Origin: a bacterium
GTDB lineage: Bacteria > DUMJ01
Assembly: GCA_014360335.1 (NCBI GenBank)
Contig: JACIXS010000100.1
Coordinates: 24,431-88,430, forward strand
Direction of reading: 5' to 3'
DNA: 64,000 nt
Part shown: in pieces, positions 1 to 64,000 of the stretch
How positions within the stretch are numbered: the first letter of the stretch is position 1
How the letters are laid out: each line of letters starts with the position of its first letter
Notes under the pieces: generated by a model
What the model was told of the DNA's origin: nothing
Databases searched by the model: none
Seen by the model: the letters and a program-made list of their open reading frames with translations, nothing else
Translations under genes and position numbers: made by a program

Positions 1-926
<926 letters not shown>

Positions 927-948
927 AAAAGAACCTACAAGGATTAAT

Positions 949-3900
949 ATGAGTAATTTTACTAAGATCCAGATAAAACTTGCTTCTCCAGAGAAGATCA
1001 GAGAGTGGGGAACTAGAAGGGTAGGAGGCCAGGTTATATATGGAGAAGTGAAAAAGCCGGAGACTATAAACTATCGCACATTTAAACCTGAAATGGACGG
1101 GCTATTCTGTGAGAGGATATTTGGTCCAACTAAGGATTGGGAATGTTACTGCGGTAAGTATAGAAAGCTAAGATACAAAGGAATAGTCTGTGATAAATGT
1201 GGGGTAGAGGTTACCTCTTCTAAGGTAAGAAGAGAGAGGATGGGCTATATAGAGCTTGCTGCTCCTGTAGCCCATATATGGTTTGTCAAAAGTGTCCCTT
1301 CTAGGATAGGGCTAGTTTTGAATATGAATTCGAAAGACTTAGAAAGGGTGATCTATTTTGCTGCTTATGTAGTACTAGACCCTGGAGATACACCTTTACA
1401 GAAGGGACAGGTATTAAGTGATGTTGAATATGAGGAATACCTGCAGAAATATGGGAATAAATTTAGAGTAGGGATGGGAGCGGAGGCAATAAGGGAACTT
1501 TTATCCGAGATAGACTTAGAAAAATTATCTAAGGAGCTGAGAAAGGAATTAGAAACTGCTAATGGTCAGAAGAAGGTCAAGATACTCAAGAGATTAGATG
1601 TAGTAGAAGGGTTACTTAAGTCTGGAAATAGACCGGAATGGATGATTTTGGAAGTGCTTCCTGTTATACCACCAGAATTAAGACCAATGGTTCCCTTAGA
1701 TGGAGGAAGGTTTGCTGTTAGCGACTTAAATGACCTCTATAGAAGGGTTATAAATCGTAATAATAGACTTAAGAAACTTATCGAGCTTCAGGCTCCCGAG
1801 ATAATCATCAGAAATGAGAAGAGGATGTTACAAGAGGCGGTAGATGCCCTTATAGATAACGGAAGGAGAGGAACAGTAGTAACCGGTTCTAACAGAAGAC
1901 CTTTAAAGTCTCTCAGTGACCTACTCAAAGGGAAACAGGGACGCTTCAGACAGAATCTTCTCGGTAAGAGGGTGGATTACTCTGGACGTTCTGTTATAGT
2001 TGTAAATCCAGAATTAAAGTTGAACCAATGTGGTTTACCTAGAGAGATGGCTCTAGAGCTCTTTAAACCTTTTGTTATGAGAAGGCTAGTGGAGCGTAAA
2101 CTGGCTCACAATATCAAGAATGCGAAACGTATGGTTGAAAGAATGCGTCCTGAGGTATGGGATGTCCTTGAAGAGGTCATAAAGGACTATCCTGTATTAC
2201 TTAATCGTGCTCCTACATTACACAGATTGAGTATCCAAGCGTTTTATCCCGTATTAGCTAAGGGAAGAGCTATAGAGATTCATCCTATGGTATGCCCTCC
2301 GTATAACGCAGACTTTGATGGAGATCAGATGGCTGTTCATGTCCCACTATCTTTAGCTGCAAGGGCAGAGGCGGAACTTTTGATGGCATCTCCCTATAAT
2401 ATACTTTCACCTGCGCATGGAAAACCTTTAGTTGCACCAACTCAGGATATGGTTATAGGTCTATTCTACCTCACTTTAGAAAACCCAAACGCTAAAGGGG
2501 TAGGGAAGATATTTGCAAGTTATGAAGAAGCTTTGATGGCTTATGAATTTGGAGAGCTAGATATACATGCACCGATAAAGATAAGATACAAAGGTAAGTT
2601 ACGTGATACTACACTTGGTAGAGTAATATTTAACAATATCCTACCTGAAGATTGGGAGTATATAAATGAGCCTCAGGACAAAAAGGCACTAGGAAATCTT
2701 ATAGAAGCTTGTTTCAAAGAGAAAGGCTATACCGCTACTATAAATCTCTTGGACGATATGAAAGAATTAGGATTTAAATGGGCTACTAAGGCAGGGCTTA
2801 CCATATCTGTAAAGGACGTTGAAATTCCAGAAGGAAAGGATGAACTTATAGCAAAGGCAGAAGAAGAGGTTGAGTCTCTAAATAAGCAGTACGAAACGGG
2901 ACTACTTACAGACTCCGAGAGATATCAAGAGATAGTAAAACTCTGGAACAATGTAACTGATACTATAACAGAAAAGATAAAGAGTAATATGACTCCATTT
3001 AATCATCTCTATATGATGACAATATCTGGAGCTAGAGGTAATATCCAACAGATAAGACAGTTAGCCGGAATGAGAGGACTTATGGCTGACCCATCTGGTC
3101 GTATCATAGAATTTCCAATCGTGCATAACTTTAGAGAAGGTTTAAGTGTAGTAGAGTACTTTATCTCTACCCATGGTGCAAGAAAGGGTTCTACTGATAC
3201 TGCTCTTAGAACCGCCGACTCTGGTTATCTTACTAGACGACTTATAGATGTTGCCCAGGAAGTTATTGTTGAAGAAAAGGATTGTGGGGATACAGAGGGT
3301 ATATACATCTATCCTTTGAAAGAAGGGGAAGAGATTATAGAACCCCTTTCTAAGAGAGTCCTGTATAGGATCTCTGCGGAGGATGTAATAGACCCTAATA
3401 CTGGCGAAATTATAGTAAGAGCTAATGAACCTATAGATGATGATAAGGCTAAAAAGATTGATTCTGCTGGGATAGAAAGGATTAGAGTCTTTTCTGTTCT
3501 TACCTGTAAGTCTAAGCGTGGCGTATGTGCTAAATGCTATGGGGTCAATCTAGCTACTAATAAACTGGTAGATGTTGGAGAGGCGGTTGGAGTTATCGCA
3601 GCTCAATCTATAGGAGAGCCTGGGACTCAGCTGACCTTAAGGACATTCCATACTGGAGGAGTAGCACTGGAAGATATAACTCAAGGTCTTCCTAGAGTAG
3701 AAGAGCTATTTGAAGCTAGGAAGCCAAAGGGTCAGGCTATTATGAGTGAAGTTTCTGGAATAGTTAAGATAGAGGAGAGTAAAGGTGTAACATATATCTA
3801 TATTATTAGCGAAGATAATATAGAAAAAGCTAGATATCAGGTTCCATTTGGAGCTAAGATTAGAGTCCAAAACGGAGATAGGGTTGTTCCAGGTACTCCT

Positions 3901-4434
3901 CTTACAGAGGGTCCTTTGAATCCTCACGAAATCTTAAGAATCAAAGGAGTGGAGGAGGTAGAAAGATATCTAGTAGATGAAGTCAAAAAGGTTTATATAT
4001 CTCAAGGGGTTGACCTACACGACAAGCATATAGAGTTAATTGTGAAGAGGATGTTACAGAAGGTAAGGGTGGATGACCCTGGAGATACCGACTTAATAAT
4101 AGGAAACCTTATAGACATAAATGATTTTGAAGCACTCCAAGATTGGGCTATTAAAAACAACTTAAAGCCCCCAAGAGGTAAAAGGGTCTTGTTAGGGATT
4201 ACTAGAGCTTCACTTACTACTGATAGCTTCTTAGCTGCTGCGTCCTTCCAAGAAACTACTAGGGTATTAACGGAAGCAGCTGTAAAGGGCAAGATAGATA
4301 CACTCTCTGGCTTGAAGGAGAACGTTATTATAGGTAACCTTATACCTGCTGGAACTGGATTCCCTGGGTATAGGAATATTGAGGTAGAAAGACTCGAAGA
4401 AGAGGAAGAAGGGGTTAGATTGGAGGATTTCTAG
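949..4434 (+). CDS. rpoC: DNA-directed RNA polymerase beta' subunit
   Basis: RpoC motifs are present ([14 protein letters not shown] catalytic loop, zinc-finger cysteines [20 protein letters not shown]). The first ATG is at 913, inside rpoB; the ATG at 949 ([15 protein letters not shown]) matches bacterial RpoC N-termini and has an AGGA 5 nt upstream. Confidence 0.9.
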
Positions 4435-4452
4435 ATAATATAGGAGGAGATT

Positions 4453-5121
4453 ATGGCTTTTATAAGTGAGAAAGACAGAAACTATTTGAGGGACGTATTT
4501 ACTAGGGAACTTGTAAATAATGTAAGGTTAGTATTCTTTACTCAAAAATTAGGACTTTTTGTCCCTGGGGTAGAGTGCGAATACTGTAGAGAAACAGGAG
4601 AATTGTTAAAAGAATTATCAGAGACATCTGATAAGATAAAACTGGAGGTTTATGATTTTATTTCAGATGAAGAGATGGTAAAGAGATATGGAATAGAAAG
4701 GATACCCGCTATTGTTATAGCTGGAGAAGAAGATTACGGGATAAGATTCTATGGAATACCTTCTGGTTATGAGTTTTCTTCTCTAATAGAGACCATTATA
4801 GATGTAAGTAAGAGAGAGACCAAGCTATCTAAAGAAGTAAAAGAGAGATTAGCTAGGATTGACAAGGATGTTGTGATTCAGGTCTTTGTAACTCCAACCT
4901 GTCCCTACTGTCCTAGGATGATCCATACCGCTTATCAATTTGCTCTGGAGAATAAGTATATAACAGCTAAAGGGATAGAGGTTATAGAATTTCCACAACT
5001 CGGGAACTACTATAATGTAAGTGGTGTTCCTAAAACTGTTATAAATGACAAAGAGGAGATAGTAGGGGCTGTTCCAGAATCTGTATTTTTAGAAAGTATA
5101 GAAAAGGCACTAGAAGAGTAA
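4453..5121 (+). CDS. Glutaredoxin-like protein disulfide oxidoreductase with two thioredoxin-fold halves (CEYC and CPYC)
   Basis: Two CXXC motifs in a roughly 220-aa protein, the architecture of thermophile PDO (PfPDO-like). A GGAGG RBS lies 6 nt upstream. Confidence 0.75.
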   Translation: MAFISEKDRNYLRDVFTRELVNNVRLVFFTQKLGLFVPGVECEYCRETGELLKELSETSDKIKLEVYDFISDEEMVKRYGIERIPAIVIAGEEDYGIRFYGIPSGYEFSSLIETIIDVSKRETKLSKEVKERLARIDKDVVIQVFVTPTCPYCPRMIHTAYQFALENKYITAKGIEVIEFPQLGNYYNVSGVPKTVINDKEEIVGAVPESVFLESIEKALEE

Positions 5122-5127
5122 TTAACT

Positions 5128-5160
5128 GAGGGCTACCAAAACTCTTTGGTAGCCCTCTTT
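5128..5160. terminator. Perfect 13-bp inverted repeat (GAGGGCTACCAAA/TTTGGTAGCCCTC) followed by a T-run; convergent or bidirectional terminator
   Basis: Seen directly in the sequence between two convergent transcription units. Confidence 0.55.
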
Positions 5161-5165
5161 GTTCT

Positions 5166-5288
5166 TTAGACATTAGCAGAGAAGGTAGCACCACAGTTCT
5201 TACACTCCCACTTAGACGGATCCCCTTTCTTTGGTAGTATCTTTGTACTACCACACTTTGGACATCTTGCTGGAGCCTTTTTACCCAT
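5166..5288 (-). CDS. Small zinc-ribbon protein, 40 aa (MGKKAPARCPKCGSTKILPKKGDPSKWECKNCGATFSANV)
   Basis: Complete ORF below the 60-aa cutoff of the ORF track. It has two CxxC pairs and a GGTGAG RBS 5 nt upstream, and sits 33 nt after the rpe stop on the same strand, just before the terminator. Confidence 0.5.
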   Translation of the reverse strand: MGKKAPARCPKCGSTKILPKKGDPSKWECKNCGATFSANV

Positions 5289-5321
5289 AACTCTCACCTG
5301 CCTTTTTATTGGACTGAAGCT

Positions 5322-5993
5322 CTAAGAGAGCTTTCTACTTCTTTTTATTATGCTGTCTAATTCTGACAGCCTTGACTTCCTATCTTTACTCCTAGTTATG
5401 GCAGAGCCTATAACTAGCATATTTACACCAAGCTCTAAAAGTTTTTCTATGTTCTCCCCGTTTATACCACCATCTACCTCTATAAGAGGAGAGATATTTA
5501 AAGCTTTACATAACCTCCTTAGGTCACTTAACCTTTTAAAGGTATTCTCAATAAATTCTTGTCCCCCAAAGCCTGGATTTACACTCATTATCAATACTAA
5601 GTCTACTTCCTTTATAATATCTTCTAGGAGAAACACAGGTGTCCCTGGATTTATAGCAATACCTGTCCTACAACCCATAGACTTTATATACGAGATGACC
5701 TTATGTATATGAGGAGTTGATTCCAAATGAACTGTTAGTAAATCTGCTCCTGCCTTTACAAATAAGTCTAAAAAATCCTCTGGAGGAGTCACCATAAGAT
5801 GTACATCCAGTAGAAAGTTGCTATTTCCTTTTATGGATTCTACAAACTGAGGTCCGAAGCTTAAATTTGGCACAAAGTGCCCATCCATTATATCTATATG
5901 TAGCCATTCTATTCCAAAATCCTTAAATTCTTCTAATAGCTCTTTGAGCTCTAATATATCTGCCGAGAGAAGGGATGGAACTATCTGTGCCAT
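5322..5993 (-). CDS. rpe: Ribulose-phosphate 3-epimerase
   Basis: HIDIMDGHFVPNLSFG and VNPGFGGQ motifs. Confidence 0.9.
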   Translation of the reverse strand: MAQIVPSLLSADILELKELLEEFKDFGIEWLHIDIMDGHFVPNLSFGPQFVESIKGNSNFLLDVHLMVTPPEDFLDLFVKAGADLLTVHLESTPHIHKVISYIKSMGCRTGIAINPGTPVFLLEDIIKEVDLVLIMSVNPGFGGQEFIENTFKRLSDLRRLCKALNISPLIEVDGGINGENIEKLLELGVNMLVIGSAITRSKDRKSRLSELDSIIKRSRKLS

Positions 5994-6808
5994 AGTTTGA
6001 TCCCTCCCTCTTCCCTAAGGTTTATGTGTTTCACCTTAATAGGTCTATTGATAAAGACAGTAGCCTTCTCTCTAAATTCATAGGCATCTCCAGTAGTAAA
6101 GAATCTAATTTCACCCGTTCCCCTTTCTGTTATACCCATTTCCTTTAATTCTTTCAATAGTTCTTCTACCGCATATACCGCTGGATCAACTATATCTGTC
6201 CTTTTTTTATACTTCTCTAATAGAATACTACTAATCTCTTCTAAGTACAAGGGATAATGACTACATCCTAAGATGAGTGTATCTATATCTGCGTTTGCAA
6301 GCGGTTCTAGATAGATGGTTAAGGCTTTAATAAGAACCTCTCTTTTTACCCTATTTTCTATAAATGGAACTAGCAGTGGTGCAGATTTTTCTATAACCTG
6401 AATATTAGGATTATATCTCTTTATGGCTAATGTATATGCTAAAGAAGATACGGTGGCTCTGGTAGCTAGGATACCTACCTTTTTAATATATCTTCTTTGG
6501 GATATCCTTTTTGCGGTAGGTTCAATAAGTCCAACTATAGGTAGGGATATAATGCTTTTTATATAACTCAAAGCCAGAGCAGAACTTGTATTACATGCCA
6601 CAAGTATCGCTTTTACATTCATCCTTTCTAAAAAGGATACTATCTGTTTCATATACCCTACTATCTCTTGAACCGACCTGTTTCCATAAGGCATATGGAT
6701 GGTATCTGCTACATATATGACGTCCTCGTGAGGAGCAATCTTCATAAGTTCTTTTAATACAGTAAGCCCCCCTAATCCTGAATCAAATATACCAATAGGA
6801 TTATTCAT
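5981..6808 (-). CDS. murI: Glutamate racemase
   Basis: GIFDSGLGGLTV at the N-terminus and a conserved CNT(S/A) region; about 275 aa. Confidence 0.9.
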   Translation of the reverse strand: MNNPIGIFDSGLGGLTVLKELMKIAPHEDVIYVADTIHMPYGNRSVQEIVGYMKQIVSFLERMNVKAILVACNTSSALALSYIKSIISLPIVGLIEPTAKRISQRRYIKKVGILATRATVSSLAYTLAIKRYNPNIQVIEKSAPLLVPFIENRVKREVLIKALTIYLEPLANADIDTLILGCSHYPLYLEEISSILLEKYKKRTDIVDPAVYAVEELLKELKEMGITERGTGEIRFFTTGDAYEFREKATVFINRPIKVKHINLREEGGIKLWHR

Positions 6809-8106
6809 CGTTTCTTCTCCAAATACTTTAATATGCCTGTTACTATTCCCCCTGCAATCTTTCTTCTATATAAAGGGTCCATAAGTAGTTTTTCTTCTAT
6901 AGGGTTTGATATAAATAGTGCTTCTACTAGTATAGCAGGTATGTTTGTATTCTTTAAAAGGAAAAATTCTGCCTTTTTAGCGCCTCTATTATATCTGCCT
7001 GTTATTTCTACTAGGGAGCTACATACCTTTTCAGCAAAGAATTTATCTTCATCTCTGTAATAAAAGACCTCTATACCGCCTGGTATAGGGGAATTAGCTG
7101 AATTGCAGTGCACACTTACTAGTATTGCAGAGTTATGATTATTTATAATTACGACCCTAGCATTTAATTCATCTCTAGAGTTTTGAGGATTTTGAGACAC
7201 GTTATAATCTCCATCTCTAGTTAGAACAACTTGATATCCTGCGGACTCTAACAGTCCTTTCATATATAGGACAATATCTAGGGTGACATCCTTTTCTTTT
7301 AATCCGCTAGGACCTATAGCCCCAGGGTCATTCCCTCCATGTCCAGGGTCTAGTATAATGATAGGCTTAGTTATTTTTTCAGGCTGTAACATAGGAAGTC
7401 GAAGTAGAATTGTTCCCGGCTCTTGTACTTCTCCTATCCGCCATTCATTCCTAATATTACCCTTTATGACGATCCTGATAGATGGAGGATATATACTAAA
7501 CTGACTTATCTTTAGTTCTATAGGAGTAGAAGTATTTATATAATTATCATACATAAGAGTTGTATTAGGTATATCTATCACTACCCTATCAGGATTGGTT
7601 AGACAGAATATTTCCGGATTTAGCTCTTTCTTATGACTGGATACTATCTTTAGAGATAGCTCTTCTAGATCAGTTTCTAGAGTAACCTCTTTTAATCTAG
7701 GAGGAAATGCTATACTAATGCCATACTCTTCTCGTTTTACTTCCTTATATCTTATAGGTCCGCTGAGATCAAAAACGACTCTTATCTTGTCATCGTTCTG
7801 CTTTGCTAACCTTATCTTTTCTATCCCAGAGGTTCCTATGGGTATTTCTACTTTATCTATATTAATATTAACTGGAAATATATCTATAAAAAACCTATAT
7901 GGATTCTGGAGGTACGAATAGTTAAACTCAAAACTACCAGATATTATTATCTTGAATATATCTCCATCTTCTGTCTTTTCCCAAGATATACCTTCTATCG
8001 GCGAATAGGGTAAAGAATAGAGAATTTCTTCGCCGTATACTAGAGAAACTATAAGTAAGGAGCTAAAAATAAAAATAACATAGAGATATATCTTTTTACT
8101 TTTCAT
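6805..8106 (-). CDS. N-acetylmuramoyl-L-alanine amidase (Amidase_3) with N-terminal AMIN-like repeats and a signal peptide
   Basis: Hydrophobic N-terminus. The C-terminal part shows an Amidase_3 signature (ILDPGHGGNDPGA ... HCNS). Confidence 0.85.
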   Translation of the reverse strand: MKSKKIYLYVIFIFSSLLIVSLVYGEEILYSLPYSPIEGISWEKTEDGDIFKIIISGSFEFNYSYLQNPYRFFIDIFPVNINIDKVEIPIGTSGIEKIRLAKQNDDKIRVVFDLSGPIRYKEVKREEYGISIAFPPRLKEVTLETDLEELSLKIVSSHKKELNPEIFCLTNPDRVVIDIPNTTLMYDNYINTSTPIELKISQFSIYPPSIRIVIKGNIRNEWRIGEVQEPGTILLRLPMLQPEKITKPIIILDPGHGGNDPGAIGPSGLKEKDVTLDIVLYMKGLLESAGYQVVLTRDGDYNVSQNPQNSRDELNARVVIINNHNSAILVSVHCNSANSPIPGGIEVFYYRDEDKFFAEKVCSSLVEITGRYNRGAKKAEFFLLKNTNIPAILVEALFISNPIEEKLLMDPLYRRKIAGGIVTGILKYLEKKR

Positions 8107-8116
8107 TTAATAATCT

Positions 8117-8469
8117 TGGTGGAGGCGGCGGGAATCGAACCCGCGTCCGAGAATGAGACGCCAAAAGGCTCCTACAGGATTAGCCTCTGTTTACTTTTCC
8201 TTCTATAGGACCCCAGAGGCAGGGCTATAGAAGTAAGCTCACCTTTAATTTCCTCTTCCCCCTGTGAGCACCGGAGGAAGAGTTAGCCTGCTAGTGTCAG
8301 GCCATTTCCTACCTCGCAGGCTAAGGTAGGAATGACCTCTGCCTATCTAATTAGGCAGCTAGTGCTAACTGATTGTCAGCAGTTATTCTTTTACCGCATT
8401 TTTACGAGCCTGCGGTGACTCGTCCTGCTCCTTTTGACCTCTCCATCCCCGTCGAATCCTTACGCCCCC
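8117..8469 (-). ncRNA. ssrA: tmRNA (SsrA)
   Basis: The minus strand reads 5'-GGGGGCGUAAGGAUUCGACGGGGAU... and ends ...GGACGCGGGUUCGAUUCCCGCCGCCUCCACCA-3'. The acceptor stem has the G3:U pair. An internal tag reading frame GCU GAC AAU CAG UUA GCA CUA GCU GCC UAA encodes ADNQLALAA. Confidence 0.92.
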
Positions 8470-8924
8470 TTATACTCTTTTAAGGCTCTTTCAAGTTCTC
8501 TTACCTTTTCTTTTTCTATAAGTAGCTTCTTTTTATCTACTAATTTTCTACCCTTTGCTAAAGCTATCTCTAGCTTAGCTCTTCCTCTTCTAAAGTATAC
8601 CTTTAATGGGATTATAGAGTATCCTCGTAATTGGCTCCTACCTGCGAGGTACTCTATCTCTTCTTTATGGAGGAGAAGCTTTCTTGTCCTATCAGGGTCC
8701 AAATTATATCTACCACCCTCTTTATAAGGTGGTATATGCATATTTATTATCCATGCTTCTCCATCCTTTATCTGTATATAACTATCTCTTAGATTACAAC
8801 TCCCTCTTCTAAGACTCTTTACTTCAGTTCCAGATAATACTATTCCTGCCTCTAATGTCTCTTCTATATCGTAATCATGATAAGCCTTTCTGTTAACTGT
8901 TACTACCTTTTCTTCCTCTTTCAA
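8460..8924 (-). CDS. smpB: SsrA-binding protein
   Basis: SmpB family (NRKAYHDY...LSGTEVKS...), 154 aa. Its stop codon overlaps the 5' end of tmRNA by about 10 nt. Confidence 0.93.
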   Translation of the reverse strand: MKEEEKVVTVNRKAYHDYDIEETLEAGIVLSGTEVKSLRRGSCNLRDSYIQIKDGEAWIINMHIPPYKEGGRYNLDPDRTRKLLLHKEEIEYLAGRSQLRGYSIIPLKVYFRRGRAKLEIALAKGRKLVDKKKLLIEKEKVRELERALKEYKGA

Positions 8925-8926
8925 GA

Positions 8927-9139
8927 CTATTCTTTCTCTCCTAAGTTAAACTTCCTTCTAAACTTCTCTACCCTTCCTTCGGTATCTACAATCTTCTGTT
9001 GCCCTGTGAAGAACGGATGACATTTAGAGCACGATTCTACCCTAAGCTCCTTCTTCGTAGAGCCCGTTGTAAATGTATTACCACAAGCACATATAACTAT
9101 CGCATCTGTATAATATGTTGGGTGTATATCTTTCTTCAT
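8927..9139 (-). CDS. rpmE: 50S ribosomal protein L31 (zinc-binding type)
   Basis: 70 aa, MKKDIHP start, CxxC...CxxC. Confidence 0.9.
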
Positions 9140-9216
9140 TTTATCTTCCTCCTTGGCTTTAAGTCCTTTCCACGTAATATTATACCATAAGTTTCAAGGA
9201 ATTTTGCCTTTTACTA

Positions 9217-10314
9217 CTAAACGTATATTCTCCTTATCCTTCCCTTTAAGTTTGTAATTATGCTGTATGGAATCTCTCCGCATCTCTTTGCTATCTCATT
9301 AGCTGAAATACTTTTCTCTCCTTGGCTTCCTATTATAACAACCTCATCTTCTAGCTTTGCTTCAGGTATGTTAGTCAGGTCAATTATCATATAATCCATA
9401 CAGATACGGCCTAAAATTGAAGCCTTTTTGCCTTTTACTAGGACATATCCATTGTTGGATAGTTGGAATGGGATACCATCTCCATAACCTATAGGGATTA
9501 TTCCTATCTTCATAGGTTTCTCTGAGATAAATGTCCTATCATATCCTACTGACCAATTATTTGGTATTTCTCTAATTGAGAGTATCTTTGACTTTAGGCT
9601 CATAACTGGTAATAGCCCTACAGGACTATCTGTCCCTATAGGGTTAATCCCATACATAGCGATACCTACTCTCACCATATCCATAGTAGTATAGGGATGA
9701 AATAGTACCGCTGGACTATTTGCTATATGCCTAATAGAGAAGAAGACCTTTTTCCTTTCTAGGGCAGATATCAACTCTAAAAATCTTCTAAACTGCAAGT
9801 CTACATACTCTTTATCTGTCCCTGCTGTGCTAAAATGACTAAAGATACCTTCTAATTTTAGATTACTTAAGCTCAATATCTCATCAATAACCTTTAACAA
9901 TTCTTCAGGTAAAAATCCAAATCTTCCCATACCTGTATCCACTTTTATATGTATAGGTATCTCTCTATCTTCCTTTTCTCCATATTTAGAAATTAGTCTT
10001 GCAATCTCAAGGTTTGATATAGATGGGGTTATATCGAAGTGTATAATCTCTTTTATATCCTTTGGGAATATATCGCCCATTATAAGAATTGGTTTTCTTA
10101 TGTTAAGTTCTCTTAGAATTATCCCCTCTTCTACATTAGCTACACCAAATCCGTCTACATTATCAAGGTGTACCGCTATATCCTTAAGCCCATGCCCGTA
10201 GGCATCTGCCTTTACAACAGCCATAAACTTTACATAAGGACCTATATACCCCTTTAGTACCTCTATATTGTGTTTAAGGTTATTAATATTAATCTCAATG
10301 ATATTTGCTTCCAT
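9217..10314 (-). CDS. alr: Alanine racemase
   Basis: PLP-lysine motif AVVKADAYGHG; 365 aa. Confidence 0.9.
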   Translation of the reverse strand: MEANIIEININNLKHNIEVLKGYIGPYVKFMAVVKADAYGHGLKDIAVHLDNVDGFGVANVEEGIILRELNIRKPILIMGDIFPKDIKEIIHFDITPSISNLEIARLISKYGEKEDREIPIHIKVDTGMGRFGFLPEELLKVIDEILSLSNLKLEGIFSHFSTAGTDKEYVDLQFRRFLELISALERKKVFFSIRHIANSPAVLFHPYTTMDMVRVGIAMYGINPIGTDSPVGLLPVMSLKSKILSIREIPNNWSVGYDRTFISEKPMKIGIIPIGYGDGIPFQLSNNGYVLVKGKKASILGRICMDYMIIDLTNIPEAKLEDEVVIIGSQGEKSISANEIAKRCGEIPYSIITNLKGRIRRIYV

Positions 10315-10360
10315 AACAAATAGTATATTACACCTAACTCCTTAAGTAAACTATCACTAC

Positions 10361-11227
10361 TTAGAGCTTTGAGATAGTTTTCTTTAACTCTAACGCCTTT
10401 TTATAGACCTGATTCCTTGGCAGATTAAAGCTCTTAGAGACCCTTTCTACAGCTTCCTTTAGGGTAATATCTTCTTTAATTATGAAGTCTACTAATAGTG
10501 CCTCTATACTTGTTTCGAGTCTATTCTCTTGTGTAGGTTTTTCTCTATTGTAGATTATTACTGTATATTCTCCAAGATTGGTCTTTGTGTCATTTTTTAG
10601 GTTTTCCAGGACGGTTTTTATATCTCCTATGTAAGACCTCTCAAAGACCTTAGTAAGTTCGCAGAAAAAACATACTGTAGCATTGGGCAGTTCTTTAGCA
10701 ATAAGCTCAGCAAGTGATATTATCCTCTTTGGTGACTCGTATAAGACTACTGTCTCTATCCCTTTTTGTTTTATATCTCTTATAATATTTTCTCTTTCTG
10801 ACTCCTTCTTAGGTAGAAATCCTAGAAATAAAAAATGTTCTATGGGTATCCCAGATACAGATAAGGCTGTCATAACAGCAGATGGACCGGGTATCGGAAT
10901 AACATCTATACCTCTTTCTCTTGCATCTCTTACAATCCTATATCCAGGGTCTGATATACACGGCGTCCCAGCGTTAGATACTAAAGCCACATCCATTCCT
11001 TTCTCTACAATATACTTTATAAGTAACTTAGACCTTTCTTCTTCGTTATATTTATGGTATGAGATTAATTTAGTCTTTATATTGTAATGCTTTAGAAGTA
11101 TCGAAGTATGCCTAGTATCTTCAGCAGCTATCAGGTCACAGCTACTAAGAATCTCTACAGCCCTATAAGTGATATCTTTCAGATTACCTATAGGTGTGGC
11201 TACTACGTAAAGTTTTCCCACCTTCAT
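10361..11227 (-). CDS. rsmI: 16S rRNA (cytidine1402-2'-O)-methyltransferase
   Basis: Tetrapyrrole-methylase fold with the RsmI N-terminus (LYVVATPIGNLKDIT...AAEDTR). Confidence 0.88.
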   Translation of the reverse strand: MKVGKLYVVATPIGNLKDITYRAVEILSSCDLIAAEDTRHTSILLKHYNIKTKLISYHKYNEEERSKLLIKYIVEKGMDVALVSNAGTPCISDPGYRIVRDARERGIDVIPIPGPSAVMTALSVSGIPIEHFLFLGFLPKKESERENIIRDIKQKGIETVVLYESPKRIISLAELIAKELPNATVCFFCELTKVFERSYIGDIKTVLENLKNDTKTNLGEYTVIIYNREKPTQENRLETSIEALLVDFIIKEDITLKEAVERVSKSFNLPRNQVYKKALELKKTISKL

Positions 11228-12015
11228 CCTCTTTCTATCAGAATGTAAAACATTTCATTTTTAAAGATGAATCTTTTTATAATCTTATATTTCTCCTTAA
11301 GGATTGGTTCAAAGGTCTTGCTGTAGTTTTCTAGCATTCCTTTTTCCTTTCCACTAATACTCTTTAGGGGAAAAGAAACTATTAAAAATTTACTATTAAG
11401 ACTGTTTAATAATTTTAAAGAAAATCCCTTTTTTATCCGCTCAGCTATAGGGAGAAACTTAAATATAAAACATATATCTGTGCGGTCTTCAATATCTTCA
11501 AAGAGAATATCCTTTCTCTTAGCTAGTCTTGGATAAGATAAGATGTCTAAGAACTTATTTATGCTTTCTATTAGCGTAGAGTCTATATCATAGGCATAGT
11601 ACAATATAGGACCCTCTATATTCATAAAAGGTATGGAAAAGGGGTTGAGTCCACAGGCTAAATCTAGTACAGAATTTGGTTTTCCAGTAACCTCAAATAT
11701 CCCTCTATATACCTCTTCATATATATCCATCCGTTCTCTAGTAGACTGATGGAGTTTTAGTATCTCTTTTGCTATTTCTCTAATATTTCTATCACCTCTT
11801 TCCAATACTAAAAGTAAGTCTTTGACTTTTTCAACATCTTTACTACCTAAGAATGCTCCATGAATCTGGTGAAGCTTACTCTTGACCGCTTTTATTAAAT
11901 CCCTTTCATTCCTATGCTTGGGCAATTCTATCTTTACTATCTCTAAGATTGTCTTTTCGTTTATGTCTTTATATTTACTAGAAAGTCTTATCCTCTCTAC
12001 AATCTCTTCAATCAT
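11224..12015 (-). CDS. FmrO/ArmA/Rmt-family 16S rRNA (guanine1405-N7)-methyltransferase homologue
   Basis: Blocks match those I recall from ArmA/RmtB/Sgm: KLHQIHGAF, HQSTRERM, VLDLACGLNPFSIP (SAM motif I), YYAYDID, and the C-terminal FLIVSFPLKSISGKEKGMLENY. 263 aa, the same length as the resistance methyltransferases. Confidence 0.75.
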   Translation of the reverse strand: MIEEIVERIRLSSKYKDINEKTILEIVKIELPKHRNERDLIKAVKSKLHQIHGAFLGSKDVEKVKDLLLVLERGDRNIREIAKEILKLHQSTRERMDIYEEVYRGIFEVTGKPNSVLDLACGLNPFSIPFMNIEGPILYYAYDIDSTLIESINKFLDILSYPRLAKRKDILFEDIEDRTDICFIFKFLPIAERIKKGFSLKLLNSLNSKFLIVSFPLKSISGKEKGMLENYSKTFEPILKEKYKIIKRFIFKNEMFYILIERG

Positions 12016-13087
12016 TGTCTTTCTCTTTTATAAGCCTTATAAGCTCGTTGTAAAAATGCAAATTATGGATAGTGGCTAGTCTAAAGGCTAGGCAATCTTC
12101 CAGTTCAAAGAGATGATGTATGTAAGCCCTTGAAAAATTTCTACAGGTATAACAGTTACAGTATTCAGATATGGGTCTTTCATCTCTAGTGTATTTTTCT
12201 TCTTTTATAAATATGTTGGAATAGAAATTCTTACTTTTCAAATCTATCTCTGAGTTAAATACATATAACTTACCGTGTCTAGCCTCTCTTGTTGGCACAA
12301 CACAGTCAAAGAGGTCATAACCAAGTTCTGCACATATAACAATATTTTCTGGTTTTCCTATCCCCATTGCATATTTGGGAAGGTTATCAGGCATTAGATT
12401 GGCTGTATACTCCAAGATATCTATTACTAAATTCCCCTCTCTATCTAGGGGCCAACCTCCAAATCCATATCCATCAAATCCTATCTCTATAAGAGAATCT
12501 GCGCATCTTTTCCTTAAATCTTTATCTTTTCCCCCTTGTATTATCCCAAATATAAGGGGACGGCTATCTTTAGGATAAATATCTAAGAGTCTATTATACT
12601 CCTCCTTACATCTCTTAGCCCATTTAATAGTGCTATCTACAGATAGTTTGTTAATCTCAAGCGGGTCATCTGGATGGGTACAGTAGTCTAGACACATTAT
12701 TATATCAGCGTCACATAGATATTGAGCCTGAATACACTTTTCTGGTGTAAGCTCTATCTTCTCCCTAGGAGATGGCCTAAAAATTATGCCTTTATCTGTC
12801 ACTGTTCCATATTTGGTATTCTCTCTTAACATAGAAAATACTTGAAACCCACCAGAATCTGTAAGAATAATGCCATCCCAGTTTATAAACCTATGTAGTC
12901 CCCCTAACTCCTTAATTACACTAATTCCAGGACTTCTCATAAGGTGTAATGTATTCATTACTATACCTTGAGTGTTAGTAGTATGAAGATCCTCTTTATC
13001 TAGAGAACGAACAACTCCATTGGTACCATCTGGGAAAAAGGCGGGTAATTCTATATATTTAGTAGGTAGTCTTAGAATCTTCTTCAT
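12008..13087 (-). CDS. tgt: Queuine tRNA-ribosyltransferase
   Basis: TIM-barrel TGT with the zinc motif CNCYTCRNFSRAYIHHL. Confidence 0.88.
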   Translation of the reverse strand: MKKILRLPTKYIELPAFFPDGTNGVVRSLDKEDLHTTNTQGIVMNTLHLMRSPGISVIKELGGLHRFINWDGIILTDSGGFQVFSMLRENTKYGTVTDKGIIFRPSPREKIELTPEKCIQAQYLCDADIIMCLDYCTHPDDPLEINKLSVDSTIKWAKRCKEEYNRLLDIYPKDSRPLIFGIIQGGKDKDLRKRCADSLIEIGFDGYGFGGWPLDREGNLVIDILEYTANLMPDNLPKYAMGIGKPENIVICAELGYDLFDCVVPTREARHGKLYVFNSEIDLKSKNFYSNIFIKEEKYTRDERPISEYCNCYTCRNFSRAYIHHLFELEDCLAFRLATIHNLHFYNELIRLIKEKDND

Positions 13088-13239
13088 AAATAATCCCTAG
13101 TATTTCTAGGTTTATTATAACATACAGGTTAAATCACAATCATCAAAACGATCACTTTTAAATCCTGCAATAGCATAAAGTTTCTCAGTATAGTATAATA
13201 AGTATCGAAAGTAAAATACTATAACGATAGGAGTGATAT

Positions 13240-14904
13240 ATGGAAAGTTTCCCTTTATCTCTTAAGGACTTGGGACTTCTTCTTGGGGGGTTAAGTCTAT
13301 TCCTTTATGGTATCTTACAGATGAGTTCTGGTTTAGAGAAGGCTGCTGGAGCAAAGATGAGGGCTATCTTCGAAAAGATTAGTGCTTCTCCCTGGAGAGG
13401 TTTATTAATTGGAACAGTGGCAACCTCTATAGTTCAGAGTAGTAGCGCAATAACCGTTCTAGTTGTTGGTTTTGTAAATGCAGGGTTACTTACTCTGGAA
13501 GGGTCATTAGGAATTATCTTTGGGGCAAATATAGGTACTACTATAACCGCTCAGTTGGTGGCATTTAAGCTTACCCTAGTGGCGCCATATTTTTTACTAT
13601 TAGGATTTATCCTTGTATTTGCTGGTAGAAGAAGGTATATAAAGTATATAGGAGAGGCATGTTTTGGTTTTGGTATGGTGTTTTTAGGGATTAATCTTAT
13701 GGATTCCTCTCTCACTCTTCTTAAAAACTGGCCTCCATTCTCAAAAGCAATGATTACTATGGGTAAGAACCCTATCTTAGGCATTCTTACTGGAGCAGTA
13801 GTGACTGCAATTATTCAGAGTAGTAGTGTAACTACAAGTACAGTTGTTGCTTTAGCCTCTAAAGGAGCAATGCCTTTAAATTCTGCTATCCCTATCATCC
13901 TAGGAGCGAATATTGGCACATGTGTGACCGCCCTTTTAGCTAGTATAGGAACGAATCTCTCTGCTAAGAGGACAGCTCTATCCCATTTACTTTTTAATGT
14001 GATAGGGGTTGTCTTGGTATTTCCCTTCTTGAGTCCCTTTATTAATCTGGTTTCATATACTACTAGTGATGTTGCAAGACAGGTGGCAAATGCCCATACG
14101 CTTTTTAATGTTATCTGGACATTTGTTTGGATATGGTTTACAAGACAGTATGCCTCTCTTATAAGAAAACTTTTACCTGGTAAAGAGCGAATATATCAGC
14201 GTCCTACTCTCATACTTAATCCTATCCTATTAAATGCTCCATCTACCGCATTGGAAAGTGCTATAAAGGAACTTATAAGGATGACAGATATAGTCAAAGA
14301 GATGTACATTTTAGCTTTTGAAGACCTAGAGAATAATTCGTTAAGTCATTACAAAGATATCTTGACTATGGAAAATATTACCGATGAGCTTAAATCTTCT
14401 CTTATTAAATTCTTAACAAAGCTTTCCGCTACACCACTCTCCGAGGATGAAGCTAGGGAATTAAATGCTATACTAAGGGCGGTAGATGATGTAGAGAGGA
14501 TAGCTGACCACATAACTAATATTATGGAGAAGGTGGAGTTAAAGATCTCTGATAGGGTAGAATTTACTGAATATGCAAAGAAGGACCTTCAGGAGTTAAA
14601 GGAACTTATTCTAGAAAATCTAGATGAATCCTTTGAGATGATTAGGGAGAGTAATATATCTAACCTTGATAGGGTATATTCTAGAGAAGAGAGGATAGAT
14701 ATAAAGGTTAAAGAGTCTAAGGATAGCCACCTAGAAAGGATGAAGCAGGGTATATGTCTTCCGATGGCAGGTGTAATCTATACAGATATCCTGACAGACC
14801 TAGAAAGAATCAGTGACCACTGTATGAATATAGCTCAAGAATTTCATGAGGTAAACTTAGTGAAGAAAAATAGAGAAACAAACAAGCCCTTGTCAAGTGT
14901 CTAA
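13240..14904 (+). CDS. Na+/phosphate cotransporter (NptA family) with a C-terminal PhoU-like domain
   Basis: Two Na_Pi_cotrans repeats (QSSSA/QSSSV) followed by a soluble helical PhoU-type C-terminus. Confidence 0.85.
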   Translation: MESFPLSLKDLGLLLGGLSLFLYGILQMSSGLEKAAGAKMRAIFEKISASPWRGLLIGTVATSIVQSSSAITVLVVGFVNAGLLTLEGSLGIIFGANIGTTITAQLVAFKLTLVAPYFLLLGFILVFAGRRRYIKYIGEACFGFGMVFLGINLMDSSLTLLKNWPPFSKAMITMGKNPILGILTGAVVTAIIQSSSVTTSTVVALASKGAMPLNSAIPIILGANIGTCVTALLASIGTNLSAKRTALSHLLFNVIGVVLVFPFLSPFINLVSYTTSDVARQVANAHTLFNVIWTFVWIWFTRQYASLIRKLLPGKERIYQRPTLILNPILLNAPSTALESAIKELIRMTDIVKEMYILAFEDLENNSLSHYKDILTMENITDELKSSLIKFLTKLSATPLSEDEARELNAILRAVDDVERIADHITNIMEKVELKISDRVEFTEYAKKDLQELKELILENLDESFEMIRESNISNLDRVYSREERIDIKVKESKDSHLERMKQGICLPMAGVIYTDILTDLERISDHCMNIAQEFHEVNLVKKNRETNKPLSSV

Positions 14905-15001
14905 CTATATGTTATACTTTCACAAGAATTCGCATGCCTCACACCTCTAAGTCCACTTAGGTGGCGGTGGGGCAGAAGTTTAACTTAGAGGAGGAGAATG
15001 T

Positions 15002-15796
15002 ATGGCAATAGTAACTATTAAACAGCTTTTAGAGGCAGGTGTCCATTTTGGACATCAAACTAAACGTTGGAATCCCAAGATGAAACCATATATCTTTGCT
15101 GAGCGTAATGGGATTCACATAATAGACCTACAGAAGACTGTGGTTTGTATGGAGAAGGCTTATGAAGTGGTAAGAGATGTTTCTGGTAATGGAGGGAAAG
15201 TCCTTTTTGTCGGCACAAAGAAGCAGGCTTATGAGGTGATAAAGGCAGAGGCAGAGAGATGCGGAATGCCTTATGTAAATCAGAGATGGCTAGGAGGTCT
15301 CCTTACCAATTTCCAAACGATTAAAAGAAGTGTAGAGAAGTTAAAGAGGCTGAGAGAAGAAAAAGACAAAGGTTTATGGGAATCCTATACGAAGAGAGAG
15401 AGGAAACACCTAGAGATCGAGCTTAATAGGCTTGAGAAGTATGTAGGAGGCATAGAAAACCTTACAGATCTACCTGAGCTTCTCTTTATAGTAGATACAA
15501 AGAAGGAAGAAAACGCAGTTAAAGAAGCCAAAAGGCTTGGGATTCCTATTGTTGGTGTAGTAGATACAAATGGTGACCCTGAGATAATAGATTATCCAAT
15601 ACCTGGAAATGATGATGCTATTAGGGCTATAAGACTCTATTGTAGTAAGATAGCAGATGCGGTCCTAGAGGGTATAGGTATGAGGAAAGAGGAAGTTGAA
15701 GAAGAGATGACAGAAATGCCAAGTATAGAAGAGATTTCTATAGAGGAAATCGAAGAAAAAGTTGCCAGTGAATACGAGGAGGAGACGTTAAATTGA
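15002..15796 (+). CDS. rpsB: 30S ribosomal protein S2
   Basis: [13 protein letters not shown] motif. Confidence 0.95.
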
Positions 15797-16389
15797 GTAT
15801 CAATATGGACTTAATAAAAGAACTTAGAGAAAAGACGGGGGCAGGTGTGATGGATTGTAAAAAAGCCCTTATTTCTGCTAATGGGGATTTAGAGAAGGCT
15901 ATAGAAATACTTAGGAAAGAAGGAATTGCAATAGCAGAAAAGAAGGGTGCAAGGGTTGCTAAAGAGGGAAGGATAGAGAGCTATATACATCCAGGAAGTA
16001 AGATTGGTGTTCTTGTTGAGGTTAACTGCGAGACGGATTTTGTCGCTAGGACAGACGAATTTAAGAATCTAGCTAAAGAGATAGCTATGCATATAGCAGC
16101 AAGTAGTCCCAGATATATATCTACAAGCGATGTCCCCCAGGACGTCCTAGATAAGGAAAAGGAGATATACGCTACTCAGGCTAGAAACGAGGGAAAGCCT
16201 GAGAAGGTTATAGATAGGATTGTTCAGGGAAGGATAGAGAAGTTTTATCAAGAAGTATGTCTCTTAGAGCAACCTTGGATTAGAGACCCTGAAAAAAAGA
16301 TAAAGGACCTTATTAACGAAACTATAGCCAGATTGGGTGAGAATATTATAATTAGGAGATTTGTTAGATTTGAATTAGGGAAGGATTGA
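15793..16389 (+). CDS. tsf: Elongation factor Ts
   Basis: LRERTGAGMMDCKKAL-type N-terminus; TTG start with GAGGAGGAG 8 nt upstream. Confidence 0.93.
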
Positions 16390-17105
16390 TGAGTGAAGAG
16401 ATAAAGTATAAAAGAATCTTACTCAAATTGAGTGGTGAGGCTTTTAGAGAAGACTCCGAACCAATAGGATATTCCTCCCTAGTAAGGATTGCGGAAGAGA
16501 TTGAGTCTATATATAAGCTTGGAGTCCAGATAGCTATAGTTGTTGGTGGAGGTAATGTCATTAGAGGCATTACCTCCAGTTCTCTCTCTATAGATAGAGC
16601 TACTGCGGATTATATGGGTATGTTGGCTACAGTTATAAATGCCCTTGCATTACAGGCACGATTGGAGTCTATGGATATACCAACCAGGGTTCAGACTTCT
16701 ATAGAGATGAGACAGGTCGCTGAACCATATATACGTAGGAGGGCTATAAGACATTTAGAAAAGGGAAGGGTAGTTATATTTGGAGGTGGTACAGGCAATC
16801 CCTTCTTCAGCACAGATACCGCTGCTGCTTTAAGAGCAGCTGAAATCAATGCAGAAGTTATGATAAAAGCTACTAAAGTTGATGGGATATACGATTCTGA
16901 CCCAATTAAAAATCCCAGTGCAGTTAGATATCCAGAGATAAAATATATGGACATACTTAGTAAAGAGTTAAAGGTTATGGATGCCACAGCGGTATCCCTC
17001 TGTATGGAAAATAGGATTCCGATAATAGTATTTAATATATCAGAGAAGGGAAATCTTAAGAAGCTTATCTGTGGAGAAAAGATAGGAACTCTAGTAAAGG
17101 GGTGA
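16389..17105 (+). CDS. pyrH: UMP kinase
   Basis: [10 protein letters not shown]...VVGGGN motifs; ATGA overlap with the tsf stop. Confidence 0.93.
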
Positions 17106-17111
17106 GAAGAT

Positions 17112-17672
17112 ATGGATGAAAAGGCGTTCACCCGTAGTGTAGAGGAAAAGATGAAGCAATCTATAACTGTTTTCCAGAAGGAACTTGTTGGGATTAGAAC
17201 AGGAAGGGCTAATCCAGCCTTAGTAGAAGAATTGATGGTTGATTACTATGGAACTTCTACTCCACTTTTTCAGTTGGCTAAGATAACCACCCCTGACCCT
17301 AGGACTATACTTATTCAGCCGTGGGATAAACAGGCGATTCAAAGTATCGAAAAGGCTATATTAAAGTCTAATCTTAGCTTAACACCTATAAATGACGGCA
17401 CTTCTATAAGACTTAATATCCCTTCCCCTACTGAGGAGAGAAGAAAAGAGCTAGTGAAGTTAGTAAAGAAAAAGGGAGAGGATGCTAAGGTTATAATAAG
17501 AAATATAAGGAGGTCGGGGATAGAAGAGTTAGAAAAGGAGAAGAAGAACGGAAAGATTTCAGAAGATTTGGAGAAGAGACTCAAAGACCAACTCCAGAAG
17601 ATTACAGACAAGTATATAGAAGAGATTGATAAGATCTTGGCAGAAAAAGAGAAAGAGATAATGGAGGTATAA
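17112..17672 (+). CDS. frr: Ribosome recycling factor
   Basis: 186 aa, RRF family. Confidence 0.93.
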   Translation: MDEKAFTRSVEEKMKQSITVFQKELVGIRTGRANPALVEELMVDYYGTSTPLFQLAKITTPDPRTILIQPWDKQAIQSIEKAILKSNLSLTPINDGTSIRLNIPSPTEERRKELVKLVKKKGEDAKVIIRNIRRSGIEELEKEKKNGKISEDLEKRLKDQLQKITDKYIEEIDKILAEKEKEIMEV

Positions 17673-17674
17673 TT

Positions 17675-18382
17675 TTGGAATCAAATAATTTACCCATCCA
17701 TATAGCTATCATTATGGATGGTAATGGGCGTTGGGCTCAAGCTAGGGGATTACCAAGGATCTATGGACATCAAGAGGGAAAGAAGAATGTAAAGAGGATA
17801 GTCAGACATGCAGCTAATCTGGGTATAAAATATCTTAGCCTTTTTGCTTTCTCTACTGAGAATTGGAAGAGACCTAAAGAAGAAGTAGATGGGCTAATGG
17901 AGATTCTAAAAGTTGGTCTTCAGGAGGAGAGACCTGAATTTATTAGGGAGGGAATAAGGGTTGTTTTCTTCGGTGATAGAACCAAGCTACCTAAAGATGT
18001 AATTGAGGAGATGGAATTGACAGAATCTTCAACAGCATCAAATTCTAGGCTTCATCTGGCTTTCGCTATTAATTACAGTGGAAGGGACGATATACTGAGA
18101 GCGATAAAGAGGATTTCTCAGAAAGTAGCGGATGGTAAAATTAATATAGATGATATAAATAATGACCTGATCTCCAAGGAGTTGGATACTAAAGATTTCC
18201 CAGATCCTGACCTTATAATACGAACCAGTGGAGAGTTAAGGATAAGTAACTTCTACCTATGGCAATCTGCCTACAGCGAATTCTACTTTACTCCAGTCTT
18301 GTGGCCCGACTTTGACGAAAAGGCTCTTGAATCTGCTATAGAAGCCTACCAAAGTAGAAAGAGACGGTTTGGAGGCATCTAA
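17675..18382 (+). CDS. uppS: Undecaprenyl diphosphate synthase
   Basis: HIAIIMDGNGRWA motif. Confidence 0.93.
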   Translation: MESNNLPIHIAIIMDGNGRWAQARGLPRIYGHQEGKKNVKRIVRHAANLGIKYLSLFAFSTENWKRPKEEVDGLMEILKVGLQEERPEFIREGIRVVFFGDRTKLPKDVIEEMELTESSTASNSRLHLAFAINYSGRDDILRAIKRISQKVADGKINIDDINNDLISKELDTKDFPDPDLIIRTSGELRISNFYLWQSAYSEFYFTPVLWPDFDEKALESAIEAYQSRKRRFGGI

Positions 18383-18389
18383 AAGATTA

Positions 18390-19166
18390 ATGTTAAAAAG
18401 AATTATAAGTGCACTTGTAGGTATCCCAGTAGTTCTAATTCTTATAAGATATGGAGGCGTCCCACTTCAACTCTTTCTTCTAGTCCTTTTTACGGTAGCC
18501 TTCTTTGAATATAGTAGGCTTGCAGAGTATATGAATATAAAGATAAAATTTTGGGAGGGTTTACTCGGAGGAGTCTTTATACTTCTCTGGAGTTGGGAAT
18601 ATGCTACAAGTGTTTTACAGACACTTATAATCCTTTGGGTTTATCTTATGCTTTATTTTATAATTATGCAGGATATAGAGAATAGTCTTTCTATCATCTC
18701 AGCAACAATTTTTGGTCTGCTATATCTCTCGGTCCCACTATCTATGTTCCTAATAATGAGAAAATTTGACCCTAATGGTTACTGGTGTACTATGGTGATG
18801 GTTGGAACTTGGGCTTTTGATTCTACAGCCTATTTTGTTGGGAGAAAGTTTGGAAGGCATAAGCTTGCCTCTGTTTTGAGCCCTCTTAAATCCTGGGAAG
18901 GATTCATTGGAGGATTATTGGCGACCATAGTAGTTACTTTCTTATTTTTGAGTGATTTTAGAGGTATTCTAATAGGTTTGCTTCTTGGGTTAGGGGTTCA
19001 GGCTGGAGATCTCTTTGAGTCACTCCTTAAAAGGGAGGCTAATGTGAAAGATTCTGGTAATATCATTCCTGGCCACGGAGGGGTTTTAGACAGATTTGAT
19101 GGATTTCTAGTTGGAGTAGTTTTTGTCTTTCCATTAATAAGATTCATAGTTGGTGGAGTATGGTAA
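18390..19166 (+). CDS. cdsA: Phosphatidate cytidylyltransferase
   Basis: Polytopic membrane protein with the CdsA C-terminal signature (SxxKRxxxVKDxGxxIPGHGGxLDRxD). Alternative TTG start at 18369. Confidence 0.85.
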   Translation: MLKRIISALVGIPVVLILIRYGGVPLQLFLLVLFTVAFFEYSRLAEYMNIKIKFWEGLLGGVFILLWSWEYATSVLQTLIILWVYLMLYFIIMQDIENSLSIISATIFGLLYLSVPLSMFLIMRKFDPNGYWCTMVMVGTWAFDSTAYFVGRKFGRHKLASVLSPLKSWEGFIGGLLATIVVTFLFLSDFRGILIGLLLGLGVQAGDLFESLLKREANVKDSGNIIPGHGGVLDRFDGFLVGVVFVFPLIRFIVGGVW

Positions 19167-20332
19167 AAAAGTTGATTCTTATAGGCTCTACTGGTGCTCT
19201 AGGCACTCAGGTTCTTGAAGTTATAAGAGAATTTAGAGATAGATTTGAGATATTAGGTTTAGGAGCTAGGAGAGATTCCGAACGATTAGCCTTACAAGTA
19301 AATGAGTTTCACCCAAAGTATGTACTTCTTACGGAAGAAGATAACATGTCTTCTTCTTTAAGGTCTGCCATAGAGTCTAGTAATAGTACTTTTTTCTCTG
19401 GGATAGAAGGACTTAAAAAGATTGTCTCTGTAGATGATGCAGACCTGGTTGTAATAGTTATGGGCGGAGCTTTAGGGATATATCCCCTTTGGGAGGCTAT
19501 AAGATATAATAAAAATATAGCGATAGCTAATAAGGAATCTATTGTTATGATGGGAGAGATTATAAGAGATTTGGCAGATAGTAAAGGTATAAACCTCATA
19601 CCTATAGATAGCGAACCTAGCGCCATTTTTCAATGCCTAAAGGCTTTAGATAGTAGGGATGAATTAGATAGTGTTATTCTTACTGCTTCTGGTGGTCCAT
19701 TTAGGAGGTTTACTAGAGAGCAGTTAGAGAGAGTAACCCCTGAAGAGGCTACAGCTCATCCTGTATGGAGGATGGGAAAGAGGATAAGTGTAGATTCTGC
19801 TACTTTAATGAATAAAGGACTTGAATATATAGAGCTTCATAAGTTTTTCAATATCCCTTATGAAAAGATACATATAGTTGTACATCCCCAGGGTATTATG
19901 CACGGAGCTATAAATTTAAGAGATGGAACTCTCATATCTCTTATGAGTGTCCCTGATATGAGGATACCTATACTCTATGCACTCTCTTACCCTGAAAGGA
20001 TAAGGACACCTTGGAAGAAGTTAAATCTTATGGAATTGAAAGAACTTACATTTGAACCACCAGATATTGAACGGTTTCCTGCATTAAAGATAGCAATGGA
20101 AGCTGGTAGAAAGGGAGCTTCCTATCCTATAGTTCTCAATGCATCAGATGAGGTAGCGGTTGATCTTTTCCTTAATAGAAGAATAAGGTTTACAGATATA
20201 CCTATTCTAGTAGAGGAAGTTCTGTGTAGACATAATCCATCAACTGTAGATTCTATAGATACAGTGATGGAGATAGATAGTTGGGCAAGAAAGGAAACTG
20301 TGAATATATTTAATAAGGTGATGAAACGATGA
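19160..20332 (+). CDS. dxr: 1-deoxy-D-xylulose 5-phosphate reductoisomerase
   Basis: ILGSTGSIG-type N-terminus; 390 aa. Confidence 0.93.
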   Translation: MVKKLILIGSTGALGTQVLEVIREFRDRFEILGLGARRDSERLALQVNEFHPKYVLLTEEDNMSSSLRSAIESSNSTFFSGIEGLKKIVSVDDADLVVIVMGGALGIYPLWEAIRYNKNIAIANKESIVMMGEIIRDLADSKGINLIPIDSEPSAIFQCLKALDSRDELDSVILTASGGPFRRFTREQLERVTPEEATAHPVWRMGKRISVDSATLMNKGLEYIELHKFFNIPYEKIHIVVHPQGIMHGAINLRDGTLISLMSVPDMRIPILYALSYPERIRTPWKKLNLMELKELTFEPPDIERFPALKIAMEAGRKGASYPIVLNASDEVAVDLFLNRRIRFTDIPILVEEVLCRHNPSTVDSIDTVMEIDSWARKETVNIFNKVMKR

Positions 20333-21345
20333 ATCTATTTTATTTCCTTATATTAGTAGGAATATTAGTCTTAGTCCATGAGTATGGCCATTTCTTAATG
20401 GCTAGGTTACATAAGGTTGGAGTTATTGAATTTTCTATAGGTTTTGGTCCAGTTGTAATCTCTTTTGAGAAGAATAAGACCAAGTTTTCTATAAGATTAC
20501 TTCCGTTTGGAGGTTATGTAAAGCTTGCAGGATTAGATGCAGTAGAGACCGTAGAAGATGAGACTAATTTTTATAAGAAGAGTTGGTTAGCAAGATTTTC
20601 TATACTAGCCTCTGGTGGAATTATGAATTTTTTGTTGGCTATAGTTATCTTATTCTTGCTTTTTGTTTGGGGTGTTCCTACCGTTGTCCCTACAGGGATT
20701 AACTCGGTACTTTCTGGTTCTCCTGCTGAATTGATAGGTTTAAAACCTGGAGATAAGATTATCTCTATAAATGGAAATCCAGTTTTTACAGCTCAGGATA
20801 TAACTCAGGCGATACAGAACTCGAAGAATAAGATAGTATTAGTCGTCGAGAGAGAAGGGAATAGGTTAACCTTTGAGGTGACACCTAAGTATGATGCAGA
20901 ACAAAAGAGAAGACTAATAGGTATTACTGTTCCATTCTTTACTGAAGTTAAGTATCCTTTCTTTAGCGCTTTTAGAATGGCTTTGGGTGAGTTTGGTACT
21001 ATTATATTAGGAACTTTAGATGCCCTTTGGAGGCTTATGACAGGCAGACTTAGTGCTGAATCATTTAGTGGTCCTATTGGAGTGGCTAGGATGACTGGAG
21101 TAGCTGTTCAGATGGGGATAAAGGTCTTTCTACAGCTTATGGCTTTCTTAAGCATACAATGGGGGCTATTTAATCTGTTACCTATCCCTGCGTTAGATGG
21201 TGGAAGAATACTATTTCTTACATTGAATCTGTGGAAGAAGGCAAAAATCTCACCTGAGAGGGAGAATTTTATTCACTATATAGGATTCCTCGTTCTTTTA
21301 GTACTGATGATAATAGTTACTATAGGAGATGTGAGACGATTCTAA
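20329..21345 (+). CDS. rseP: RIP zinc metalloprotease (site-2 protease) with a PDZ domain
   Basis: HEYGHF zinc motif, a PDZ segment, and the C-terminal LxxLPxxxLDGG. Confidence 0.88.
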   Translation: MNLFYFLILVGILVLVHEYGHFLMARLHKVGVIEFSIGFGPVVISFEKNKTKFSIRLLPFGGYVKLAGLDAVETVEDETNFYKKSWLARFSILASGGIMNFLLAIVILFLLFVWGVPTVVPTGINSVLSGSPAELIGLKPGDKIISINGNPVFTAQDITQAIQNSKNKIVLVVEREGNRLTFEVTPKYDAEQKRRLIGITVPFFTEVKYPFFSAFRMALGEFGTIILGTLDALWRLMTGRLSAESFSGPIGVARMTGVAVQMGIKVFLQLMAFLSIQWGLFNLLPIPALDGGRILFLTLNLWKKAKISPERENFIHYIGFLVLLVLMIIVTIGDVRRF

Positions 21346-22439
21346 TGTGGAGAAGAGAGGATACTTTACCTATAAAGATTGGGAATATAGTTATAGGTGG
21401 AGGAAATCCTGTTGCTGTTCAATCTATGACGAATACCCGTACAGAAGATGTTCCGGCTACGGTATCTCAGATAAAGAGATTGGAAAAGGCTGGATGTGAG
21501 TTGGTAAGGGTAGCGGTTCCTACAAAGGACTCTGCTTTAAAACTTGGAGAGATAAAGAAAAGTATCTCTATACCTCTTATTGCGGACTTACACTTTGACT
21601 TATCTTTGGGTTTTATCGCATTAGAAATGGGAGTAGATAAGATAAGGATAAATCCAGGAACTGTTCCCAATAGACAGATATTAAAGGACTTAGTCTTGGA
21701 AGCTAAAGCTAGGAATGTTCCTATAAGAGTCGGTGTAAATAAGGGCTCATTACCAGATTCTTACAGTAAAGATAGAGAAGGCTTAGTAAAATGTGCCTTA
21801 GATTATGTAAAACTTATAGAGGATTGGGGTTATACTAATCTAGTGGTATCAATCAAATCTTCTGACCCAGAGGAGACAGTAAACGCAAATGTGCTTCTTG
21901 CTTCTTATGTTAGATACCCGATATCTTTAGGAGTAACGGAGGCAGGAGGAGGATGGAGGGGCATAGTTAAGTCCTCTATTGGTTTGGCACTGGCATTAAA
22001 AGAGGGGATAGGAGATACTGTTAGGGTCTCTCTTACTGGTGACCCTGTTATGGAGGTAAAAGTCGCATATGAAGTATTAAGAAGTTTGAATTTGAGAAGA
22101 CGCGGTGTAAATCTGATAGCCTGCCCTACCTGTGGAAGATGTCAAGTCGATTTAGAGTCTTACTATCAAGAGGTTGAATCCGCACTAGAGAATATAACAG
22201 TACCTATAGATGTCGCTGTTATGGGTTGTAGTGTAAACGGACCTGGAGAGGCAAGGTTGGCTGACTGTGGTGTTGCATTTGGAAAAGATAAAGCTGTATT
22301 CTTTATAAAGGGAAATATAATAGGAACGTTTAGTCCCAGAGAAGCTATTAAAAAACTCATTAGCTATGTAAAGGAGGCAGAGAGATATAAAGATGAGAAT
22401 GTCACAGCTTTTCTATTATCCACAGAAGGAGATGCCTAA
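21345..22439 (+). CDS. ispG: 4-hydroxy-3-methylbut-2-enyl diphosphate synthase
   Basis: GcpE family with a C-terminal 4Fe-4S cysteine triad (CPTCGRC...GC). Confidence 0.93.
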   Translation: MWRREDTLPIKIGNIVIGGGNPVAVQSMTNTRTEDVPATVSQIKRLEKAGCELVRVAVPTKDSALKLGEIKKSISIPLIADLHFDLSLGFIALEMGVDKIRINPGTVPNRQILKDLVLEAKARNVPIRVGVNKGSLPDSYSKDREGLVKCALDYVKLIEDWGYTNLVVSIKSSDPEETVNANVLLASYVRYPISLGVTEAGGGWRGIVKSSIGLALALKEGIGDTVRVSLTGDPVMEVKVAYEVLRSLNLRRRGVNLIACPTCGRCQVDLESYYQEVESALENITVPIDVAVMGCSVNGPGEARLADCGVAFGKDKAVFFIKGNIIGTFSPREAIKKLISYVKEAERYKDENVTAFLLSTEGDA

Positions 22440-24078
22440 AGATGTAGAGGCTATAAGCCATATGCTCATGCTTAAGAGCTGTATGATAGAAAGGGTTGCC
22501 TCTGGTATATATAACTTTTTGCCGTTAGGCTTTCGTGTTCTAAAGAAGATAGAGGATATAATTAGAAGAGAGATGTTAGCGATAGGTGCTCAGGAGGTTC
22601 TTCTTCCAGCACTTCATCCTAGTGAATTATGGAAGATGACTGGAAGGTGGGACGAGTATGGGGAAGAGTTGTTTAAACTTACAGATAGACATAACCGTAT
22701 GATGTGTCTAGGTCCCACCCATGAGGAGATTATAACTGCTCTGGTAAAAGCTAAGATAAACTCTTATAGACAGCTTCCTTTTATGCTTTTTCAGATTCAG
22801 ACAAAGTTTCGAGATGAACCAAGGCCTAGGTTTGGAATTATAAGAAGTAGAGAGTTCATTATGAAAGACCTATATAGTTTTCATGCAGATGAAGAGAGCC
22901 TAAACGAAGGGTATTATAAGGTCTATCAAGCATATAAGAAAATCTTTGATGCGATAGGTTTAGATTATAAGATTGTCGAAGCAGAAAGCGGTCCTATAGG
23001 TGGAGATGTCTCTCATGAGTTTGTAATAATAGCTGAAAGTGGAGAGGATGAGATAGCCTATTGTTCCTCTTGTAGTTATTCTGCTACTACTGAGAAGGCA
23101 GAGTATAAGTCTGTAATAGTAGAAGATAATGAGGAGTTACTGCCGATAGAGAAAGTCTATACTCCAGGTTTGAAGAGTGTAGAAGAGGTGTCCAATTATC
23201 TAAACGTCCCACCGTCTAAGTTAATCAAGACTATTATGATAAAAGCAGATGGTAGGGATATTGCTTTACTAGTGAGAGGAGATAGCGAAGTAAATTTAAA
23301 GAAGATAGAGAAACTTTTAGGTGTTAAAAATGTTTCTCTTATAGAGGATAGTGAGACCTCAGTCCCATTAGGTTTTGTTGGCCCAGTTGGCTTAGGGGGA
23401 ATTGAGATTATAGCTGACCCGGAGATAAAGGGTATAAAGAACGGTGTTGTAGGGGCTAATGAGAAGGACCATCATCTCATGAATGTCAATATTGGTAGAG
23501 ATTTTGAGCCTACTTATTTTCTTCCTATAAGAAAGGCAAAGAGAGGAGACCTATGTCCTAGATGTGGAGGAGAGCTTATTATCTCCAAAGGAATAGAGGC
23601 AGGACATATATTTAAGTTAGGAACAAAATACAGCGAACCTATGGGAGCGGTCTTTCAAACTGCTACAGGGCAGTTAAAGCCTATTATAATGGGGTGTTAT
23701 GGGATAGGAGTAAGTAGGCTTGTTGCTGCCAGTATAGAACAGAATAATGATAAGAATGGTATTATCTGGCCAAGAAATATTGCCCCTTATGAAGTATACA
23801 TACTACCCACAGATTGGACTAATAAGACAATAAGAGATTTTGCGGAAGGTTTATATGACAGGCTTTTACAAAAAGGTTATGAAGTACTATTAGATGATAG
23901 GGATGAAAGGGCAGGGGTTAAATTTATGGATGCCGACCTTTTAGGGATTCCACTACGAATAACTATAGGCAATAAGTTTATAAAATCAGGTATTGTAGAA
24001 CTAAAGAATAGAAGAAGATCAGATATATTAGAGGTTTCTGCCGAAGAGGCTATAGATCGATTAGAAGAGGTATTCTAA
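22393..24078 (+). CDS. proS: Prolyl-tRNA synthetase, bacterial type with an INS editing domain
   Basis: N-terminus MRMSQLF...DVEAISHMLMLKS parallels E. coli ProS (MRTSQYLL...AEVISHQLMLRA). Overlaps the ispG 3' end by 47 nt. Confidence 0.92.
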   Translation: MRMSQLFYYPQKEMPKDVEAISHMLMLKSCMIERVASGIYNFLPLGFRVLKKIEDIIRREMLAIGAQEVLLPALHPSELWKMTGRWDEYGEELFKLTDRHNRMMCLGPTHEEIITALVKAKINSYRQLPFMLFQIQTKFRDEPRPRFGIIRSREFIMKDLYSFHADEESLNEGYYKVYQAYKKIFDAIGLDYKIVEAESGPIGGDVSHEFVIIAESGEDEIAYCSSCSYSATTEKAEYKSVIVEDNEELLPIEKVYTPGLKSVEEVSNYLNVPPSKLIKTIMIKADGRDIALLVRGDSEVNLKKIEKLLGVKNVSLIEDSETSVPLGFVGPVGLGGIEIIADPEIKGIKNGVVGANEKDHHLMNVNIGRDFEPTYFLPIRKAKRGDLCPRCGGELIISKGIEAGHIFKLGTKYSEPMGAVFQTATGQLKPIIMGCYGIGVSRLVAASIEQNNDKNGIIWPRNIAPYEVYILPTDWTNKTIRDFAEGLYDRLLQKGYEVLLDDRDERAGVKFMDADLLGIPLRITIGNKFIKSGIVELKNRRRSDILEVSAEEAIDRLEEVF

Positions 24079-24079
24079 T

Positions 24080-25195
24080 GTGAAGATATTATTTCTTACC
24101 GCTAGTATAGGAACAGGACATAACAAGGCGATAGAGTCTGTAGCTAATGCGTTAAATATAATCTGCCGAGAAAAAGGATTAGAAGATATCGAGTATAAGA
24201 TTGTTGATGTATATAATTACATAAATGTGGCTTTGGGTAAGTTTGTTTCTAAGAGTTATGAGAGGATAGTAAATCTTGCACCAAATCTCTATGGTTATTT
24301 CTACACTTTAGGGGAAGATTCTACCGCTTTAAAGGAATTCCTACACCATATAGGCGTAGGAAGGGTAAAGACCCTTATTGAAGAGTATAATCCAGATATT
24401 ATCGTTTCCTCCCATGAATCTCCCTCAGGCATGGTGGCTAGTCTTAAAAAGGAGCAAGGTTTGAAGACAGAATTAATAGGTATAGTTACTGACTTTAGAG
24501 CCCATCCTTTTTGGGTTTATAATGAGATAGACAAGTATATGGTCCCTAACGAATTTACTAAGAACTACTTAATTAAGGAGGGAATTTCTCCAGAGAAGAT
24601 ATATATTACTGGTATACCAGTAGACTTAAGATTTGCCCAAGAATATGATAAGGCAGAGCTGAAGAGAAGGTTTAATCTTGACCCTGATAAGTTTACTATA
24701 CTTTTAATGGGAAGCTGGCTCGATATAGGCATAGATAGTCTTATAGAAGCCTTAGATAAGGCATCTTTGCCTATTCAGATTATTGCTGTATCGGGTAAGA
24801 ATGAGAGGTTGAAAGAACGCTTAGAAAGGATAAAGAGTAAGACAAATATACCTCTAGTAGTTTTTGGCTTCATCACTAATGTTTATGAAGTTATGCATGC
24901 GTCTGACATAATAATAACAAAACCTGGAGGACTTATCTCCTCTGAAACTTTGGCGTCTGGACTTCCTATGATTATAGTAAATCCAATACCTGGACAGGAA
25001 GAATTTAATGCTATATATCTTACTACCGAAGGTGCTGGGTTAAGGGTAAACAAACTCTCCGAAGTTCCTACCGTAATAGAGTTACTATTGGGAAGTCCAG
25101 AGAGGATTAAGGAAATGTCTAATAATGCTAAGAGGATAGGAAAACCTAGAGCAAGTTTTGAAATAGCAGAGATTATTCTATGCAGAAGGGATTAG
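24080..25195 (+). CDS. Glycosyltransferase of the MGDG-synthase / UgtP (GT28) family; putative glycolipid synthase
   Basis: The N-terminal LFLTASIGTGHNKA motif is typical of the MGDG_synth N-domain, and a GT-B C-domain follows. GTG start. Confidence 0.7.
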   Translation: MKILFLTASIGTGHNKAIESVANALNIICREKGLEDIEYKIVDVYNYINVALGKFVSKSYERIVNLAPNLYGYFYTLGEDSTALKEFLHHIGVGRVKTLIEEYNPDIIVSSHESPSGMVASLKKEQGLKTELIGIVTDFRAHPFWVYNEIDKYMVPNEFTKNYLIKEGISPEKIYITGIPVDLRFAQEYDKAELKRRFNLDPDKFTILLMGSWLDIGIDSLIEALDKASLPIQIIAVSGKNERLKERLERIKSKTNIPLVVFGFITNVYEVMHASDIIITKPGGLISSETLASGLPMIIVNPIPGQEEFNAIYLTTEGAGLRVNKLSEVPTVIELLLGSPERIKEMSNNAKRIGKPRASFEIAEIILCRRD

Positions 25196-25704
25196 TAGAG
25201 GTATATACTGGAGATGGAAAAGGAAAGACTACATCTGCATTTGGACTTGTATTGAGAGCTTTAGGAAGGGGCAAGAAGGTCATTATCTTTCAGTTTATAA
25301 AATCTAGCACCTCTCCATCTGGAGAGGTTATTGCTTTAAGAAAGGCTTTTCCTGAGGTAGAGATCATTCAGGGGGGTAGTGGAAGATTTATAACCACTAA
25401 ACCTACAGAGGAGGATATAGCTCTAGCTAAAGCCCTTTATGAAAGGATTCTTTTGGCTGTCTCATCTGGGAGATACGATATAGTAGTTGTAGATGAGATA
25501 TTCCCAGCATATAATGTTGGACTTATCACTTTGGAAGAGATAATAGGTCTTATAGAGAGAAAGGCTGAGAATACTGAGCTTGTCCTTACTGGTAGGGGAG
25601 CCCCTGAAGAGATAATAAGATTGTCTCATCTTGTCACAGAGATGAGAGATGTCAAACATCCTTATAGAGAGGGGATAAAGGCTAGGATTGGAATAGAATA
25701 TTAA
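25180..25704 (+). CDS. cobO: Cob(I)yrinic acid a,c-diamide adenosyltransferase (CobO/BtuR-type)
   Basis: EVYTGDGKGKTTSAFG P-loop and the hallmark KxxxxxEVxIIQ... regions; 174 aa. Confidence 0.82.
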   Translation: MQKGLVEVYTGDGKGKTTSAFGLVLRALGRGKKVIIFQFIKSSTSPSGEVIALRKAFPEVEIIQGGSGRFITTKPTEEDIALAKALYERILLAVSSGRYDIVVVDEIFPAYNVGLITLEEIIGLIERKAENTELVLTGRGAPEEIIRLSHLVTEMRDVKHPYREGIKARIGIEY

Positions 25705-25721
25705 AAAAGGAGGCGATTCCC

Positions 25722-27287
25722 TTGAATGGGTATTTTATGCTTGTACTCCATACCCATCTTCCTTTTGTCAAAGGAAAAGGTATGTGGCCCTTTGGGGAGG
25801 AGTGGCTCTATGAGGTTATGTATGGTTCTTACATCCCTTTAGTTAAGATGCTAGAAGAGTTATACGAAGATAGTATAATTCCTAATATTACTGTTAGCAT
25901 AACCCCTGTTCTCCTTTCTCAGCTTATAATGCCTGAATGTATAGATGGGTTTAGAAGATACATAGCTAGAAAGATAGAGCTTATAAATGCTGATAGGAAT
26001 TATTTTAAACATACTCAAGAGACAGAACTATTTAACCTCACATTTTATTATAGAGACCTTTTGGAAGAGAGATTGCGATATTTTGAGGAATCTGGTGGTA
26101 ATTTAGTAAAGAAACTCTCACAATTGGCAAAGAGTGGAGCGATAGAACTTATCACTTCCTCCGCTACACATGCCTATCTACCCCTTTTGAAAAATGAAAG
26201 GTCTATAAGACTTCAGCTAAAAGTGGGTAGAGAGGAGCATGTTAATATTATAGGACTTATACCTTATGGGATGTGGCTGCCGGAGTGTGCCTATAGGCCA
26301 GGGCTTGAGAATCTTATGTCTGAAATGGGTTACAGATTCTCATTTTTTGAAGAACATGCCATTCGCGGGGGTAAGGCTTATAGTCCCTATGGAGAAGATG
26401 TAGAATCTAAGGTGCTCCCTAAAGATTACTCTGTATTTAGGCCTTATCATATAAGAGATTCTAACGTATCTGCTTTTGGAAGGGCTGGAGAGCTATCAGG
26501 ACAGATATGGTCTAAGGATTTGGGATATCCTGGGGAGGCTCTTTATAGAGAATTTCATAAACGTAAGGAAGGCTCTGGATTGCAGTATTGGAGAGTTACT
26601 GGTCCTAATGTTAACCTAGGAGCAAAGGAGCCTTATAATCCAGACCTTGCCTTGAAAAAGGTAAAGGAGCACGCTGGGCATTTCCTCTGGAGGTTGGAGA
26701 GGACGATAGAAAATGCGAATGTAGATAATCCTGTTGTAGTAACTCCGTTTGATACTGAGCTCTTTGGTCACTGGTGGTGGGAAGGGGTTGACTTTATAAA
26801 AGAACTGCTTATAAGGATAAATTCTTCAAATCTAGTAAGAACAATAACTCCTAGTAAATATCTTGCCAGTTTTCCTCCCAGAGAATCTATAGATATACCA
26901 GAGTCAAGCTGGGGAGTTGGTGGAGGACATGAAGTTTGGTATAACGAAAATACAAGGTGGATGTGGGAAAAGATATATGAGGTCGAGAATAAGATAGATA
27001 GAGTTTTCTCCAATAGGGATTTCTCTGGTTGGCAGGAGAGGATAGCAGACCAGATAATGAGAGAATTTTTACTCCTTACTAGCTCCGACTGGGAATTTCT
27101 GATATATACAAAATCGGCTGGAGACTATGGTGAGAAGAGGTTTAATGAGCATTTGACTAACATAAAACTACTTTTTGACCTACTTGAGAAATCGGTTTTA
27201 TCTGGTGAAGACAAAGAGTTTATTATAGACTTAGAGAGACGCCATTCTCTATTTCCAAAACATAAACTATGGTCTCTCTGGAGGTGA
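25722..27287 (+). CDS. GH57-family 1,4-alpha-glucan branching enzyme
   Basis: LVLHTHLPFV N-terminus and about 520 aa, the length and architecture of the Thermus/Thermococcus GH57 branching enzymes. TTG start with GGAGG 8 nt upstream. Confidence 0.78.
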   Translation: MNGYFMLVLHTHLPFVKGKGMWPFGEEWLYEVMYGSYIPLVKMLEELYEDSIIPNITVSITPVLLSQLIMPECIDGFRRYIARKIELINADRNYFKHTQETELFNLTFYYRDLLEERLRYFEESGGNLVKKLSQLAKSGAIELITSSATHAYLPLLKNERSIRLQLKVGREEHVNIIGLIPYGMWLPECAYRPGLENLMSEMGYRFSFFEEHAIRGGKAYSPYGEDVESKVLPKDYSVFRPYHIRDSNVSAFGRAGELSGQIWSKDLGYPGEALYREFHKRKEGSGLQYWRVTGPNVNLGAKEPYNPDLALKKVKEHAGHFLWRLERTIENANVDNPVVVTPFDTELFGHWWWEGVDFIKELLIRINSSNLVRTITPSKYLASFPPRESIDIPESSWGVGGGHEVWYNENTRWMWEKIYEVENKIDRVFSNRDFSGWQERIADQIMREFLLLTSSDWEFLIYTKSAGDYGEKRFNEHLTNIKLLFDLLEKSVLSGEDKEFIIDLERRHSLFPKHKLWSLWR

Positions 27288-27292
27288 ATCTT

Positions 27293-28693
27293 ATGAAAGT
27301 ACTTATTGTAGCTAGTGAGGTAAACCCATTTGTAAAAGTAGGGGGACTAGCAGATGTTGCTGGAGCTTTACCAAAGGCTCTTGCTAATCTGGGTTGCGAG
27401 GTATCTATAGTAATGCCAATGTATAGGCAGATAAATCTAGCTGAGTATGAGGTATATGAGTTTATAAAAACTCTAGATGTTCCGCTTGGGTATGGCAATG
27501 AGACTGCAAGTATAAAGAGAGTTTCCTTATCTAAGGATATACATCTGTACCTAATAGATAATGGCGCATATTTTCAAAGGGAAGCTCTATATAACTTTCC
27601 TGATGATCCTAGACGTTTTATCTTTTTCTCCAAAGCTAGCTTTGAGTTGGCTAAGATTTTAGAGCCAGATATAATTCATTGTAATGATTGGCATACCGCT
27701 TTGGTGCCTGGTTATGTGAAATACTATTGGGATAAAAAACAGGTAGGAACACTTTTTTCGATACATAACTTAGCTTATCAAGGTCTCTGTGAAAGAGATA
27801 TGTTTATATATTCTGGTCTACCTGAGGTTGCATTTAACCCTGAGGGAGTGGAATTCTATGGAAAGTTCAACATTATGAAGTCTGGCATAGTCTATAGTGA
27901 TATGATAAATACAGTTAGTCCTACCTATGCCGAAGAGATTAAGACCCCAGAATTTGGCTGTGGTTTGGATGGATTACTAAGGAGTAGGTCAGACGTCTTG
28001 GTCGGTATATTAAATGGGATAGATGAAGATGAGTTTAATCCTCAGATAGATAGATATCTTCCAGTAAGATTTTCGGTTGATTCTTTAGAGAAGAAAGAGG
28101 AAAATAAAAGATTTTTACTTAGTGAATTAGGTCTTATCTATGATAGAAATATTCCAGTAGTAAGTTTTATAGGTAGGCTTTGGGAGCAGAAGGGTATAGA
28201 TATTATTCTTCAAGCTATACCTGAGCTTATGAGTAGAAATATTTATCTAATAATCTTAGGAACAGGTTCTGAATACTATCACCAAGTATTGAGTCAATTT
28301 AAAGAACAATATCCAGATAAGGTCTCAGTAAATTTAAAATTCGATAATAGACTTGCCCATCTCATATATGGAGGTTCTGATTTTCTATTAATGCCATCTA
28401 GGTTCGAACCTTGCGGTTTAGGACAGATGATAGCTATGAAGTATGGGACTATTCCTATAGTTAGGGGTGTTGGTGGACTGAAAGATACCGTAAGAGAAAA
28501 CGACACAGGTTTTGTATTTTTTGATTACACCTATAACGCCCTAATTGAAAGTGTAGATAGGGCAATCAATCTTTATAATGATAGAGACAGACTTGAGAAG
28601 ATGCGTAAGAGGATTATGTTAGAAGACTATTCTTGGGGTAATTCTGCAAAGAAGTATCTAGATGTTTATGATAGAATACTAAAGAAGAGGTGA
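27293..28693 (+). CDS. glgA: Glycogen (starch) synthase
   Basis: GT5 N-terminus EVNPFVKVGGLADV; GGAGGTG RBS 7 nt before the ATG at 27293. Confidence 0.9.
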   Translation: MKVLIVASEVNPFVKVGGLADVAGALPKALANLGCEVSIVMPMYRQINLAEYEVYEFIKTLDVPLGYGNETASIKRVSLSKDIHLYLIDNGAYFQREALYNFPDDPRRFIFFSKASFELAKILEPDIIHCNDWHTALVPGYVKYYWDKKQVGTLFSIHNLAYQGLCERDMFIYSGLPEVAFNPEGVEFYGKFNIMKSGIVYSDMINTVSPTYAEEIKTPEFGCGLDGLLRSRSDVLVGILNGIDEDEFNPQIDRYLPVRFSVDSLEKKEENKRFLLSELGLIYDRNIPVVSFIGRLWEQKGIDIILQAIPELMSRNIYLIILGTGSEYYHQVLSQFKEQYPDKVSVNLKFDNRLAHLIYGGSDFLLMPSRFEPCGLGQMIAMKYGTIPIVRGVGGLKDTVRENDTGFVFFDYTYNALIESVDRAINLYNDRDRLEKMRKRIMLEDYSWGNSAKKYLDVYDRILKKR

Positions 28694-28702
28694 AAAGACT
28701 AG

Positions 28703-29722
28703 ATGTCAGAACTTAGGAAAGACCCTGTTACTAGGAGATGGGTAATAATAGCTACAGAAAGGGCTAGAAGACCTACTGATTTTGCAAAACCTAAGACGGA
28801 AGAAAAGATTCTACCAGAATATGTAGATAATTGCCCTTTTTGTGAAGGGAATGAGTCCCTTACACCTTCTGAACTTATGGCTTATAGGCATGCTGGAACG
28901 CAAAGAGATGGTAAAGGATGGTGGATAAGGGTAATACCAAATAAGTATTCGGCAGTAAGACCGGATACTCCCTTAGAGAGAAGAGGAATCGGGATGTACG
29001 ATGTGGCTACCGGCTATGGCGCACATGAGATTATAATAGAAAGCCCATACCATAACAGAACTATGGCTAATATGTCTGAGAAGGAGATAGAAGAGGTCCT
29101 CTGGGCTTATAGAGATAGAATCTTAGAGCAGGCAAAGAATCCAGATATCAAATACGCCATAATCTTTAAAAATTATGGACCGGAGGCAGGAGCTTCTCTA
29201 GAACATCCACATTCCCAGCTTATAGCTTTACCTGTAGTGCCCAAGAGGGTCTTAGAAGAGTATGAGGGAGCTAGAGATTACTATGCTTATAAAGAGAGAT
29301 GCCCATACTGTGATATTATTAGACAGGATAAGAGTGATGGGGAAAGGGTGATCTATGAGAATGACCTTTTTATAGCTCTTGCCCCATTTGCCTCTCCATC
29401 TCCATATGAAGTGGATATCTTACCTAAACAACATTCATCTACTTTTGAAAAGATAGGTAAGATAGAAATTATGGAACTTGCTAAGATATTCAAGATTATA
29501 TTCTGGGCTCTCTCAGAAGTCCTTAATGACCCTCCTTACAACTTTATACTACACAATATTCCTTTTAGAGGAAATGGAACAGAATTCTTCCACTGGCATT
29601 TTAATCTTGTTCCAAGAATCACTAAACTTGCAGGTTTTGAATTGGGTTCAGGTTTCTATATTAATCCGGTGAAACCAGAAGATTCTGCCAAAGCTCTAAG
29701 GGATAAGATTAATTCTATGTAG
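28703..29722 (+). CDS. GalT-family (HIT superfamily) hexose-1-phosphate nucleotidyltransferase-like protein
   Basis: CPFCEGNE zinc site and an HPHSQ active-site variant of the GalT H-x-H-x-Q motif; 339 aa. Confidence 0.78.
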   Translation: MSELRKDPVTRRWVIIATERARRPTDFAKPKTEEKILPEYVDNCPFCEGNESLTPSELMAYRHAGTQRDGKGWWIRVIPNKYSAVRPDTPLERRGIGMYDVATGYGAHEIIIESPYHNRTMANMSEKEIEEVLWAYRDRILEQAKNPDIKYAIIFKNYGPEAGASLEHPHSQLIALPVVPKRVLEEYEGARDYYAYKERCPYCDIIRQDKSDGERVIYENDLFIALAPFASPSPYEVDILPKQHSSTFEKIGKIEIMELAKIFKIIFWALSEVLNDPPYNFILHNIPFRGNGTEFFHWHFNLVPRITKLAGFELGSGFYINPVKPEDSAKALRDKINSM

Positions 29723-29733
29723 GGGGCTATAGT

Positions 29734-31353
29734 ATGGTTTCGACACTCTATGTTGCATTGGTCTGGCATCATCATCAACCGACATATAAAGACCCAAAAA
29801 CAGGCAAGTATTTACTTCCATGGACTAGGATGCATGCGGTAAAAGACTATTTCTATATGGCTAATCTCCTTGCCTATTTTCCCGATGTTCATTACACAGC
29901 TAATATAACTCCGGTTCTTATTTCTCAGTTAAATGACTATATCTCTAATTATGCAAGTGATGTATATCTAGAAGTGATAAATAAACCCGTGGAAGAGTTA
30001 ACTGCAGATGAGAAAAGACTCTTGATCGAGTATTCGTTTGTGTTGAATCCTGAGTATTTTATAGAACCGTACCCTAATTTTTACTCCATCTATAAAAGGA
30101 TAAATTCTCTTGGTATAGATAGGGCGGTAGAAGAATTGTCAGATCAAGAACTCCTTGACCTTCAGGTTTGGGGACACTTAGTTTGGTTTGATCCCCATTT
30201 TAAAAAGAATGACCCTGTAATAAGGAGACTAATAGAGGAAGAACACTTTACTGAAAGACATAAGAGGCTTGTGATAAGGAAACAGTTAGAAGTGATGAGT
30301 TTGATCCTACTTAGATATAGTGAACTTTTAGACCTAAATCAGGCTGAGATTATTACATCGCCATTTTATCATCCAATACTTCCTCTTCTTATAGATACTA
30401 ATATCGCTAGTTTAACTGGAATAAGTAGTCTACCAAGATTTAATTTCCAATATCCAGATGATGCAAGACTCCAGATGAAATATGCTATAGACCTATATAC
30501 TTCTACCTTTGGAGGAGTTCCAAATGGTATCTGGCCCTCTGAATTGGCTGTAAGCTATGAGGCGTTAAATATTATTAGTTCCCTCGGTTCTAGGTGGGTA
30601 ATAACCGATGAGGATATCTTGGCTAAGACTTTAGGGAAGAGCCTTAGGGGACCTGAAGATAAGCTATTAAATCCAGAAGTTTTATATAGACCTTACTGGC
30701 TAAAGACCCAAAGTGGAAAGTTGATAGTGGTATTTAGAGATAAGTTTTTATCGAATCTAATAAGTTTTTATTATTACAAAATAGATCCTCAGGATGCAGC
30801 TATAGACCTTATAAAGAGGCTAGAAGAGGTAAGATTCAATCTTCCATCCGGTAAAAAGTACCTTGTAGTTATAGCATTAGATGGAGAAAATTGTTGGAAT
30901 TACTATCCTGAGAATGGCTGGAAGTTCCTTACCTCACTCTATATGAGACTTTCAGAGACTGCAGGCTTAAAGCCTGTGACTATTTCAGAATTTATAGAGT
31001 TAGATGGAAATTTTGAGGTATTGACTACAATCTCTCCTGGCTCTTGGATAAATATGTCTTTTGATACCTGGATAGGTGAGCCTGCTACAAACCTAGCATG
31101 GGACTATCTGTGGCAGGTAAGAAAGGAGTTAGAAGATTCAAAAGAAGAGATCAATAGAGAGACTTATGAATCTGCCTTAAGAGAGTTATTTACTGCGGAA
31201 GGAAGTGACTGGTTTTGGTGGTACAATAGTCATCATAGAGTAAAAGAGGAGTGTATATTTGACAAGCTTTTTAGAGCCCATCTTAGGGAGGTGTATATTA
31301 AACTTAATAAGCCTGTTCCACGGTTTATTGATGAACCAATTAAGAAGTCTTAA
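29734..31353 (+). CDS. GH57-family alpha-amylase / 4-alpha-glucanotransferase-like enzyme (AmyC-like)
   Basis: VWHHHQP...DYFYM GH57 N-terminal signature; about 540 aa. Confidence 0.78.
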   Translation: MVSTLYVALVWHHHQPTYKDPKTGKYLLPWTRMHAVKDYFYMANLLAYFPDVHYTANITPVLISQLNDYISNYASDVYLEVINKPVEELTADEKRLLIEYSFVLNPEYFIEPYPNFYSIYKRINSLGIDRAVEELSDQELLDLQVWGHLVWFDPHFKKNDPVIRRLIEEEHFTERHKRLVIRKQLEVMSLILLRYSELLDLNQAEIITSPFYHPILPLLIDTNIASLTGISSLPRFNFQYPDDARLQMKYAIDLYTSTFGGVPNGIWPSELAVSYEALNIISSLGSRWVITDEDILAKTLGKSLRGPEDKLLNPEVLYRPYWLKTQSGKLIVVFRDKFLSNLISFYYYKIDPQDAAIDLIKRLEEVRFNLPSGKKYLVVIALDGENCWNYYPENGWKFLTSLYMRLSETAGLKPVTISEFIELDGNFEVLTTISPGSWINMSFDTWIGEPATNLAWDYLWQVRKELEDSKEEINRETYESALRELFTAEGSDWFWWYNSHHRVKEECIFDKLFRAHLREVYIKLNKPVPRFIDEPIKKS

Positions 31354-31380
31354 GAATAAAGTTTTAGGAGGTGAAGTTTT

Positions 31381-32916
31381 ATGGTTAAGAAATTTTTCAA
31401 TAAGTTAACAGTAACTTTAATGCTGGTCCTGTTTCTTTTATCTCTAATTCCCTCTCTGTCATTTTCTGCTGATACGTTTAGTATTACTATCCTCCATACA
31501 AACGACACCCATGCTCATTTAGAGGAAATTGCCCGTAGGGTTACTCTTATAAGACAGGTTCAAAAGGAGGTAGGTAAGGATAAGGTTCTTCTCTTAGATG
31601 CTGGTGATGTATTTTCAGGAACACCTTATTTTACCATCTATAAAGGTTCTGCTGATGTAAGATTTATGAATTATGCAGGTTATACCGCTATGACACTTGG
31701 AAATCATGAGTTTGATGTGGGACCTAATGTTTTGGCAAGATTTATAGAGAAGGCTAAGTTCCCTATCTTATGTGCCAATTTTGATTTCTCTAAAGAGGAG
31801 GCATTAAAAGATAAGGTGAAAAGCTGGGTAATAGTAGAGAAGGGGGGAGAAAAACTCGGTATCTTTGGTTTGACTACGCCTGAAACTGCAGAGATATCTA
31901 GCCCTGGTAAGAACATAGTCATTAATGACTATGTAGAGATTGCGAAAGCAATGGTAAAAGAATTAGAGTCTAGAGGAATAAATAAAATCATAGCCCTTAC
32001 GCACATAGGATGGGATAATGATGTGAAGTTGGCAAAAGAGGTCGAAGGGATCGATATTATTGTTGGTGGACATTCTCATACACTACCCAAGTCTTATCCA
32101 ACAGTAGTCGCTGATGATAGTACCCCTACTTTAATTGTTCAGGCTAACGAATATGGTAAATACCTTGGACGTCTAGATGTTGTTTTTAATAATACTGGTG
32201 TTATCCAGAGCTGGAAAGGGAATCTAATAACTATTGACAATAAGATTGAAGAAGAATCTCTCTGCAAGATTAAGATTGAGGATTATAAAAAGCCTGTTAC
32301 AAAGATGATGAATGCGGTAGTAGGAGAATCACTGGTTGACCTTGATGGAGATAGAAGTAGAGTAAGGTCTCAGGAGACAAATCTAGCTAATCTTATTACT
32401 GATGCGATGTTAGCTAAGGCAAAGGTTGTAAATGCAGTTATTGCTATTCAAAATGGTGGAGGGATAAGAGCATCTATTCCAAAAGGTAAGGTAACTCTTG
32501 GGCAGATTATGACTGTCCTACCCTTTGGAAATTATCTAGTTGCACTAGACCTTACTGGCCAGCAGATTATAGAGGCGTTAGAAAATGGTGTAAGTCAGGT
32601 AAAAGATTTAGCTGGTAGATTTCCGCAGGTATCTGGTTTGAGGTTTGTTTGGGATTCAAGTGCAGAGATTGGAAAGCGAATCGTTAGTGTAGAAGTAAAG
32701 AATCCAGATGGAACATATCAACCAATCGATCCTTCTAAGACTTATAGAATAGTAACCAATAACTTCTTGGCACAGGGTGGAGATGGTTATACTGTCTTTC
32801 AGAAAGGAACTAACTTTATAAATCTTGGTTTTGTAGATTATGAAGTCTTAAGAGAGTACATTCAGAATAATTCTCCGGTTAATCCACAGATAGAAGGGCG
32901 CATCATTAAGAAGTAA
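31381..32916 (+). CDS. Secreted bifunctional metallophosphatase / 5'-nucleotidase (UshA family)
   Basis: Signal peptide, the calcineurin-like metal motifs (ILHTNDTHAH, GNHEFD), and a C-terminal 5'-nucleotidase domain. Confidence 0.85.
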   Translation: MVKKFFNKLTVTLMLVLFLLSLIPSLSFSADTFSITILHTNDTHAHLEEIARRVTLIRQVQKEVGKDKVLLLDAGDVFSGTPYFTIYKGSADVRFMNYAGYTAMTLGNHEFDVGPNVLARFIEKAKFPILCANFDFSKEEALKDKVKSWVIVEKGGEKLGIFGLTTPETAEISSPGKNIVINDYVEIAKAMVKELESRGINKIIALTHIGWDNDVKLAKEVEGIDIIVGGHSHTLPKSYPTVVADDSTPTLIVQANEYGKYLGRLDVVFNNTGVIQSWKGNLITIDNKIEEESLCKIKIEDYKKPVTKMMNAVVGESLVDLDGDRSRVRSQETNLANLITDAMLAKAKVVNAVIAIQNGGGIRASIPKGKVTLGQIMTVLPFGNYLVALDLTGQQIIEALENGVSQVKDLAGRFPQVSGLRFVWDSSAEIGKRIVSVEVKNPDGTYQPIDPSKTYRIVTNNFLAQGGDGYTVFQKGTNFINLGFVDYEVLREYIQNNSPVNPQIEGRIIKK

Positions 32917-32922
32917 AAGTTA

Positions 32923-32952
32923 GGGGCTCTAATAGAGCCCCTTTATTATTTT
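32923..32952. terminator. GGGGCTCT/AGAGCCCC hairpin followed by a T-run, between two convergent genes
   Basis: Seen directly in the sequence. Confidence 0.55.
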
Positions 32953-33952
32953 AAACCATTTTTATGCCATCACTCTTTAAGAAGTCTATAATCTCATCTA
33001 CATAGCCAAAGGCAAGACAGACTACAGTGTCTGCTCCTCCATAGTATATAGCTATTCTTCCTGTTTGAGAATCACACAATGCAGCACAGGGAAATACAAC
33101 ATTCGGGACATCTCCCACACATTCGTATAACTCTTGAGGTGAAAGTAGATAACTTCTAGACCGATATTTTACTATCCAAGGTTTCTCATTATCTAATAAA
33201 GCACAGCCAAAGCTATATACATATCCATTACAGGATAGTAATACTCCATGATATATGAGTAGCCAACCTTCGCTTGTCTCTATGGGAGTTGGTCCAGCCC
33301 CTATCTTAAGTGATTGCCAAGAGGAGTATTGGTGCCCTGCAGACATTACAAATCTGTGACAGCCCCAATGAATCATATCTAGACTTTCACTATAGAATAT
33401 ATCGCCAAAGGGTGTGTGTCCTCTATCTGAGGGTCTACTTAACATTGCATATTTCCCATTAATCTTTCTTGGAAAAAGTACACCATTCCTATTGTAAGGG
33501 AGAAATGCATTTTCTATCTGATAGAACTTCTCAAAATCGAAAGTGTAACCCAACCCAATAGTAGGTCCATAGTATCCATTACACCAAGTGATATAGTATC
33601 TATCCTCTAACCAGGTTACTCTAGGATCATACTTATACATACTTACTAGAGGGTCTCTCGTTTCTTGAATGAAATCTATCGGTTCCTCACTAAGAGTCCA
33701 ATTAATTCCATCATCACTAAATCCGCTGTGAATATTCATAGCCCTGCTCTTATCATCCACCCTGAATACTCCAGCGAATCTATCTTTAAACTTTACCACT
33801 GCACTGTTAAATATGCTGTTTGCTCTTTTAATATGGTTCCTCTTTATAATAGGGTTCTTTGAGTATCTCCATATGACATCTTTACAGCCAGCTGGTCTTT
33901 CCTCCCATGGCATATTAGGGATAGACTCAGTATAGATTGTTATCTTGCCCAT
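32951..33952 (-). CDS. GH130-family glycoside phosphorylase (beta-mannoside phosphorylase-like)
   Basis: Roughly 330-aa five-bladed-propeller glycosidase. The family assignment is from overall similarity recalled for GH130 proteins. Confidence 0.65.
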
Positions 33953-34125
33953 ATCTGACCTCCTAAAGTATGTAGTTTATCTATATTATAACCTACAAAA
34001 TGTCCTATTTTTAACGATAGATTTTACCGGAAATTCCTCATATTTTAGTTAAAAATTTACTTCAGAAATAACCCAAAAACCTCATCGGAGTAGCGGTCTC
34101 TACTGCTTTGGATCTAATGCCTTCC

Positions 34126-34144
34126 ATAATAATGATAATTCGTA
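34126..34144. promoter_or_regulatory. Candidate Fur-box-like element (AATAATGATAATTCGTAAA)
   Basis: Its first two hexamers match the GATAATGATAAT core of the Fur consensus. It lies in the 408-nt divergent intergenic region upstream of the ferritin-like/VIT1 iron-handling gene. Confidence 0.25.
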
Positions 34145-34360
34145 AATTCTTTAGTCTATAGTTTATCATATCTACCTGTCGTTGCGAGCGATAGCGAAGC
34201 AATCTAATAATTTTATTCCATTCAGAAGTTCATAGAACTTCCCATATAGATCCAGGCACTTTTCAGACTAGGGGAAAAGGAAAGGGTAGAAAAGTGATAT
34301 AGACACGTACAGAATGTAGGTTATAGTATAATATTCTCTAAAAAGGAGGTTTTACTAACT

Positions 34361-35209
34361 ATGGAGCTTATAGAACTACAGAGAAATGAGATAACGGAAC
34401 ATCTAATTTATAGTCATTTGATAAGAGATGCTAAGGATCAGCACAATAGAGAAGTTCTAAATAGATTGGCTCGAGAGGAGTATGGTCATTATGAGAGGTT
34501 AAAGAAGATTACTGGAAGAGATGTTTCTCCGAATAGAATTAAGGTATGGTTTTATCTTTTTGTAATAAAGATTTTTGGGATTACGTTTGGGTTGAAGTTG
34601 ATGGAATCTGGAGAGGAGATGGCTCAAAAGAGTTATAATAATATTGCTCAAAAGTATCCTGAAGTGAATAGTATTATTGGAGATGAAAAGGCTCATGAGA
34701 AAGAACTTTTAGATATCTTAGATGAAGAAAGACTAAAATATGTTGGTTCTATAGTTTTAGGTCTGAGTGATGCGCTAGTTGAATTTACAGGAGCCTTAGC
34801 AGGCTTTACCTTTGCGTTGAGAAACACTTCTCTTATAGCTCTCACCGGCATTATTACAGGTATCTCTGCTTCGCTATCTATGGGTGCTTCAGAGTATCTC
34901 TCTACTAAAGCTGAAGGTGGAGATAGAAATCCTTTGGTTGCATCTCTTATCACCGGTATGACATATATATTTGCTGTATTTTTCTTAATTCTGCCATATG
35001 TTTTACTTAAAAACTGCCTTTTTGCCTTTGGTTTTACCCTATTATTCGCTGTAATTCTTGTCCTATTCTTTACCTTTTATATATCAGTGGCAAGGGACCT
35101 TGAATTTAAAAAGAGATTCTTAGAGATGATAGCTATTATATTTGGAGTATCTATCGTTTCTTTTGGCATTGGTCTTTTGGTAAGGGTATTTTTTAATATA
35201 GAGATTTAG
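34361..35209 (+). CDS. Ferritin-like (rubrerythrin-type) domain fused to a VIT1/CCC1 iron/manganese transporter domain
   Basis: N-terminal di-iron helix motifs (E..H pairs in REEYGHYERL and EKAHEKEL). The C-terminal half has the VIT1 hydrophobic core (LGLSDALVEFTGALAG...). Confidence 0.8.
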   Translation: MELIELQRNEITEHLIYSHLIRDAKDQHNREVLNRLAREEYGHYERLKKITGRDVSPNRIKVWFYLFVIKIFGITFGLKLMESGEEMAQKSYNNIAQKYPEVNSIIGDEKAHEKELLDILDEERLKYVGSIVLGLSDALVEFTGALAGFTFALRNTSLIALTGIITGISASLSMGASEYLSTKAEGGDRNPLVASLITGMTYIFAVFFLILPYVLLKNCLFAFGFTLLFAVILVLFFTFYISVARDLEFKKRFLEMIAIIFGVSIVSFGIGLLVRVFFNIEI

Positions 35210-35274
35210 ATAGAAAATATTTTCTATACGTGGTAGAATTTTAATATTCTATTAAAGTTAGTGGAGGTGATAGT

Positions 35275-37242
35275 ATGGTTAGGAGATTTAGATTATTATG
35301 CTTCATCTTTTTGGTAATGTTGTTAACCTTTACATCCTTGCCAATTTCTTTTGCCCAAAAGGTTCCTAAGACTAATTTCTACAATACGCCATCCGATTAT
35401 CAAAGGGTTACCGGAAAGAGAATAACTAAGTTCGGGGAATCTCCTATGTTGGCTGAATTAGTGAAACAGGGGAAACTTCCGCCAGTCGATAAAAGGCTAC
35501 CAAAGGACCCACTAGTAGTTGTCCCTGTAGAAGAGATTGGACAGTATGGAGGACAGGTGAACCTATTCACGAATTCTCCAAATAGTCTTGGAGAGGCAGA
35601 TTATTTTACCGGATATGAGCATATACTTGGTATAGCTACCGATGGCTCTTCTGTAACTCCTCGTATAGCAAGGGCTTGGAAATTTACAGATGGTGGAAAA
35701 ACTCTTACTATATATCTACGCAAAGGGATGAGATGGTCTGATGGGGCACCATTTACTGCAGATGATATCATCTTTTGGTATGAGGATATTATTCTGAATG
35801 ATGAGCTTACTCCTGTAAAGCCTGTATACTGGTCTCCAGGTGGTAAATTAATGAAAGTAGAAAAAATAGATGATTATACAGTCAAGCTAAGCTTCGCAGT
35901 TCCATACCCCTTGGCAATCTATAGATTAGCCCATGAAACAGGGGCGATATATAGACCTAAGCACTTCCTAAAGCAGTTTCATCCAAGATATACACCTATT
36001 GAGGAGATAACTAAAAGGGCAAAGGCCGAAGGATTTGAAAAGTGGTATCAGCTCTTCGGTAAATATAACACCATTAATGCTACTGAAGTGAATTGTCCTA
36101 CTTTAAGGTCATTTGTATTAACTAAGAGAGGGACAGATTTCTTAGTTATGGAAAGGAATCCTTATTTCTGGCAGATCGATATCGCTGGGAATCAATTACC
36201 ATACATAGATAGGATATTTATTAGTGTAGTTCAAAGCATAGATGTTATGGATATGAAAGCTATTTCGGGAGAGGCAGATTTTGCCGGAAGAAGAACTAGT
36301 TTAGAGAACTATACACTTTATAAGGAAAATGAGAAGAAAGGAAATTATAGGGTACTCTTATGGCAAGGATTATGGGGGTCAAACTTTATTATTGAGATTA
36401 ATCAGACCTATAAAGAGGACCCTGTCCTAAGGGATATATTTAGGGATGTAAGATTTAGAAGGGCTATGTCCTTAGCTATAAATCGTGAAGAACTAAATCA
36501 AATGTTGTATTTTGGTTTAGGGGTTCCTAGACAGACTACTGTAATTCCACAATCTCCATACTATGAAGAATCCTTTGCCAATGCTTATGCCAAGTATGAC
36601 CCTGAAACTGCAAATAAATTATTAGATGAGATGGGACTGAAGAGAGGTCCTGATGGATATAGATTAAGACCTGATGGAAAGAGATTAGAAATCCTACTAG
36701 AACACGTTCCAGATGCTACTGCTACAAGGCTGGGGGAGATGTTGGTTCGTTATTGGGATGCGATAGGTGTTAAAGTAGCAGTAAAAGAGATTGCTAGAGA
36801 GCTACAAAGCCCTAGGGCAATGGGCAATCTTATCCAGATGGGATTCTGGACAGGTGATAGATGTGCTTTCTTATTTCCTCTTGAGCCTTACTGGTGGGTT
36901 CCAATGAATTATGGCTGGGAGAATACCTGGTGTCCTCTCTGGGCTCAGTGGTATGCTACTGGTGGGAAATCTGGAGAAGAACCTCCAAAAGAAGTGAAAA
37001 AGCTTTTAACCTTATGGGGGAAGATGCAGACAACTTTAAGTGATAAAGAGAGGATAAGATTGGGTAAAGAGATACTTAAATCTAACGCTGAAAATCTCTG
37101 GACAATAGGAACTGTTGGATTAACCCCTCAACCAATCATAGTAAAAAATTATTTGAGAAACATTCCTGCTGAAGGTCTCTGGGGTTATGATAACCTGAGG
37201 ACATATGCATATTTCCCTGCACAGATTTTTATAAAGAAGTAA
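35275..37242 (+). CDS. ABC transporter substrate-binding protein, family 5 (oligopeptide/oligosaccharide type), secreted
   Basis: Signal peptide and a 655-aa SBP_bac_5 architecture. No permease or ATPase genes are adjacent. Confidence 0.8.
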   Translation: MVRRFRLLCFIFLVMLLTFTSLPISFAQKVPKTNFYNTPSDYQRVTGKRITKFGESPMLAELVKQGKLPPVDKRLPKDPLVVVPVEEIGQYGGQVNLFTNSPNSLGEADYFTGYEHILGIATDGSSVTPRIARAWKFTDGGKTLTIYLRKGMRWSDGAPFTADDIIFWYEDIILNDELTPVKPVYWSPGGKLMKVEKIDDYTVKLSFAVPYPLAIYRLAHETGAIYRPKHFLKQFHPRYTPIEEITKRAKAEGFEKWYQLFGKYNTINATEVNCPTLRSFVLTKRGTDFLVMERNPYFWQIDIAGNQLPYIDRIFISVVQSIDVMDMKAISGEADFAGRRTSLENYTLYKENEKKGNYRVLLWQGLWGSNFIIEINQTYKEDPVLRDIFRDVRFRRAMSLAINREELNQMLYFGLGVPRQTTVIPQSPYYEESFANAYAKYDPETANKLLDEMGLKRGPDGYRLRPDGKRLEILLEHVPDATATRLGEMLVRYWDAIGVKVAVKEIARELQSPRAMGNLIQMGFWTGDRCAFLFPLEPYWWVPMNYGWENTWCPLWAQWYATGGKSGEEPPKEVKKLLTLWGKMQTTLSDKERIRLGKEILKSNAENLWTIGTVGLTPQPIIVKNYLRNIPAEGLWGYDNLRTYAYFPAQIFIKK

Positions 37243-37250
37243 ATTTATAA

Positions 37251-37275
37251 AGGGGGAAGAAATTTCCTTCCCCCT
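37251..37275. terminator. AGGGGGAAG...CTTCCCCCT hairpin between convergent genes
   Basis: Seen directly in the sequence. Confidence 0.5.
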
Positions 37276-37278
37276 AAT

Positions 37279-38292
37279 TTATCTAAAATTCTTTCCTGTA
37301 TTTATAAACGCTTCTATATTTTCTAGAGGGGTGTCTTTTGGCAAATCACAGCCTGAACTCAGTATAAAATTTTTAATTCCTTTCATCTTTTTTAATAGAT
37401 CTTTGGTAGCATTAACTACCTCTTGAGGTTTGGCTAAAAGGAATATTTTTACTGGATCGAGATTTCCTACAAGGTATATATCATTCGGTATAATATCTGA
37501 AGCTTCTTTTAGGTCTACTGGACTATCTAAGCTTAGTCCTATCGCTTTAGTTTTAGCCATTTCCTCTAAAAGATGCTTAGTGTTACCGCATATATGTAAT
37601 ATCAAAGGAGCTTTTAATTCTTCTGCAAGTATAGAAAAATATCCTCCTGAAAATTCTCTAAACTGAGAGGGGGAGAGCATTACTGAGGTTGGTTCTAATA
37701 CAGCTACTACATCTGCTCCTGCATTTAGTAATGCATTTGCATAGTCTTTTATTACTATAGTAGTAAATTCTAGAAACTTATGTACCAAGTCAGGATTTAA
37801 TATGAGATTCATCATCAAATCCTCTACCCCTATTAATTCTCCTGCTAAGGTAAATGGACCTATAGTGTAGGCACCCTTTAATAGAGAGTAGTTTTTAGCC
37901 AAATCTTCTACTACCTTTATAAATACAGGCATCCGTCCGGAAATCCCTTTGTAAAGTGTTCTAATTTTTTCTAACTCATCTAGTGTTTTTATATTATGCC
38001 TTCTTACAGAAGGATTATCATTTTCAGGAAAATCTATCTTTAGACCCAAAGCCTCTGCTTCTACAGTAAGATCCATAAATACAAATATACCATCAGGCTG
38101 AAACTTCTCTATGAGGAGTTTTAAACTTTTTATCTGGGTAGAAGCATCTGTTAGATTAGCTCTTAACGTAGTATTAGAAAGCTGTACTCCTGGTGCCCCT
38201 AGAAGAGGGATTACAGGGACTCTATCTTTCGGCAGATTAATACTCACTCTATCACTCCCTCTCGATTCGTAATTTACTAGATATCCTATCAA
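37279..38292 (-). CDS. Uroporphyrinogen decarboxylase (URO-D) family protein, MtaA/CmuA-like corrinoid methyltransferase type
   Basis: 337-aa TIM-barrel of the URO-D superfamily, called by overall pattern. Confidence 0.65.
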   Translation of the reverse strand: MIGYLVNYESRGSDRVSINLPKDRVPVIPLLGAPGVQLSNTTLRANLTDASTQIKSLKLLIEKFQPDGIFVFMDLTVEAEALGLKIDFPENDNPSVRRHNIKTLDELEKIRTLYKGISGRMPVFIKVVEDLAKNYSLLKGAYTIGPFTLAGELIGVEDLMMNLILNPDLVHKFLEFTTIVIKDYANALLNAGADVVAVLEPTSVMLSPSQFREFSGGYFSILAEELKAPLILHICGNTKHLLEEMAKTKAIGLSLDSPVDLKEASDIIPNDIYLVGNLDPVKIFLLAKPQEVVNATKDLLKKMKGIKNFILSSGCDLPKDTPLENIEAFINTGKNFR

Positions 38293-38354
38293 AATAATCG
38301 GTATTAATCAAGAAGGAACCTTTGAGATATTTTACTTGACTTGTGTTGATTCTT

Positions 38355-38383
38355 TTGATATTATCTCTAAACAACATAATATA
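38355..38383 (+). promoter_or_regulatory. Putative sigma-70-type promoter (TTGATA-N16/17-TAATAT) for the ilv-leu leader
   Basis: Hexamers read directly from the sequence upstream of the T-box leader. Confidence 0.35.
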
Positions 38384-38394
38384 GTAAAAGCTGT

Positions 38395-38575
38395 GAAGAG
38401 GAGTAGTAGCCATTTAAGGTGAACTCGCCTCAGAGCTGGATAGGTGAAATAGTAGTAGCTTATCCCGGGAATTCCCGTTATAGAATAGAGAGTGGGCTTA
38501 AAAGCCAATTAGGGTGGTACCGCGGAAAGCTTTCCGTCCCTAGCAGTTTGCTGTGGAGGGAAAGCTTTTTTATAA
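38395..38575 (+). promoter_or_regulatory. T-box riboswitch leader, with its intrinsic terminator spanning roughly 38526-38571
   Basis: Canonical T-box sequence AATTAGGGTGGTACCGCGG at 38507-38525. It is immediately followed by a terminator stem AAAGCUUUCC...GGAAAGCUUU plus UUUUUU whose 5' arm overlaps the T-box, which is the antiterminator/terminator alternation. A possible CUC (Leu) specifier lies in a GAACUCGCC context. Confidence 0.8.
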
Positions 38576-38595
38576 CCTAAAAAGGAGTTGATAAT

Positions 38596-40260
38596 ATGCG
38601 TAGTGATGAAGTTAAAAAAGGAATTGAGAGGGCTCCACATAGGTCACTTTTAAAGGCATTGGGTATAGACGATGAGGAACTAGATAAACCTTTTATAGGG
38701 GTAATAAATAGCTATTCGGAGATAATTCCTGGCCATATACATTTGGCAAAGATAGCAGAGGGGGTAAAGGCTGGCATAAGAGAAGCAGGTGGAATTCCGT
38801 TTGAGTGTGAAACGATAGGTATATGCGATGGAATAGCTATGAATCACAGTGGAATGTGTTTTTCTCTTCCGTCTAGGGAACTTATTGCAGATAGTGTTGA
38901 ATCACTTGCCGAGGCATATAAATTTGATGGCATTGTAGTCATTCCTAACTGTGACAAGATTGTCCCTGGTATGATTATGGGATTGGCAAGGGTAAATATC
39001 CCTTCTATACTTGTCAGTGGTGGACCTATGTTGCCTGGAGAATATAACGGAAAAAGGATAGACCTTTCTACTATATTCGAAGCGGTTGGAGCTGTTGCTA
39101 GTGGTAAGAAAGATATGGAATATTTAAGAGAGCTGGAATACTCTGCCTGTCCTGGGTGTGGATCTTGCGCTGGAATGTTTACAGCAAATTCTATGAATTG
39201 TCTATCTGAGGCTATTGGAATAGCCCTTCCTGGAAATGGTACTATACCTGCAGTTGAAGCGGGAAGAATAAGATTAGCCAAAGCTACAGGAAGAGCAATA
39301 GTAAGACTAGTTAAGGAGAACATTATACCTAGTATGATTCTTACCAAGTCAGCGTTCTTGAATGGAATAGCCTTAGATATGGCTTTGGGTTGTTCCACTA
39401 ATACGATCTTGCATCTTACTGCTATAGCTAACGAGCTAGGTATCGGATTAGATTTTGACGAGATAAATAGTATAGCTGATAAGACTCCTTATCTTTGCTA
39501 CTTGAGTCCTGTAGGTCCATACTATGTAATAGACCTTTATAGGGCTGGTGGAGTTATGGCTGTTTTAAAAGAGCTTAACAAGAAAGAGCTTGTAGATAGG
39601 AATACACTTACGGTTAGCGGAAAGAAGCTAGGAGAGTTGATAGATAGTGCTGAGGTAAAAGATTATAATGTGATAAGGCCCATAGATAATCCTATAAGAG
39701 AAACGGGTGGATTATCTATACTTAGGGGAACTTTAGCTCCAGATGGGGCGGTAGTTAAGAGATCAGGAGTAGCAGAGTCTCTTTATAGATTTATTGGAAA
39801 GGCTAAGGTTTTTGATGGTGAAGACGAGGCCACAAAAGCCATATTTGGTAATAAGATAGAAAAGGGTGATGTAGTTATAATTAGATACGAGGGACCTAAG
39901 GGTGGTCCTGGAATGAGAGAGATGCTTACTCCTACATCTGCTCTTGTTGGTATGGGATTAGATTTAGATGTTGCTCTTATTACTGACGGTAGATTCTCTG
40001 GTGCTACTAGAGGATTAGCTATAGGCCATGTATCTCCAGAGGCTTGGGAAGGTGGACCTATAGCTTATGTACGAGATGGAGACCTTATAGAGATAGACTT
40101 GAATAAGAGAGAAGTGAATCTTCTAGTTGATAAGGAAGAGATTGCTAGAAGAACCTATAAGGTTCCAGAGAGTCATAAGCGTAAAGGATATCTTGGTAGA
40201 TATCAGAAATTAGTATCCTCTGCTTCATTTGGAGCAGTTATGGAGGTAAATAGAAGATGA
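38596..40260 (+). CDS. ilvD: Dihydroxy-acid dehydratase
   Basis: ILVD_EDD family with Fe-S cysteine motifs (CDKIVPG, CPGCGSC). Confidence 0.95.
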
Positions 40261-41924
40261 GATTAACCGGGGCACAGATAGTTATTGAAGCATTGAAACA
40301 TGAAGGGGTAGATGTTATCTTTGGAATCCCAGGAGGAGCAATCATTGATGTCTATGATGCCTTATATGATTCAGGTATAAGACATATCCTTGCCCATCAT
40401 GAGCAGGGTGCAGCCCATATGGCTGATGGTTATGCTAGAGCTACTGGAAGAGTAGGAGTATGTTTTGCTACCTCAGGCCCTGGAGCAACTAATCTTACTA
40501 CAGGAATAGCTAATGCTTATATGGATTCTATCCCTATAGTAGCGATTACAGGACAGGTAGCTACTCATTTGATAGGGAAAGATGCATTTCAGGAGGCAGA
40601 TACAACTGGTATTACTTCACCAATAACAAAGCACAATTATCTTGTAAAAGACGTTAATGAATTAGCCAGAATTATAAAGGAAGCATTCTATATAGCAAGA
40701 ACTGGACGACCTGGGCCTGTCCTTATAGACATACCTAAAAATATACAAACTGCTACTGCTGATTTTGATTACTCTTCTATAGAGATTGATATAAGGGGTT
40801 ACAAGCCTTCAATAACCGGACATATAAGACAGATAAAGGAAGCGGCTAGGCTTATAAATGATGCTAAGAAGCCTTGTATATTAGCTGGAGGCGGAGTTAT
40901 AACTGCAGGTGCAAGTGAGGAGCTCTTTAAATTAGCCACGAAAGCTAATATACCTGTGGCAACAACCTTTATGGGTATAGGAAGCTTCCCTCAAGACCAC
41001 CCATTATCCTTAAAATCCGCTGGTATGCATGGTAATTATGCTGCGAACTATGCCCTTATGGAGTGTGACCTACTCATAGCTATAGGATGTAGATTTAGTG
41101 ATAGGACTACTGGTAAGGTTTCTAGTTTTGCTTCTAAGGCTAAAAAGATTCATATAGATATAGACCCTGCCGAGATAAATAAGAACGTAATAGTAGATGT
41201 CCCTATAGTTGGAGATGCTAAGATTATCTTGAAAGCACTTATAGAATACGTTCAAGAGAAGAGGGAAGAGGAATGGCTAAGTTATATTATGGAACTCAAA
41301 GCTACTCATCCCCTTACATATGCAGATGGACCTACAATTAAGCCTCAATTTGTTATAGAGAAGCTCTGTGAGATAGTCCCAGATAATACAATTATAGTAA
41401 CAGAGGTAGGACAGAATCAGATGTGGTCCGCTCTATTTTTCACCCATAAAAAGCCTAGACACTTTATATCTTCTGGTGGTTTAGGAACTATGGGTTTTGG
41501 TTTTCCTGCTTCTATTGGAGCTAAGGTTGGTAGACCTGACGCGCTTGTAATCGATATAGCAGGGGATGGAAGTTTTCTAATGAACATTCAAGAACTTGCC
41601 ACTGCAGTAGAGAATAACATACCTATTAAAGTAGTTGTAATAAATAACAGGGCTCTTGGAATGGTTAGACAGTGGCAAGAGTTGTTCTATAAAAGGAGAT
41701 ATTCTGCTACTATCTTGAAAGAGGTTAATTTTGCTGAGATAGCAAAGGCTTTTGGAGCTAAGGGGATAAGGGTGACTGAGAAGGAAGGACTAGTTCCTGC
41801 TCTATACAGCGCTTTTGAATATCCAGGACCTGCGGTGGTGGATGTAGTAGTAGAACAGGAAGAGAATGTGGTACCGATGGTTCCTCCGGGTGCTCCAATA
41901 GACCAAATTATTGGAGGTAAGTAG
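40257..41924 (+). CDS. ilvB: Acetolactate synthase, large subunit
   Basis: TPP enzyme with the [21 protein letters not shown]-binding motif. Confidence 0.93.
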
Positions 41925-41925
41925 G

Positions 41926-42414
41926 ATGAGACATACTATTGCAGTCTTAGTAGAAAATAAATCTGGAGTATTAGCAAGGATATCTAACCTCTTTAGAAGA
42001 AGGGGGTACAATATAGAGAGTATTACTGTTGGAAAGTCGGAGAGGGAGGGAATAGCTAGGATAACATTAGAAGTAGACGGAGATGAATTAGTTATAGAAC
42101 AAGTAACAAAACAGCTAAATAAGCTTATAGATGTGATAAAAGTGAGCGACATAACTCATGATGAGATGATAGAGAGAGAACTTATGCTTATAAAGGTTAG
42201 TGCTGATGCTTCTACTAGGTCTGAGATACTTCAGATTGTTGATATATTTCGTGCAAGCGTAGTTGATGTGAGCCCTAAGGCTTTGGTGATAGAGATTACT
42301 GGTGATAGAGATAAGCTAGAAGCTTTTGAGACATTACTTCGACCCTTTGGAATAAAGGAGATAGCTTGCACAGGTAAGGTTGCTATGGTTAGGCATCCTA
42401 AGGAAATTAAATAA
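41926..42414 (+). CDS. ilvN: Acetolactate synthase, small (regulatory ACT) subunit
   Basis: [26 protein letters not shown]-domain start. An ATG at 41926 with GGAGGT upstream is preferred over the upstream in-frame start at 41911. Confidence 0.88.
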
Positions 42415-42432
42415 AAAAGGAGGCGTTTACTT

Positions 42433-43431
42433 ATGGCAAAAATATACTATGAACAAGATGTAAAGTATGATGCGTTATCTGGAAAGACAGTTGCTGTTAT
42501 AGGTTATGGAAGTCAAGGAAGAGCACAATCGAGAAACTTAAAGGATAGTGGGGTAAAGGTTATTGTAGGACTAAGAAAAGGAGGAAGGTCTTGGGAATTA
42601 GCCAAGTCTGAAGGTATGGACGTTACGACAATAGAAGAGGCATCAGAAGTAGGAGATGTTATACAGATCCTTATCCCTGATCAGATGCAACAAGAAGTGT
42701 ATGAAACTTCTATTAAGAAGCATCTAAATGAGGGAAAAGCACTAGGTTTTTCCCATGGTTTTAACATACACTATCATCAGATTATCCCTCCTGAGGGAGT
42801 GGATGTTTTTATGGTAGCACCTAAAGGACCTGGACCATTAGTAAGAAGAATGTACGAAGAGGGTAAGGGTGTTCCTAGCCTAATAGCTGTTTATAAAGAC
42901 TATTCAGGTAAAGCTAAAGATATAGCCCTTTCTTATGCAAAGGCTATTGGTTCTTTAAGGGCTGGGGTCATAGAGACTACATTCAAAGAAGAGACTGAGA
43001 CAGACCTCTTTGGTGAACAGGCTGTTCTCTGCGGAGGAGTAAACGAACTTATCAAGTATGGTTTTGAGGTCTTAGTAGAAGCTGGCTATCAACCTGAGAT
43101 TGCATACTTTGAATGTCTTAACGAGCTAAAGTTAATAGTAGACCTGATCTACGAGGGTGGAATTATAAATATGTGGAAAGGTGTAAGTGACACTGCTAAA
43201 TATGGTGGTTTGACGGTAGGACCTAAAATTATAACTAAGGAAGTAAAAGAACTTATGAGGAAAGCTTTGGAAAGGATACAGAATGGCGAATTTGCTAGAG
43301 AATGGGTGTTGGAGAATAAATCAGGTCAGGTAGTTCTTAAGGCTAGTATCGAATCCGCAGAGAATCATCCTATAGAAAAGGTTGGAAAGACTTTAAGGGA
43401 TATGATGCCATGGATAAAGAGGGGAGAGTAA
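42433..43431 (+). CDS. ilvC: Ketol-acid reductoisomerase
   Basis: [17 protein letters not shown] Rossmann motif; 332 aa. Confidence 0.95.
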
Positions 43432-43432
43432 A

Positions 43433-44923
43433 ATGAGAAAGGTCTTTATATTTGATACTACTCTTAGGGATGGCGAGCAAACCCCTAGAGTTACACTTGA
43501 ACCTCAAGAGAAACTTAGGATAGCTAAACAGCTTGAGGAAATGGGGGTAGATGTTATAGAGGCCGGTTTTCCCATTGCGTCTCCAGGTGATGTAGAAGCG
43601 GTTACTATAATCTCTAAAGAGATAAAGAATAGTATAGTATGTGGGTTGGCTAGGTCTATTAGGAAGGATATAGATACAGCGTGGTCTGCCCTTCAGTATG
43701 CAAAAAGACCTAGGATACACGTGTTTATAGCAACTAGCGATATACATATGAAGTATAAGCTGAGAAAGACTAAGGAGGAAGTATTAGAACAAGCTGTGGA
43801 GGCGGTAAGATATGCCAAATCTCTCTGTGAGGATGTGGAATTCTCCGCTGAAGATGCCACTAGGTCAGACCCAGAATTCTTAAGAGAGATTTTCTTACGA
43901 GTTATAGAGGCAGGAGCTACAGTTATAAATGTTCCTGATACTGTCGGTTACTGTGTGCCAAGTGAGTTCGGAAATCTTATAGCTCAGGTAAGAAGTTATA
44001 TCCCAGAAGATATCATTTTAAGTGTCCACTGCCATAATGACTTAGGTCTAGCTACTGCTAATTCCTTAGTTGGTGTACTTAATGGAGCTAATCAGGTAGA
44101 GGTAGCTATGAATGGATTGGGAGAAAGGGCAGGGAATGCTGCCTTTGAAGAAGTGGTAATGGCTATAAAAACAAGAAAAGACATATTTAACGCATATACA
44201 GATATAAAGACAGAGTATATTATGAGTCTAAGTAGGCTTGTAAGTGGGCTTACCGGCATACCAGTTCAGCCAAACAAAGCTATTGTTGGCATTAATGCCT
44301 TTGCTCATGAAGCGGGAATTCACCAGGATGGTATTCTTAAGGAGAGAAGCACTTACGAGATAATGAATCCTAAAGATATAGGTCTAGATTCCTCCGAGAT
44401 AGTGCTAGGTAAACATTCTGGTAGACATGCCCTTAATGAAAGGCTTAAACAGTTAGGTTACGTTCTCTCGGAAGAAGAACTGACTAGGGTTTTTGAAAGG
44501 TTTAAGGTGCTTGCTGATAAAAAGAGAGAGATCCTAGATAGAGACCTTATAGCCCTTTTAGAGGAAAAGCCTGTAGAATTACCTGTGTATAGACTCGTTA
44601 ATATGGAGGTAACAACAAAGATAAATAATAGCTCATATGCAAAGGTAGACCTTGAAAAAGCCGAAGAGAGATTCCATGGAGAATCAGAAGGAGATGGACC
44701 TATTGAGGCGCTTTTTAATGCTATAGAAAACGCTATTAATATGCACTTTGACCTTATAGACTTTTCTCTAAAGTCTGTTACTATGGGTAAAGATGCTTTG
44801 GGAGAAGCCTTAGTTAAGCTGAAAAAGGATGGAGAGGTTCATTCTGGTAGAGGCACTAGCAAGAACATTCTTGAGGCTAGTGTTATAGCATATATAAACG
44901 CTATAAATAGGGCTCTTGCTTAA
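43433..44923 (+). CDS. leuA: 2-isopropylmalate synthase / (R)-citramalate synthase family (short LeuA/CimA form)
   Basis: FDTTLRDGEQ N-terminal motif, HxH (HCHNDLGLA), and a C-terminal regulatory domain; 496 aa. Confidence 0.85.
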   Translation: MRKVFIFDTTLRDGEQTPRVTLEPQEKLRIAKQLEEMGVDVIEAGFPIASPGDVEAVTIISKEIKNSIVCGLARSIRKDIDTAWSALQYAKRPRIHVFIATSDIHMKYKLRKTKEEVLEQAVEAVRYAKSLCEDVEFSAEDATRSDPEFLREIFLRVIEAGATVINVPDTVGYCVPSEFGNLIAQVRSYIPEDIILSVHCHNDLGLATANSLVGVLNGANQVEVAMNGLGERAGNAAFEEVVMAIKTRKDIFNAYTDIKTEYIMSLSRLVSGLTGIPVQPNKAIVGINAFAHEAGIHQDGILKERSTYEIMNPKDIGLDSSEIVLGKHSGRHALNERLKQLGYVLSEEELTRVFERFKVLADKKREILDRDLIALLEEKPVELPVYRLVNMEVTTKINNSSYAKVDLEKAEERFHGESEGDGPIEALFNAIENAINMHFDLIDFSLKSVTMGKDALGEALVKLKKDGEVHSGRGTSKNILEASVIAYINAINRALA

Positions 44924-44962
44924 TCCCTACTAGGTTGATATAATCTAATATAGGTAAGAAAG

Positions 44963-46219
44963 ATGGGAATGACACTTACAGAAAAGATTATTTCTGCGCA
45001 TACAAATAAGGATGAGGTTCATAGCGGGGAATTTGTAATAGCTAAAGTCGATTTTTCTCTTGCCAATGATATAACTGGTCCTTTAGCTATTAAAGAGTTT
45101 GAGAAGATAGGGGTAGATAGGGTTTTCGATAAAGAGAGAATTGCACTTATCCCCGACCATTTTACCCCTAATAAGGATATCCCTAGTGCCGAGCAGTGTA
45201 AAGTCTTGAGAGAATTTGCCCGTAGGATGGACCTTAAATATTACTATGAAGTAGGACGGGTAGGTATCGAACATGCCCTTCTACCTGAAGAAGGCTTAGT
45301 TGTCCCCGGTGATGTAGTTATAGGTGCAGATTCGCATACATGTACCTATGGAGCTTTAGGGGCTTTCTCAACAGGTGTAGGAAGTACAGATTTGGCTAAT
45401 GTCTGGGCTACAGGTGATATATGGCTTAGAGTCCCTGAGAGTATAAAGTTTATACTATATGGTAAGCCTCAAAAGTGGGTCACTGGTAAAGATATTATCC
45501 TGAACATTATAGGACGTATAGGGGTAGAAGGGGCAAATTATATGGCGATGGAATTTTCAGGCGAAGCTCTAAAGTATATTTCTATGGACTCAAGATTTAC
45601 TATATGTAATATGGCTATCGAAGCTGGTGCAAAAAATGGTATTATCCCTTTTGATGATATTACAGCTAACTATATGAAGGGTAGAAACAAGAGACCTTAT
45701 AAGATATATCTTCCAGATGAGTCTGCAGATTATAAAGAGATAATAGAGATAGATGTCTCTAGCATCCCACTAGAAGTGGCTCTCCCTCATTTACCTTCTA
45801 ATGTAAAGTCTGTAGAGGACATTGGAGAGATATATATAGACCAAGTAGTCATAGGTTCTTGCACAAACGGAAGAATGGAAGACTTAAGGATAGCTGCTCA
45901 GATTTTAAAGGGCAAAAAGGTCCATCCATACGTTAGATTAATAGTCATTCCTGCCACCCAAGAGATATATCTACAGGCTTTAAAGGAGGGACTTATAGAG
46001 ATATTTATCTCTGCCGGTGCTAGTGTTTCTACACCTACCTGTGGTCCATGCTTAGGTGGACATATGGGTATCTTGGCTAAGGGGGAAAAAGCATTAGCAA
46101 CTACTAATAGGAATTTTATAGGCAGAATGGGTCATCCAGAAAGTGAAGTCTATCTCTGTGGACCAGCTGTAGCAGCTGCCTCTAGCATAGAAGGAAAGAT
46201 AACTGCTCCATATGATTAG
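44963..46219 (+). CDS. leuC: 3-isopropylmalate dehydratase large subunit (archaeal-type, about 420 aa, aconitase family)
   Basis: Aconitase-family cysteine triad region (GSCTNGR...CGPCLG). Confidence 0.85.
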
Positions 46220-46442
46220 ACCTCTTTCTACGCTAAAGGTAGGAGAAAAGGGTAAGATAGTTAGATTGATAGGCGGAACTGGAATGATTAAAAGATTATC
46301 CGATTTGGGGTTTGTCCCTGAACAGGAGGTAGAAGTTGTAAGGTCTGCACCCCGAGGTCCTATAGCTATAAGAGTAAAAGGAACAATTTATGCTCTCGGT
46401 AGAGGGGTTGCAGATAAGATATATGTTGACGACATCCAGTGA
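46212..46442 (+). CDS. feoA: Ferrous iron transport protein A
   Basis: 76-aa FeoA SH3-like domain ([15 protein letters not shown]). Overlaps the leuC stop by 8 nt. Confidence 0.8.
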
Positions 46443-48387
46443 AAAGACAGAATCATCATATATATCAAGTAGAGAGATTACAATTGCTCTTGCCGGTAAT
46501 CCAAATGCCGGTAAGAGTGTAGTTTTTAATCAACTTACTGGTGGAAATCAGATTATAGGTAACTGGCCCGGTAAGACAGTAGAAAGGACTGAAGGCTGGG
46601 TAAGGTATAGGGGAAGAAGGATAAGGATAGTAGACCTACCTGGTATTTATAGCCTATCTACCTATACAGAAGAAGAACTGATAGCTCGCGAGTTCATCAT
46701 CTCAGGTACTCCAGATGTGATAATAAATGTTATCGATGCCTCTCTTTTAGAGAGAAGTCTTTTCTTAACCCTGCAACTCTTAGAGATGGAAAGACCCGTA
46801 CTTTTAGCAGTAAATCAACTAGATGTAGCAGAATCAAAAGGGTTAAGGACAGACATAAATACCCTTTCTAAGTTATTGGGAGTTCCTGCAGTAGGTATTA
46901 TAGCTACCAAAGGGACAGGGCTTAATAAACTGTTAACTACTGCCATTGAGTTAGCAGAGAAAAAAGAGAGGATTATTCCTCCAGCGTATGGTGGAGAGAT
47001 AGAGCAGAGTATACTTGAATTAACAAGATTGCTAGATGGAATCTATCAAGAATATCCTACTAGATGGTTGGCTATAAAGATTATAGAAAAAGATGAGTGG
47101 TTAAAAAATTTAGATATACCTAAATCTATTCTGACTAGGGCTGAGGAGATTAGGGAAGAGATAGAAAGGACTCATAAAGAGCCAATAGAGGTGATAGTGT
47201 CTTCTGAAAGGTATGCCCTAGCTAGTCGTATTGCTAGAAGTTCTCAGTATTATGAAAAGAGAAAGAAGAGTTTCCTACAAAATCTAGACCTAGTTCTTCT
47301 TCATCCCATTCTAGGCTATGTATCAATGGTTTTATTCCTCTTTGTTGCTTTTGTAAGTCTATTTAAGATAGGAGCAATCGGTTCTTCCTTTCTAGAAGAG
47401 CTCTTCTCTCATTTGGACCCGATTATTAAGAGTATCTCTATTCCAGAAACTCTTAAGAACCTTTTATGGGATGGGGTATTAAATGGATTCATCTCTGGTG
47501 TAACTATAGCCCTGCCATATATACTCCCATTCTATATCTTCTTATCTTTTCTAGAAAATAGTGGATATCTAGCTAGAATCGCCTTTCTTACAGATAGTAT
47601 TATGCATAAACTTGGGCTTCATGGTAAAGGGGCTATTCCGATTATTATGGGTTATGGATGTAATGTTCCAGCTATATTAGGGACTAGGATCTTAGAGAGT
47701 AAGAGAGAAAGAATCATTGCGAGTTTTCTTTCTATGCTTATACCATGTTCTGCTAGGACAGTTGTAATATTGGGGTTAGTGGGTATCTTTTTAGGTATAA
47801 AGTGGGCACTTGTTATATACATTTTAGACCTGATTGTTATCTATATTGTTGGTCTTTTTATGAATAGATATTACCCTGGAGAAACACCAGGACTGATAAT
47901 GGAAGTTCCAGACCTTAGAGTTCCAGTTCTTAAACCAACATTAAGGCAGTCTTGGTTTAGGATAAAGGAGTTTCTCTATGTGGCTCTTCCTTACATTATA
48001 TTGGGTTCGGTATTACTAGAGATAATAAAACTGTTAGGTTGGTTCAATGCGATAAATAGGATACTGAGTCCTATTATAGTAAATTGGCTTGGTTTACCTC
48101 CCATTACTGGAATAGTCCTTATATTTGGTTTACTAAGAAAAGAGTTAACTTTAATCTTGCTATCAACCTTTAGTGGAACGACTGATTTTTCATTAATTCT
48201 AAACCCTAGACAGATGTTTATTTTCTCGTTTTTTGTAACCTTATATATACCCTGTTTGGCTACTATAGCATCTCTTAGAAAGGAGTTAGGAAGATTTATC
48301 GCTTTTATACTTGTGTTTTTAGAGATACTGTTATCTCTTTTACTTGCTGGCATTTTGAATCATCTCTGGATGTATATAGCTAGTTGA
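46423..48387 (+). CDS. feoB: Ferrous iron transport protein B
   Basis: N-terminal G-domain (IALAGNPNAGKS) followed by a polytopic permease. The longest ORF starts at 46390; the ATG at 46423 is preferred but the true start is uncertain. Confidence 0.85.
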   Translation: MLTTSSEKTESSYISSREITIALAGNPNAGKSVVFNQLTGGNQIIGNWPGKTVERTEGWVRYRGRRIRIVDLPGIYSLSTYTEEELIAREFIISGTPDVIINVIDASLLERSLFLTLQLLEMERPVLLAVNQLDVAESKGLRTDINTLSKLLGVPAVGIIATKGTGLNKLLTTAIELAEKKERIIPPAYGGEIEQSILELTRLLDGIYQEYPTRWLAIKIIEKDEWLKNLDIPKSILTRAEEIREEIERTHKEPIEVIVSSERYALASRIARSSQYYEKRKKSFLQNLDLVLLHPILGYVSMVLFLFVAFVSLFKIGAIGSSFLEELFSHLDPIIKSISIPETLKNLLWDGVLNGFISGVTIALPYILPFYIFLSFLENSGYLARIAFLTDSIMHKLGLHGKGAIPIIMGYGCNVPAILGTRILESKRERIIASFLSMLIPCSARTVVILGLVGIFLGIKWALVIYILDLIVIYIVGLFMNRYYPGETPGLIMEVPDLRVPVLKPTLRQSWFRIKEFLYVALPYIILGSVLLEIIKLLGWFNAINRILSPIIVNWLGLPPITGIVLIFGLLRKELTLILLSTFSGTTDFSLILNPRQMFIFSFFVTLYIPCLATIASLRKELGRFIAFILVFLEILLSLLLAGILNHLWMYIAS

Positions 48388-48406
48388 GCCGAGGAGGTGA
48401 ATTTGT

Positions 48407-49057
48407 TTGCCAATAATAACCATATCAAGAGAGGTAGGCAGTGGTGGAGATGAGGTAGCCCATAGATTGTGCGAAGTATTAGGTTACCGATACTTTGATA
48501 AGGCACTTATGACAGAAGTTGCTGTTAAGATGGGGATATCGGAAGTAGAGGTTATAGACTACTCTGAAGATAGCTATAAACTACGTTCCTTTATAGATAA
48601 TCTTTTTAGACGTCGTGAGCCTCTAGCCACCATAACGATTAGAGGGACAAATTCTGCAGGAGAGATAACTCATATGACTGAGGTTTTAGATGAAGAGAGA
48701 GCTCTCAAACTTATACAGAGAACTATAGAAAGACTAAGAGAAAAAGGTAACATAGTTATAGTAGGACGTGGAAGTCAAGTAATACTTAGAGATGCTCCAG
48801 GGGTTCTTCATGTAAGGATAGTTGCCCCAATAGAACAGCGTATAAGCTATATAATGATAAATCGTAGTCTTACTAGAAACGAAGCTAGAGAATACCTGGA
48901 AGCTAAAGATAGGGCATCTGCAGAATATCTACGGAGATTTTATGGAGTAGATTGGAATGACCCTTCCCTTTATCATCTTGTGATAAATATGGGTAGATGG
49001 AATACCGATGAGGCGGTAGAGATTATTCAATATGCTCTAAAGAAGATACAAGGCTAG
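48407..49057 (+). CDS. Cytidylate-kinase-like family P-loop protein
   Basis: Degenerate P-loop REVGSGGDEV and a roughly 215-aa Cytidylate_kin2-like layout. TTG start with GGAGGTG 9 nt upstream. Confidence 0.6.
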   Translation: MPIITISREVGSGGDEVAHRLCEVLGYRYFDKALMTEVAVKMGISEVEVIDYSEDSYKLRSFIDNLFRRREPLATITIRGTNSAGEITHMTEVLDEERALKLIQRTIERLREKGNIVIVGRGSQVILRDAPGVLHVRIVAPIEQRISYIMINRSLTRNEAREYLEAKDRASAEYLRRFYGVDWNDPSLYHLVINMGRWNTDEAVEIIQYALKKIQG

Positions 49058-50178
49058 GAAGGATCTGTATAAGAAGATATCTTACCTTCGAAGTTTCTAA
49101 GTAATATCTGGTCTCCATTCCTTCCTATGATATACTGTGGACTTACTGGTATCTTGCCCATACCTGGAGCATCTATTACAAATGTGGGAACAGCTAATCC
49201 TGAGGTAAACCCTTGAAGCGCTTCTATAATTTCTATCCCCTTTTCTACAGGAGTCCTAAAATGAGAAAGTCCTTCAACCATATCACATTGATATAAATAG
49301 TAAGGCCTTACTCTTATTTTTAACAATCCTTGAACTAGTTTCTTCATAACTGCTACGTCATCGTTTATCCCCTTTAAAAGGACCGATTGATTCCCTAAGG
49401 GTATTCCGGCATCTGCTAACATCTCACAAGCCCGAGATGATTCAGGGGTAATCTCATTTGGATGATTAAAATGAGTATTTATCCATATAGGATGATATTT
49501 CCGTAGCATACTGCATAATTCAGGGGTAACTCTTTGAGGTAGAGTTACTGGGACTCTTGTCCCTATTCTAATAATCTCAATATGGCTTATGTTCCTTAGA
49601 TTAGAAATTATCACCTCTATCATTCGATCAGGAAGGATTAGAGGGTCACCACCAGAGATGATTACATCTCTAATCTCTCTATGAGAAGCGATATATTCAA
49701 ATGCTTTATTTAGTTCTATATGATTACTGCTCTTTTTTACCTTCTCAGTTAATCTCCTCCTAGTACAGTGCCTACATAAAGTTGGACAGGAATCTGTCAC
49801 TAATAAGAGGACTCTATCTGGATATCTATGGACTAATCCAGGTAAAGGGGAATAGACATCCTCTTTTAAAGGGTCTTCTGTCTCATATGGCATATGCTCT
49901 AATTCGTGTATACTTGGTATCGACTGAAGTCTTATAGGGTCATTATAATTTGATTGATCTATCAGTGAAAGATAATAAGGGGTTATAGCCATTTTTAAAT
50001 ATTTCAAACTCTTTTCTATATCTTCCTTCTCTTGTTCTGCTAAATCCAGAATCCTCTCTAAGTCTTCCAATCTGGTGGTTCTATTTCTAAGTTGCCATCT
50101 CCAATCATTCCATACTTCTTTATCTACATCAAAAAAATCCCTAACTCTGAATTCTGATTTAGTTGACTCTGTCTCCAT
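49054..50178 (-). CDS. kamA: L-lysine 2,3-aminomutase (KamA, radical SAM/PLP), short form
   Basis: Collinear with Clostridium KamA as recalled (WNDWRWQLRNR, CPTLCRHCTRR radical-SAM cluster, VRPYYLYQCD, PTFVIDAPG). It lacks the roughly 40 C-terminal residues of the clostridial enzyme. Confidence 0.85.
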   Translation of the reverse strand: METESTKSEFRVRDFFDVDKEVWNDWRWQLRNRTTRLEDLERILDLAEQEKEDIEKSLKYLKMAITPYYLSLIDQSNYNDPIRLQSIPSIHELEHMPYETEDPLKEDVYSPLPGLVHRYPDRVLLLVTDSCPTLCRHCTRRRLTEKVKKSSNHIELNKAFEYIASHREIRDVIISGGDPLILPDRMIEVIISNLRNISHIEIIRIGTRVPVTLPQRVTPELCSMLRKYHPIWINTHFNHPNEITPESSRACEMLADAGIPLGNQSVLLKGINDDVAVMKKLVQGLLKIRVRPYYLYQCDMVEGLSHFRTPVEKGIEIIEALQGFTSGLAVPTFVIDAPGMGKIPVSPQYIIGRNGDQILLRNFEGKISSYTDPS

Positions 50179-50181
50179 CCT

Positions 50182-51198
50182 TTAACTCCCTTCCTTATTT
50201 AAGAGAGCTGGATATCTTGAAATTCCAGCCTTTAAGATTCTAGCAATTAAATCTTTATAACTTATACCTTTAACCATAGCCATACTGGGAAAGTTTCCCT
50301 CTTTTGGATCAAGGTCTGGTAACGGATTTACTTCTAGGACGTATGGGATTTCATCTTTAGAAACTCTAATATCTAGTCTAGCTAGATCTCTGCACCTAAG
50401 AACTCTATATACTTTTAGTGAAATATTACATATCTTTTCGTATAGGCTTTTAGTTAGAGAAGCTGGACAGTAATGTTTCACCAAATGCCAGTATTTAGCT
50501 TTTATTATTCCACTAGCAAACTTACCAAGTTCGTCAGGGATAGATGAAAAATCAAGTTCTTTTATCGGTAGGACCTCTGGAGGAGCATTTCCCAATATGC
50601 CTACAGTGAGTTCTCGACCTTCTACAAATTCTTCGACTAGTGCAGGCTGACGATAAAGGTCGATAATCTTTGCAATCTGTTCTTTTAATTCTTTGAATGA
50701 GTACACTATGCTTCTACTATCTAGTCCCATACTAGAACCTTCATGGCTCGGCTTTACAATTATAGGAAATCGCAAATCTCCTATATTTTGTGTCTCTTTA
50801 AGATTGGATATAACGGTATATCTAGGTGTAGGAATATGCTCCGCGATAAAGATTTGTTTTGTTATAGGTTTATCTAAAGTTATAGCCATTGTCAGCGGAC
50901 CAGAACCGGTATAGGGTATTCCTAGCCATTCTAAAATAGCAGGAACATGAGATTCCCTAGATTCTCCTCTTATCCCTTCTCCAATGTTGAATACTATATC
51001 TGGCGAAAGCTCCTTTAAATTTTCAACAAAGGACTCATTTGCCTCAACAGGGAAAACCTTATGGCCTAAAGACTCTAAAGCCTGAACTATAGCCTCTATA
51101 GTCCGGGGCGGATCAAACTCCGCGTATCGGTCTGGAGGTTCATCATCCTCCACTATAATCTCTTCTGGTTTTTTATTAAAAGCCAAGACTATTTTCAT
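50182..51198 (-). CDS. ATP-grasp ligase of the D-alanine--D-alanine ligase family (divergent)
   Basis: Ddl-like blocks (GEGIRGES...LEWLGIPYTGSGP, KPSHEGSSMG, EVNPLPDL). Its context (kamA, no mur genes) argues against canonical Ddl. Confidence 0.7.
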   Translation of the reverse strand: MKIVLAFNKKPEEIIVEDDEPPDRYAEFDPPRTIEAIVQALESLGHKVFPVEANESFVENLKELSPDIVFNIGEGIRGESRESHVPAILEWLGIPYTGSGPLTMAITLDKPITKQIFIAEHIPTPRYTVISNLKETQNIGDLRFPIIVKPSHEGSSMGLDSRSIVYSFKELKEQIAKIIDLYRQPALVEEFVEGRELTVGILGNAPPEVLPIKELDFSSIPDELGKFASGIIKAKYWHLVKHYCPASLTKSLYEKICNISLKVYRVLRCRDLARLDIRVSKDEIPYVLEVNPLPDLDPKEGNFPSMAMVKGISYKDLIARILKAGISRYPALLNKEGS

Positions 51199-51207
51199 AC
51201 TTGCTAA

Positions 51208-51235
51208 ATTATACTTCGACCTTTATAAAAGTCAA
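51208..51235 (-). promoter_or_regulatory. Putative promoter TTGACT-N16-TATAAT whose -10 ends 9 nt before the ATP-grasp ATG (very short leader or leaderless)
   Basis: Hexamers read directly on the minus strand. No Shine-Dalgarno lies between the -10 and the ATG. Confidence 0.35.
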
Positions 51236-51270
51236 TACTTCAAGGAGAGATTTTATAATTTTGGTTCTTA

Positions 51271-51300
51271 CAAAAAAGGCGAGGGAAGTCTCCCTCGCCT
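51271..51300 (-). terminator. Rho-independent terminator after hppA (GGCGAGGGAGACUUCCCUCGCC followed by UUUUUUG on the minus strand)
   Basis: Seen directly in the sequence. Confidence 0.65.
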
Positions 51301-51317
51301 CTAAAATATAACAGATT

Positions 51318-53288
51318 TTACCTGAATATTATACCAAATACTAGCGCAATTATAGACATAAGCTTTATCAAGATATTCATAGAGGGACCTGCGGTATCCT
51401 TAAACGGATCACCAACAGTATCTCCAATTACAGCTGCTGCATGAGTGGGTGTTCCCTTACCACCTAAATTCCCAGCTTCGATGTACTTCTTAGCGTTATC
51501 CCAAGCACCACCGCTATTTGCCATCATAATAGCTAATGCTACCCCTGTCAATATAGCACCAAGTAGAAAACCTCCTACAGCTTCTTTACCCAACACTAGT
51601 CCTATAATAATGGGGGCAACAACCGCTGTAATGCTAGGAGCTAGCATCTCTCTTAAAGCTCCTTTAGTGGCTATGTCTACGCAACGTGCATACTCTGCTC
51701 TTGCCTTTCCTTCCATTAGCCCCTTAATCTCTCTAAATTGCCTCCTTACTTCTTCTACTATCAGATTAGCGGTTCTACCTACTGCTTCCATAGCAAATGC
51801 AGAGAACATAAATGGCATTAAGGCTCCTATAAATGCTCCTATTAGAGACTTAACAGAGAGGATATTCACTATACTTAGACCTACAGTATGTGTATAGGCA
51901 CTGAATAGGGCAAGAGCGGTTAATGCTGCAGAACCAATAGCAAAACCCTTCCCTATGGCAGCAGTGGTATTCCCTAGAGCATCTAGTCTATCTGTTATCT
52001 TACGAATATTAGCTCCAAGTCCAGCCATCTCAGCTATACCACCTGCATTATCTGCTATTGGTCCATAGGCATCTGTTGACATCACTATGCCTATAGTGGC
52101 TAACATTCCAACTCCGGCTATAGCTACACCATAGAGTCCATTCAGAGCCCAAGATATACCAATAGCACCTGCAATCATTATTACTGGCACTATGATGCTC
52201 TTCATTCCAAGGGCAAGTCCCCTTATAATAACCGTACCAGCACCGGTCTGTGCACTTTCAGCTAGAGATACTATAGGTTTACCAGATGTATAATACTCAG
52301 AGACAAGACCAATAATTATCCCCACTATAAGCCCAGCCAATAATGCAAAGAGTGGATTATAGGTATTTAGTAGGGATTTTGTTAAAGGTATAGCTACTAT
52401 TACTAAAATGATCGCAGATACATAGGTTCCCCATCTAAGAGCAGATTGGGGGTCTCCTTTCCCAAATAACTGTACATAGAAAGATCCAATTATAGATGCT
52501 ACGGTTCCTACAGCTATAAGGATAAGAGGATATAGGATTGCATTTAGGGATAACTCTTTAGAGAATGCAGTAAGTCCTATTACCATAGCAGCAATAACAG
52601 CTCCTACGTATGATTCAAAGAGGTCTGCACCCATCCCTGCAACGTCTCCAACGTTATCTCCTACGTTATCCGCTATGACACCCGCATTTCTTGGGTCATC
52701 CTCAGGTATATTCTTCTCTACTTTACCTACTAAGTCTGAGCCAACATCAGCGCTTTTTGTATATATACCTCCTCCTACACGGGCAAATAGAGCTACTGAG
52801 CTAGCACCCATTCCAAATGCATTTATAACGTTAGGGTCTTTAAAGATTAGGTAGGCTATAGAAAGACCAAATACCCCAAGACCTGCAACTGCAAGCCCCA
52901 TTACAGAGCCACCAGTGAAGGCAACTCTCAAAGCTTGAGACTGACCCTTCTTTGCTGCTTCTGTAGTCCTTACATTGGCTCTAGTAGCAGCTTGCATACC
53001 AAACCATCCTGCAAATATAGAAGATATACTACCCATAACGTATGCGATAGCACTGTACGGATTGATAAATATGGCTATTACAGCAGTCATAACGATAATA
53101 AAGTATACAAGAGTCAGATACTCCCTCTTTAAAAATGCTACTGCTCCTTCGTGTATAGCGGATGCTATCTCCCGCATTCTCTCTGTTCCAGCTGGTTGCT
53201 TTGATACCCAGGTATAGAAATAATATGCGAGCAGTAGCGTCCCACCTCCTATGATTGTAGAAAGCGTTAATAAGGTATTACTGCTCAT
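51318..53288 (-). CDS. hppA: Membrane-bound proton-translocating pyrophosphatase (V-type H+-PPase)
   Basis: Multiple PPase acidic motifs ([26 protein letters not shown]) and about 16 transmembrane helices. The ATG at 53288 (MSSNTLL...) is preferred because a GGAGGAAGGAG RBS sits 8 nt upstream; the ORF-track start at 53309 falls inside that RBS. Confidence 0.9.
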
Positions 53289-53308
53289 ATACGTCACTCC
53301 TTCCTCCA

Positions 53309-53869
53309 CTAGGATTTTATAGAATTAATTTTTTGCTTTTGTTTATGTCTTTTCTCTAACTCCCTGTATACATCTTGAGGAGTCAGCTTTAAATTTGCTA
53401 GTAAGACCAATATGTGATAGAAAAGGTCAGAGACTTCATATATCACCTCACCACGATCCTCTTTCATTCCTGCCAGAAGGACCTCTACTATCTCTTCCCC
53501 TATCTTTTTAAGTATCTTTTCTTTACCCTCTTTAAAGAGTTGAGATGTATAAGAACCTTCGGTAGGGTTAAGTTTTCTGGATAGGATGATTTCGTAAAGG
53601 GTATCCAGATTAAATCTAGTATAGTCTTCTTTAGAATACAACTCTTGGAAAAAGCATGATAGATGTCCTGTATGGCAGGCTACTCCCCTTTGTTCTACTA
53701 GTACAAGTAATGCATCATTATCGCAATCCAATCTAATCTCTTTTACCTTTTGTATATTGCCACTAGTTTCCCCCTTATTCCATAACTTTTGCCTCTCTCT
53801 ACTCCAAAACCAAGTAGTCCCTGTTTCTATTGTCCTTCTCAGAGACTCCTCATTCATATAACCCAACAT
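53309..53869 (-). CDS. hisIE: Bifunctional phosphoribosyl-AMP cyclohydrolase / phosphoribosyl-ATP pyrophosphatase
   Basis: HisI motifs ([27 protein letters not shown]) and a HisE C-terminus. The conserved HisI N-terminal segment continues in frame upstream of this ATG without a canonical start codon (see findings). Confidence 0.85.
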
Positions 53870-53952
53870 AAGGACTTCACCTGAGTTAGCCTCCTGAATA
53901 ATAGCCGGGATCAGTCCGTCTTTGTTATATTTTATGTTAGATAACTCTATAT

Positions 53953-54714
53953 TTATAATCGTACAGGGATCCCTTCCTCTTTTAGATACTCTTTTATTTC
54001 TCTTATAGTATACTTTTTATAGTGGAGTAGAGAGGCTATTAATGCAGCGCTTGCCTTTCCATCTTTCAATACATCTCTTATATGTTCTAGGCTTCCAGCT
54101 CCACCAGATGCTATAACAGGTATATTAACCGCTTCTGCTACAGCTCTAGTAAGGGCTATATCATACCCTTGCTGAGTTCCATCAGCATCTATGCTTGTAA
54201 GTAAGATCTCTCCTGCCCCTAAACTTTCTACCTCTTTTGCCCAGCTTATTGCTTCTAGGTTAGTAGGTGTAGTTCCTCCATTTATGTAAACCCTCCATCC
54301 TTTCATATCTTCATCTCTTTTTGCATCTATGGCTACAACAATACATTGTGACCCAAAGATTTTTGATGCTTCTGTTATAAGGGATGGATTTTTTACCGCT
54401 TGAGTATTTATAGAGACCTTATCTGCTCCTGACCTCAGTATTTCCTTTATCTCTTCTATACTCCCTATACCACCTCCTACCGTAAAGGGGATAAACACCT
54501 TAGATGCTGTTCTCTTTACAAATTCTACAATAGTTCTTCTTCTCTCAAGAGATGCTGTTATGTCTAAAAATACTAATTCGTCCGCTCCTTCCTTATCATA
54601 ATATTCTGCTAGCTCTACAGGGTCTCCAGCATCTTTTAAGTCGATAAAGTGCATCCCTTTTACTACCCTTCCATCTTTTACATCAAGACAGGGAATTATC
54701 CTCTTAGTGAGCAT
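53953..54714 (-). CDS. hisF: Imidazole glycerol phosphate synthase, cyclase subunit
   Basis: [17 protein letters not shown]-terminus. Confidence 0.95.
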
Positions 54715-55417
54715 AACTTATCGCCTCTTCTAAGTTGATCTTACCCTCATATAGGGCTTTACCTATAATAGCCCCAGTAGCACCAGCCTCTTTTATCCTC
54801 TTTATATCCTCTATAGTGCCTATTCCACCAGAGGCTATAGTTGATACCCCTACAAAGGCTATAAACCTCTTTAATCCTTCTATATCTGGGCTATTTAGAG
54901 TTCCATCCCTCTCTATATTGGTATAAATAAATTCCTTAACTCCAAAGTCTTTTAATTTCTTGCCAATATCTATATAGTTAAATCCTGTCTCTTTTAACCA
55001 TCCGTGTATAAGAATCTTTTCCTCTTTTACATCTAAACTTACTATAATGTTCTCCTGATGCTTCGAAAGGGCTTCCTCTAAGAGCTTCTCGTCCTCAAAC
55101 ACTATACTACCAAGTATCACCTTTTTAACTCCACTATTTATGTACTCCTCTATGTATTCTAAAGACCTAATTCCACCGCCAACTTGAACTGGAACTTTCA
55201 ACTCCTTTATAATTTTCAGTATGATATCTCTATTTACTGGCCTTCCCAATCTAGCACCGTCTAAATCTACAATATGTATCCTATCTGCTCCTTTACTTTC
55301 CCAATTCTTTGCTACCATTACAGGGTCATCACTGTAAACGGTCTTCTTACTAAAGTCCCCTTTAACAAGTCTAACACATCTTCCTTCTATTATATCAATA
55401 GCTGGTATTATCTCCAT
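54704..55417 (-). CDS. hisA: ProFAR isomerase
   Basis: IIPAIDI...G start and a (beta/alpha)8 HisA pattern. Confidence 0.92.
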
Positions 55418-56018
55418 AGACGATATCTAAAAAGTTCTTATAGATTTTTAATCCTTCCTTACTACTTTTCTCAGGGTGGAATTGGACAGCAAATACATTA
55501 TCCTGCCATATAGCAGATGGAAAGATGATTCCATACTCTGTTTCTCCACAGATCACTCTTTCATCTATAGGCTCTCCGTAGTATGAATGAACAAAATAGA
55601 AGAACCCTTCTGAGTTAATTTCTCTAAAGATTGGTGCGTCCTTTACAATTTTAACTTGATTCCAACCTATGTGTGGAAGAGGAAGATTATTTGGAAGCTT
55701 TTTCACTTTACCCTTTATAATACCTAGTCCTTTCACTTCTGGAGACTCTTCACTTTCTTCAAAGAGAAGCTGTAACCCAAGACAGACTCCAAATAAGGGT
55801 ATCCCTTTATCTATTGCCTCTTTAATAGCCTCACATAATCTCTTTTCTTCTAGAAGCTTCATTCCCCAGCCAAAGGCTCCAACTCCGGGAAGGACAAGCC
55901 CTTTTGCCTTGAGTATATCAGTAGAAGCATCTGAGACTACCACGTTAGCTCCAAAATATTCTAAAGCCTTTCTTACACTGAATAGATTTCCTGCACCGTA
56001 GTCTATTATGGTGATCAA
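55395..56018 (-). CDS. hisH: Imidazole glycerol phosphate synthase, glutaminase subunit
   Basis: Class I glutamine amidotransferase (GVCLGLQ, HPE). Confidence 0.92.
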   Translation of the reverse strand: MITIIDYGAGNLFSVRKALEYFGANVVVSDASTDILKAKGLVLPGVGAFGWGMKLLEEKRLCEAIKEAIDKGIPLFGVCLGLQLLFEESEESPEVKGLGIIKGKVKKLPNNLPLPHIGWNQVKIVKDAPIFREINSEGFFYFVHSYYGEPIDERVICGETEYGIIFPSAIWQDNVFAVQFHPEKSSKEGLKIYKNFLDIVYGDNTSY

Positions 56019-56021
56019 CTT

Positions 56022-56597
56022 TTACAGAACCCCTTTGGTTGAGAGGATATCATCTATTTTTCTTGTAGCTTCTTTTAGAGATATTCCTAATGATTTTATA
56101 AGACACTCTGCTATATGGTGAGAATTATTCCCTCTAAGTTTTAAGATGTGAAGAGTCATCCTACTATTCATAGCGAAAGCTCTCAAGAACTCTGTAAGCC
56201 ATTCGGTTTGAAAGGTTCCTATAAAGCTATCAGTAAATAGATCGTTAGTTTCAAAATAAGGTCTCCCACTGATATCTATACTTGAGATTATTAGTGCATC
56301 ATCCATAGGAATTATCGAATAACCAAATCGTGCTATTTTAAAGTCTCCTAATGCCTTGTTGAGTGCAGAACCTAGGACTATCCCGACATCCTCACATAGA
56401 TGATGCCCATCTACTTCTAGGTCCCCTTTGGCAGAGATATCTATATCAAAACCACTATAAAGGGCAAATGAGGTTAAAAGATGATTAAAGAAGCCAATAC
56501 CCGTATCAATATTACCTCTTCCAGTTCCATCTATATTTAAACTTATCTTTATATCTGTCTCTTTAGTTGTTCTAGCTATAGAAATCTCTCTAGCCAC
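56022..56597 (-). CDS. hisB: Imidazoleglycerol-phosphate dehydratase
   Basis: IGPD family (TKETDIKISLNIDG; D/H-rich metal motifs). Confidence 0.92.
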   Translation of the reverse strand: MAREISIARTTKETDIKISLNIDGTGRGNIDTGIGFFNHLLTSFALYSGFDIDISAKGDLEVDGHHLCEDVGIVLGSALNKALGDFKIARFGYSIIPMDDALIISSIDISGRPYFETNDLFTDSFIGTFQTEWLTEFLRAFAMNSRMTLHILKLRGNNSHHIAECLIKSLGISLKEATRKIDDILSTKGVL

Positions 56598-56643
56598 TTT
56601 ATATCCTTAACTTTTTTGAGATTTTGAATACACACCTAAGGTA

Positions 56644-56671
56644 TTATACTATAAAGAGACCCATAAGACAA
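56644..56671 (-). promoter_or_regulatory. Putative promoter TTGTCT-N17-TATAAT for hisB-hisH-hisA-hisF-hisIE
   Basis: Read on the minus strand in the 75-nt gap between the glxK stop and the hisB start. Confidence 0.3.
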
Positions 56672-56672
56672 C

Positions 56673-57815
56673 TTAGCAAGATTTAAGTGCCTTTATTAAG
56701 CTACCAATCTGATAAGAAATCCATTCCAACTGTTCTTTAGTGCGCCTTATTGATTCTTCTAAGGTTATAGGGCCTCTAGTAACTGAGAATAGGGCGTCTG
56801 CCAATCCCTCCTCTATTAGAATTTCAGCATCTTCGTCTACAGCTCCACCTAATAGTATCACAGGTATAGCCTTCTCTTTAGCCTTTTTAGCTATTCCCGC
56901 TGGACCCTTCCCAAATATTGTTTGTCCATCTATCTTTCCTTCACCACTTATAACTATGTCTACTCCTTCTAATTTTCTCTCTATATCTAAAGTCTCTAAA
57001 ACAACTTCAATTCCAGGCTTTAGCTTGGCATTTAAAAAGGCAACTAGTCCTCCTCCTAATCCTCCAGCCGCTCCTGCTCCTGGAAGGTTCAATATATCCT
57101 TACCCAAGTCTCTTTTAACCACTTGAGCAAAATTAAATAATGCCCTATCTAATTCTTCTATTAACTCTTTGGTTCCACCCTTCTGTGGACCATAAACATA
57201 AGAAGCTCCTTCAGGTCCACATAGGGGATTTTTTACATCCGCCATTACTATAACTTCACACTCTTTTGCCAAAGGATGAAAATTACTCATATCAATAGTG
57301 TGAAGTTCTTTAAGTGCCAGTCCACCAAAGGGTAACTCTCTACCCTCTTTATCTAATAGCCTTGCTCCTAAAGCCTGTGACATTCCTGCACCGCCGTCAT
57401 TAGTAGCACTTCCACCTATTCCCACTAGTATTCTCTTTACTCCTCTATCTAATGCTTCCCTTATGAGTTCACCAACACCATAGGTAGTAGTAATAGCAGG
57501 GTTTCTTTTTTCTTTCGGAACTAAGGCTAAACCAGAAGCCCTTGCCATTTCTATAACAGCAGTCTTACCGTCACCTAGAATGCCAAACTTTGCTATTATT
57601 CTTTCTCCTAGAGGACCGGTTACCTCTTTTTCTATAAACTGTCCATTGGTAGCCTCTACTAAGACCTCAATTGTCCCATCCCCACCATCTGCTATTGGTA
57701 GAACGATAATATCACTATTAGGGAGGGCTTTTAAGAGCCCTCCCTTTATAGCCTCTCCAGCCTCTCTGGCGGAAAGAGCTTCCTTAAATGCGTTAGGAGC
57801 CACCAGTATCTTCAT
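56673..57815 (-). CDS. glxK: Glycerate kinase (GK-I / GlxK family)
   Basis: [12 protein letters not shown]...IADGGDGT N-terminus typical of the glycerate kinase family; 380 aa. Confidence 0.85.
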
Positions 57816-58795
57816 TTTTTCAACACTTCCGGATTTACCGGATTGGGTGGCATCTTTCCTGCTAATACCGCTAGGAGATTCTCTGCAGCCATCGTAGCCA
57901 TCTTGGTCCTTGTCTCTACACTTGCACTGGCTATATGAGGTAGTAGAACTGCATTCTCACATTCTGCTAATCCTGGGACAAGCTTAGGCTCAAACTCATA
58001 GACATCCAATCCTGCTCCTGCTATCCACCCTTCTTTTAGAGCCTTTACTAATGCATTTTCATCTACTACTGGTCCCCTTGAAGTGTTTATAAGATAAGCG
58101 GTCTTTTTCATCTTCTTTAGTCTCTCTTCATTTATCAGGTGATAAGTCTCAGGAGATAGATAGGTATGAAGTGAGACAAAATCGCTCTGCTCTAGAAGCT
58201 CATCTAAAGAGACAAATGTGGCATTTAATTCTTTTTCAAGTTCTTCAGGTATTCTCCTTATATCATTGTATAGGACCTTCATATTGAAACCTTTTGCTCT
58301 TCTTGCTACAGCCTGTCCAATCCTTCCCATGCCTATGATACCTAGTGTCTTTCCATAAACATCCTGCCCAAGAAAGAGCATAGGAGCCCAGCCTTCATAC
58401 TTTCCTGCTCTCGTAAACTTATCCGCTTCTACTACTCTTCTAGCGGTAGCTAAAATAAGAGCCCATGCCAAGTCTGCTGTAGTCTCAGTAAGAACCCCTG
58501 GGGTATTTGTTACTACTATACCTCTTTTAGTTGCCTCATTTACATCTATATTGTCATAACCTACCGCATAATTACTTACAACCTTTAACTGGGGCCCAGC
58601 AGCATCAAACACTTCCGCATCTATCTTATCTGTTAAGAGACAGAGTATGCCATCCTTGCCCTTTACTGCTTGAAGTAACTCCTCTCTTGTTAATACCCTA
58701 TCGTATGGATTTATCTCTACCTCATGCTCCTTTCTTATCATTTCTATTCCGGGCTCTGGAATACGCCTGGTTATATAAACCTTCAATGTATACAC
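57812..58795 (-). CDS. D-isomer-specific 2-hydroxyacid dehydrogenase (glyoxylate/hydroxypyruvate reductase type)
   Basis: NAD-binding GxGxxG ([12 protein letters not shown]) and the catalytic R/E/H arrangement; 327 aa. Confidence 0.85.
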
Positions 58796-58798
58796 CTC

Positions 58799-60145
58799 CT
58801 AGCTTAGTAAAAATCCTGATGATGATATTATATCACCTAAACCTACTGTAAGCTTTGGTGACTGAACTACCTTGGTAGGAACTATTACAAGGCTGAAATT
58901 GTCTATATTCTTAATACCTTCGTACCCAGTTAATGTTATAGTTGGAACTCCTAAGCCTTTCTCTAAGTCTTCTAATGTCTCGTATCTGCCAAGTAGAGAC
59001 CTTGTGGCAGCTAAGATAGCAGAGAATAGAAGAGCGGTTCTCTCATTTCGCTCATTCTTTTCCCTAGTAATAGATATATAATGCCCAAGAGTGTGAAGTT
59101 GAATCCTCTTAAGAGGAGTCCTTTCCATAATCTTTAGCAAACCATCCACCAATTTTACTATAGGGAATCTTGTGTCTTTAAGTTCTTTTGCTAAATCTTG
59201 CTCTCCAAAATCACTAAGCAGTGTGGCAAATTCAATCTCGTTTAATCCGAGACTATCTATAACGGGGAATATATGCTTTACCACTAGACTTCTTATCAGA
59301 GAACTTCCGATAGAGGCAAATTCATAGTGGACCTTTAAACCTAATCTTTCTTTCATCTGGCTTACGAATTCGGCAACTGGAACTATAAAGTCTTCGCAGG
59401 TTTTACCCTCAGGATACCTTTCTAAAAGAATATGAAAGCCTGATACTAAGAAGTGTGTAAATTTATCTGGTATGAGGAATATATCTCTTTTAAACTCTTC
59501 ACTTACCCTTAATCTACAATTTACAGGATTCCAAGCTGCTATGAACCTATTGGCTCTTGGAGATTCATAGGTTGTTCCATCGAGCTCTATCTTTAATCCT
59601 TTATTGTATTCTAATATCCAGTGTATAGCAAATATCCCCTGGTCCTTCCATGCTTTTCTAGGAGAACGGAGTACTGGTTTATCATTCTCTCTAGTTAAAA
59701 CAAAGAGATTTTTTCTTTCAGGGAAGAGTTCAGCAAGTTCTTTGGTTAATGGATTTGCATATACTAGAATCTTTGAGAGTGGTAAAGGGGACAATAGACT
59801 AGCCATATTTGCCGAAGTTCCGCCAAGCCTCAATTGGTCATATCCAATGTTTTCTAAGGTCCATCTAAAGGTCTCTTCATTCTCTATCATCCTCTGATAG
59901 GCTAAACCTTCTCTTATGGAGATAAGGAGGTCAACAAGTAAGTCCTCTGGACTCCTTATAACCGATGTTGGTTCACTAGGAATACTTTTAATATGTGGAA
60001 ATTGCTCTAGAAGCCTCTTTAAGAGGTCTTCTTCTACTCTCTTTAATCCATCTATCGTTGAATGAAATCCAGTTATTACACCTGGAATCCTCTGTAGTTT
60101 TTTCCAGCCCTCCTCTAAAGCCTCTCTATACAGTTCTTCCCACAT
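58799..60145 (-). CDS. ADP-dependent sugar kinase family protein (archaeal ADP-glucokinase / ADP-phosphofructokinase family)
   Basis: Collinear blocks with Thermococcus/Pyrococcus ADP-GK/PFK as recalled: WEELY...GFHSTIDGL (archaeal WKRLY...AYNTNIDAI), LRLGGTSANMA, PRANRFIA, LGLNEIEFA, RIQLHTLGHY, ALLFSAILAA, and the C-terminal IVPTKVVQSPKLTVGLGDIISSSGF (archaeal [25 protein letters not shown]). Confidence 0.8.
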   Translation of the reverse strand: MWEELYREALEEGWKKLQRIPGVITGFHSTIDGLKRVEEDLLKRLLEQFPHIKSIPSEPTSVIRSPEDLLVDLLISIREGLAYQRMIENEETFRWTLENIGYDQLRLGGTSANMASLLSPLPLSKILVYANPLTKELAELFPERKNLFVLTRENDKPVLRSPRKAWKDQGIFAIHWILEYNKGLKIELDGTTYESPRANRFIAAWNPVNCRLRVSEEFKRDIFLIPDKFTHFLVSGFHILLERYPEGKTCEDFIVPVAEFVSQMKERLGLKVHYEFASIGSSLIRSLVVKHIFPVIDSLGLNEIEFATLLSDFGEQDLAKELKDTRFPIVKLVDGLLKIMERTPLKRIQLHTLGHYISITREKNERNERTALLFSAILAATRSLLGRYETLEDLEKGLGVPTITLTGYEGIKNIDNFSLVIVPTKVVQSPKLTVGLGDIISSSGFLLS

Positions 60146-60995
60146 TGTCTAAAGCCTCCTTGTACGCCTCTTCGGAAGAATAGTTCTTGTGTAGTATAAG
60201 TTTCATAGCTAAAGCCATAACCTCAGGTTTATCACTTAGGAATACATTTCTACCAACCACGAAACCACTAGCTCCAGCCTTTACGCCATCTTCGAAGTCT
60301 CTAAGGACATCTAAAGGATTTTCTCTCTTTGGACCTCCTAAAAGTAGTACCTTAGCATTTACACTATCTATTATCCTCTTAAATAGTTCTATACCCTCTT
60401 CCCTGGAGTTACTCTTTACATAGGGGATTTTAAGTATCGGCACCCTAAAGTCGTTAGTTATTATAGAGACCCACTTTATAGCCTCATAAGACCTATCCAT
60501 AACCAACTTTCCATCCTCTAGATTCATATAGAGGGGTTCTACCATAAGAGGCATAGACCATTTCTCGCACTCTTCTACCACATTAGCTAGAAGTGTTAAC
60601 TGCTCATTAGTAAACTGATTATTCTTATTGAACTTTATTAGAAGTTTTACTCCATCTAGTCCCCATCTAAGAGCGGTTTCTACCGTACAAACACATCTAT
60701 CATCCATCTCAAAAGTTGTTCCAGCTAGCCCAGTTCTATTAAGGCTTAATACTAATCCTTTATCTCTTAGGTTACCATTGACTATAAGTTGAGCTAAAGG
60801 CTCTTTTGTGGTCATTATAGCATCCAGATAGGGGGCTAATCTTTCTATGAGAGAAACCAAATTAGCAAAGTTATCTATCCCTTCTTGAATGCCTCGCTGT
60901 CTATGGTCTATAGCTAGAACCATGGACTTTCCATCTTTTGCAAAGATCCGAGACATCCTATTGGTTATTCCTACATCATAAAAAAGTGACTCCAT
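60126..60995 (-). CDS. Archaeal-type class I fructose-bisphosphate aldolase family (DeoC/FbaB-like) aldolase
   Basis: RIFAKDGKSMVLAIDH (Schiff-base aldolase N-terminal block) and C-terminal GASGFVVGRNVF, as in class IA FBA and ADH synthase. Confidence 0.78.
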   Translation of the reverse strand: MESLFYDVGITNRMSRIFAKDGKSMVLAIDHRQRGIQEGIDNFANLVSLIERLAPYLDAIMTTKEPLAQLIVNGNLRDKGLVLSLNRTGLAGTTFEMDDRCVCTVETALRWGLDGVKLLIKFNKNNQFTNEQLTLLANVVEECEKWSMPLMVEPLYMNLEDGKLVMDRSYEAIKWVSIITNDFRVPILKIPYVKSNSREEGIELFKRIIDSVNAKVLLLGGPKRENPLDVLRDFEDGVKAGASGFVVGRNVFLSDKPEVMALAMKLILHKNYSSEEAYKEALDNVGRTV

Positions 60996-61006
60996 CGAAT
61001 TCCTCC

Positions 61007-62029
61007 TTAGTCGTTTATTACTACAGCCTTTCCAGTCTTACTAGATTCATAGACCGCAAGTATAAATTGTATAGCTCTTCTACCATCCTCTCCAGTTATA
61101 CTAGGGGTCCTATTGTATAATACTGCTTCTGCCATATCTCTTATCTGTGCTATATGCCCTTTTATAAAGAGAGCTCTAGGGTCACTTGATGCTGATTCTC
61201 CTTGAGTAGATAAGCCTTTTCTCTCTTCTCCCTTTATAAACCAGTCTCTTACGAAAGGACCTTCTACCACTACACTACCATTTGTCCCATGAACCTCTAT
61301 CCTCTCTTTGAAGCCGGGATAACAGGCAGTTGAACCCTGTATTACACCTAAGGCTCCATTTTTGTACTTTATAATGGCTATAGCCACATCCTCCACCTCT
61401 ATATTGTGTGCTAGAGTCCCACAGTATGCAGTTATCTCTTTGACAGGTCCTGCAAGATAGAGAAGTTGATCCACAAAATGTACGGATTGATTCATTAGTG
61501 CTCCTCCACCATCTAGAGCCCAAGTTCCACGCCAATCTGCACTATCATAATATTCCTGTGTTCTCCACCACTTTACATAGGCATCAGCCATAACAATCTT
61601 ACCAAGTTTTCCTGAATCTATGGCAGATTTTAGTTCTTGAATTCCAGGGTCAAATCTATGCTGTGATATAACACTAAGTTTAACTCCTGCTTTTTGACAG
61701 GCCTCTATAAGGGCATCAGCCTTTTCTAATGTAATATCTATTGGTTTTTCCACCAAAACGTGCTTTCCTTTTTTCGCAGCCTTTATACCCAAATCTGCAT
61801 GTAATCCACTAGGGACACAGATATTTATTACATCTATGTCATTTCTAGCTAACATCTCATCGTAATCAGCATACCAGTCCACGCCGTACTTTTCTCCTAA
61901 AGCCTTGGCTCTTTCCGGTATAATATCACATACAGCCTTTAACTCTGCTATCTCTATATTCTTTATAGCTTCCGCATGTGTTGGACCTATAACGCCACAT
62001 CCAACTATACCAAATCTTACTTTATTCAT
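61007..62029 (-). CDS. Gfo/Idh/MocA-family NAD(P)-dependent oxidoreductase (inositol 2-dehydrogenase-like)
   Basis: RFGIVGCGVIG Rossmann N-terminus and a C-terminal Gfo/Idh/MocA domain; 340 aa. Confidence 0.85.
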   Translation of the reverse strand: MNKVRFGIVGCGVIGPTHAEAIKNIEIAELKAVCDIIPERAKALGEKYGVDWYADYDEMLARNDIDVINICVPSGLHADLGIKAAKKGKHVLVEKPIDITLEKADALIEACQKAGVKLSVISQHRFDPGIQELKSAIDSGKLGKIVMADAYVKWWRTQEYYDSADWRGTWALDGGGALMNQSVHFVDQLLYLAGPVKEITAYCGTLAHNIEVEDVAIAIIKYKNGALGVIQGSTACYPGFKERIEVHGTNGSVVVEGPFVRDWFIKGEERKGLSTQGESASSDPRALFIKGHIAQIRDMAEAVLYNRTPSITGEDGRRAIQFILAVYESSKTGKAVVIND

Positions 62030-62033
62030 ATTA

Positions 62034-62855
62034 TCACCTCTCTATCTCAGACAATATTTTCTTTAATGCTTGAGAAGCTTTTTTAAAGAGCTCAGGACCA
62101 GAAAATCCTTGAAATTGCCCACTATGAGCAAGGTGTGGTTCAAGGCTCAAGAAATATTCTCTGCTTTTTTTCTTCAGAGACATCAAAAGTTCCTTTATTT
62201 CTCCATCTCCTTCTCCAGCAGGAACTTCAACTCCATCTGAGAAGTGCGCATCTTTTATATGAACATACTCTATATAATCTTCTAAAAGTGGATAAGCCTC
62301 TCTAAAGGGCTTAACATTGCACTGTATAAAGTTTGAAGGGTCAAATACCGCTTTTAGATTTGGAGAGTTTATACTCTTTAGTATATCGAGACACCTTTCA
62401 GGTGTATCTCCATATATCTTCTTTTCGTTTTCATGTAATAGTATAACTCCTTCTTTCTCTGCTATCTTTACAAGTTCTCCTAACCTTTCTAAGGATATCT
62501 TTCTAAGCTCATCTATGCTCATACCTTCTTCTGGATAGAATGAGAATATCCTGATATATGAGGTACCGAAGAAATGTGCTAGTCTTATGGCATTCTGTAG
62601 CTTCTCCTTTTGTCCTTCTATATCTTCCTTCGCTCTAACCTTTCCGATTGGAGATGCTATAGCAGATACCTTTATTCCATAATTATCTAACATCTCCTTT
62701 ATCTTCTTGCTATCTTCTTCGGTCAGAGTTACAACATTCTTACCAAAGGCGCTTCTTAACTCCAGGTAACCTATCTCCTCCTCTTTTAGTATTTTTAGCT
62801 GTTTCTCAAAGTCAGGTGATATTTCATCACCAAAACCAGAGAGTTTATACCACAT
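62034..62855 (-). CDS. Sugar phosphate isomerase/epimerase (xylose isomerase-like TIM barrel; IolE/IolI-like)
   Basis: AP_endonuc_2-type TIM barrel pattern (HENE..., metal ligands spaced as in inosose dehydratase/isomerase). Confidence 0.75.
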   Translation of the reverse strand: MWYKLSGFGDEISPDFEKQLKILKEEEIGYLELRSAFGKNVVTLTEEDSKKIKEMLDNYGIKVSAIASPIGKVRAKEDIEGQKEKLQNAIRLAHFFGTSYIRIFSFYPEEGMSIDELRKISLERLGELVKIAEKEGVILLHENEKKIYGDTPERCLDILKSINSPNLKAVFDPSNFIQCNVKPFREAYPLLEDYIEYVHIKDAHFSDGVEVPAGEGDGEIKELLMSLKKKSREYFLSLEPHLAHSGQFQGFSGPELFKKASQALKKILSEIER

Positions 62856-62868
62856 CTTTTTTCCCTCC

Positions 62869-63666
62869 TTATAACTCTTTAACTATCTGTTCTGCCCATT
62901 TTATCCAGGCGTGCTTTACATCATCTCTAGGAATATTTACAGGGTCCTCTCCTGCTAATACCCATAAATAGTATAACGAATATCCTGGTGCAGCTACTAC
63001 AGGATGATATCCTCTGGTGATGGGAAGGGCTGTATAATCCGTTACTGTATAGACCTCATCCATATCTCCCTCTTCTGTATATATCCTCTGAAAGCCAAAC
63101 CCACTAGGTGGATTTAGCCTATATAGGTAAACCTCCTCCATCTTCCACTCATAGGGAGGATTATGTTTATCATGCTTGTGTGGAGGATAGCTAGACCAGT
63201 TTCCTGGAGGATTGACAGTTTCTCCCATTATTATATGTTTTGCTCCAATCCTTTTATCTATAACCTGGGTTACATATCTCTTCCAGTTATGTGTACCAAC
63301 AACTCTTCTTTCTACTTCATTCGGATTTATTACTGTTACGTCTACATTATTTGGTTCTGACTTTACAGTTGCAAAGACTAATTCACTATTATCCAAAGCC
63401 TTGATATCTACTTTTTTCCCTGGAGGAATATATAATCCCCAAGGTTTACTGTTGAATATCTCACTCCTAGGTCCTAGTATATATCTACTATCGACCTCTA
63501 CCCTTCCAGTGCATAGAAGACATCCGATTTCCCTTTCTTTCTCTCCTAAAGATACAACTTCACTAGATTTCAATCTAAGGACAAATAACCTTGTCCATTC
63601 AAGACCCTGTACAGGAACTTCTAATATCCCTGTACCTTCTGGGACTTTAGCTAGTTTAGAACTCAT
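62869..63666 (-). CDS. iolB: 5-deoxy-glucuronate isomerase-like cupin (IolB/KduI family)
   Basis: PGNWSSYPPHKHD and EEVYLYR...GFGFQRIY blocks recalled as IolB hallmarks; 265 aa. Confidence 0.72.
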   Translation of the reverse strand: MSSKLAKVPEGTGILEVPVQGLEWTRLFVLRLKSSEVVSLGEKEREIGCLLCTGRVEVDSRYILGPRSEIFNSKPWGLYIPPGKKVDIKALDNSELVFATVKSEPNNVDVTVINPNEVERRVVGTHNWKRYVTQVIDKRIGAKHIIMGETVNPPGNWSSYPPHKHDKHNPPYEWKMEEVYLYRLNPPSGFGFQRIYTEEGDMDEVYTVTDYTALPITRGYHPVVAAPGYSLYYLWVLAGEDPVNIPRDDVKHAWIKWAEQIVKEL

Positions 63667-64000
63667 CTATTCCCACTCCTTTCTTAAGTATTCAAGACTT
63701 TTAGGTAATTCGTTCTTCTTATCCTCCCATCTGCACTCTATAGATATAGCCCCTTTATAGTTTGCCTCTTTAAGGGCATTAAATAGGGCTTTGAAATTAT
63801 AGTTGTTTTTCCCTGGTGCAACTCTTCCTCTATCGGATACGTGTACATGATAAAGTTTTTCTTTTATTTTATAGATATTAGATAATGGTTCATCCTCCAA
63901 ATCTGCATGATAATTGTCTATCAGTACCCCTATATTTGGGCTATTGACCCTCTCTGCAAACTCTAACCCTTCTAATGTGGTATTTATAATATTACTCTCC
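63667..64000 (-). CDS. Second xylose isomerase-like TIM-barrel protein, C-terminal part (5' end lies beyond the window)
   Basis: The frame is open to the window edge (…LEGLEFAERVNSPNIGVLIDNYHADMEDEPL…HVHVSD…). Confidence 0.7.
   Translation of the reverse strand, partial: ESNIINTTLEGLEFAERVNSPNIGVLIDNYHADLEDEPLSNIYKIKEKLYHVHVSDRGRVAPGKNNYNFKALFNALKEANYKGAISIECRWEDKKNELPKSLEYLRKEWE

Follow-up and report, generated by a model that had tools for sequence, protein, structure and literature searches.

The window analysed here is a 64,000-nucleotide stretch of DNA from a bacterium, and its region 56673-64000 carries seven complete genes and one partial gene on the minus strand, as identified from open reading frames and Pfam/NCBIfam scans. 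A sequence-only reading had described eight co-directional, tightly packed genes here, and this is confirmed by the reading frames, by the gaps between them and by the recurrence of the arrangement in relatives; the fold families it named were recovered in profile searches (PF04962, PF01261, PF01408, PF04587 and PF01791). The aldolase and kinase genes overlap by 20 nt, the reductase and glycerate kinase genes overlap by 4 nt, and the remaining intergenic gaps are 0-13 nt. A scan of the coding strand found no terminator-like sites between the operon genes; the sole minus-strand match falls inside the reductase gene. The glycerate kinase gene is separated from hisB (56022-56597) by 75 nt.

More than 20 independent contigs share this gene order, at 67-100% identity, so the arrangement is not due to chance. 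The full unit in relatives (loci L001-L005, L010-L014 and L021-L028) comprises a LacI-family regulator and eight enzyme genes, in the order IolO-like TIM barrel (TIM barrel 1), IolB-like cupin, TIM barrel 2, Gfo/Idh/MocA oxidoreductase, Cgl0159-type aldolase, ADP_PFK_GK kinase, glyoxylate/hydroxypyruvate reductase and glycerate kinase. The regulator gene lies just upstream of TIM barrel 1 in L001-L004, outside the window, and beyond it the upstream flanks of the operon loci differ, consisting of unrelated, variable DNA. The nine-gene unit is a self-contained operon with its own LacI regulator, and it moves as a unit. Extension of the contig, as had been suggested, was possible through these relatives and supplied the regulator and the rest of TIM barrel 1, but neither iolD nor a transporter. 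None of the more than 20 operon loci contains IolD, IolE, IolA or a transporter, so the missing steps of a Bacillus-type inositol pathway are not supplied by a longer contig.

The first enzyme gene is represented by its 3' part (63667-64000, minus strand; C-terminal 110 codons at 63667-63999), and the encoded fragment is 87% identical to a 250-aa protein of L001 (L001:1253-2005). Its description as a TIM barrel holds, with the correction that IolO, the 5-keto-L-gluconate epimerase, is its nearest match: among solved structures TM0416/IolO (2zvr, 1.8e-26) ranks first, and the profile scores are 120.7 bits for IolO (NF041099, cut-off 300), 92 bits for psicose 3-epimerase and 68 bits for hydroxypyruvate isomerase (TIGR03234). 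TIM barrel 1 is probably an IolO-like ketose or keto-uronate 3-epimerase-type enzyme with a weaker likeness to hydroxypyruvate isomerase, and the enzyme nearest to it acts on 5-keto-L-gluconate and tagaturonate (PMC12632266). The KduI/IolB cupin isomerase (62869-63666, minus strand) matches PF04962 with 239 bits. It scores 196.4 bits against the IolB profile TIGR04378 (cut-off 205) and only 17.7 bits against the KduI equivalog, and among solved structures it matches the IolB-like protein 2qjv (4.5e-28). Its nearest outside relatives (44-50% identity) adjoin a KDPG-type aldolase (L015) or TRAP transporters (L016, L050), not iol operons. This enzyme would isomerise an aldo-uronate to a 5-keto-hexonate (keto-uronate).

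TIM barrel 2 (62034-62855, minus strand; 273 aa; PF01261, 96.6 bits) had been read as IolE/IolI-like, but comparison with NCBIfam gave no IolE or IolI signal and only weak matches, the top one being L-ribulose-5-phosphate 3-epimerase at 36 bits. Its best solved relative is MJ1311 (2e-7) and it has no close characterised relative; it may epimerise or isomerise either an intermediate of the pathway or its C3 product. The Gfo/Idh/MocA NAD(P) oxidoreductase (61007-62029, minus strand; PF01408, PF02894, PF22725) has IolG (TIGR04380) as its top NCBIfam match, yet at 185.5 bits it is far under the cut-off of 355. It is nearer to the UDP-GlcNAcA 3-dehydrogenase WlbA, its best solved relative (3q2i, 3.1e-64), followed by TM0414 (3ezy, 3e-36) and a glucuronide 3-dehydrogenase (8tdi, 3e-32), and it was rejected as an IolG ortholog. 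It could serve as a secondary-alcohol dehydrogenase of a sugar or sugar acid, feeding the pathway. The proposal that the first four genes supply the opening steps of the Bacillus myo-inositol pathway thus fails on the Gfo protein, on TIM barrel 2 (no IolE) and on TIM barrel 1, which is IolO-, Hyi- and ketose-epimerase-like.

The kinase (58799-60145, minus strand; PF04587, 261 bits) belongs to a distinct bacterial subfamily of the ADP_PFK_GK family. Its best NCBIfam and PDB names are ADP-PFK (TIGR02045, 280 bits; 6c8z, 1e-74), but it is under both equivalog cut-offs (ADP-PFK 280 vs 408; ADP-GK 239 vs 554). In our alignment, its pocket signature is H28/T30/D32/Q84/T110/A173/H175/R200/N206/H238/D438, where ADP-PFK has N/N/D/E/Q/K/N/R/R/Q/D and ADP-GK has N/N/D/E/N/L/H/R/D/H/D. 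In ADP-PFK the phosphate of fructose-6-phosphate is bound by K179 and R212 (PMC7948494); here these positions hold Ala and Asn. Set against glucokinase, the pocket has both of its acidic residues replaced by uncharged or basic ones (E90 by Gln, or Arg in a subgroup; D212 by Asn) and has His in place of N32. N34 is replaced by Thr or Val, and Q116 by Thr. The catalytic GXGD Asp, R206 and D36 are kept, as are the glucokinase-type His residues at 181 and 244. With few exceptions, the signature occurs throughout about 160 bacterial homologs and does not vary between bacterial phyla; it is present in all but two of the 120 homologs listed, and across metagenome loci. The archaeal members of this alignment carry the canonical residues of PFK and GK. 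The pocket is that of neither enzyme, and we rejected both phosphofructokinase and glucokinase as assignments. Loss of negative charge and gain of His/Arg suit an anionic sugar, and the predicted reaction is ADP-dependent phosphorylation of a keto sugar acid at the primary hydroxyl adjoining its keto group.

The translationally coupled aldolase (60126-60995, minus strand) is of the Cgl0159-type class I (Schiff-base) family, with 103.5 bits against PF22649 (Cgl0159-like) and 75 bits against PF01791. It scores only 92 bits against archaeal FBA (NF040816, cut-off 430) and 124 bits against ADH synthase (cut-off 299.45), and does not match PF09863 (DUF2090). Its best solved relative is Cgl0159 (3fok, 3.6e-24), whose gene presumably neighbours iolC in the iol cluster of Corynebacterium glutamicum. 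Alignment shows D30, H31, E153, K189, G220-G221 and G248-R249-N250 to be shared with Cgl0159, MJ0400 and T. tenax FBA; the Schiff-base Lys and the DHAP-phosphate motifs are kept, and the catalytic residues are intact. We found no experimental characterisation of PF22649 in the literature searched. The aldolase would cleave a phosphorylated keto-acid to DHAP and a C3 aldehyde-acid. The data support the co-location of three enzymes, an isomerase resembling IolB, a kinase that is not of the PfkB type and an aldolase of class I, at the points of the IolB, IolC and IolJ steps.

The last two genes encode a D-isomer 2-hydroxyacid dehydrogenase of the glyoxylate/hydroxypyruvate reductase type (57812-58795, minus strand; PF02826, PF00389) and a class I (GlxK/GarK-type) glycerate kinase (56673-57815, minus strand; PF02595, 488 bits; TIGR00045, 490 bits, cut-off 168). 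The reductase, named D-glycerate dehydrogenase at NCBI (MBC7319805.1), scores 450 bits against the glyoxylate reductase PRK13243 (cut-off 455) and 290 bits against GhrB. The pair would convert hydroxypyruvate to D-glycerate and then to 2- or 3-phosphoglycerate. An IolJ-type aldolase reaction yields malonate semialdehyde from a 2-deoxy substrate and tartronate semialdehyde when the substrate carries a 2-hydroxyl instead. To our knowledge, the only simple C3 product that would suit this pair is tartronate semialdehyde or hydroxypyruvate, which implies a non-deoxy substrate. The tail of the operon thus argues, as had been proposed, for exit of the C3 product via glycerate rather than via malonate semialdehyde and IolA. 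Hydroxypyruvate reductases normally do not accept tartronate semialdehyde, so an isomerase step must be assumed.

Neighbourhoods were also compared for distant kinases of the family (36-43% identity). In at least five other lineages these lie beside Cgl0159-type aldolases (L037, L049, L050-52, L059, L063, L072), often fused to a TIM barrel, and IolB, Gfo, TRAP transporter and transketolase-like genes recur in such loci. We see IolB in L050-52 (and interrupted in L063), Gfo in L052, L059, L060 and L070, with homologs of 43-48% identity directly after the kinase in the last three, and TRAP transporters, whose typical cargo is carboxylates, in L050-53, L059, L063 and L070. Hydroxypyruvate reductase occurs in L037, L045, L046 and L071, with homologs of the window reductase at 63-67% identity in L037 and L045.

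Tentatively, and on sequence evidence, we read the operon as a LacI-controlled, self-contained catabolic unit for a six-carbon sugar acid, not for inositol. The Gfo enzyme and the IolB-like isomerase, aided by the two TIM-barrel epimerases/isomerases, would convert a hexonate and/or hexuronate to a 5-keto-hexonate, a ketose bearing a carboxylate such as fructuronate, tagaturonate or 5-keto-gluconate. An IolC-like step would follow, in which the kinase phosphorylates the primary hydroxyl by the keto group, and then an IolJ-like cleavage of the non-deoxy 6-phosphate to DHAP and tartronate semialdehyde. The latter may become hydroxypyruvate through a Hyi-like TIM barrel or spontaneously, before reduction to D-glycerate and phosphorylation to phosphoglycerate. 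Gene content, operon limits, conservation, family membership, intact catalytic residues and a kinase pocket unlike that of PFK or GK are direct observations, whereas we infer all substrates and the order of the early steps. Of the readings considered this is the most likely, though at somewhat less than even probability, and the route would be a new variant. Several points count against it: a transporter is missing from the operon, the scheme assigns no clear task to the Gfo protein or TIM barrel 2, none of the operon enzymes has a close characterised homolog that would fix its substrate, the literature searched held no description of a fructuronate or 5-keto-gluconate kinase/aldolase route, and some distant kinases sit in neutral-sugar settings while many others stand alone. 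Overall, the earlier observation is confirmed and its interpretation partly supported; among its suggested substrates a keto-sugar acid or uronate fits the evidence best.

The operon could instead be the back half of the myo-inositol pathway, running from IolG-like oxidation through IolB and an ADP-dependent 2-deoxy-5-keto-gluconate kinase to a class I DKGP aldolase, with IolE and IolD encoded at other sites of the genome and a separate purpose for the reductase and glycerate kinase. The IolB score just below its cut-off, the L050 homolog that passes it (223 bits), the IolG match of the Gfo protein, the aldolase family with its presumed iolC association and an inositol-monophosphatase-family gene adjoining L050-type clusters all speak for this, and there is a class I-type precedent in DUF2090 (PMC9007349). 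We nevertheless consider it unlikely. IolD, IolE and IolA are missing from the related L049, L050 and L059 clusters as well as from the operon loci, the operon moves with its own regulator, the Gfo protein is nearer WlbA, and the TRAP transporters of related clusters are unsuited to a neutral cyclitol. Malonate semialdehyde is moreover no substrate for a 2-hydroxyacid dehydrogenase or glycerate kinase, which leaves two conserved, translationally coupled genes unexplained.

An equally improbable account takes the kinase to be a hexokinase or ketohexokinase that depends on ADP and acts on glucose, fructose or a similar sugar, with the Gfo enzyme and a TIM barrel cleaving or converting a glycoside by 3-keto oxidation/elimination; the glycerate kinase would then act on glycerate released as an aglycone (e.g. 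from glucosylglycerate or mannosylglycerate) or formed by oxidation of the glyceraldehyde that ketose-1-phosphate cleavage yields. The two glucokinase-type His residues are consistent with this, as is the resemblance of the Gfo protein to glycoside, glucuronide and C-glycoside 3-dehydrogenases; Gfo-type glycoside 3-dehydrogenases work with PF01261 TIM-barrel partners. Some distant kinases adjoin an AglA alpha-glucosidase equivalog (L066), GH4 and an ABC sugar transporter (L069) or GH130 (L049), and many occur singly, as housekeeping kinases do, a pattern in keeping with a common sugar. However, the glucose contacts E90, N32 and Q/N116, conserved in the aligned archaeal ADP-glucokinase-type sequences, are all replaced in the bacterial family. 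Glucose-6-phosphate as product would give the coupled aldolase no role, glyceraldehyde would require an aldehyde dehydrogenase, which is absent, and the IolB-like isomerase and hydroxypyruvate reductase would be unexplained. That the kinase and aldolase are a glycolytic ADP-PFK and an archaeal-type FBP aldolase placed by chance among unrelated sugar and glycerate genes, as their best profile and structure names, ADP-PFK and class I FBA-like, and the JGI and NCBI annotations of homologs would have it, is very improbable given the sub-cut-off scores, the absent fructose-6-phosphate binders, the placement of the aldolase in PF22649 and the recurrence of the kinase, aldolase, IolB and Gfo association in at least six distant lineages.

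The proposed sugar-acid route most resembles the Bacillus subtilis-type IolB/IolC/IolJ sequence, in which a KduI/IolB isomerase yields a 5-keto acid, a ribokinase-superfamily kinase phosphorylates the neighbouring primary hydroxyl and an aldolase then splits the product into DHAP and a C3 aldehyde-acid. It differs in that the kinase is of PF04587 and presumably ADP-dependent rather than PfkB, the aldolase is Cgl0159-type class I rather than class II, orthologs of IolG, IolE, IolD and IolA are missing, and the downstream genes imply tartronate semialdehyde/hydroxypyruvate, not malonate semialdehyde. DKGP aldolase activity of class I type was proposed for an IolC-DUF2090 fusion by Price et al. 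(2022; PMC9007349). This fusion and Cgl0159 (3fok) offer a precedent for a LacD/DeoC-clan aldolase with a catalytic Lys/Glu pair that stands in for IolJ beside the kinase; the present aldolase keeps the Lys and the EP-motif Glu. Non-orthologous displacement of IolJ by a class I-type enzyme was therefore already described, but the aldolase here is of a different family (PF22649) and its partner is an ADP_PFK_GK kinase, not IolC. With the archaeal enzymes (T. litoralis GK, P. horikoshii PFK, AncMsPFK 6C8Z/6XIO) the kinase shares the PF04587 fold, GXGD Asp, R206 and D36, but it lacks K179 and R212, and E90, D212, N32, N34 and Q116 are replaced. Two further routes, that of Thermotoga maritima for inositol (IolG, IolM, IolN, IolO; Rodionova et al. 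2013) and that of Luteolibacter for L-glucose (LguG; PMC12632266), likewise have an IolO-like epimerase of the TIM-barrel fold clustered with a Gfo dehydrogenase and run through 5-keto-hexonates and tagaturonate; they proceed via altronate and KDG to KDPG aldolase rather than by keto-uronate phosphorylation and DHAP-type cleavage, and equivalents of IolM and IolN are absent from our operon. Finally, the GarL/GarR/GarK and Gcl/GlxR/GlxK routes also pass a C3 acid through D-glycerate and a PF02595 glycerate kinase, but the reductase here is a GRHPR-type 2-hydroxyacid dehydrogenase rather than a GarR/GlxR-type tartronate semialdehyde reductase, and here the C3 unit would be formed alongside DHAP, whereas in those routes it comes with pyruvate or from glyoxylate.

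Seven complete genes and one truncated gene were called head to tail on the minus strand at 56673-64000, and searches against Pfam and NCBIfam bore out every fold family that the sequence-only reading had named for them. Starting from the truncated gene, they encode the last 110 codons of a PF01261 TIM barrel (TIM barrel 1, 63667-64000), a KduI/IolB cupin (62869-63666), a second PF01261 TIM barrel (TIM barrel 2, 62034-62855), a Gfo/Idh/MocA oxidoreductase (Gfo, 61007-62029), a class I aldolase of the DeoC/Cgl0159 type (60126-60995), an ADP_PFK_GK kinase (58799-60145), a D-2-hydroxyacid dehydrogenase (the reductase, 57812-58795) and a glycerate kinase (56673-57815). NCBI accessions for the proteins of the window fall in the range MBC73197xx-98xx. 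The aldolase and kinase genes overlap by 20 nt and the reductase and glycerate kinase genes by 4 nt, with gaps of 0-13 nt elsewhere; the operon genes are packed for co-translation. Downstream lie hisB-H-A-F-IE and a gene for an H+-pyrophosphatase. A promoter and terminator scan gave site counts near shuffle expectation.

The operon boundaries were read not from the window's own contig but from relatives with kinases 71-91% identical, found among related loci from other contigs (L001-L072). There the full unit comprises LacI, TIM barrel 1 (250 aa), the IolB-like protein, TIM barrel 2, Gfo, aldolase, kinase, reductase and glycerate kinase. The DNA upstream of LacI is variable: L011, L022 and L024 have Cas genes there, L003, L025 and L027 a divergent pair of SBP_bac_5 and URO-D genes, and L013 and L026 genes for Gfo, Amidohydro_2 and a PD40-repeat protein. 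In L003 the flank on the downstream side is different as well. As the flanks vary on both sides, the nine genes constitute a self-contained module. A search of genome contigs with the IolB-like protein returned five matches, all close relatives.

Some features of these flanks, and of the rest of the window, are recorded here as separate observations. In some relatives the LacI end abuts a CRISPR-Cas set of Cas1, Cas3, a Csa2/DevR-like protein and Cas6 (L011:292-8066 and the upstream flanks of L022 and L024). The window (35275-38292) has an orphan SBP_bac_5 gene with a URO-D-family partner, about 26 kb from the operon; the pair also occurs in L003 (1470-4498), L025 and L027, and in some relatives it is immediately upstream of LacI and divergent from it. 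At 28703-33952 and 38596-46219 the window carries genes for a GalT-like transferase, GH57, a 5'-nucleotidase and, on the minus strand, GH130, together with IlvD/Edd-family dehydratase, HMGL-like (LeuA-type) and aconitase-family (LeuC-like) genes. The gene at 913-4434, annotated by NCBI as RNA polymerase beta', encodes 1173 aa, a small size for this subunit in bacteria that may reflect a split rpoC or a lineage feature. No uronate, inositol, PFK or FBA genes were seen among the ten other window genes scanned.

The best clue to the pathway comes from the tail genes of the operon. The glycerate kinase (PF02595) belongs to class I (GlxK/GarK), scoring 490 bits against TIGR00045 (cut-off 168), and lies below the cut-offs of both product-specific equivalogs (2- versus 3-phosphate). 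The reductase clearly matches both 2-Hacid_dh Pfam domains and reaches 450 bits against the archaeal glyoxylate reductase equivalog PRK13243 (glyoxylate/hydroxypyruvate reductase), 5 short of the cut-off of 455. Because this GRHPR-type reductase is translationally coupled to a glycerate kinase, hydroxypyruvate or tartronate semialdehyde is the expected intermediate.

The front end is only weakly iol-like. The IolB-like protein scores 196.4 bits against TIGR04378 (5-deoxy-glucuronate isomerase), just under the cut-off of 205, which the homolog in L050, with 44% identity, exceeds at 223 bits. Outside the lineage the nearest relatives of the IolB-like protein are 44-50% identical, and their neighbours include a KDPG-type aldolase in Dictyoglomus (L015) and a TRAP transporter (L016), neither setting being an iol operon. 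Gfo reaches 185.5 bits against the IolG equivalog TIGR04380, below the cut-off of 355 for an ortholog. Its best solved relatives are UDP-GlcNAcA 3-dehydrogenases (WlbA, 3e-64), followed by Thermotoga TM0414 (3e-36), a glucuronide 3-dehydrogenase (3e-32) and inositol dehydrogenases. TIM barrel 2 gave no match at E<0.01 to the IolE inosose dehydratase profile TIGR04379 (cut-off 290 bits), and profile and structure-relative searches returned neither an IolE or IolI signal nor a close characterised relative for it. TIM barrel 1 scores 21.5 bits against the same IolE profile. Its best solved relative is TM0416/IolO, a 5-keto-L-gluconate/D-tagaturonate epimerase (2zvr, 1.8e-26), and a full-length relative has its best match in IolO NF041099 (120.7 bits, below the cut-off of 300); TIM barrel 1 also resembles, less closely, psicose 3-epimerase, hydroxypyruvate isomerase and 2-oxo-tetronate isomerase. 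Keto-uronates are substrates of enzymes that share about 35% identity with IolO (PMC12632266). Across more than 20 operon loci we see no IolD, IolE, IolA or transporter, and neither IolD (the TPP-dependent ring-opening hydrolase) nor IolA occurs in the window region or in any related locus, flanks of up to 10 kb included. The earlier suggestion that iolD might lie just beyond 64000 did not hold, as the relatives show LacI followed by variable DNA and no IolD.

The kinase is a clear member of PF04587 (261 bits, gathering cut-off 27) and retains the catalytic G435-L-G-D438 (GXGD) and R200 (R206 in ADP-PFK/GK reference numbering); from family membership we infer that the donor is ADP. It scores below the cut-offs of both equivalogs, with 279.7 bits against ADP-PFK TIGR02045 (cut-off 408) and 238.6 bits against ADP-glucokinase NF010641 (cut-off 554). 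Among solved structures the kinase is closest to an ancestral ADP-PFK (6c8z, 1e-74), for which sugar-contact residues have been defined in a structure paper (PMC7948494), and these were transferred to the kinase through alignment with 6c8z. The correspondence, with the reference residue given first, is N32=H28, N34=T30, D36=D32, E90=Q84, Q116=T110, K179=A173, N181=H175, R206=R200, R212=N206, Q244=H238 and D471=D438. The fructose-6-phosphate binders K179, N181 and R212 are thus replaced by A173, H175 and N206, with the loss of both residues that bind the phosphate of this sugar in PFK (K179 and R212), so the pocket is not that of an ADP-PFK. Nor is it that of an ADP-glucokinase, since H181 and H244 are kept while N32 has become His, position 116 Thr, and both pocket acids are neutralised (E90 to Gln, D212 to Asn). 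Less negative charge and the added His/Arg would suit an anionic sugar.

As a control for this signature, archaeal-type sequences from a metagenome scan were read through the same alignment. The PFK/bifunctional sequences show the expected pattern N-N-D-E/A-G-G-Q-K-N-R-R-Q-D, and the glucokinases show the expected N-N-D-E-G-G-N/Q-L/F-H-R-D-H-D. The bacterial signature is kept in all but 2 among 120 listed database homologs (down to 36% identity) and across the bacterial loci of the metagenome scan. This conservation places the kinase in a bacterial subfamily of its own, whose substrate is likewise distinct and conserved. A subgroup seen in L044, L046, L047, L054, L068 and protein P0102 is the main exception: it has Arg in place of Gln where glucokinase has E90, and Gln replaces His at 244. 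In L046 the kinase stands back to back with an Ldh_2-family dehydrogenase (Pfam) and a hydroxypyruvate reductase homolog. A truncated kinase in L071, outside the signature scoring, is likewise back to back with a neighbour in the dehydrogenase position, outside the Pfam scan, and a hydroxypyruvate reductase homolog.

The aldolase belongs to the Cgl0159-like family PF22649 (103.5 bits, gathering cut-off 27), and its best solved relative is Cgl0159 itself (3fok, 3.6e-24), with MJ0400 and the Thermoproteus FBP aldolase next. It does not qualify as an archaeal class I FBA (FbaB/DhnA), scoring 92 bits against NF040816 (cut-off 430), and gives 124 bits against the ADH synthase equivalog (cut-off 299.45). 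The protein retains D30, H31, E153 (E-P), K189 as the Schiff-base lysine, and the phosphate motifs GG and GRN; with these catalytic and phosphate motifs in place it is very probably active as an aldolase that forms DHAP. The family is scarce in the database (46 matches). The next relatives (42-47% identity) are archaeal and stand beside an FGGY kinase, and the longer archaeal contigs L017 and L018 also hold further DeoC-family genes and an aldehyde:ferredoxin oxidoreductase; this setting looks like an arrangement of kinase, aldolase and aldehyde-oxidising enzyme. We note that the closest non-bacterial relatives (43-44% identity; L017:8363-10840, L019:1-2044) are on contigs with PCNA, GINS and eIF2-alpha, that the FGGY-family kinase precedes the aldolase gene in L017 and L018, where the further DeoC-family genes number two, and that a 385-aa gene upstream of the aldolase in L019 and L020 has no family match on record.

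Family membership, catalytic residues, gene order and conservation are direct observations, and we infer all the substrates of the scheme that follows. We tentatively favour, at somewhat less than an even chance, a route from hexuronate or hexonate to phosphoglycerate via a phosphorylated 5-keto-hexonate. Hexuronate would be isomerised by the IolB-like enzyme and/or hexonate oxidised by Gfo to give a 5-keto-hexonate, the TIM-barrel epimerases would adjust its stereochemistry, and the ADP-dependent kinase would phosphorylate it. Class I aldol cleavage would then yield DHAP and tartronate semialdehyde, the latter to be isomerised to hydroxypyruvate, reduced to D-glycerate and phosphorylated. Malonate semialdehyde, the product of IolJ-type cleavage of 2-deoxy-5-keto-gluconate-6-phosphate, can be used by neither tail enzyme, and a non-deoxy substrate is proposed for this reason. 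A non-deoxy 5-keto-hexonate-6-phosphate, cleaved likewise, would give DHAP and tartronate semialdehyde, so that IolE (dehydratase) and IolD (ring-opening) would not be needed. The operon could instead be the back half of a classical inositol pathway, with IolD and IolE elsewhere in the genome, but we regard this as improbable, for it leaves the two tail genes without explanation. Two further substrates were considered and rejected: DKII from unsaturated uronates is deoxy at C3, which makes DHAP-type cleavage impossible, and a C5 keto-acid giving glyoxylate would leave the glycerate kinase without a substrate unless a carboligase were present.

Recurrence of the partnership was assessed by scanning metagenome contigs with the kinase alignment and tallying neighbours around kinases 36-43% identical to that of the window. 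Cgl0159-type aldolases occur near such kinases in L037, L049, L050-52, L059, L063 and L072, usually with a PF01261 TIM barrel fused at the N-terminus. IolB occurs in L050-52 (and as an interrupted copy in L063), Gfo homologs (43-48% identity) in L059, L060 and L070, TRAP DctPQM transporters in L050-53, L059, L063 and L070, hydroxypyruvate reductase homologs in L037, L045, L046 and L071, and transketolase-like proteins of 720-775 aa in L049, L059, L065-67 and L070; PCC-domain and M24/creatinase-like proteins also recur. Carboxylates are the typical cargo of TRAP systems, in agreement with the pocket analysis. Counting the window's own, the kinase is linked with the Cgl0159-type aldolase family in at least six separate lineages, which excludes chance juxtaposition.

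Details of these clusters are as follows. The fusions (L050:1263-3401, L059:4446-6590, L049:3391-5559, L037:16624-18675; 683-722 aa) are next to or near kinases and join an N-terminal xylose-isomerase-like PF01261 domain to a C-terminal PF22649 domain (227-251 bits); the fused TIM domain of L050-type proteins showed no significant similarity to either operon TIM barrel. Transketolase-like TPP genes come directly after the kinase, or after kinase and Gfo (L059:12369-14639, L049:6845-9127, L070:4338-6590, L065-L067); their products reach 123 bits, where the transketolase cut-off is 682. In L039 and L040 a split transketolase subunit is encoded immediately upstream of the kinase. PCC-domain (PF03479, about 152 aa) and M24/creatinase-like (366 aa) proteins lie inside TRAP/IolB/kinase clusters (L050:3382-4937, L059:6587-7054, L069:2-322, L016:8729-9811).

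Many kinases of the family stand alone, and some have neutral-sugar neighbours, namely an AglA alpha-glucosidase equivalog (L066), GH4 with an ABC transporter (L069) and GH130 (L049). A route for a neutral sugar or glycoside would fit the neighbouring GH4 and GH130 genes and the His residues shared with glucokinase, but it leaves the aldolase, the IolB-like protein and the reductase unaccounted for, and we think it improbable. A plain glycolytic pairing of ADP-PFK and FBA is highly improbable, being contradicted by the pocket residues, the sub-threshold scores and the partnership recurring in those six or more lineages. The remaining probability goes to something not yet imagined.

The hexuronate/hexonate scheme can be extended, as a more doubtful proposal, to a widespread bacterial ADP-kinase branch that would phosphorylate keto-uronates and, with Cgl0159-type aldolases, form an unrecognised phosphorylative cleavage route. 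Hexuronates and hexonates would give DHAP and tartronate semialdehyde or hydroxypyruvate, with the C3 acid passing to glycerate in the window's lineage. In other phyla, where the aldolase is fused to a TIM-barrel isomerase, a transketolase-like enzyme of 750 aa may consume it. The presence of a transketolase-like partner in other lineages is compatible with the scheme: hydroxypyruvate is a classic transketolase donor, and we speculate that the transketolase-like proteins might use it.

If correct, the scheme would supply a first function for a large bacterial clade of ADP-dependent kinases, labelled in databases as ADP-dependent glucokinase/phosphofructokinase or hypothetical protein, and a function for the Cgl0159 aldolases, a family as yet uncharacterised. 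Any genome-scale model of uncultured, probably thermophilic lineages in which these genes are taken for a glycolytic ADP-PFK and FBA would then be wrong. The eight enzymes and a regulator make a concrete, testable set. The route would be an alternative to the Ashwell (isomerase) and oxidative hexuronate routes, yielding DHAP and glycerate rather than pyruvate and GAP. A literature search for a described pathway (ADP-dependent kinase with iol genes; 5-ketogluconate, tartronate semialdehyde and aldolase; glucuronide 3-dehydrogenase; IolN/IolM) returned nothing relevant, and the PF04587 kinase in this role, the PF22649 partner aldolase, the missing ring-opening steps and the glycerate exit appear undescribed in the searched literature. 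A class I-type aldolase in place of IolJ has already been proposed for DUF2090 (PMC9007349), so the principle of IolJ replacement is known from that system; the DUF2090-type DKGP aldolase family PF09863 is absent among the Pfam matches of the window's aldolase at E<0.01, and the protein belongs instead to PF22649.

Follow-up and report, generated by a model that had tools for sequence, protein, structure and literature searches.

A bacterial member of the family of ADP-dependent sugar kinases, predicted to act on a keto-uronate, encoded in a conserved sugar-acid operon

A window of 64,000 nucleotides, by which the whole stretch of DNA analyzed is meant, was found to carry on its minus strand (58799..60145) an ATG-initiated gene for a protein of 448 amino acids that truly belongs, although bacterial, to the largely archaeal family of ADP-dependent sugar kinases. 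Judged by its residues and profile scores, the protein is neither a glucokinase (GK) nor a phosphofructokinase (PFK), and its bacterial subfamily is predicted to act as a keto-uronate (5-keto-hexonate) kinase. In the best model, given a probability of about one half, an ADP-dependent keto-uronate kinase would make a product that is cut to DHAP and tartronate semialdehyde and then led to glycerate; substrate identity, aldolase products and step order are those that we infer. A public record for a MAG named 'bacterium' lists the identical protein as hypothetical.

Membership of the family was established by a Pfam profile search, in which the kinase matched PF04587 (ADP_PFK_GK) with E = 2.1e-77 and 261 bits (gathering cut-off 27) over residues 22–446, corresponding to profile positions 2–429 of 430; a chance match is excluded. 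Matches in the PDB had E values of 1e-74 to 1e-47, the best being the ADP-PFK 6c8z. The AF2 model (pLDDT 93.7, pTM 0.91) has the two-domain fold of the family, with a large Rossmann-like domain and a large lid domain, and in Foldseek it aligned to 22 ADP-GK/PFK chains with TM scores of 0.80–0.86, as against about 0.4 for PfkB or adenosine kinases. An earlier note on this DNA had assigned the protein to this family and had named a failure to place it in PF04587, or a PfkB-like fold, as grounds for withdrawing the assignment; neither was found. The protein also ends as described there, in a C-terminal GLGDxISSSGF block that reads TVGLGDIISSSGFLLS.

The catalytic and nucleotide-site residues of the kinase are R200, H273-Y-E275, N302-E-I-E305, H351 and G435-L-G-D438, and the Arg, HxE, NxxE, H351 and GLGD elements are kept in 116–120 of 120 homologues (118–120 for the Arg, HxE, NxxE and the catalytic GXGD Asp). 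In ADP-kinases the Arg contacts the ADP beta-phosphate, and the roles of the catalytic motifs have been described (PMC7948494). A bulky Ile or Leu at the second position of the GXGD motif is a criterion for ADP rather than ATP as donor (PMC5931981). The kinase has L436 at this position, which is Leu in 116 and Met in four of the 120 homologues, and is thus predicted to use ADP.

The sugar pocket was compared with those of both characterized types. In 6XIO, the phosphate of F6P is contacted by N32, N34, E90, K179, N181 and Q244 (PMC7948494); the corresponding residues of the kinase are H28, T30, Q84, A173, H175 and H238, while D32, G109 and D438, which make furanose-ring and catalytic contacts, are retained. 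K179 and R212 (AncMsPFK numbering) are conserved across specific and bifunctional ADP-PFKs (PMC7948494), and Lys and Arg were present in 26/26 PFK-type sequences compared; the kinase has A173 and N206. At the glucose site of the GKs, residues N34, D36, E90, Q116, the His at the 181 position, Q244 and D471 correspond to T30, D32, Q84, T110, H175, H238 and D438, so that only the Asp, the His and the catalytic Asp are kept, and four glucose ligands are swapped invariantly in the clade (N to T/V, E to Q, Q to T and Q to H). Compared with GKs, the pocket has two acidic residues exchanged for neutral ones (E to Q, D to N) and has acquired two His and one Trp, as would suit an anionic group less bulky than phosphate. 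The pocket as a whole (H28, T30, D32, Q84, T110, N113, A173, H175, W205, N206 and H238) gives a signature, H-[T/V]-D..Q..GGT..N..A.H..W.N..H, that is nearly invariant among 120 homologues and 64 loci, from 36 to 100% identity.

Profile scores agree with this picture. The top NCBIfam match of the kinase was TIGR02045 (ADP-PFK), with 279.7 bits under an equivalog cut-off of 408.1, and the ADP-GK models NF010641 and NF010642 scored 238.6 (cut-off 554) and 155.3 (cut-off 387). No match to PF00294 or IolC, and hence no PfkB-type IolC homology, was obtained in Pfam and NCBIfam. Inspection of the specificity-determining residues, proposed in the earlier note, thus revealed the loss of K179/R212 and of four glucose ligands. 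Its caution against glucose or F6P as default substrate was well placed, whereas its view that the substrate is not predictable was too pessimistic, as the choice can be reduced to an anionic keto-sugar acid from the pocket residues and the conserved surroundings. It is plausible that the pocket has been rebuilt for such an acid in place of glucose or F6P. The lack of Arg or Lys in the pocket, the usual binders of carboxylates, speaks against a keto-uronate.

Two readings that keep the kinase close to its characterized relatives have to be weighed here. An ordinary ADP-dependent hexokinase, feeding glycolysis from a neutral sugar such as glucose, mannose or fructose and owing its place in the operon only to the phosphorylation of a sugar set free or made upstream, would account for H175 at a GK-specific position, for an NxxE motif like that of GKs and for the public annotation 'ADP-dependent glucokinase/phosphofructokinase'. 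This is improbable, the glucose ligands being replaced throughout the clade and the scores lying far under the GK equivalog cut-offs. Decidedly improbable is a PFK-like kinase acting on a phosphorylated or sulfonated ketose (F6P, tagatose-6-P, sedoheptulose-7-P or, as in sulfo-EMP, 6-deoxy-6-sulfofructose) with a matching aldolase. Its best PDB match and its top NCBIfam match are both ADP-PFKs, and the three pocket His could bind phosphate or sulfonate, but the Lys and Arg of ADP-PFKs are Ala and Asn in the kinase. Pairing of a kinase with a DeoC/LacD-family aldolase, which mirrors LacC/LacD and YihV/YihT, counts in its favor. However, neither a first kinase or PTS nor a sulfoquinovosidase or sulfolactaldehyde reductase/dehydrogenase is present, and a glycerate kinase and a hydroxypyruvate reductase of the operon would be left unexplained.

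In a bootstrap tree computed with distances capped for saturation, the kinase was placed in a bacterial clade of its own, which parted from every GK and PFK type in 200/200 bootstraps. This is the comparison with ADP-GK and ADP-PFK types that the earlier note had called for. The clade covers several phyla, as judged from source names, and at least 16 bacterial lineages, and we read it as deep and bacterial. At 50% identity, the whole ADP-kinase family accounts for only about 600 of 1.84 billion representatives, and about 17 of these fall in the bacterial-type clade, which bears out the claimed rarity of bacterial members. Collinearity with Thermococcales GK/PFK, also claimed, holds for the family; close kinship does not, given the sub-cut-off scores, the missing K179/R212 and glucose ligands and the separate clade. 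The host is bacterial, the window containing a tmRNA (8117..8469), a T-box leader (38384..38544), a single-chain RpoC, alanine racemase and D-Ala-D-Ala ligase.

The partner of the kinase is a class I (Schiff-base) aldolase of the DhnA/DeoC type, Cgl0159-like and 289 amino acids long (60126..60995, minus strand; PF22649 E = 1.5e-29, PF01791 E = 6.5e-21). Exactly 20 nt are shared by the 3' end of its gene and the start of the kinase gene, and the Shine-Dalgarno sequence AAGGAGG of the kinase (60155..60161, minus strand) also lies within that 3' end, 9 nt before the ATG. The close pairing described earlier, in which translation of the kinase is coupled to that of a class I aldolase, is confirmed. 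The best PDB match of the aldolase was 3fok, Cgl0159, which may correspond to cg0198 of the C. glutamicum iol cluster. Its K189 aligns with the Schiff-base lysine K177 of T. tenax FBPA, the DH motif is retained, and so are GGP and GRN, the phosphate-binding motifs of the DHAP type; the Schiff-base lysine and GGP/GRN assign it, by residues, to the class I DhnA/DeoC type. The predicted products of its action on the phosphorylated compound supplied by the kinase are DHAP and tartronate semialdehyde.

These data bear on the proposal of the earlier note that kinase and aldolase form a horizontally acquired archaeal glycolytic module. A recently transferred modified-EMP module, in which an FBP aldolase accompanies either ADP-PFK or ADP-GK, would be in line with the mainly archaeal distribution of the family and with the nearest relatives of the aldolase outside the lineage, which lie on archaeal contigs. 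There, however, the aldolase is paired with an FGGY kinase and not with an ADP kinase, and the window aldolase is not a class IA FBPA, scoring 92 bits against NF040816 (archaeal class IA FBP aldolase; cut-off 430). The kinase clade is bacterial and stands apart from archaeal GK/PFK, the operon is present lineage-wide down to 71% identity, and its content is that of sugar-acid catabolism, not of glycolysis. A compositional signal of recent transfer was sought in GC and none was found, the value of 0.39–0.40 equalling that of the rest of the window. The archaeal module is therefore largely refuted and must be considered highly improbable.

Kinase and aldolase belong to a nine-gene operon encoding, in order, LacI, an epimerase-like TIM barrel, an IolB-like uronate isomerase, a second TIM barrel, a Gfo/Idh/MocA dehydrogenase, the aldolase, the kinase, hydroxypyruvate reductase and glycerate kinase. 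It is kept in 14/14 loci of the window's own lineage at 71–92% identity, with gaps of 0–13 nt or overlaps between genes, and contains no transporter in the window. All operon genes within the window lie on the minus strand. The first TIM barrel (63667..64000), of which the window end leaves only the 3' part, is ketose 3-epimerase-, IolO- or hydroxypyruvate-isomerase-like, and its in-frame translation stops abutting the start of the IolB-like gene; a full-length orthologue (locus L004, 5722-6474) scored 118 bits for IolO, 95 for psicose epimerase and 68 for Hyi. The IolB/KduI-family cupin (62869..63666, 265 amino acids; PF04962 E = 6e-71; TIGR04378 IolB 196 bits, cut-off 205) is a predicted aldose-ketose isomerase of uronates. 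The second TIM barrel (62034..62855, 273 amino acids; PF01261 E = 2.4e-27, NCBIfam matches weak) is a xylose-isomerase-like isomerase or epimerase, and the NAD(P) oxidoreductase that follows (61007..62029, 340 amino acids) is assigned to Gfo/Idh/MocA by Pfam and is IolG-like (TIGR04380 iolG 185 bits, under the cut-off of 355). Three nucleotides past the kinase stop begins the gene for a D-2-hydroxyacid dehydrogenase, a glyoxylate/hydroxypyruvate reductase (57812..58795, 327 amino acids; PF02826/PF00389; NF009714 450 bits, cut-off 455). It overlaps by 4 nt the gene for glycerate kinase (56673..57815, 380 amino acids; PF02595 E = 2e-146; TIGR00045 490 bits, above cut-off), a coupling that points to a C3 hydroxy-acid product. 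The operon ends at glycerate kinase, as his genes are not downstream of it in another locus (L015).

In the keto-uronate model, the IolB-like enzyme would isomerize a hexuronate of the glucuronate or galacturonate type to fructuronate, tagaturonate or 5-keto-gluconate; alternatively, a 5-keto-hexonate could be made by the Gfo/Idh/MocA dehydrogenase, and the epimerase-like TIM barrel may interconvert keto forms. The kinase would then phosphorylate the primary alcohol beside the keto group, a chemistry equal to that of ADP-PFK on C1 of F6P, with a carboxylate in place of the F6P 6-phosphate. From this product the coupled aldolase would yield DHAP and tartronate semialdehyde, which a TIM-barrel isomerase, hydroxypyruvate reductase and glycerate kinase would take to phosphoglycerate. 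The operon may tentatively be regarded as a previously undescribed 'EMP-like' hexuronate pathway, composed of an IolB-family isomerase, a third-class ADP-dependent keto-uronate kinase, a class I aldolase and phosphoglycerate recovery, with the kinase class occurring also in uronate-TRAP clusters with TIM-aldolase fusions. A literature search returned no report of an ADP-dependent IolC-type kinase or of a tagaturonate, fructuronate or 5-ketogluconate kinase, nor of a glucuronate route via kinase and aldolase to DHAP and tartronate semialdehyde. Against the model, the Gfo dehydrogenase, the second TIM barrel and a transketolase-like protein of related loci are left without explained roles. A KDG kinase was discarded as a candidate: the partner aldolase is of the DHAP-type DhnA family and not Eda or DHDPS, and pyruvate and GAP would need no reductase or glycerate kinase.

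IolB homology (196–221 bits), taken at face value, favors the 2-deoxy compound DKG (5-dehydro-2-deoxy-D-gluconate) over a keto-uronate. The kinase could accordingly be a functional analogue of IolC that phosphorylates DKG from IolB in a variant myo-inositol pathway, with the Cgl0159-like aldolase giving DHAP and malonate semialdehyde. The IolB-like gene is near the equivalog cut-off of 205 in the window and above it, with 221 bits, in a distant locus (L047); an IolG-like dehydrogenase is in the operon and a PfkB-type IolC is not, and LacD-related class I aldolase domains (DUF2090) are predicted DKG-6-P aldolases (PMC9007349). We nevertheless consider this reading unlikely. IolE, IolD and IolA were found neither in the operon nor in the 64-kb window nor in any related or orthologous locus by Pfam and NCBIfam searches, hydroxypyruvate reductase and glycerate kinase would serve no purpose if malonate semialdehyde were formed, and the aldolase has no Pfam match to PF09863. 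Moreover, DKG lacks the hydroxyl needed for a furanose ring, yet the ring-binding residues of the kinase are conserved, and the TRAP transporters of related clusters are of the uronate and not of the inositol type. A canonical inositol operon was rejected on the same absences, the sole ThDP enzyme of the window being acetolactate synthase (ilvB) in a T-box-controlled ilv/leu operon.

The keto-uronate model draws further on distant relatives of the kinase. A DhnA/Cgl0159-type aldolase flanks the kinase in 7/16 lineages (60% identity) and belongs to two different sublineages; this independently recurring coupling to a DHAP-type aldolase would be unexpected for a hexose 6-kinase. In several cases the aldolase forms one protein with a TIM barrel, and its gene shares 4 nt with that of the kinase. 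The ORFs of about 700 amino acids had been considered as IolC-DUF2090 fusions, beside which the ADP-kinase would have been redundant, but Pfam resolved them as TIM-barrel::Cgl0159-aldolase without a PfkB domain. IolB, Gfo, HPR and DeoR recur near distant kinases, and a divergent transketolase-like protein of 750 amino acids is frequently adjacent. TRAP transporters adjoin the kinase in related clusters, with binding proteins most like 4x8r (E = 1.5e-90) and 4n8y, whose structures contain bound glucuronate and galacturonate (PMC11668362). Sulfonates, too, can be imported by TRAP systems, and 8t9t was among the weaker matches, as a sulfonated substrate would have it, but the isethionate binder scored about 170 bits lower than the uronate group; a sulfofructose kinase was rejected on this ground and for want of sulfoquinovosidase and sulfolactaldehyde enzymes. 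It weighs against the model that the window operon, having no transporter, owes its uronate link to clusters whose kinases are only 37–41% identical though identical in the pocket, and the window aldolase is only 25–30% identical to the aldolase domains of these clusters. In three Limnochordia-like lineages the kinase gene stands alone and in another it follows lpxK, and GH4 and GH130 glycoside hydrolases lie near some homologues. The stand-alone genes and the hydrolases suit a hexokinase, and the former imply that the invariant pocket also fits a more general substrate.

Pectin, hemicellulose, alginate and glycosaminoglycans all have uronic acids among their major constituents. With its invariant pocket of a different build, a coherent bacterial clade would extend the ADP-kinase family by a third specificity class and would provide a natural experiment on the re-tooling of the PFK phosphate site or the GK glucose site. 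If the keto-uronate model is true, it would describe a new catabolism of uronic acids that bypasses UxaC/UxuAB/KdgK/KdgA with ADP as phosphoryl donor and is used in thermophilic and anaerobic uncultured bacteria. It would also correct automatic 'ADP-dependent glucokinase/phosphofructokinase' and 'class I fructose-bisphosphate aldolase' labels that at present inflate the glycolytic capacity inferred for MAGs.

Among known systems, ADP-PFKs (AncMsPFK 6XIO/6C8Z, P. horikoshii 1U2X) share family and fold with the kinase at about 30% identity and TM 0.81–0.84, as well as the catalytic Asp, the Arg for the ADP beta-phosphate, HxE and delivery of the product to a class I aldolase. The proposed regiochemistry is alike, with a CH2OH beside the keto carbon of a ketose bearing a distal anionic group, predicted to be a carboxylate instead of a phosphate. 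By contrast, the kinase lacks K179, R212 and all six contacts to the F6P 6-phosphate, has NxxE for DxxE, scores below cut-off and sits in a separate clade. ADP-GKs (T. litoralis 1GC5/4B8S, P. furiosus 1UA4, mouse ADPGK) are 31–33% identical, reach TM 0.86 and share NxxE and the His at the N181 position; the kinase differs in having T/V, Q, T and H for Asn, Glu, Gln and Gln, Asn for Asp and an added Trp, and in its place in a catabolic operon with an aldolase, not at the entry of glycolysis.

At the pathway level, the IolC/IolB/IolJ system of myo-inositol catabolism (DKG kinase, 5-deoxyglucuronate isomerase and DKG-6-P aldolase) follows the same logic of a uronate-type isomerase, a CH2OH kinase acting on a keto-hexonate and a DHAP-releasing aldolase, and the operon encodes both a homologue of IolB and a class I aldolase related to LacD/DhnA; its kinase, however, is not PfkB, IolE, IolD and IolA are missing, and reductase and glycerate kinase imply tartronate and not malonate semialdehyde. 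The canonical hexuronate route (UxaC, UxuB/UxaB, UxuA/UxaA, KdgK, KdgA) probably has the same start, TRAP-imported glucuronate or galacturonate, and likewise passes first through fructuronate or tagaturonate, but none of its enzymes is encoded here, and direct phosphorylation and aldol cleavage to DHAP and a C3 acid are proposed in place of reduction and dehydration to KDG, with pyruvate and GAP as the products. The glucarate/galactarate (GarL-GarR-GarK) and glyoxylate (Gcl-Hyi-GlxR-GlxK) routes share the end steps, from tartronate semialdehyde or hydroxypyruvate via D-glycerate to phosphoglycerate; as in the operon, their glycerate kinase belongs to PF02595 and their isomerase-like protein to PF01261. 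Unlike in these routes, the semialdehyde would come from a phosphorylated keto-uronate via a class I aldolase, and the reductase is a D-2-hydroxyacid dehydrogenase instead of a GarR-type enzyme.

The kinase gene was located at 58799..60145 of the minus strand as an ORF of 448 amino acids with an ATG start, and a Shine-Dalgarno sequence, AAGGAGG, lies 9 nt 5' of the ATG. The 3' end of the upstream class I aldolase ORF reaches 20 nt into it. The encoded protein matched PF04587 (ADP-specific phosphofructokinase/glucokinase) over its full length (E=2.1e-77, 261 bits vs a cut-off of 27) and also every solved ADP-dependent kinase in the PDB (E=1e-74 to 1e-47), and carries the ribokinase-like block TVGLGDIISSSGF at its C-terminus. 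An AlphaFold2 model generated from 27 homologues (pLDDT 93.7, pTM 0.91) superposed on all structures of ADP-dependent glucokinases (GK) and phosphofructokinases (PFK) with TM scores of 0.80-0.86, as compared to only ~0.4 for ATP-dependent PfkB and adenosine kinases. A bacterial host was evidenced by a tmRNA, a T-box leader, a single-chain RpoC, alanine racemase and D-Ala-D-Ala ligase. The observation of an earlier note, made from the sequence alone, of a PF04587 kinase overlapping an aldolase gene in a bacterium is therefore correct in every detail and the family assignment is secure; its proposal of an archaeal-type GK or PFK imported together with the aldolase did not stand.

A protein identical to the kinase is deposited as 'hypothetical protein' of an unclassified 'bacterium' metagenome-assembled genome (MAG). 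The T-box leader (38384-38544, plus strand, 107 bits) lies 5' of ilvD in an ilvD-ilvB-(gap)-ilvC-leuA-leuC operon (38596-46219, plus strand), and therefore tRNA sensing appears to control the biosynthesis of branched-chain amino acids in this unclassified lineage. The acetolactate synthase of this operon is the sole ThDP enzyme in the window. Positions 25722-33952 hold a glycogen-type cluster of two GH57 genes (one with a branching-enzyme C-domain), a GT5 glycogen synthase and a GalT-like protein, followed 3' by a 5'-nucleotidase and a convergent GH130 phosphorylase; a GH130 gene is also close to the kinase cluster of locus L044.

The kinase scored far below the NCBIfam equivalog cut-offs for ADP-PFK (280 vs 408) and for the two ADP-GK models (239 vs 554; 155 vs 387). 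Sugar-site residues from the complex of AncMsPFK with fructose-6-phosphate (F6P; 6XIO, PMC7948494) were mapped onto an alignment of 120 homologues and reference sequences. The contacts of the 6-phosphate, N32, N34, E90, K179, N181 and Q244 (Munoz et al., PMC7948494), correspond to H28, T30, Q84, A173, H175 and H238 in the kinase, and the nearby R212 to N206; ring and catalytic contacts D36, G115 and D471 are retained as D32, G109 and D438. K179 and R212, conserved in all specific and bifunctional PFKs (PMC7948494), are thus both absent. The kinase has the GK-type His (H175) and the NxxE motif in common with T. litoralis glucokinase and metagenomic GK-type sequences, but exchanges four glucose ligands (N to T/V, E to Q, Q to T, Q to H), replaces an Asp by Asn (N206) and gains a Trp (W205). 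Its pocket is therefore neither of PFK nor of GK type. The nucleotide/metal site is intact (R200, H273-x-E275, N302-x-x-E305, H351, V427, G-L436-G-D438), each residue being kept in 116-120 of the 120 homologues, and the Leu that follows the first Gly of GXGD marks the ADP type (Nagata et al., PMC5931981). With this site preserved and the sugar pocket changed, the kinase should, as predicted from its sequence, be an active ADP-using enzyme of different sugar specificity.

Among the best 120 database matches (36-100% identity), with source names including Limnochordia/Bacillota, Omnitrophota, Latescibacteria and Chloroflexi, the signature H-[T/V]-D / Q / GGT..N / A.H / R / x-W-N / H / N..E / D is nearly invariant, as it is in 64 loci that scans of genomes and metagenomes returned. 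PFK-type sequences show N-N-D-[E/A]-Q-I-K-N-R-S-R-Q-D-D at pocket positions, and GK-type sequences N-N-D-E-Q-I-[L/F]-H-R-[A/Y]-D-[Q/H]-N-D. When 1.84 billion representatives were searched exhaustively with HMMER, only 601 family members at E<=1e-3 were retrieved, of which approximately the top 17 make up the bacterial-type clade. In neighbour-joining analysis of 153 sequences, the signature clade was apart from every GK-type and PFK-type sequence in 200/200 bootstraps. The clade is a third lineage of the family rather than a recent Thermococcales or Methanococcales offshoot, and the kinase belongs to an uncharacterised bacterial subfamily with its own nearly invariant sugar pocket.

A sub-variant pocket, H-V-D-R-T-C-A-H-R-W-N-Q, which may mark a shifted specificity, was observed in proteins P0102 and P0243 and loci L039, L041, L042, L049 and L063; it carries Q84R, N113C, H238Q and, at position 204 before the Trp, Cys instead of A/S/G. 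The pocket of L069/P0250 (H-V-D-E-N-N-A-H..W-N-Q) is intermediate in appearance. Other PF04587 groups (P0301, P0309, P0327, P0340, P0341, P0346, P0348, P0356, P0362, P0374) fall outside both the GK and PFK signatures, e.g. N-[V/L/F]-D-H-Q-I-K-N-R-[S/T]-P-H-N-D, so that the functional diversity of the family may exceed the two known activities.

The kinase gene is part of a conserved operon for sugar-acid catabolism on the minus strand. Inside the window this comprises TIM barrel 1 (truncated at the window end, 64000), an IolB/KduI-family cupin (62869..63666; IolB equivalog 196 bits vs a cut-off of 205), TIM barrel 2 (62034..62855), a Gfo/Idh/MocA oxidoreductase (61007..62029), the Cgl0159-like/DeoC class I aldolase (60126..60995), the kinase, a glyoxylate/hydroxypyruvate reductase (57812..58795) and a glycerate kinase (56673..57815), with intergenic gaps of 0-13 nt and overlaps of 20 nt and 4 nt. 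The nine-gene operon is intact in 14/14 loci of the window's lineage (kinase identity 71-92%). It ends with the glycerate kinase gene, because in L015 other genes take the place of the his genes found next in the window; a LacI regulator 5' of TIM barrel 1 in orthologous loci is the upstream boundary, since the genes beyond it differ among them. In L004 a divergent type I CRISPR-Cas set (Cas6, CXXC-CXXC protein, Cas7/DevR; 475-4540, minus strand) lies upstream of LacI. A sigma-70-like match, TTGTCT-17-TATAAT (56643-56671, minus strand), in the 75-nt glycerate kinase-hisB gap would fit independent transcription of the his genes, downstream of which lies a membrane-bound Na+/H+-translocating pyrophosphatase (51318-53309, minus strand, 915 bits).

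The closest models for TIM barrel 1, all scoring below cut-off, are IolO (5-keto-L-gluconate epimerase, 118 bits), psicose 3-epimerase and hydroxypyruvate isomerase. In the aldolase the Schiff-base lysine (K189, equivalent to T. tenax K177) is retained together with the phosphate-binding motifs GGP and GRN; at 92 bits, against a cut-off of 430, it is not an archaeal class IA FBP aldolase. Pairing of the kinase with a LacD-family aldolase would agree with a PFK-like or sulfofructose kinase, but K179 and R212 are lost, a first kinase and sulfoquinovose genes are missing and the glycerate branch does not fit, making this role very unlikely.

The 64 loci represent 16 lineages at 60% kinase identity, and in 7/16 a DhnA/Cgl0159-type aldolase is found inside the available flank. 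The aldolase has a gene of its own, with a 4-nt overlap with the kinase gene, in L010/L011 and L067, and is fused to an N-terminal xylose-isomerase-like TIM barrel (~585-720 aa) in L032 (13624-15378, minus strand), L044 (3391-5559), L045-47 (L047, 2-1882), L054 (1446-3590) and L058. We know of no description of this architecture. The fusion genes are often followed by a PCC-domain protein (PF03479) and, in L047, by an M24 creatinase/prolidase-like protein. These aldolases are ~50% identical among themselves and only 25-30% to that of the window; recruitment of two aldolase sublineages beside the same kinase type argues for a functional rather than historical association.

Such repeated coupling to DHAP-type aldolases, together with the invariant loss of four glucose ligands, renders a plain hexose kinase quite unlikely, although the GK-like His and the stand-alone kinase genes of three Limnochordia-like lineages would agree with it. 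In another lineage the kinase is directly 3' of kdtA-lpxK (L012, 9001-10422; L013, 9001-10419; L014, 9001-10425; L037; L051). These kinases (37-41% identity, identical pocket signature) always follow directly on a GT4 glycosyltransferase, KdtA (Kdo transferase) and LpxK, and in L013 the kinase gene overlaps the stop of lpxK. This arrangement suggests either that the kinase is connected with lipid A/Kdo sugar metabolism or that it marks an operon end which is conserved yet incidental. A divergent transketolase-like ThDP protein of 750-775 aa, with a Transketolase_N match only and far below transketolase equivalog cut-offs, is encoded just 3' of the kinase gene, or of the kinase and Gfo genes (L044, 6845-9127; L054, 9369-11639; L061, 3732-6053; L062, 2437-4764; L065, 4338-6590); in L035 a split transketolase subunit overlaps the kinase start.

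IolB recurs beside the kinase (L045-47, L058), above the equivalog cut-off in L047, as do a Gfo/Idh/MocA dehydrogenase directly 3' (L054, L055, L065), hydroxypyruvate reductase (L032, L040), DeoR regulators and TRAP transporters (L045-47, L054, L065). Members of the IolB/KduI family are ketol-isomerases that act on uronate derivatives. For the solute-binding proteins of the L047 and L054 TRAP systems, 4x8r was the top PDB match (E=1.5e-90 and 3.6e-74), within a tight group of solved binding proteins including 4n8y; these are glucuronate and galacturonate complexes, respectively (PMC11668362). Such uronate-type transporters are at odds with an IolC analogue acting on 5-dehydro-2-deoxy-D-gluconate, as are the reductase and glycerate kinase genes; IolE, IolD and IolA were not found in the operon, the 64-kb window or related loci. 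IolB and aldolase homology agree with that role, which is nonetheless doubtful.

An archaeal glycolytic module, as put forward in the earlier note, is most improbable: kinase phylogeny, operon content and a GC content near the kinase gene (0.39-0.40) equal to the window average contradict it, and its horizontal acquisition is without support. The module is favoured only by the location of the closest outgroup relatives of the window aldolase (42-47% identity), which are on archaeal contigs (L095, 7363-9840; L096, 1-2044; L097, 4433-6833), with PCNA, GINS, L44e, S27e and eIF2alpha nearby. There they stand 3' of an FGGY kinase, divergent from the genes for a DeoC aldolase, a DeoC::4Fe-4S fusion and an aldehyde:ferredoxin oxidoreductase. 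This gene set possibly encodes an archaeal ketose-1-phosphate pathway.

From the identity of the substrate onward, we infer, with a probability of about 0.5, that the kinase is an ADP-dependent keto-uronate kinase in a uronate cleavage pathway. The IolB-like enzyme would convert a hexuronate into a 5-keto-hexonate (fructuronate or tagaturonate), which as a furanose would be an F6P analogue with a carboxylate instead of CH2-O-phosphate. The rebuilt pocket region lies exactly where this carboxylate would replace the CH2-O-phosphate, and there a Lys, an Arg and two acidic residues are lost, whereas His, Asn, Gln and Trp are gained. Phosphorylation at the CH2OH adjoining the keto group would generate a substrate for the DHAP-type class I aldolase, whose retro-aldol cleavage would yield DHAP and tartronate semialdehyde, the latter being converted to phosphoglycerate via a PF01261 isomerase (Hyi-like), hydroxypyruvate reductase and glycerate kinase. 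This model would assign a role to every operon gene but the Gfo dehydrogenase and one TIM barrel, which may feed aldonates/cyclitols into the keto-acid pool or epimerise it; 5-keto-L-gluconate and tagaturonate are epimerised by IolO and LguG (PMC12632266).

The prediction implies a third substrate class for the ADP-dependent kinase family and a phosphorylative cleavage route for uronates. Metabolic reconstructions of MAGs are likely to be misled by the public labels ADP-GK/PFK and FBP aldolase for these genes. In the searchable literature, neither such a pathway nor a kinase for tagaturonate, fructuronate or 5-ketogluconate was found to be described. Whereas the known routes from these keto-acids proceed by reduction and dehydration to KDG (PMC12632266), that proposed for this operon would proceed by phosphorylation and aldol cleavage.

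Follow-up and report, generated by a model that had tools for sequence, protein, structure and literature searches.

Aldolases of the Cgl0159 type have had a solved structure since 2009 without an assigned activity. Our literature search found no paper on Cgl0159 (Corynebacterium glutamicum; 3fok), and cg0198 is annotated as a 'conserved hypothetical protein'. The class IA fructose-bisphosphate aldolase (FBA) of T. tenax (1w8s/1ojx) and the ADH synthase MJ0400 of M. jannaschii (2qjg) have their places in glycolysis and aromatic amino-acid synthesis, respectively. In glucarate catabolism (GarL/GarR/GarK), tartronate semialdehyde is converted to glycerate and then to phosphoglycerate. The inositol pathway uses 5-dehydro-2-deoxygluconokinase (IolC) and a DKGP aldolase, which in Bacillus subtilis is the class II enzyme IolJ, and a DUF2090 domain fused to IolC has been proposed as a DKGP aldolase as well (Price et al., 2022; PMC9007349). 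Only three specificities have been described in the ADP-dependent kinase family: phosphofructokinase (PFK), glucokinase (GK) and bifunctional (PMC7948494).

In the window analysed here, a stretch of 64,000 nucleotides, the gene for a divergent Cgl0159-like aldolase overlaps that for an ADP-dependent sugar kinase (Table 1). On balance, we think it probable that this aldolase is a pathway-specific enzyme, cleaving a phospho keto sugar acid from the adjoining kinase to DHAP and a non-phosphorylated three-carbon acid aldehyde. Both genes lie in a nine-gene operon with gaps of −20 to +13 nt, in the order LacI, IolO-like epimerase, IolB-like isomerase, TIM barrel, Gfo oxidoreductase, aldolase, kinase, glyoxylate/hydroxypyruvate reductase and glycerate kinase, and this operon is identical in all 17 of the 17 loci of the lineage, six species-level MAGs included. 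The original prediction had placed here an aldolase reading frame with two characteristic blocks and a 20-nt overlap with the kinase gene. Frame and overlap are exactly as predicted, and both blocks are present and align with T. tenax FBA (RIFARRGKSIILAYDH / GALGIAVGRNVW) and likewise with MJ0400.

Table 1. Features of the kinase–aldolase operon, in window coordinates.
Feature	Positions	Strand	Remarks
Glycerate kinase	56673..57815	minus	PF02595 488 bits; TIGR00045 490 against a cutoff of 168
Glyoxylate/hydroxypyruvate reductase (D-2-hydroxyacid dehydrogenase)	57812..58795	minus	3 nt after kinase
ADP-dependent sugar kinase family (ADP_PFK_GK), 448 aa	58799..60145	minus	PF04587 261 bits
Overlap of aldolase 3′ end and kinase 5′ end, exactly 20 nt	60126..60145	minus	translational coupling
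Predicted class I (Schiff-base) aldolase, divergent Cgl0159-like subfamily, 289 aa	60126..60995	minus	ATG start
Block GASGFVVGRNVF	60240..60275		aldolase residues 241–252
Codon of K189, predicted Schiff-base lysine (motif ILKIPY)	60429..60431	minus	alignment to characterised aldolases
Block SLNRTGLAGTTFEMDDR	60696..60746	minus	aldolase residues 84–100; common to Cgl0159-type proteins only
Block RIFAKDGKSMVLAIDH	60903..60950		aldolase residues 16–31
Gfo/Idh/MocA oxidoreductase, sugar or inositol dehydrogenase	61007..62029	minus	Pfam
Xylose-isomerase-like TIM barrel (TIM2)	62034..62855	minus	PF01261 96.6 bits
KduI/IolB-family cupin isomerase, IolB-like	62869..63666	minus	PF04962 239 bits
IolO-like ketose/keto-acid epimerase TIM barrel (TIM1), last 110 codons	63667..64000	minus	cut by window end

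The public record of the aldolase (MBC7319807.1) is named 'hypothetical protein H5T89_04110 [bacterium]', and a sibling in its 90% cluster carries the PGAP name 'class I fructose-bisphosphate aldolase'. Its top Pfam family is Cgl0159-like (PF22649; 103.5 bits against a threshold of 27, E = 1.5e-29), which is present in 53 of 53 homologues, and it also passes PF01791 (DeoC/LacD; 75.4 bits against a gathering threshold of 23.8, E = 6.5e-21). These likenesses far exceed chance, yet they are remote, with 22–27% identity to all solved structures. Cgl0159 (3fok), the best sequence match in the PDB (E = 3.6e-24), is only 26–29% identical, and T. tenax FBA and MJ0400 are 24–26% identical. The AF2 model (pLDDT 90.6, pTM 0.90) is a TIM barrel, whose nearest structural neighbours are MJ0400, LsrF, Cgl0159 and T. 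tenax FBA. Foldseek TM scores are 0.79/0.85 to MJ0400 (2qjg), 0.77 to Cgl0159 (3fok), 0.77/0.80 to 4p2v and 0.72/0.82 to 2yce, the fold likeness to T. tenax FBA and MJ0400 spanning 0.72–0.85.

All NCBIfam equivalogs missed the aldolase, with scores under cutoff. Rejected as identities were archaeal class I FBA (NF040816; 92 bits against a cutoff of 430), FbaB-type PRK09250 (14.9 against 277), ADH synthase (TIGR01949, 124 against 299.45; PRK07226, 135.4 against 241) and LsrF thiolase (NF006081; 84 against 297). A check for an aromatic amino-acid context found no aro genes adjoining the aldolase, and the operon has neither an LsrG or LsrK-type gene nor CoA-linked genes. Deoxyribose-phosphate aldolase was likewise rejected, no DeoC model in NCBIfam matching at E ≤ 0.01; the best relatives being Cgl0159, ADH synthase and FBA, the protein does not group with DeoC. 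DUF2090 (PF09863), the putative DKGP aldolase, is absent from the Pfam matches at E ≤ 0.001 and was rejected too. As judged from sequence and model, the protein is a genuine Schiff-base aldolase of the DhnA/FbaB-like class I fold group. The prediction of an archaeal class IA aldolase is upheld for fold group and lysine, and its own test for refutation did not overturn it, but the label FBA/ADH synthase, whose curated models the protein fails, is imprecise, the protein being placed by its sequence in a separate, uncharacterised subfamily. Its role is probably not that of a glycolytic fructose-bisphosphate aldolase.

The predicted Schiff-base lysine, K189, aligns with K184 of MJ0400 (IVKTSY) and K177 of T. 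tenax FBA (AMKIKY), and is invariant among 107 relatives in five groups, as are D30, K117, E153, G220–G221 and G248–R249. D30 aligns with the Asp of the DH motif and Y156 with the Tyr of MJ0400; this Asp/Tyr catalytic pair and the GGP and GRN phosphate-binding motifs are common to T. tenax FBA and MJ0400, from which the beta3–beta4 region differs. Cgl0159-type proteins have Pro or Met at position 156, whereas the subfamily described here keeps Tyr156, as do FBA and ADH synthase. The block SLNRTGLAGTTFEMDDR, in which N86, R87, E96, D98, D99 and R100 are invariant, aligns with SMNRGGLRGASFEMDDR of Cgl0159 and has no such alignment to MJ0400 or T. tenax FBA. We propose that this block may hold the substrate at its distal (acid) end. 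Cgl0159 shares the SxNRxGLxGxxFEMDDR pattern and the invariant set D30/R34/N86/R87/E96/D98/D99/R100/K117/E153/K189/R249, and the whole polar active-site set, including the three invariant arginines R34, R87 and R100, is the same in the Cgl0159-type proteins of actinobacterial iol clusters.

An NCBI protein of the same length (448 aa; MBC7319806.1) and 100% identity confirms the start of the kinase, whose GGAGG ribosome-binding site sits within the 3′ end of the aldolase gene. ADP-PFK is its best NCBIfam match, but it scores under both the ADP-PFK equivalog (TIGR02045; 279.7 against a cutoff of 408.1) and the ADP-GK equivalog (NF010641; 238.6 against 554). The catalytic residues are kept (D438 in GLGD, the GXGD Asp; NEIE at 302–305, the NEXE motif; and R200), in line with the GXGD Asp, NEXE, R206 and D36 of AncMsPFK (6c8z/6xio) and T. 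litoralis GK (1gc5). When sites were mapped on AncMsPFK, however, the F6P-critical K179, N181 and R212 were found to be replaced by A173, H175 and N206, and E90, which is needed for glucose, by Q84; other pocket changes are N32H, N34T, Q116T and Q244H. The resulting signature is H-T-D-Q-G-T-A-H-R-N-H, against NNDEGQKNRRQ in PFK and NNDEGQLHRDQ in GK, and the altered pocket is common to about 120 bacterial homologues. As all three residues that bind the F6P phosphate are gone, a supply of FBP to the aldolase from F6P is unsupported. The lost K179 and R212 are cationic and conceivable binders of a carboxylate, and we have counted their loss against a sugar acid as substrate. Many homologues of the kinase are solitary, or stand beside transketolase-like genes, GH4 or GH130, and the substrate could on this account be a common neutral sugar.

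TIM1, the first enzyme gene of the operon and one for an IolO-like (5-keto-L-gluconate) epimerase, was identified by tblastn with the orthologue from locus L001 (80% identity over residues 141–250). That orthologue reaches 117.6 bits with the IolO model and 102.9 bits with TM_0416. The cupin just misses the IolB equivalog (196.4 bits against a cutoff of 205; 101 bits to the IolB-like 2qjv). For the Gfo protein, IolG is the best NCBIfam match (185 bits against 355), and the best PDB matches are 3q2i/3q2k (220 bits), 3ezy (129), glucuronide-3-dehydrogenase 8tdi (115) and inositol 2-dehydrogenase (112). TIM2 is without a close characterised relative (top PDB match MJ1311, 34 bits), neither IolE nor Hyi matching it at E < 0.01. 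The reductase scores 450 bits against the NF009714 cutoff of 455 and 392 bits to Pyrococcus glyoxylate reductase (2dbq), and its gene shares a 4-nt overlap with that of glycerate kinase. IolD, IolE and IolA were not found in the operon, the window or the 17 related loci; in tblastn of the window, actinobacterial IolD matched IlvB only (40257–41924) and IolE had no match, and the IolE model matched neither TIM barrel. There was no convincing match to hydroxypyruvate isomerase (TIM1, 60 bits against a cutoff of 353; TIM2, none), nor were IolM and IolN matched.

A sugar kinase always adjoins relatives of the aldolase, and its family varies by lineage, being ADP-dependent here, PfkB in actinomycetes and FGGY in Hadarchaeota (nine loci) and Acidimicrobiales (most of a set of about 70 loci that belong mainly to this order). 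As a kinase is always adjacent even though its family differs, kinase and aldolase very likely work in consecutive steps, and the functional pair that had been predicted gains strong backing from this conserved linkage across lineages. In Nocardia and another actinobacterial contig the order is PfkB (IolC), Cgl0159, KduI (IolB) and TPP enzyme (IolD); Cgl0159-type genes thus occupy the IolJ slot, between iolC and iolB–iolD, and this gene context suggests that they are IolJ analogues. ADP-dependent kinases lie beside, or a few kb from, TIM–Cgl0159 fusions in at least five further metagenomic loci, in one of which (L121) kinase and fusion overlap by 4 nt; reductases 63% and 68% identical to that found here adjoin the fusion in L110 and the kinase in L117, respectively. 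In L122 the order is TIM–Cgl0159 fusion, IolB, TRAP and ADP kinase, its IolB-like protein (44% identical to the cupin here) passes the IolB model at 223.4 bits, and an IMPase-family gene adjoins clusters of this type. TRAP transporters occur in other kinase–aldolase loci. The gene immediately before the aldolase at the Acidimicrobiales locus that was examined is tartronate-semialdehyde-reductase/HIBADH-like, and in Hadarchaeota, where the FGGY partners reach 114 bits with the model for AI-2 kinase, an aldehyde:ferredoxin oxidoreductase adjoins the aldolase.

Starting from the fold, catalytic residues and family placement of the aldolase, the structure of the operon and the conserved kinase–aldolase linkage, we somewhat favour the reading that the pair is a non-orthologous equivalent of IolC/IolJ rather than of PFK/FBA, most likely in an uncharacterised operon for sugar-acid or inositol breakdown. 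The kinase is proposed to make the aldolase substrate. The Gfo dehydrogenase, together with both TIM-barrel enzymes and the IolO-like epimerase, would make or trim an intermediate of the uronate type, which the IolB-like cupin would isomerize to a 5-keto-hexonate; the kinase would then phosphorylate the primary hydroxyl adjoining the keto group. This singly phosphorylated keto sugar acid would be bound through its keto group, as a Schiff base, to K189 of the aldolase, and 6-phospho-5-keto-hexonate would be cleaved to DHAP and an acid aldehyde that is probably tartronate semialdehyde. This could pass through hydroxypyruvate to D-glycerate (reductase) and on to phosphoglycerate (glycerate kinase). 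Our inference covers the identity of the substrate, its state at C2 (2-hydroxy versus 2-deoxy), the nutrient at the start and what TIM1, TIM2 and Gfo each do. The TRAP transporters and the IolB/IolO-like genes point to carboxylate substrates. An acid aldehyde on its way to glycerate is supported by the reductase and glycerate kinase within the operon, by the similar reductases in L110 and L117, by the tartronate-semialdehyde-reductase/HIBADH-like gene of the Acidimicrobiales locus and by the aldehyde:ferredoxin oxidoreductase of Hadarchaeota. Against a 2-hydroxy acid, the near-equivalog score of the cupin and the passing L122 homologue point to 5-deoxyglucuronate and a 2-deoxy substrate, and the IMPase-family neighbour hints at inositol; furthermore, since 2-oxo acids are the substrates of the reductase, tartronate semialdehyde would need prior isomerization to hydroxypyruvate.

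More tentatively, the whole operon may encode an undescribed 'uronate glycolysis', in which a hexuronate, or a uronate derived from inositol or a glycoside, would be converted to a 5-keto-hexonate, phosphorylated by an ADP-dependent kinase of a fourth specificity and cleaved by the Cgl0159-like class I aldolase to DHAP and tartronate semialdehyde, the latter going by way of hydroxypyruvate and glycerate to phosphoglycerate. The logic of the last steps is that of GarR/GarK, although GarR is of the HIBADH type and the reductase here is a D-2-hydroxyacid dehydrogenase. IolJ and the DUF2090–IolC fusion resemble the proposal in releasing DHAP from a kinase-made phospho 5-keto sugar acid; IolJ, however, is not homologous to the aldolase, and malonate semialdehyde is probably not the second product here. 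Relatives of Cgl0159 also have the genes of a sugar-acid kinase and of IolB as immediate neighbours, but with a PfkB partner, whereas this operon has an ADP-dependent kinase, lacks IolD and adds the reductase and glycerate kinase. In the sulfo-EMP pathway (YihV kinase, YihT sulfofructose-1-phosphate aldolase, YihU reductase; compare 8tnf) a ketose isomerase, a kinase and a class I aldolase of the DeoC/LacD superfamily similarly yield DHAP and an anionic C3 aldehyde, which meets a dedicated reductase, and 8tnf is a distant Foldseek match; there, however, the anion is a sulfonate rather than the proposed carboxylate, the kinase and reductase families differ, and here the product goes on to glycerate kinase. 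The Thermotoga maritima IolG/M/N/O route likewise works on non-deoxy 5-keto-hexonates, with an IolO-like epimerase and a dehydrogenase resembling IolG, but it ends in the KDG pathway rather than in a kinase/aldolase step.

Public names for these proteins are 'hypothetical' or 'class I fructose-bisphosphate aldolase' for the aldolase and 'ADP-dependent glucokinase/phosphofructokinase' for its partner, and taken at face value they would put a false modified-glycolysis step into metabolic reconstructions of uncultured bacteria. If our reading is true, Cgl0159-like aldolases gain a testable function, the ADP-dependent kinase family a new substrate specificity, and metabolism a short path by which sugar acids or inositol would reach DHAP and phosphoglycerate without the IolD/IolA or Ashwell steps. 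Should 'uronate glycolysis' itself prove true, both these aldolases and a clade of bacterial ADP-dependent kinases, with more than 100 sequence clusters, would gain their first function, and this would suggest that the TIM–Cgl0159 fusions and the FGGY-linked and transketolase-linked variants are versions of one theme. Enzymologists are offered clean targets here, both in the conserved active-site signature that this kinase clade carries and in the way the partner of the aldolase has repeatedly been exchanged for another kinase.

Three other explanations were weighed. A DKGP-type cleavage giving DHAP had been suggested for this aldolase, and in its strict form the enzyme would be a true DKGP aldolase (6-phospho-5-dehydro-2-deoxy-D-gluconate to DHAP and malonate semialdehyde), with the kinase an ADP-dependent IolC analogue in the myo-inositol pathway, IolD, IolE and IolA elsewhere or replaced by unrecognised enzymes, and the reductase and glycerate kinase as passengers. 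The type of cleavage is favoured by the Cgl0159 likeness and the IolJ slot, but the strict form we hold to be unlikely, despite the IolB scores here and in L122, the IolG match of the Gfo protein, the active-site residues identical to those of Cgl0159-type proteins in canonical iol clusters, the IMPase-family neighbour and the precedent of DUF2090, another class I-like domain proposed for this reaction (PMC9007349). None of the 17 lineage loci carries IolD, IolE or IolA, the sole TPP enzyme in the window is IlvB, and IolE matches neither TIM barrel. With a reductase and glycerate kinase in place of these enzymes, plain DKGP cleavage does not explain the genes: malonate semialdehyde is not the type of substrate used by a 2-oxoacid reductase, and glycerate kinase would be left without a role, although the two genes are conserved and in translational coupling with the kinase, and the reductase turns up again beside the kinase or a TIM–Cgl0159 fusion in two other loci.

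Still less likely, in our judgement, is a neutral or other phospho-ketose, such as a glycoside-derived ketose-1-phosphate formed by a Gfo/TIM-barrel oxidative route and cleaved to DHAP and glyceraldehyde or another aldehyde, or else an LsrF-like thiolase or ADH-synthase-like transaldolase reaction on a diketo phosphate. The kinase pocket is indeed nearer to GK than to PFK (His at the N181 position, no K179 or R212), its homologues adjoin GH4, GH130 and transketolase-like genes, the aldolase is in structure as close to LsrF and ADH synthase as to Cgl0159, and the Hadarchaeota partners resemble AI-2 kinase. The LsrF and ADH synthase cutoffs were nevertheless missed, LsrG and CoA-linked genes are lacking, and the invariant arginines shared with iol-cluster proteins, like the TRAP transporters and IolB/IolO-like genes, favour carboxylates; glycerate kinase also suggests a three-carbon acid product, though oxidation of glyceraldehyde to glycerate could serve. 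The suggestion of a second, archaeal-type class IA FBP aldolase, which would form a modified glycolysis module with an ADP-dependent phosphofructokinase/glucokinase in a sugar operon, fared worst and seems to us very improbable. It accords with the fold and catalytic residues, the PGAP name on a near-identical protein, the top NCBIfam match of the kinase and the binding of FBP by MJ0400, the best structural match; it is opposed by the FBA equivalog score, the loss of the F6P and glucose residues from the kinase, the Cgl0159-specific block without counterpart in FBA, and the LacI-regulated, catabolic make-up of the operon. Moreover, each of the three lineages has, next to the aldolase, an oxidoreductase dedicated to an aldehyde product that bears no phosphate, and the cleavage of FBP would call for none.

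It counts against the favoured route that no gene of the operon is more conserved than that of the reductase (88–98% identity across the lineage), which might be a housekeeping passenger. In locus L004 the glycerate kinase gene forms the end of the operon, and the downstream neighbours differ.

The ORF that the original prediction had read as a class IA aldolase is present in the window, encoding 289 aa, and the two blocks that it had likened to class IA enzymes, RIFAKDGKSMVLAIDH (residues 16-31) and GASGFVVGRNVF (residues 241-252), both align with the class IA fructose-bisphosphate aldolase (FBA) of T. tenax and with MJ0400, an ADH synthase. An AlphaFold model built on 24 homologues forms a (beta/alpha)8 barrel (pLDDT 90.6). 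The nearest solved structure is MJ0400 (TM-score 0.79/0.85; 26% identity), alongside LsrF (0.77/0.80; 22%), Cgl0159 (3fok; 0.77; 26%) and T. tenax FBA (0.72/0.82; 24-25%). The Schiff-base lysine of MJ0400 and T. tenax FBA is matched by K189 (ILKIPY), at the conserved position, their Asp/Tyr pair by D30 and Y156, and their phosphate-binding motifs by GGP (220-222) and GRN (248-250). These alignments therefore indicate a class I, DHAP-type, Schiff-base enzyme.

Curated models of archaeal FBA (92 bits; cutoff 430), ADH synthase (124; cutoff 299) and LsrF (84; cutoff 297) all score the protein far below their cutoffs; on curated cutoffs and gene context, membership of the FBP aldolases, ADH synthases, LsrF or DeoC was rejected. 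The top Pfam family is PF22649 'Cgl0159-like' (103.5 bits vs 75.4 for DeoC/LacD), Cgl0159 is also the top PDB sequence match (E=3.6e-24), and a 17-residue block, SLNRTGLAGTTFEMDDR, common to the aldolase and Cgl0159, is absent from both FBA and ADH synthase. Judged by sequence, the aldolase thus belongs to the Cgl0159-like family and lies outside every characterised subfamily, which sets it apart from class IA FBA, ADH synthase, LsrF, DeoC, class II IolJ (the DKGP aldolase of the inositol pathway, where DKGP is 6-phospho-5-dehydro-2-deoxy-D-gluconate) and DUF2090, another class I-like domain that has been proposed computationally as a DKGP aldolase (PMC9007349).

Members of the window-type subfamily are few: a search of 5.8 billion protein clusters gave only about 35 with 38% identity or more to the aldolase, all of them metagenomic. 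GTDB species genomes, when scanned, yielded four groups of relatives. Group (i), the lineage of the window itself, comprises six species-level MAGs titled 'bacterium' with 78-95% identity to the aldolase; group (ii), the Hadarchaeota, has 42-45%; group (iii), of about 70 species that are mostly Acidimicrobiales, has 30-39%; and group (iv), the more distant Cgl0159-type proteins of actinomycetes, has 26-29%. Hadarchaeota loci (L002/L003/L007/L008/L009/L018/L019/L020) have the order FGGY kinase, aldolase, hexapeptide-repeat (acetyltransferase-like) gene, and on the divergent side a DeoC-type aldolase, a second one of 409 aa with a fused 4Fe-4S ferredoxin domain, and an aldehyde:ferredoxin oxidoreductase (AOR). 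In most group (iii) loci (L022-L091), tblastn places an FGGY kinase immediately 3' of the aldolase; L044, the sole one seen in detail, runs GH4, HIBADH/tartronate-semialdehyde-reductase-like dehydrogenase, aldolase, FGGY kinase, LarA-like nickel-pincer 2-hydroxyacid racemase. L022 carries an additional KduI/IolB gene. Group (iv) shows PfkB (IolC), Cgl0159, KduI (IolB) and a TPP enzyme (IolD) in that order, with IolG and IolE-like genes near; this is a canonical iol cluster with Cgl0159 in the IolJ position.

Across 107 sequences from five groups (the fifth being proteins in which the aldolase domain is fused to a TIM barrel), D30, H31, R34, D58, N86, R87, E96, D98/D99, K117, E153, K189 and R249 are essentially invariant; R100 and D98 vary in the fusion group, and Y156 is retained only in groups (i) and (ii). 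Because the aldolase is invariably next to a kinase, whose family differs between groups (ADP-dependent, FGGY or PfkB), we infer that its substrate is the neighbouring kinase's product. Furthermore, each lineage of the window-type subfamily carries an added enzyme for a non-phosphorylated aldehyde (a reductase, an HIBADH-type reductase or AOR), which fits a singly phosphorylated substrate giving DHAP and a free aldehyde; FBP does not fit.

In the window the partner kinase belongs to the ADP_PFK_GK family (261 bits), and a 100% identical NCBI protein of 448 aa, MBC7319806.1, confirms its start. The kinase gene overlaps that of the aldolase by 20 nt, as had been predicted, and its GGAGG ribosome-binding site sits within the aldolase gene, so that the two are translationally coupled. 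Kinase sites were mapped on AncMsPFK (6c8z), for which an F6P complex and an alanine scan are published (PMC7948494). The GXGD Asp (catalytic base), NEXE (metal binding), R206 (nucleotide phosphate; R200 in the window kinase) and D36 (sugar binding; D32) are kept. The three PFK-specific contacts to the F6P phosphate are replaced (K179 by A173, N181 by H175, R212 by N206), as are E90 (glucose binding; Q84), N32 (conserved family-wide; H28), N34 (sugar/phosphate contact; T30), Q116 (sugar ring; T110) and Q244 (phosphate contact; H238). Reuse of the F6P anion site for a carboxylate is ruled out because K179 and R212 have become Ala and Asn. The signature H-(T/V)-D-Q-G-T-A-H-R-N-H recurs in all of some 120 bacterial homologue clusters (P0054-P0173; 37-100% identical) from Firmicutes/Limnochordia, Omnitrophota, Latescibacteria, Chloroflexi and others, and departs from the archaeal PFK and GK signatures alike. 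On these sequence grounds the bacterial proteins form a coherent clade, with a sugar pocket that matches neither known specificity and looks like that of a kinase with a substrate of its own.

The same nine genes occur in all 17 group (i) loci, in the order LacI, TIM barrel 1 (TIM1), KduI/IolB-family isomerase (the cupin), TIM barrel 2 (TIM2), Gfo/Idh/MocA oxidoreductase (Gfo), aldolase, ADP-dependent kinase, D-2-hydroxyacid dehydrogenase and glycerate kinase, with intergenic gaps in the window of -4, 13, 4, 11, -20, 3 and -4 nt. An exact-match look-up of the window's KduI protein gave no record, and the start of the operon (LacI and TIM1) was therefore read from relatives, among them L012 (95% identical). 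The L004 operon stops after the glycerate kinase gene, with different genes beyond, which argues that the reductase and glycerate kinase genes are part of the unit. Outside the window, divergent from the LacI gene of L001 and L004, lie a methyltransferase-family gene weakly matching URO-D/MtaA-CmuA (50 bits) and one or two family-5 solute-binding proteins. Such neighbours may have a role in uptake or demethylation of the operon's nutrient.

For TIM1 the closest match is IolO/TM_0416 of T. maritima, a 5-keto-L-gluconate 4-epimerase (PMC12632266), with 117.6 bits against the NCBIfam model and 102.9 bits against the structure. The cupin scores 196.4 bits against the IolB model (cutoff 205), and an IolB-like protein is the one relative that it has in the PDB. 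The top match of Gfo is 3q2i/3q2k (220 bits), which we take to be WlbA-type UDP-GlcNAcA 3-dehydrogenases; inositol dehydrogenases reach 112 bits and glucuronide 3-dehydrogenase 115 bits. Searches with TIM2 gave no informative relative. The D-2-hydroxyacid dehydrogenase falls just short of the equivalog cutoff for archaeal glyoxylate/hydroxypyruvate reductase (450 vs 455 bits) and is strikingly close to Pyrococcus glyoxylate reductase 2dbq (392 bits), and the last gene encodes a clear glycerate kinase. Model and tblastn searches of the operon, the window and the related loci found no IolD, IolE or IolA; the sole tblastn match to IolD in the window is IlvB of the apparent ilv-leu operon.

Coordinates of features in the window and in related loci (L numbers)
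Feature	Position	Strand	Remark
tmRNA	8117-8469	-	tag peptide ADNQLALAA; Rfam 211 bits; ARAGORN
T-box leader	38384-38544	+	106.8 bits; just upstream of 38596-46219
ilvD-ilvB-ilvN-ilvC-leuA-like operon	38596-46219		
IlvB	40257-41924		tblastn match to IolD
Radical-SAM and ATP-grasp-like ORFs	49054-51198	-	
Promoter-like site	56643-56671	-	TTGTCT-17-TATAAT, 10/12
Glyoxylate/hydroxypyruvate reductase	57812-58795		most conserved operon gene (88-98% identity in lineage vs 67-95% for others)
ADP-dependent kinase	58799-60145	-	
Aldolase	60126-60995	-	NCBI MBC7319807.1, 'hypothetical protein'
TIM1, last 110 codons	63670-63999		cut by window end
Region divergent from LacI	L001:315-5342; L004:2310-5299		
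GH4 to racemase genes	L044:7671-13502		
TIM-Cgl0159 fusions	L110:14624-16675	-	
	L121:3391-5559; L122:744-2882; L131:2446-4590		also L124
Transketolase-like	L121:6845-9127; L131:10369-12639; L139:2437-4764		five more loci

The neighbours of the bacterial kinase clade were surveyed by a metagenome scan. Fusion proteins of 683-722 aa have a xylose-isomerase-like TIM barrel at the N-terminus and a Cgl0159-type aldolase domain at the C-terminus; the latter is 37-40% identical to a Nocardia iol-cluster protein in all five loci (L110, L121, L122, L124, L131). The fusions adjoin the ADP-dependent kinase or lie within a few kb of it. A proposal that TIM2 is the free-standing equivalent of the fused TIM domain is unsupported (hhalign probability 1.1%, with shallow alignments; BLAST E ~0.005). 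Other genes around the fusions encode DeoR, a PCC-domain protein, TRAP transporters, IolB and an M24-like or transketolase-like protein. The IolB of L122 passes the equivalog cutoff (223 vs 205 bits) and is 44% identical to the window's cupin. TRAP transporters recur beside the kinase clade, as do Gfo oxidoreductases (44-48% identical to the window's Gfo) and, in L110 and L117, the reductase (63-68% identical to the window's); some clade members stand alone. In eight metagenomic loci a transketolase-like protein of about 760 aa is encoded directly 3' of the kinase, overlapping it in L121; it scores 110-116 bits against transketolase models, far under cutoff, and might provide a ThDP-dependent alternative means of opening the ring or removing hydroxypyruvate. 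By tblastn, neither the window nor the 17 related loci contain transketolase-like, IMPase, M24-like or PCC genes, all of which are found with the kinase elsewhere.

The original prediction had left open whether the aldolase is a second FBP aldolase or the cleavage enzyme of the adjacent pathway. With FBA set aside, aldolase and kinase probably act as an IolC/IolJ-like pair (IolC being the inositol-pathway kinase) on a phospho-keto sugar acid, a role resembling that of IolJ and also of YihT in the sulfo-EMP pathway. The IolB-like isomerase would yield a 5-keto-hexonate with a CH2OH-C(=O)- terminus, whose primary hydroxyl the kinase would phosphorylate; K189 would then form an imine with C5, and retro-aldol cleavage between C3 and C4 would release DHAP and a C1-C3 acid aldehyde. 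From a 2-hydroxy substrate (fructuronate, tagaturonate or 5-keto-gluconate type) this aldehyde would be tartronate semialdehyde, which could tautomerise to hydroxypyruvate, possibly via one of the TIM barrels, for reduction to D-glycerate and phosphorylation.

We advance the tartronate-semialdehyde variant tentatively, at somewhat under an even chance. It explains the presence of the IolO-like epimerase, reductase and glycerate kinase and the lack of IolD, IolE and IolA, as well as the TRAP transporters of related loci and the tartronate-semialdehyde-reductase-like gene of the Acidimicrobiales locus. A 2-deoxy substrate, with DKGP cleaved to malonate semialdehyde, would agree with the near-equivalog IolB score of the cupin and with the active site common to the aldolase and the iol-cluster Cgl0159 proteins. 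However, three conserved genes would then have no role and a ring-opening enzyme would be lacking, and we consider this variant unlikely. The make-up of the operon hints at a route, so far undescribed, by which sugar acids or inositol would be converted to DHAP and phosphoglycerate.

The fold and chemistry of the aldolase are known and an IolJ-analogous role is plausible; what is new is the pairing of such an aldolase with an ADP-dependent kinase, previously undescribed. A literature search of partial coverage returned a structural-genomics structure for the Cgl0159-like family and no report of an assayed activity; cg0198 is termed 'conserved hypothetical protein' in a published paper. Searches on Cgl0159, iolJ with cg0197/cg0199, IolM/IolN, the bacterial ADP-dependent kinase clade, a DHAP + tartronate semialdehyde aldolase and glucuronide 3-dehydrogenase found no publication on the present system, nor one characterising the kinase clade.

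The window, part of a 95,404-bp contig in an NCBI MAG, is bacterial, with a tmRNA and a T-box leader, the latter preceding what looks, from ORF sizes and one tblastn match, like an ilv-leu operon. A promoter/terminator scan gave sites no more numerous than expected by chance. Its only notable site is promoter-like; it falls within the 75 nt that separate the glycerate kinase gene from hisB, where no terminator-like site was found on that strand. The his genes 3' of the glycerate kinase may be under their own promoter. Elsewhere, in translations read by eye, a CxxxCxxC radical-SAM ORF resembling lysine 2,3-aminomutase (374 aa) precedes an ATP-grasp-like ORF (338 aa), and a membrane H+-pyrophosphatase-like ORF adjoins this pair.
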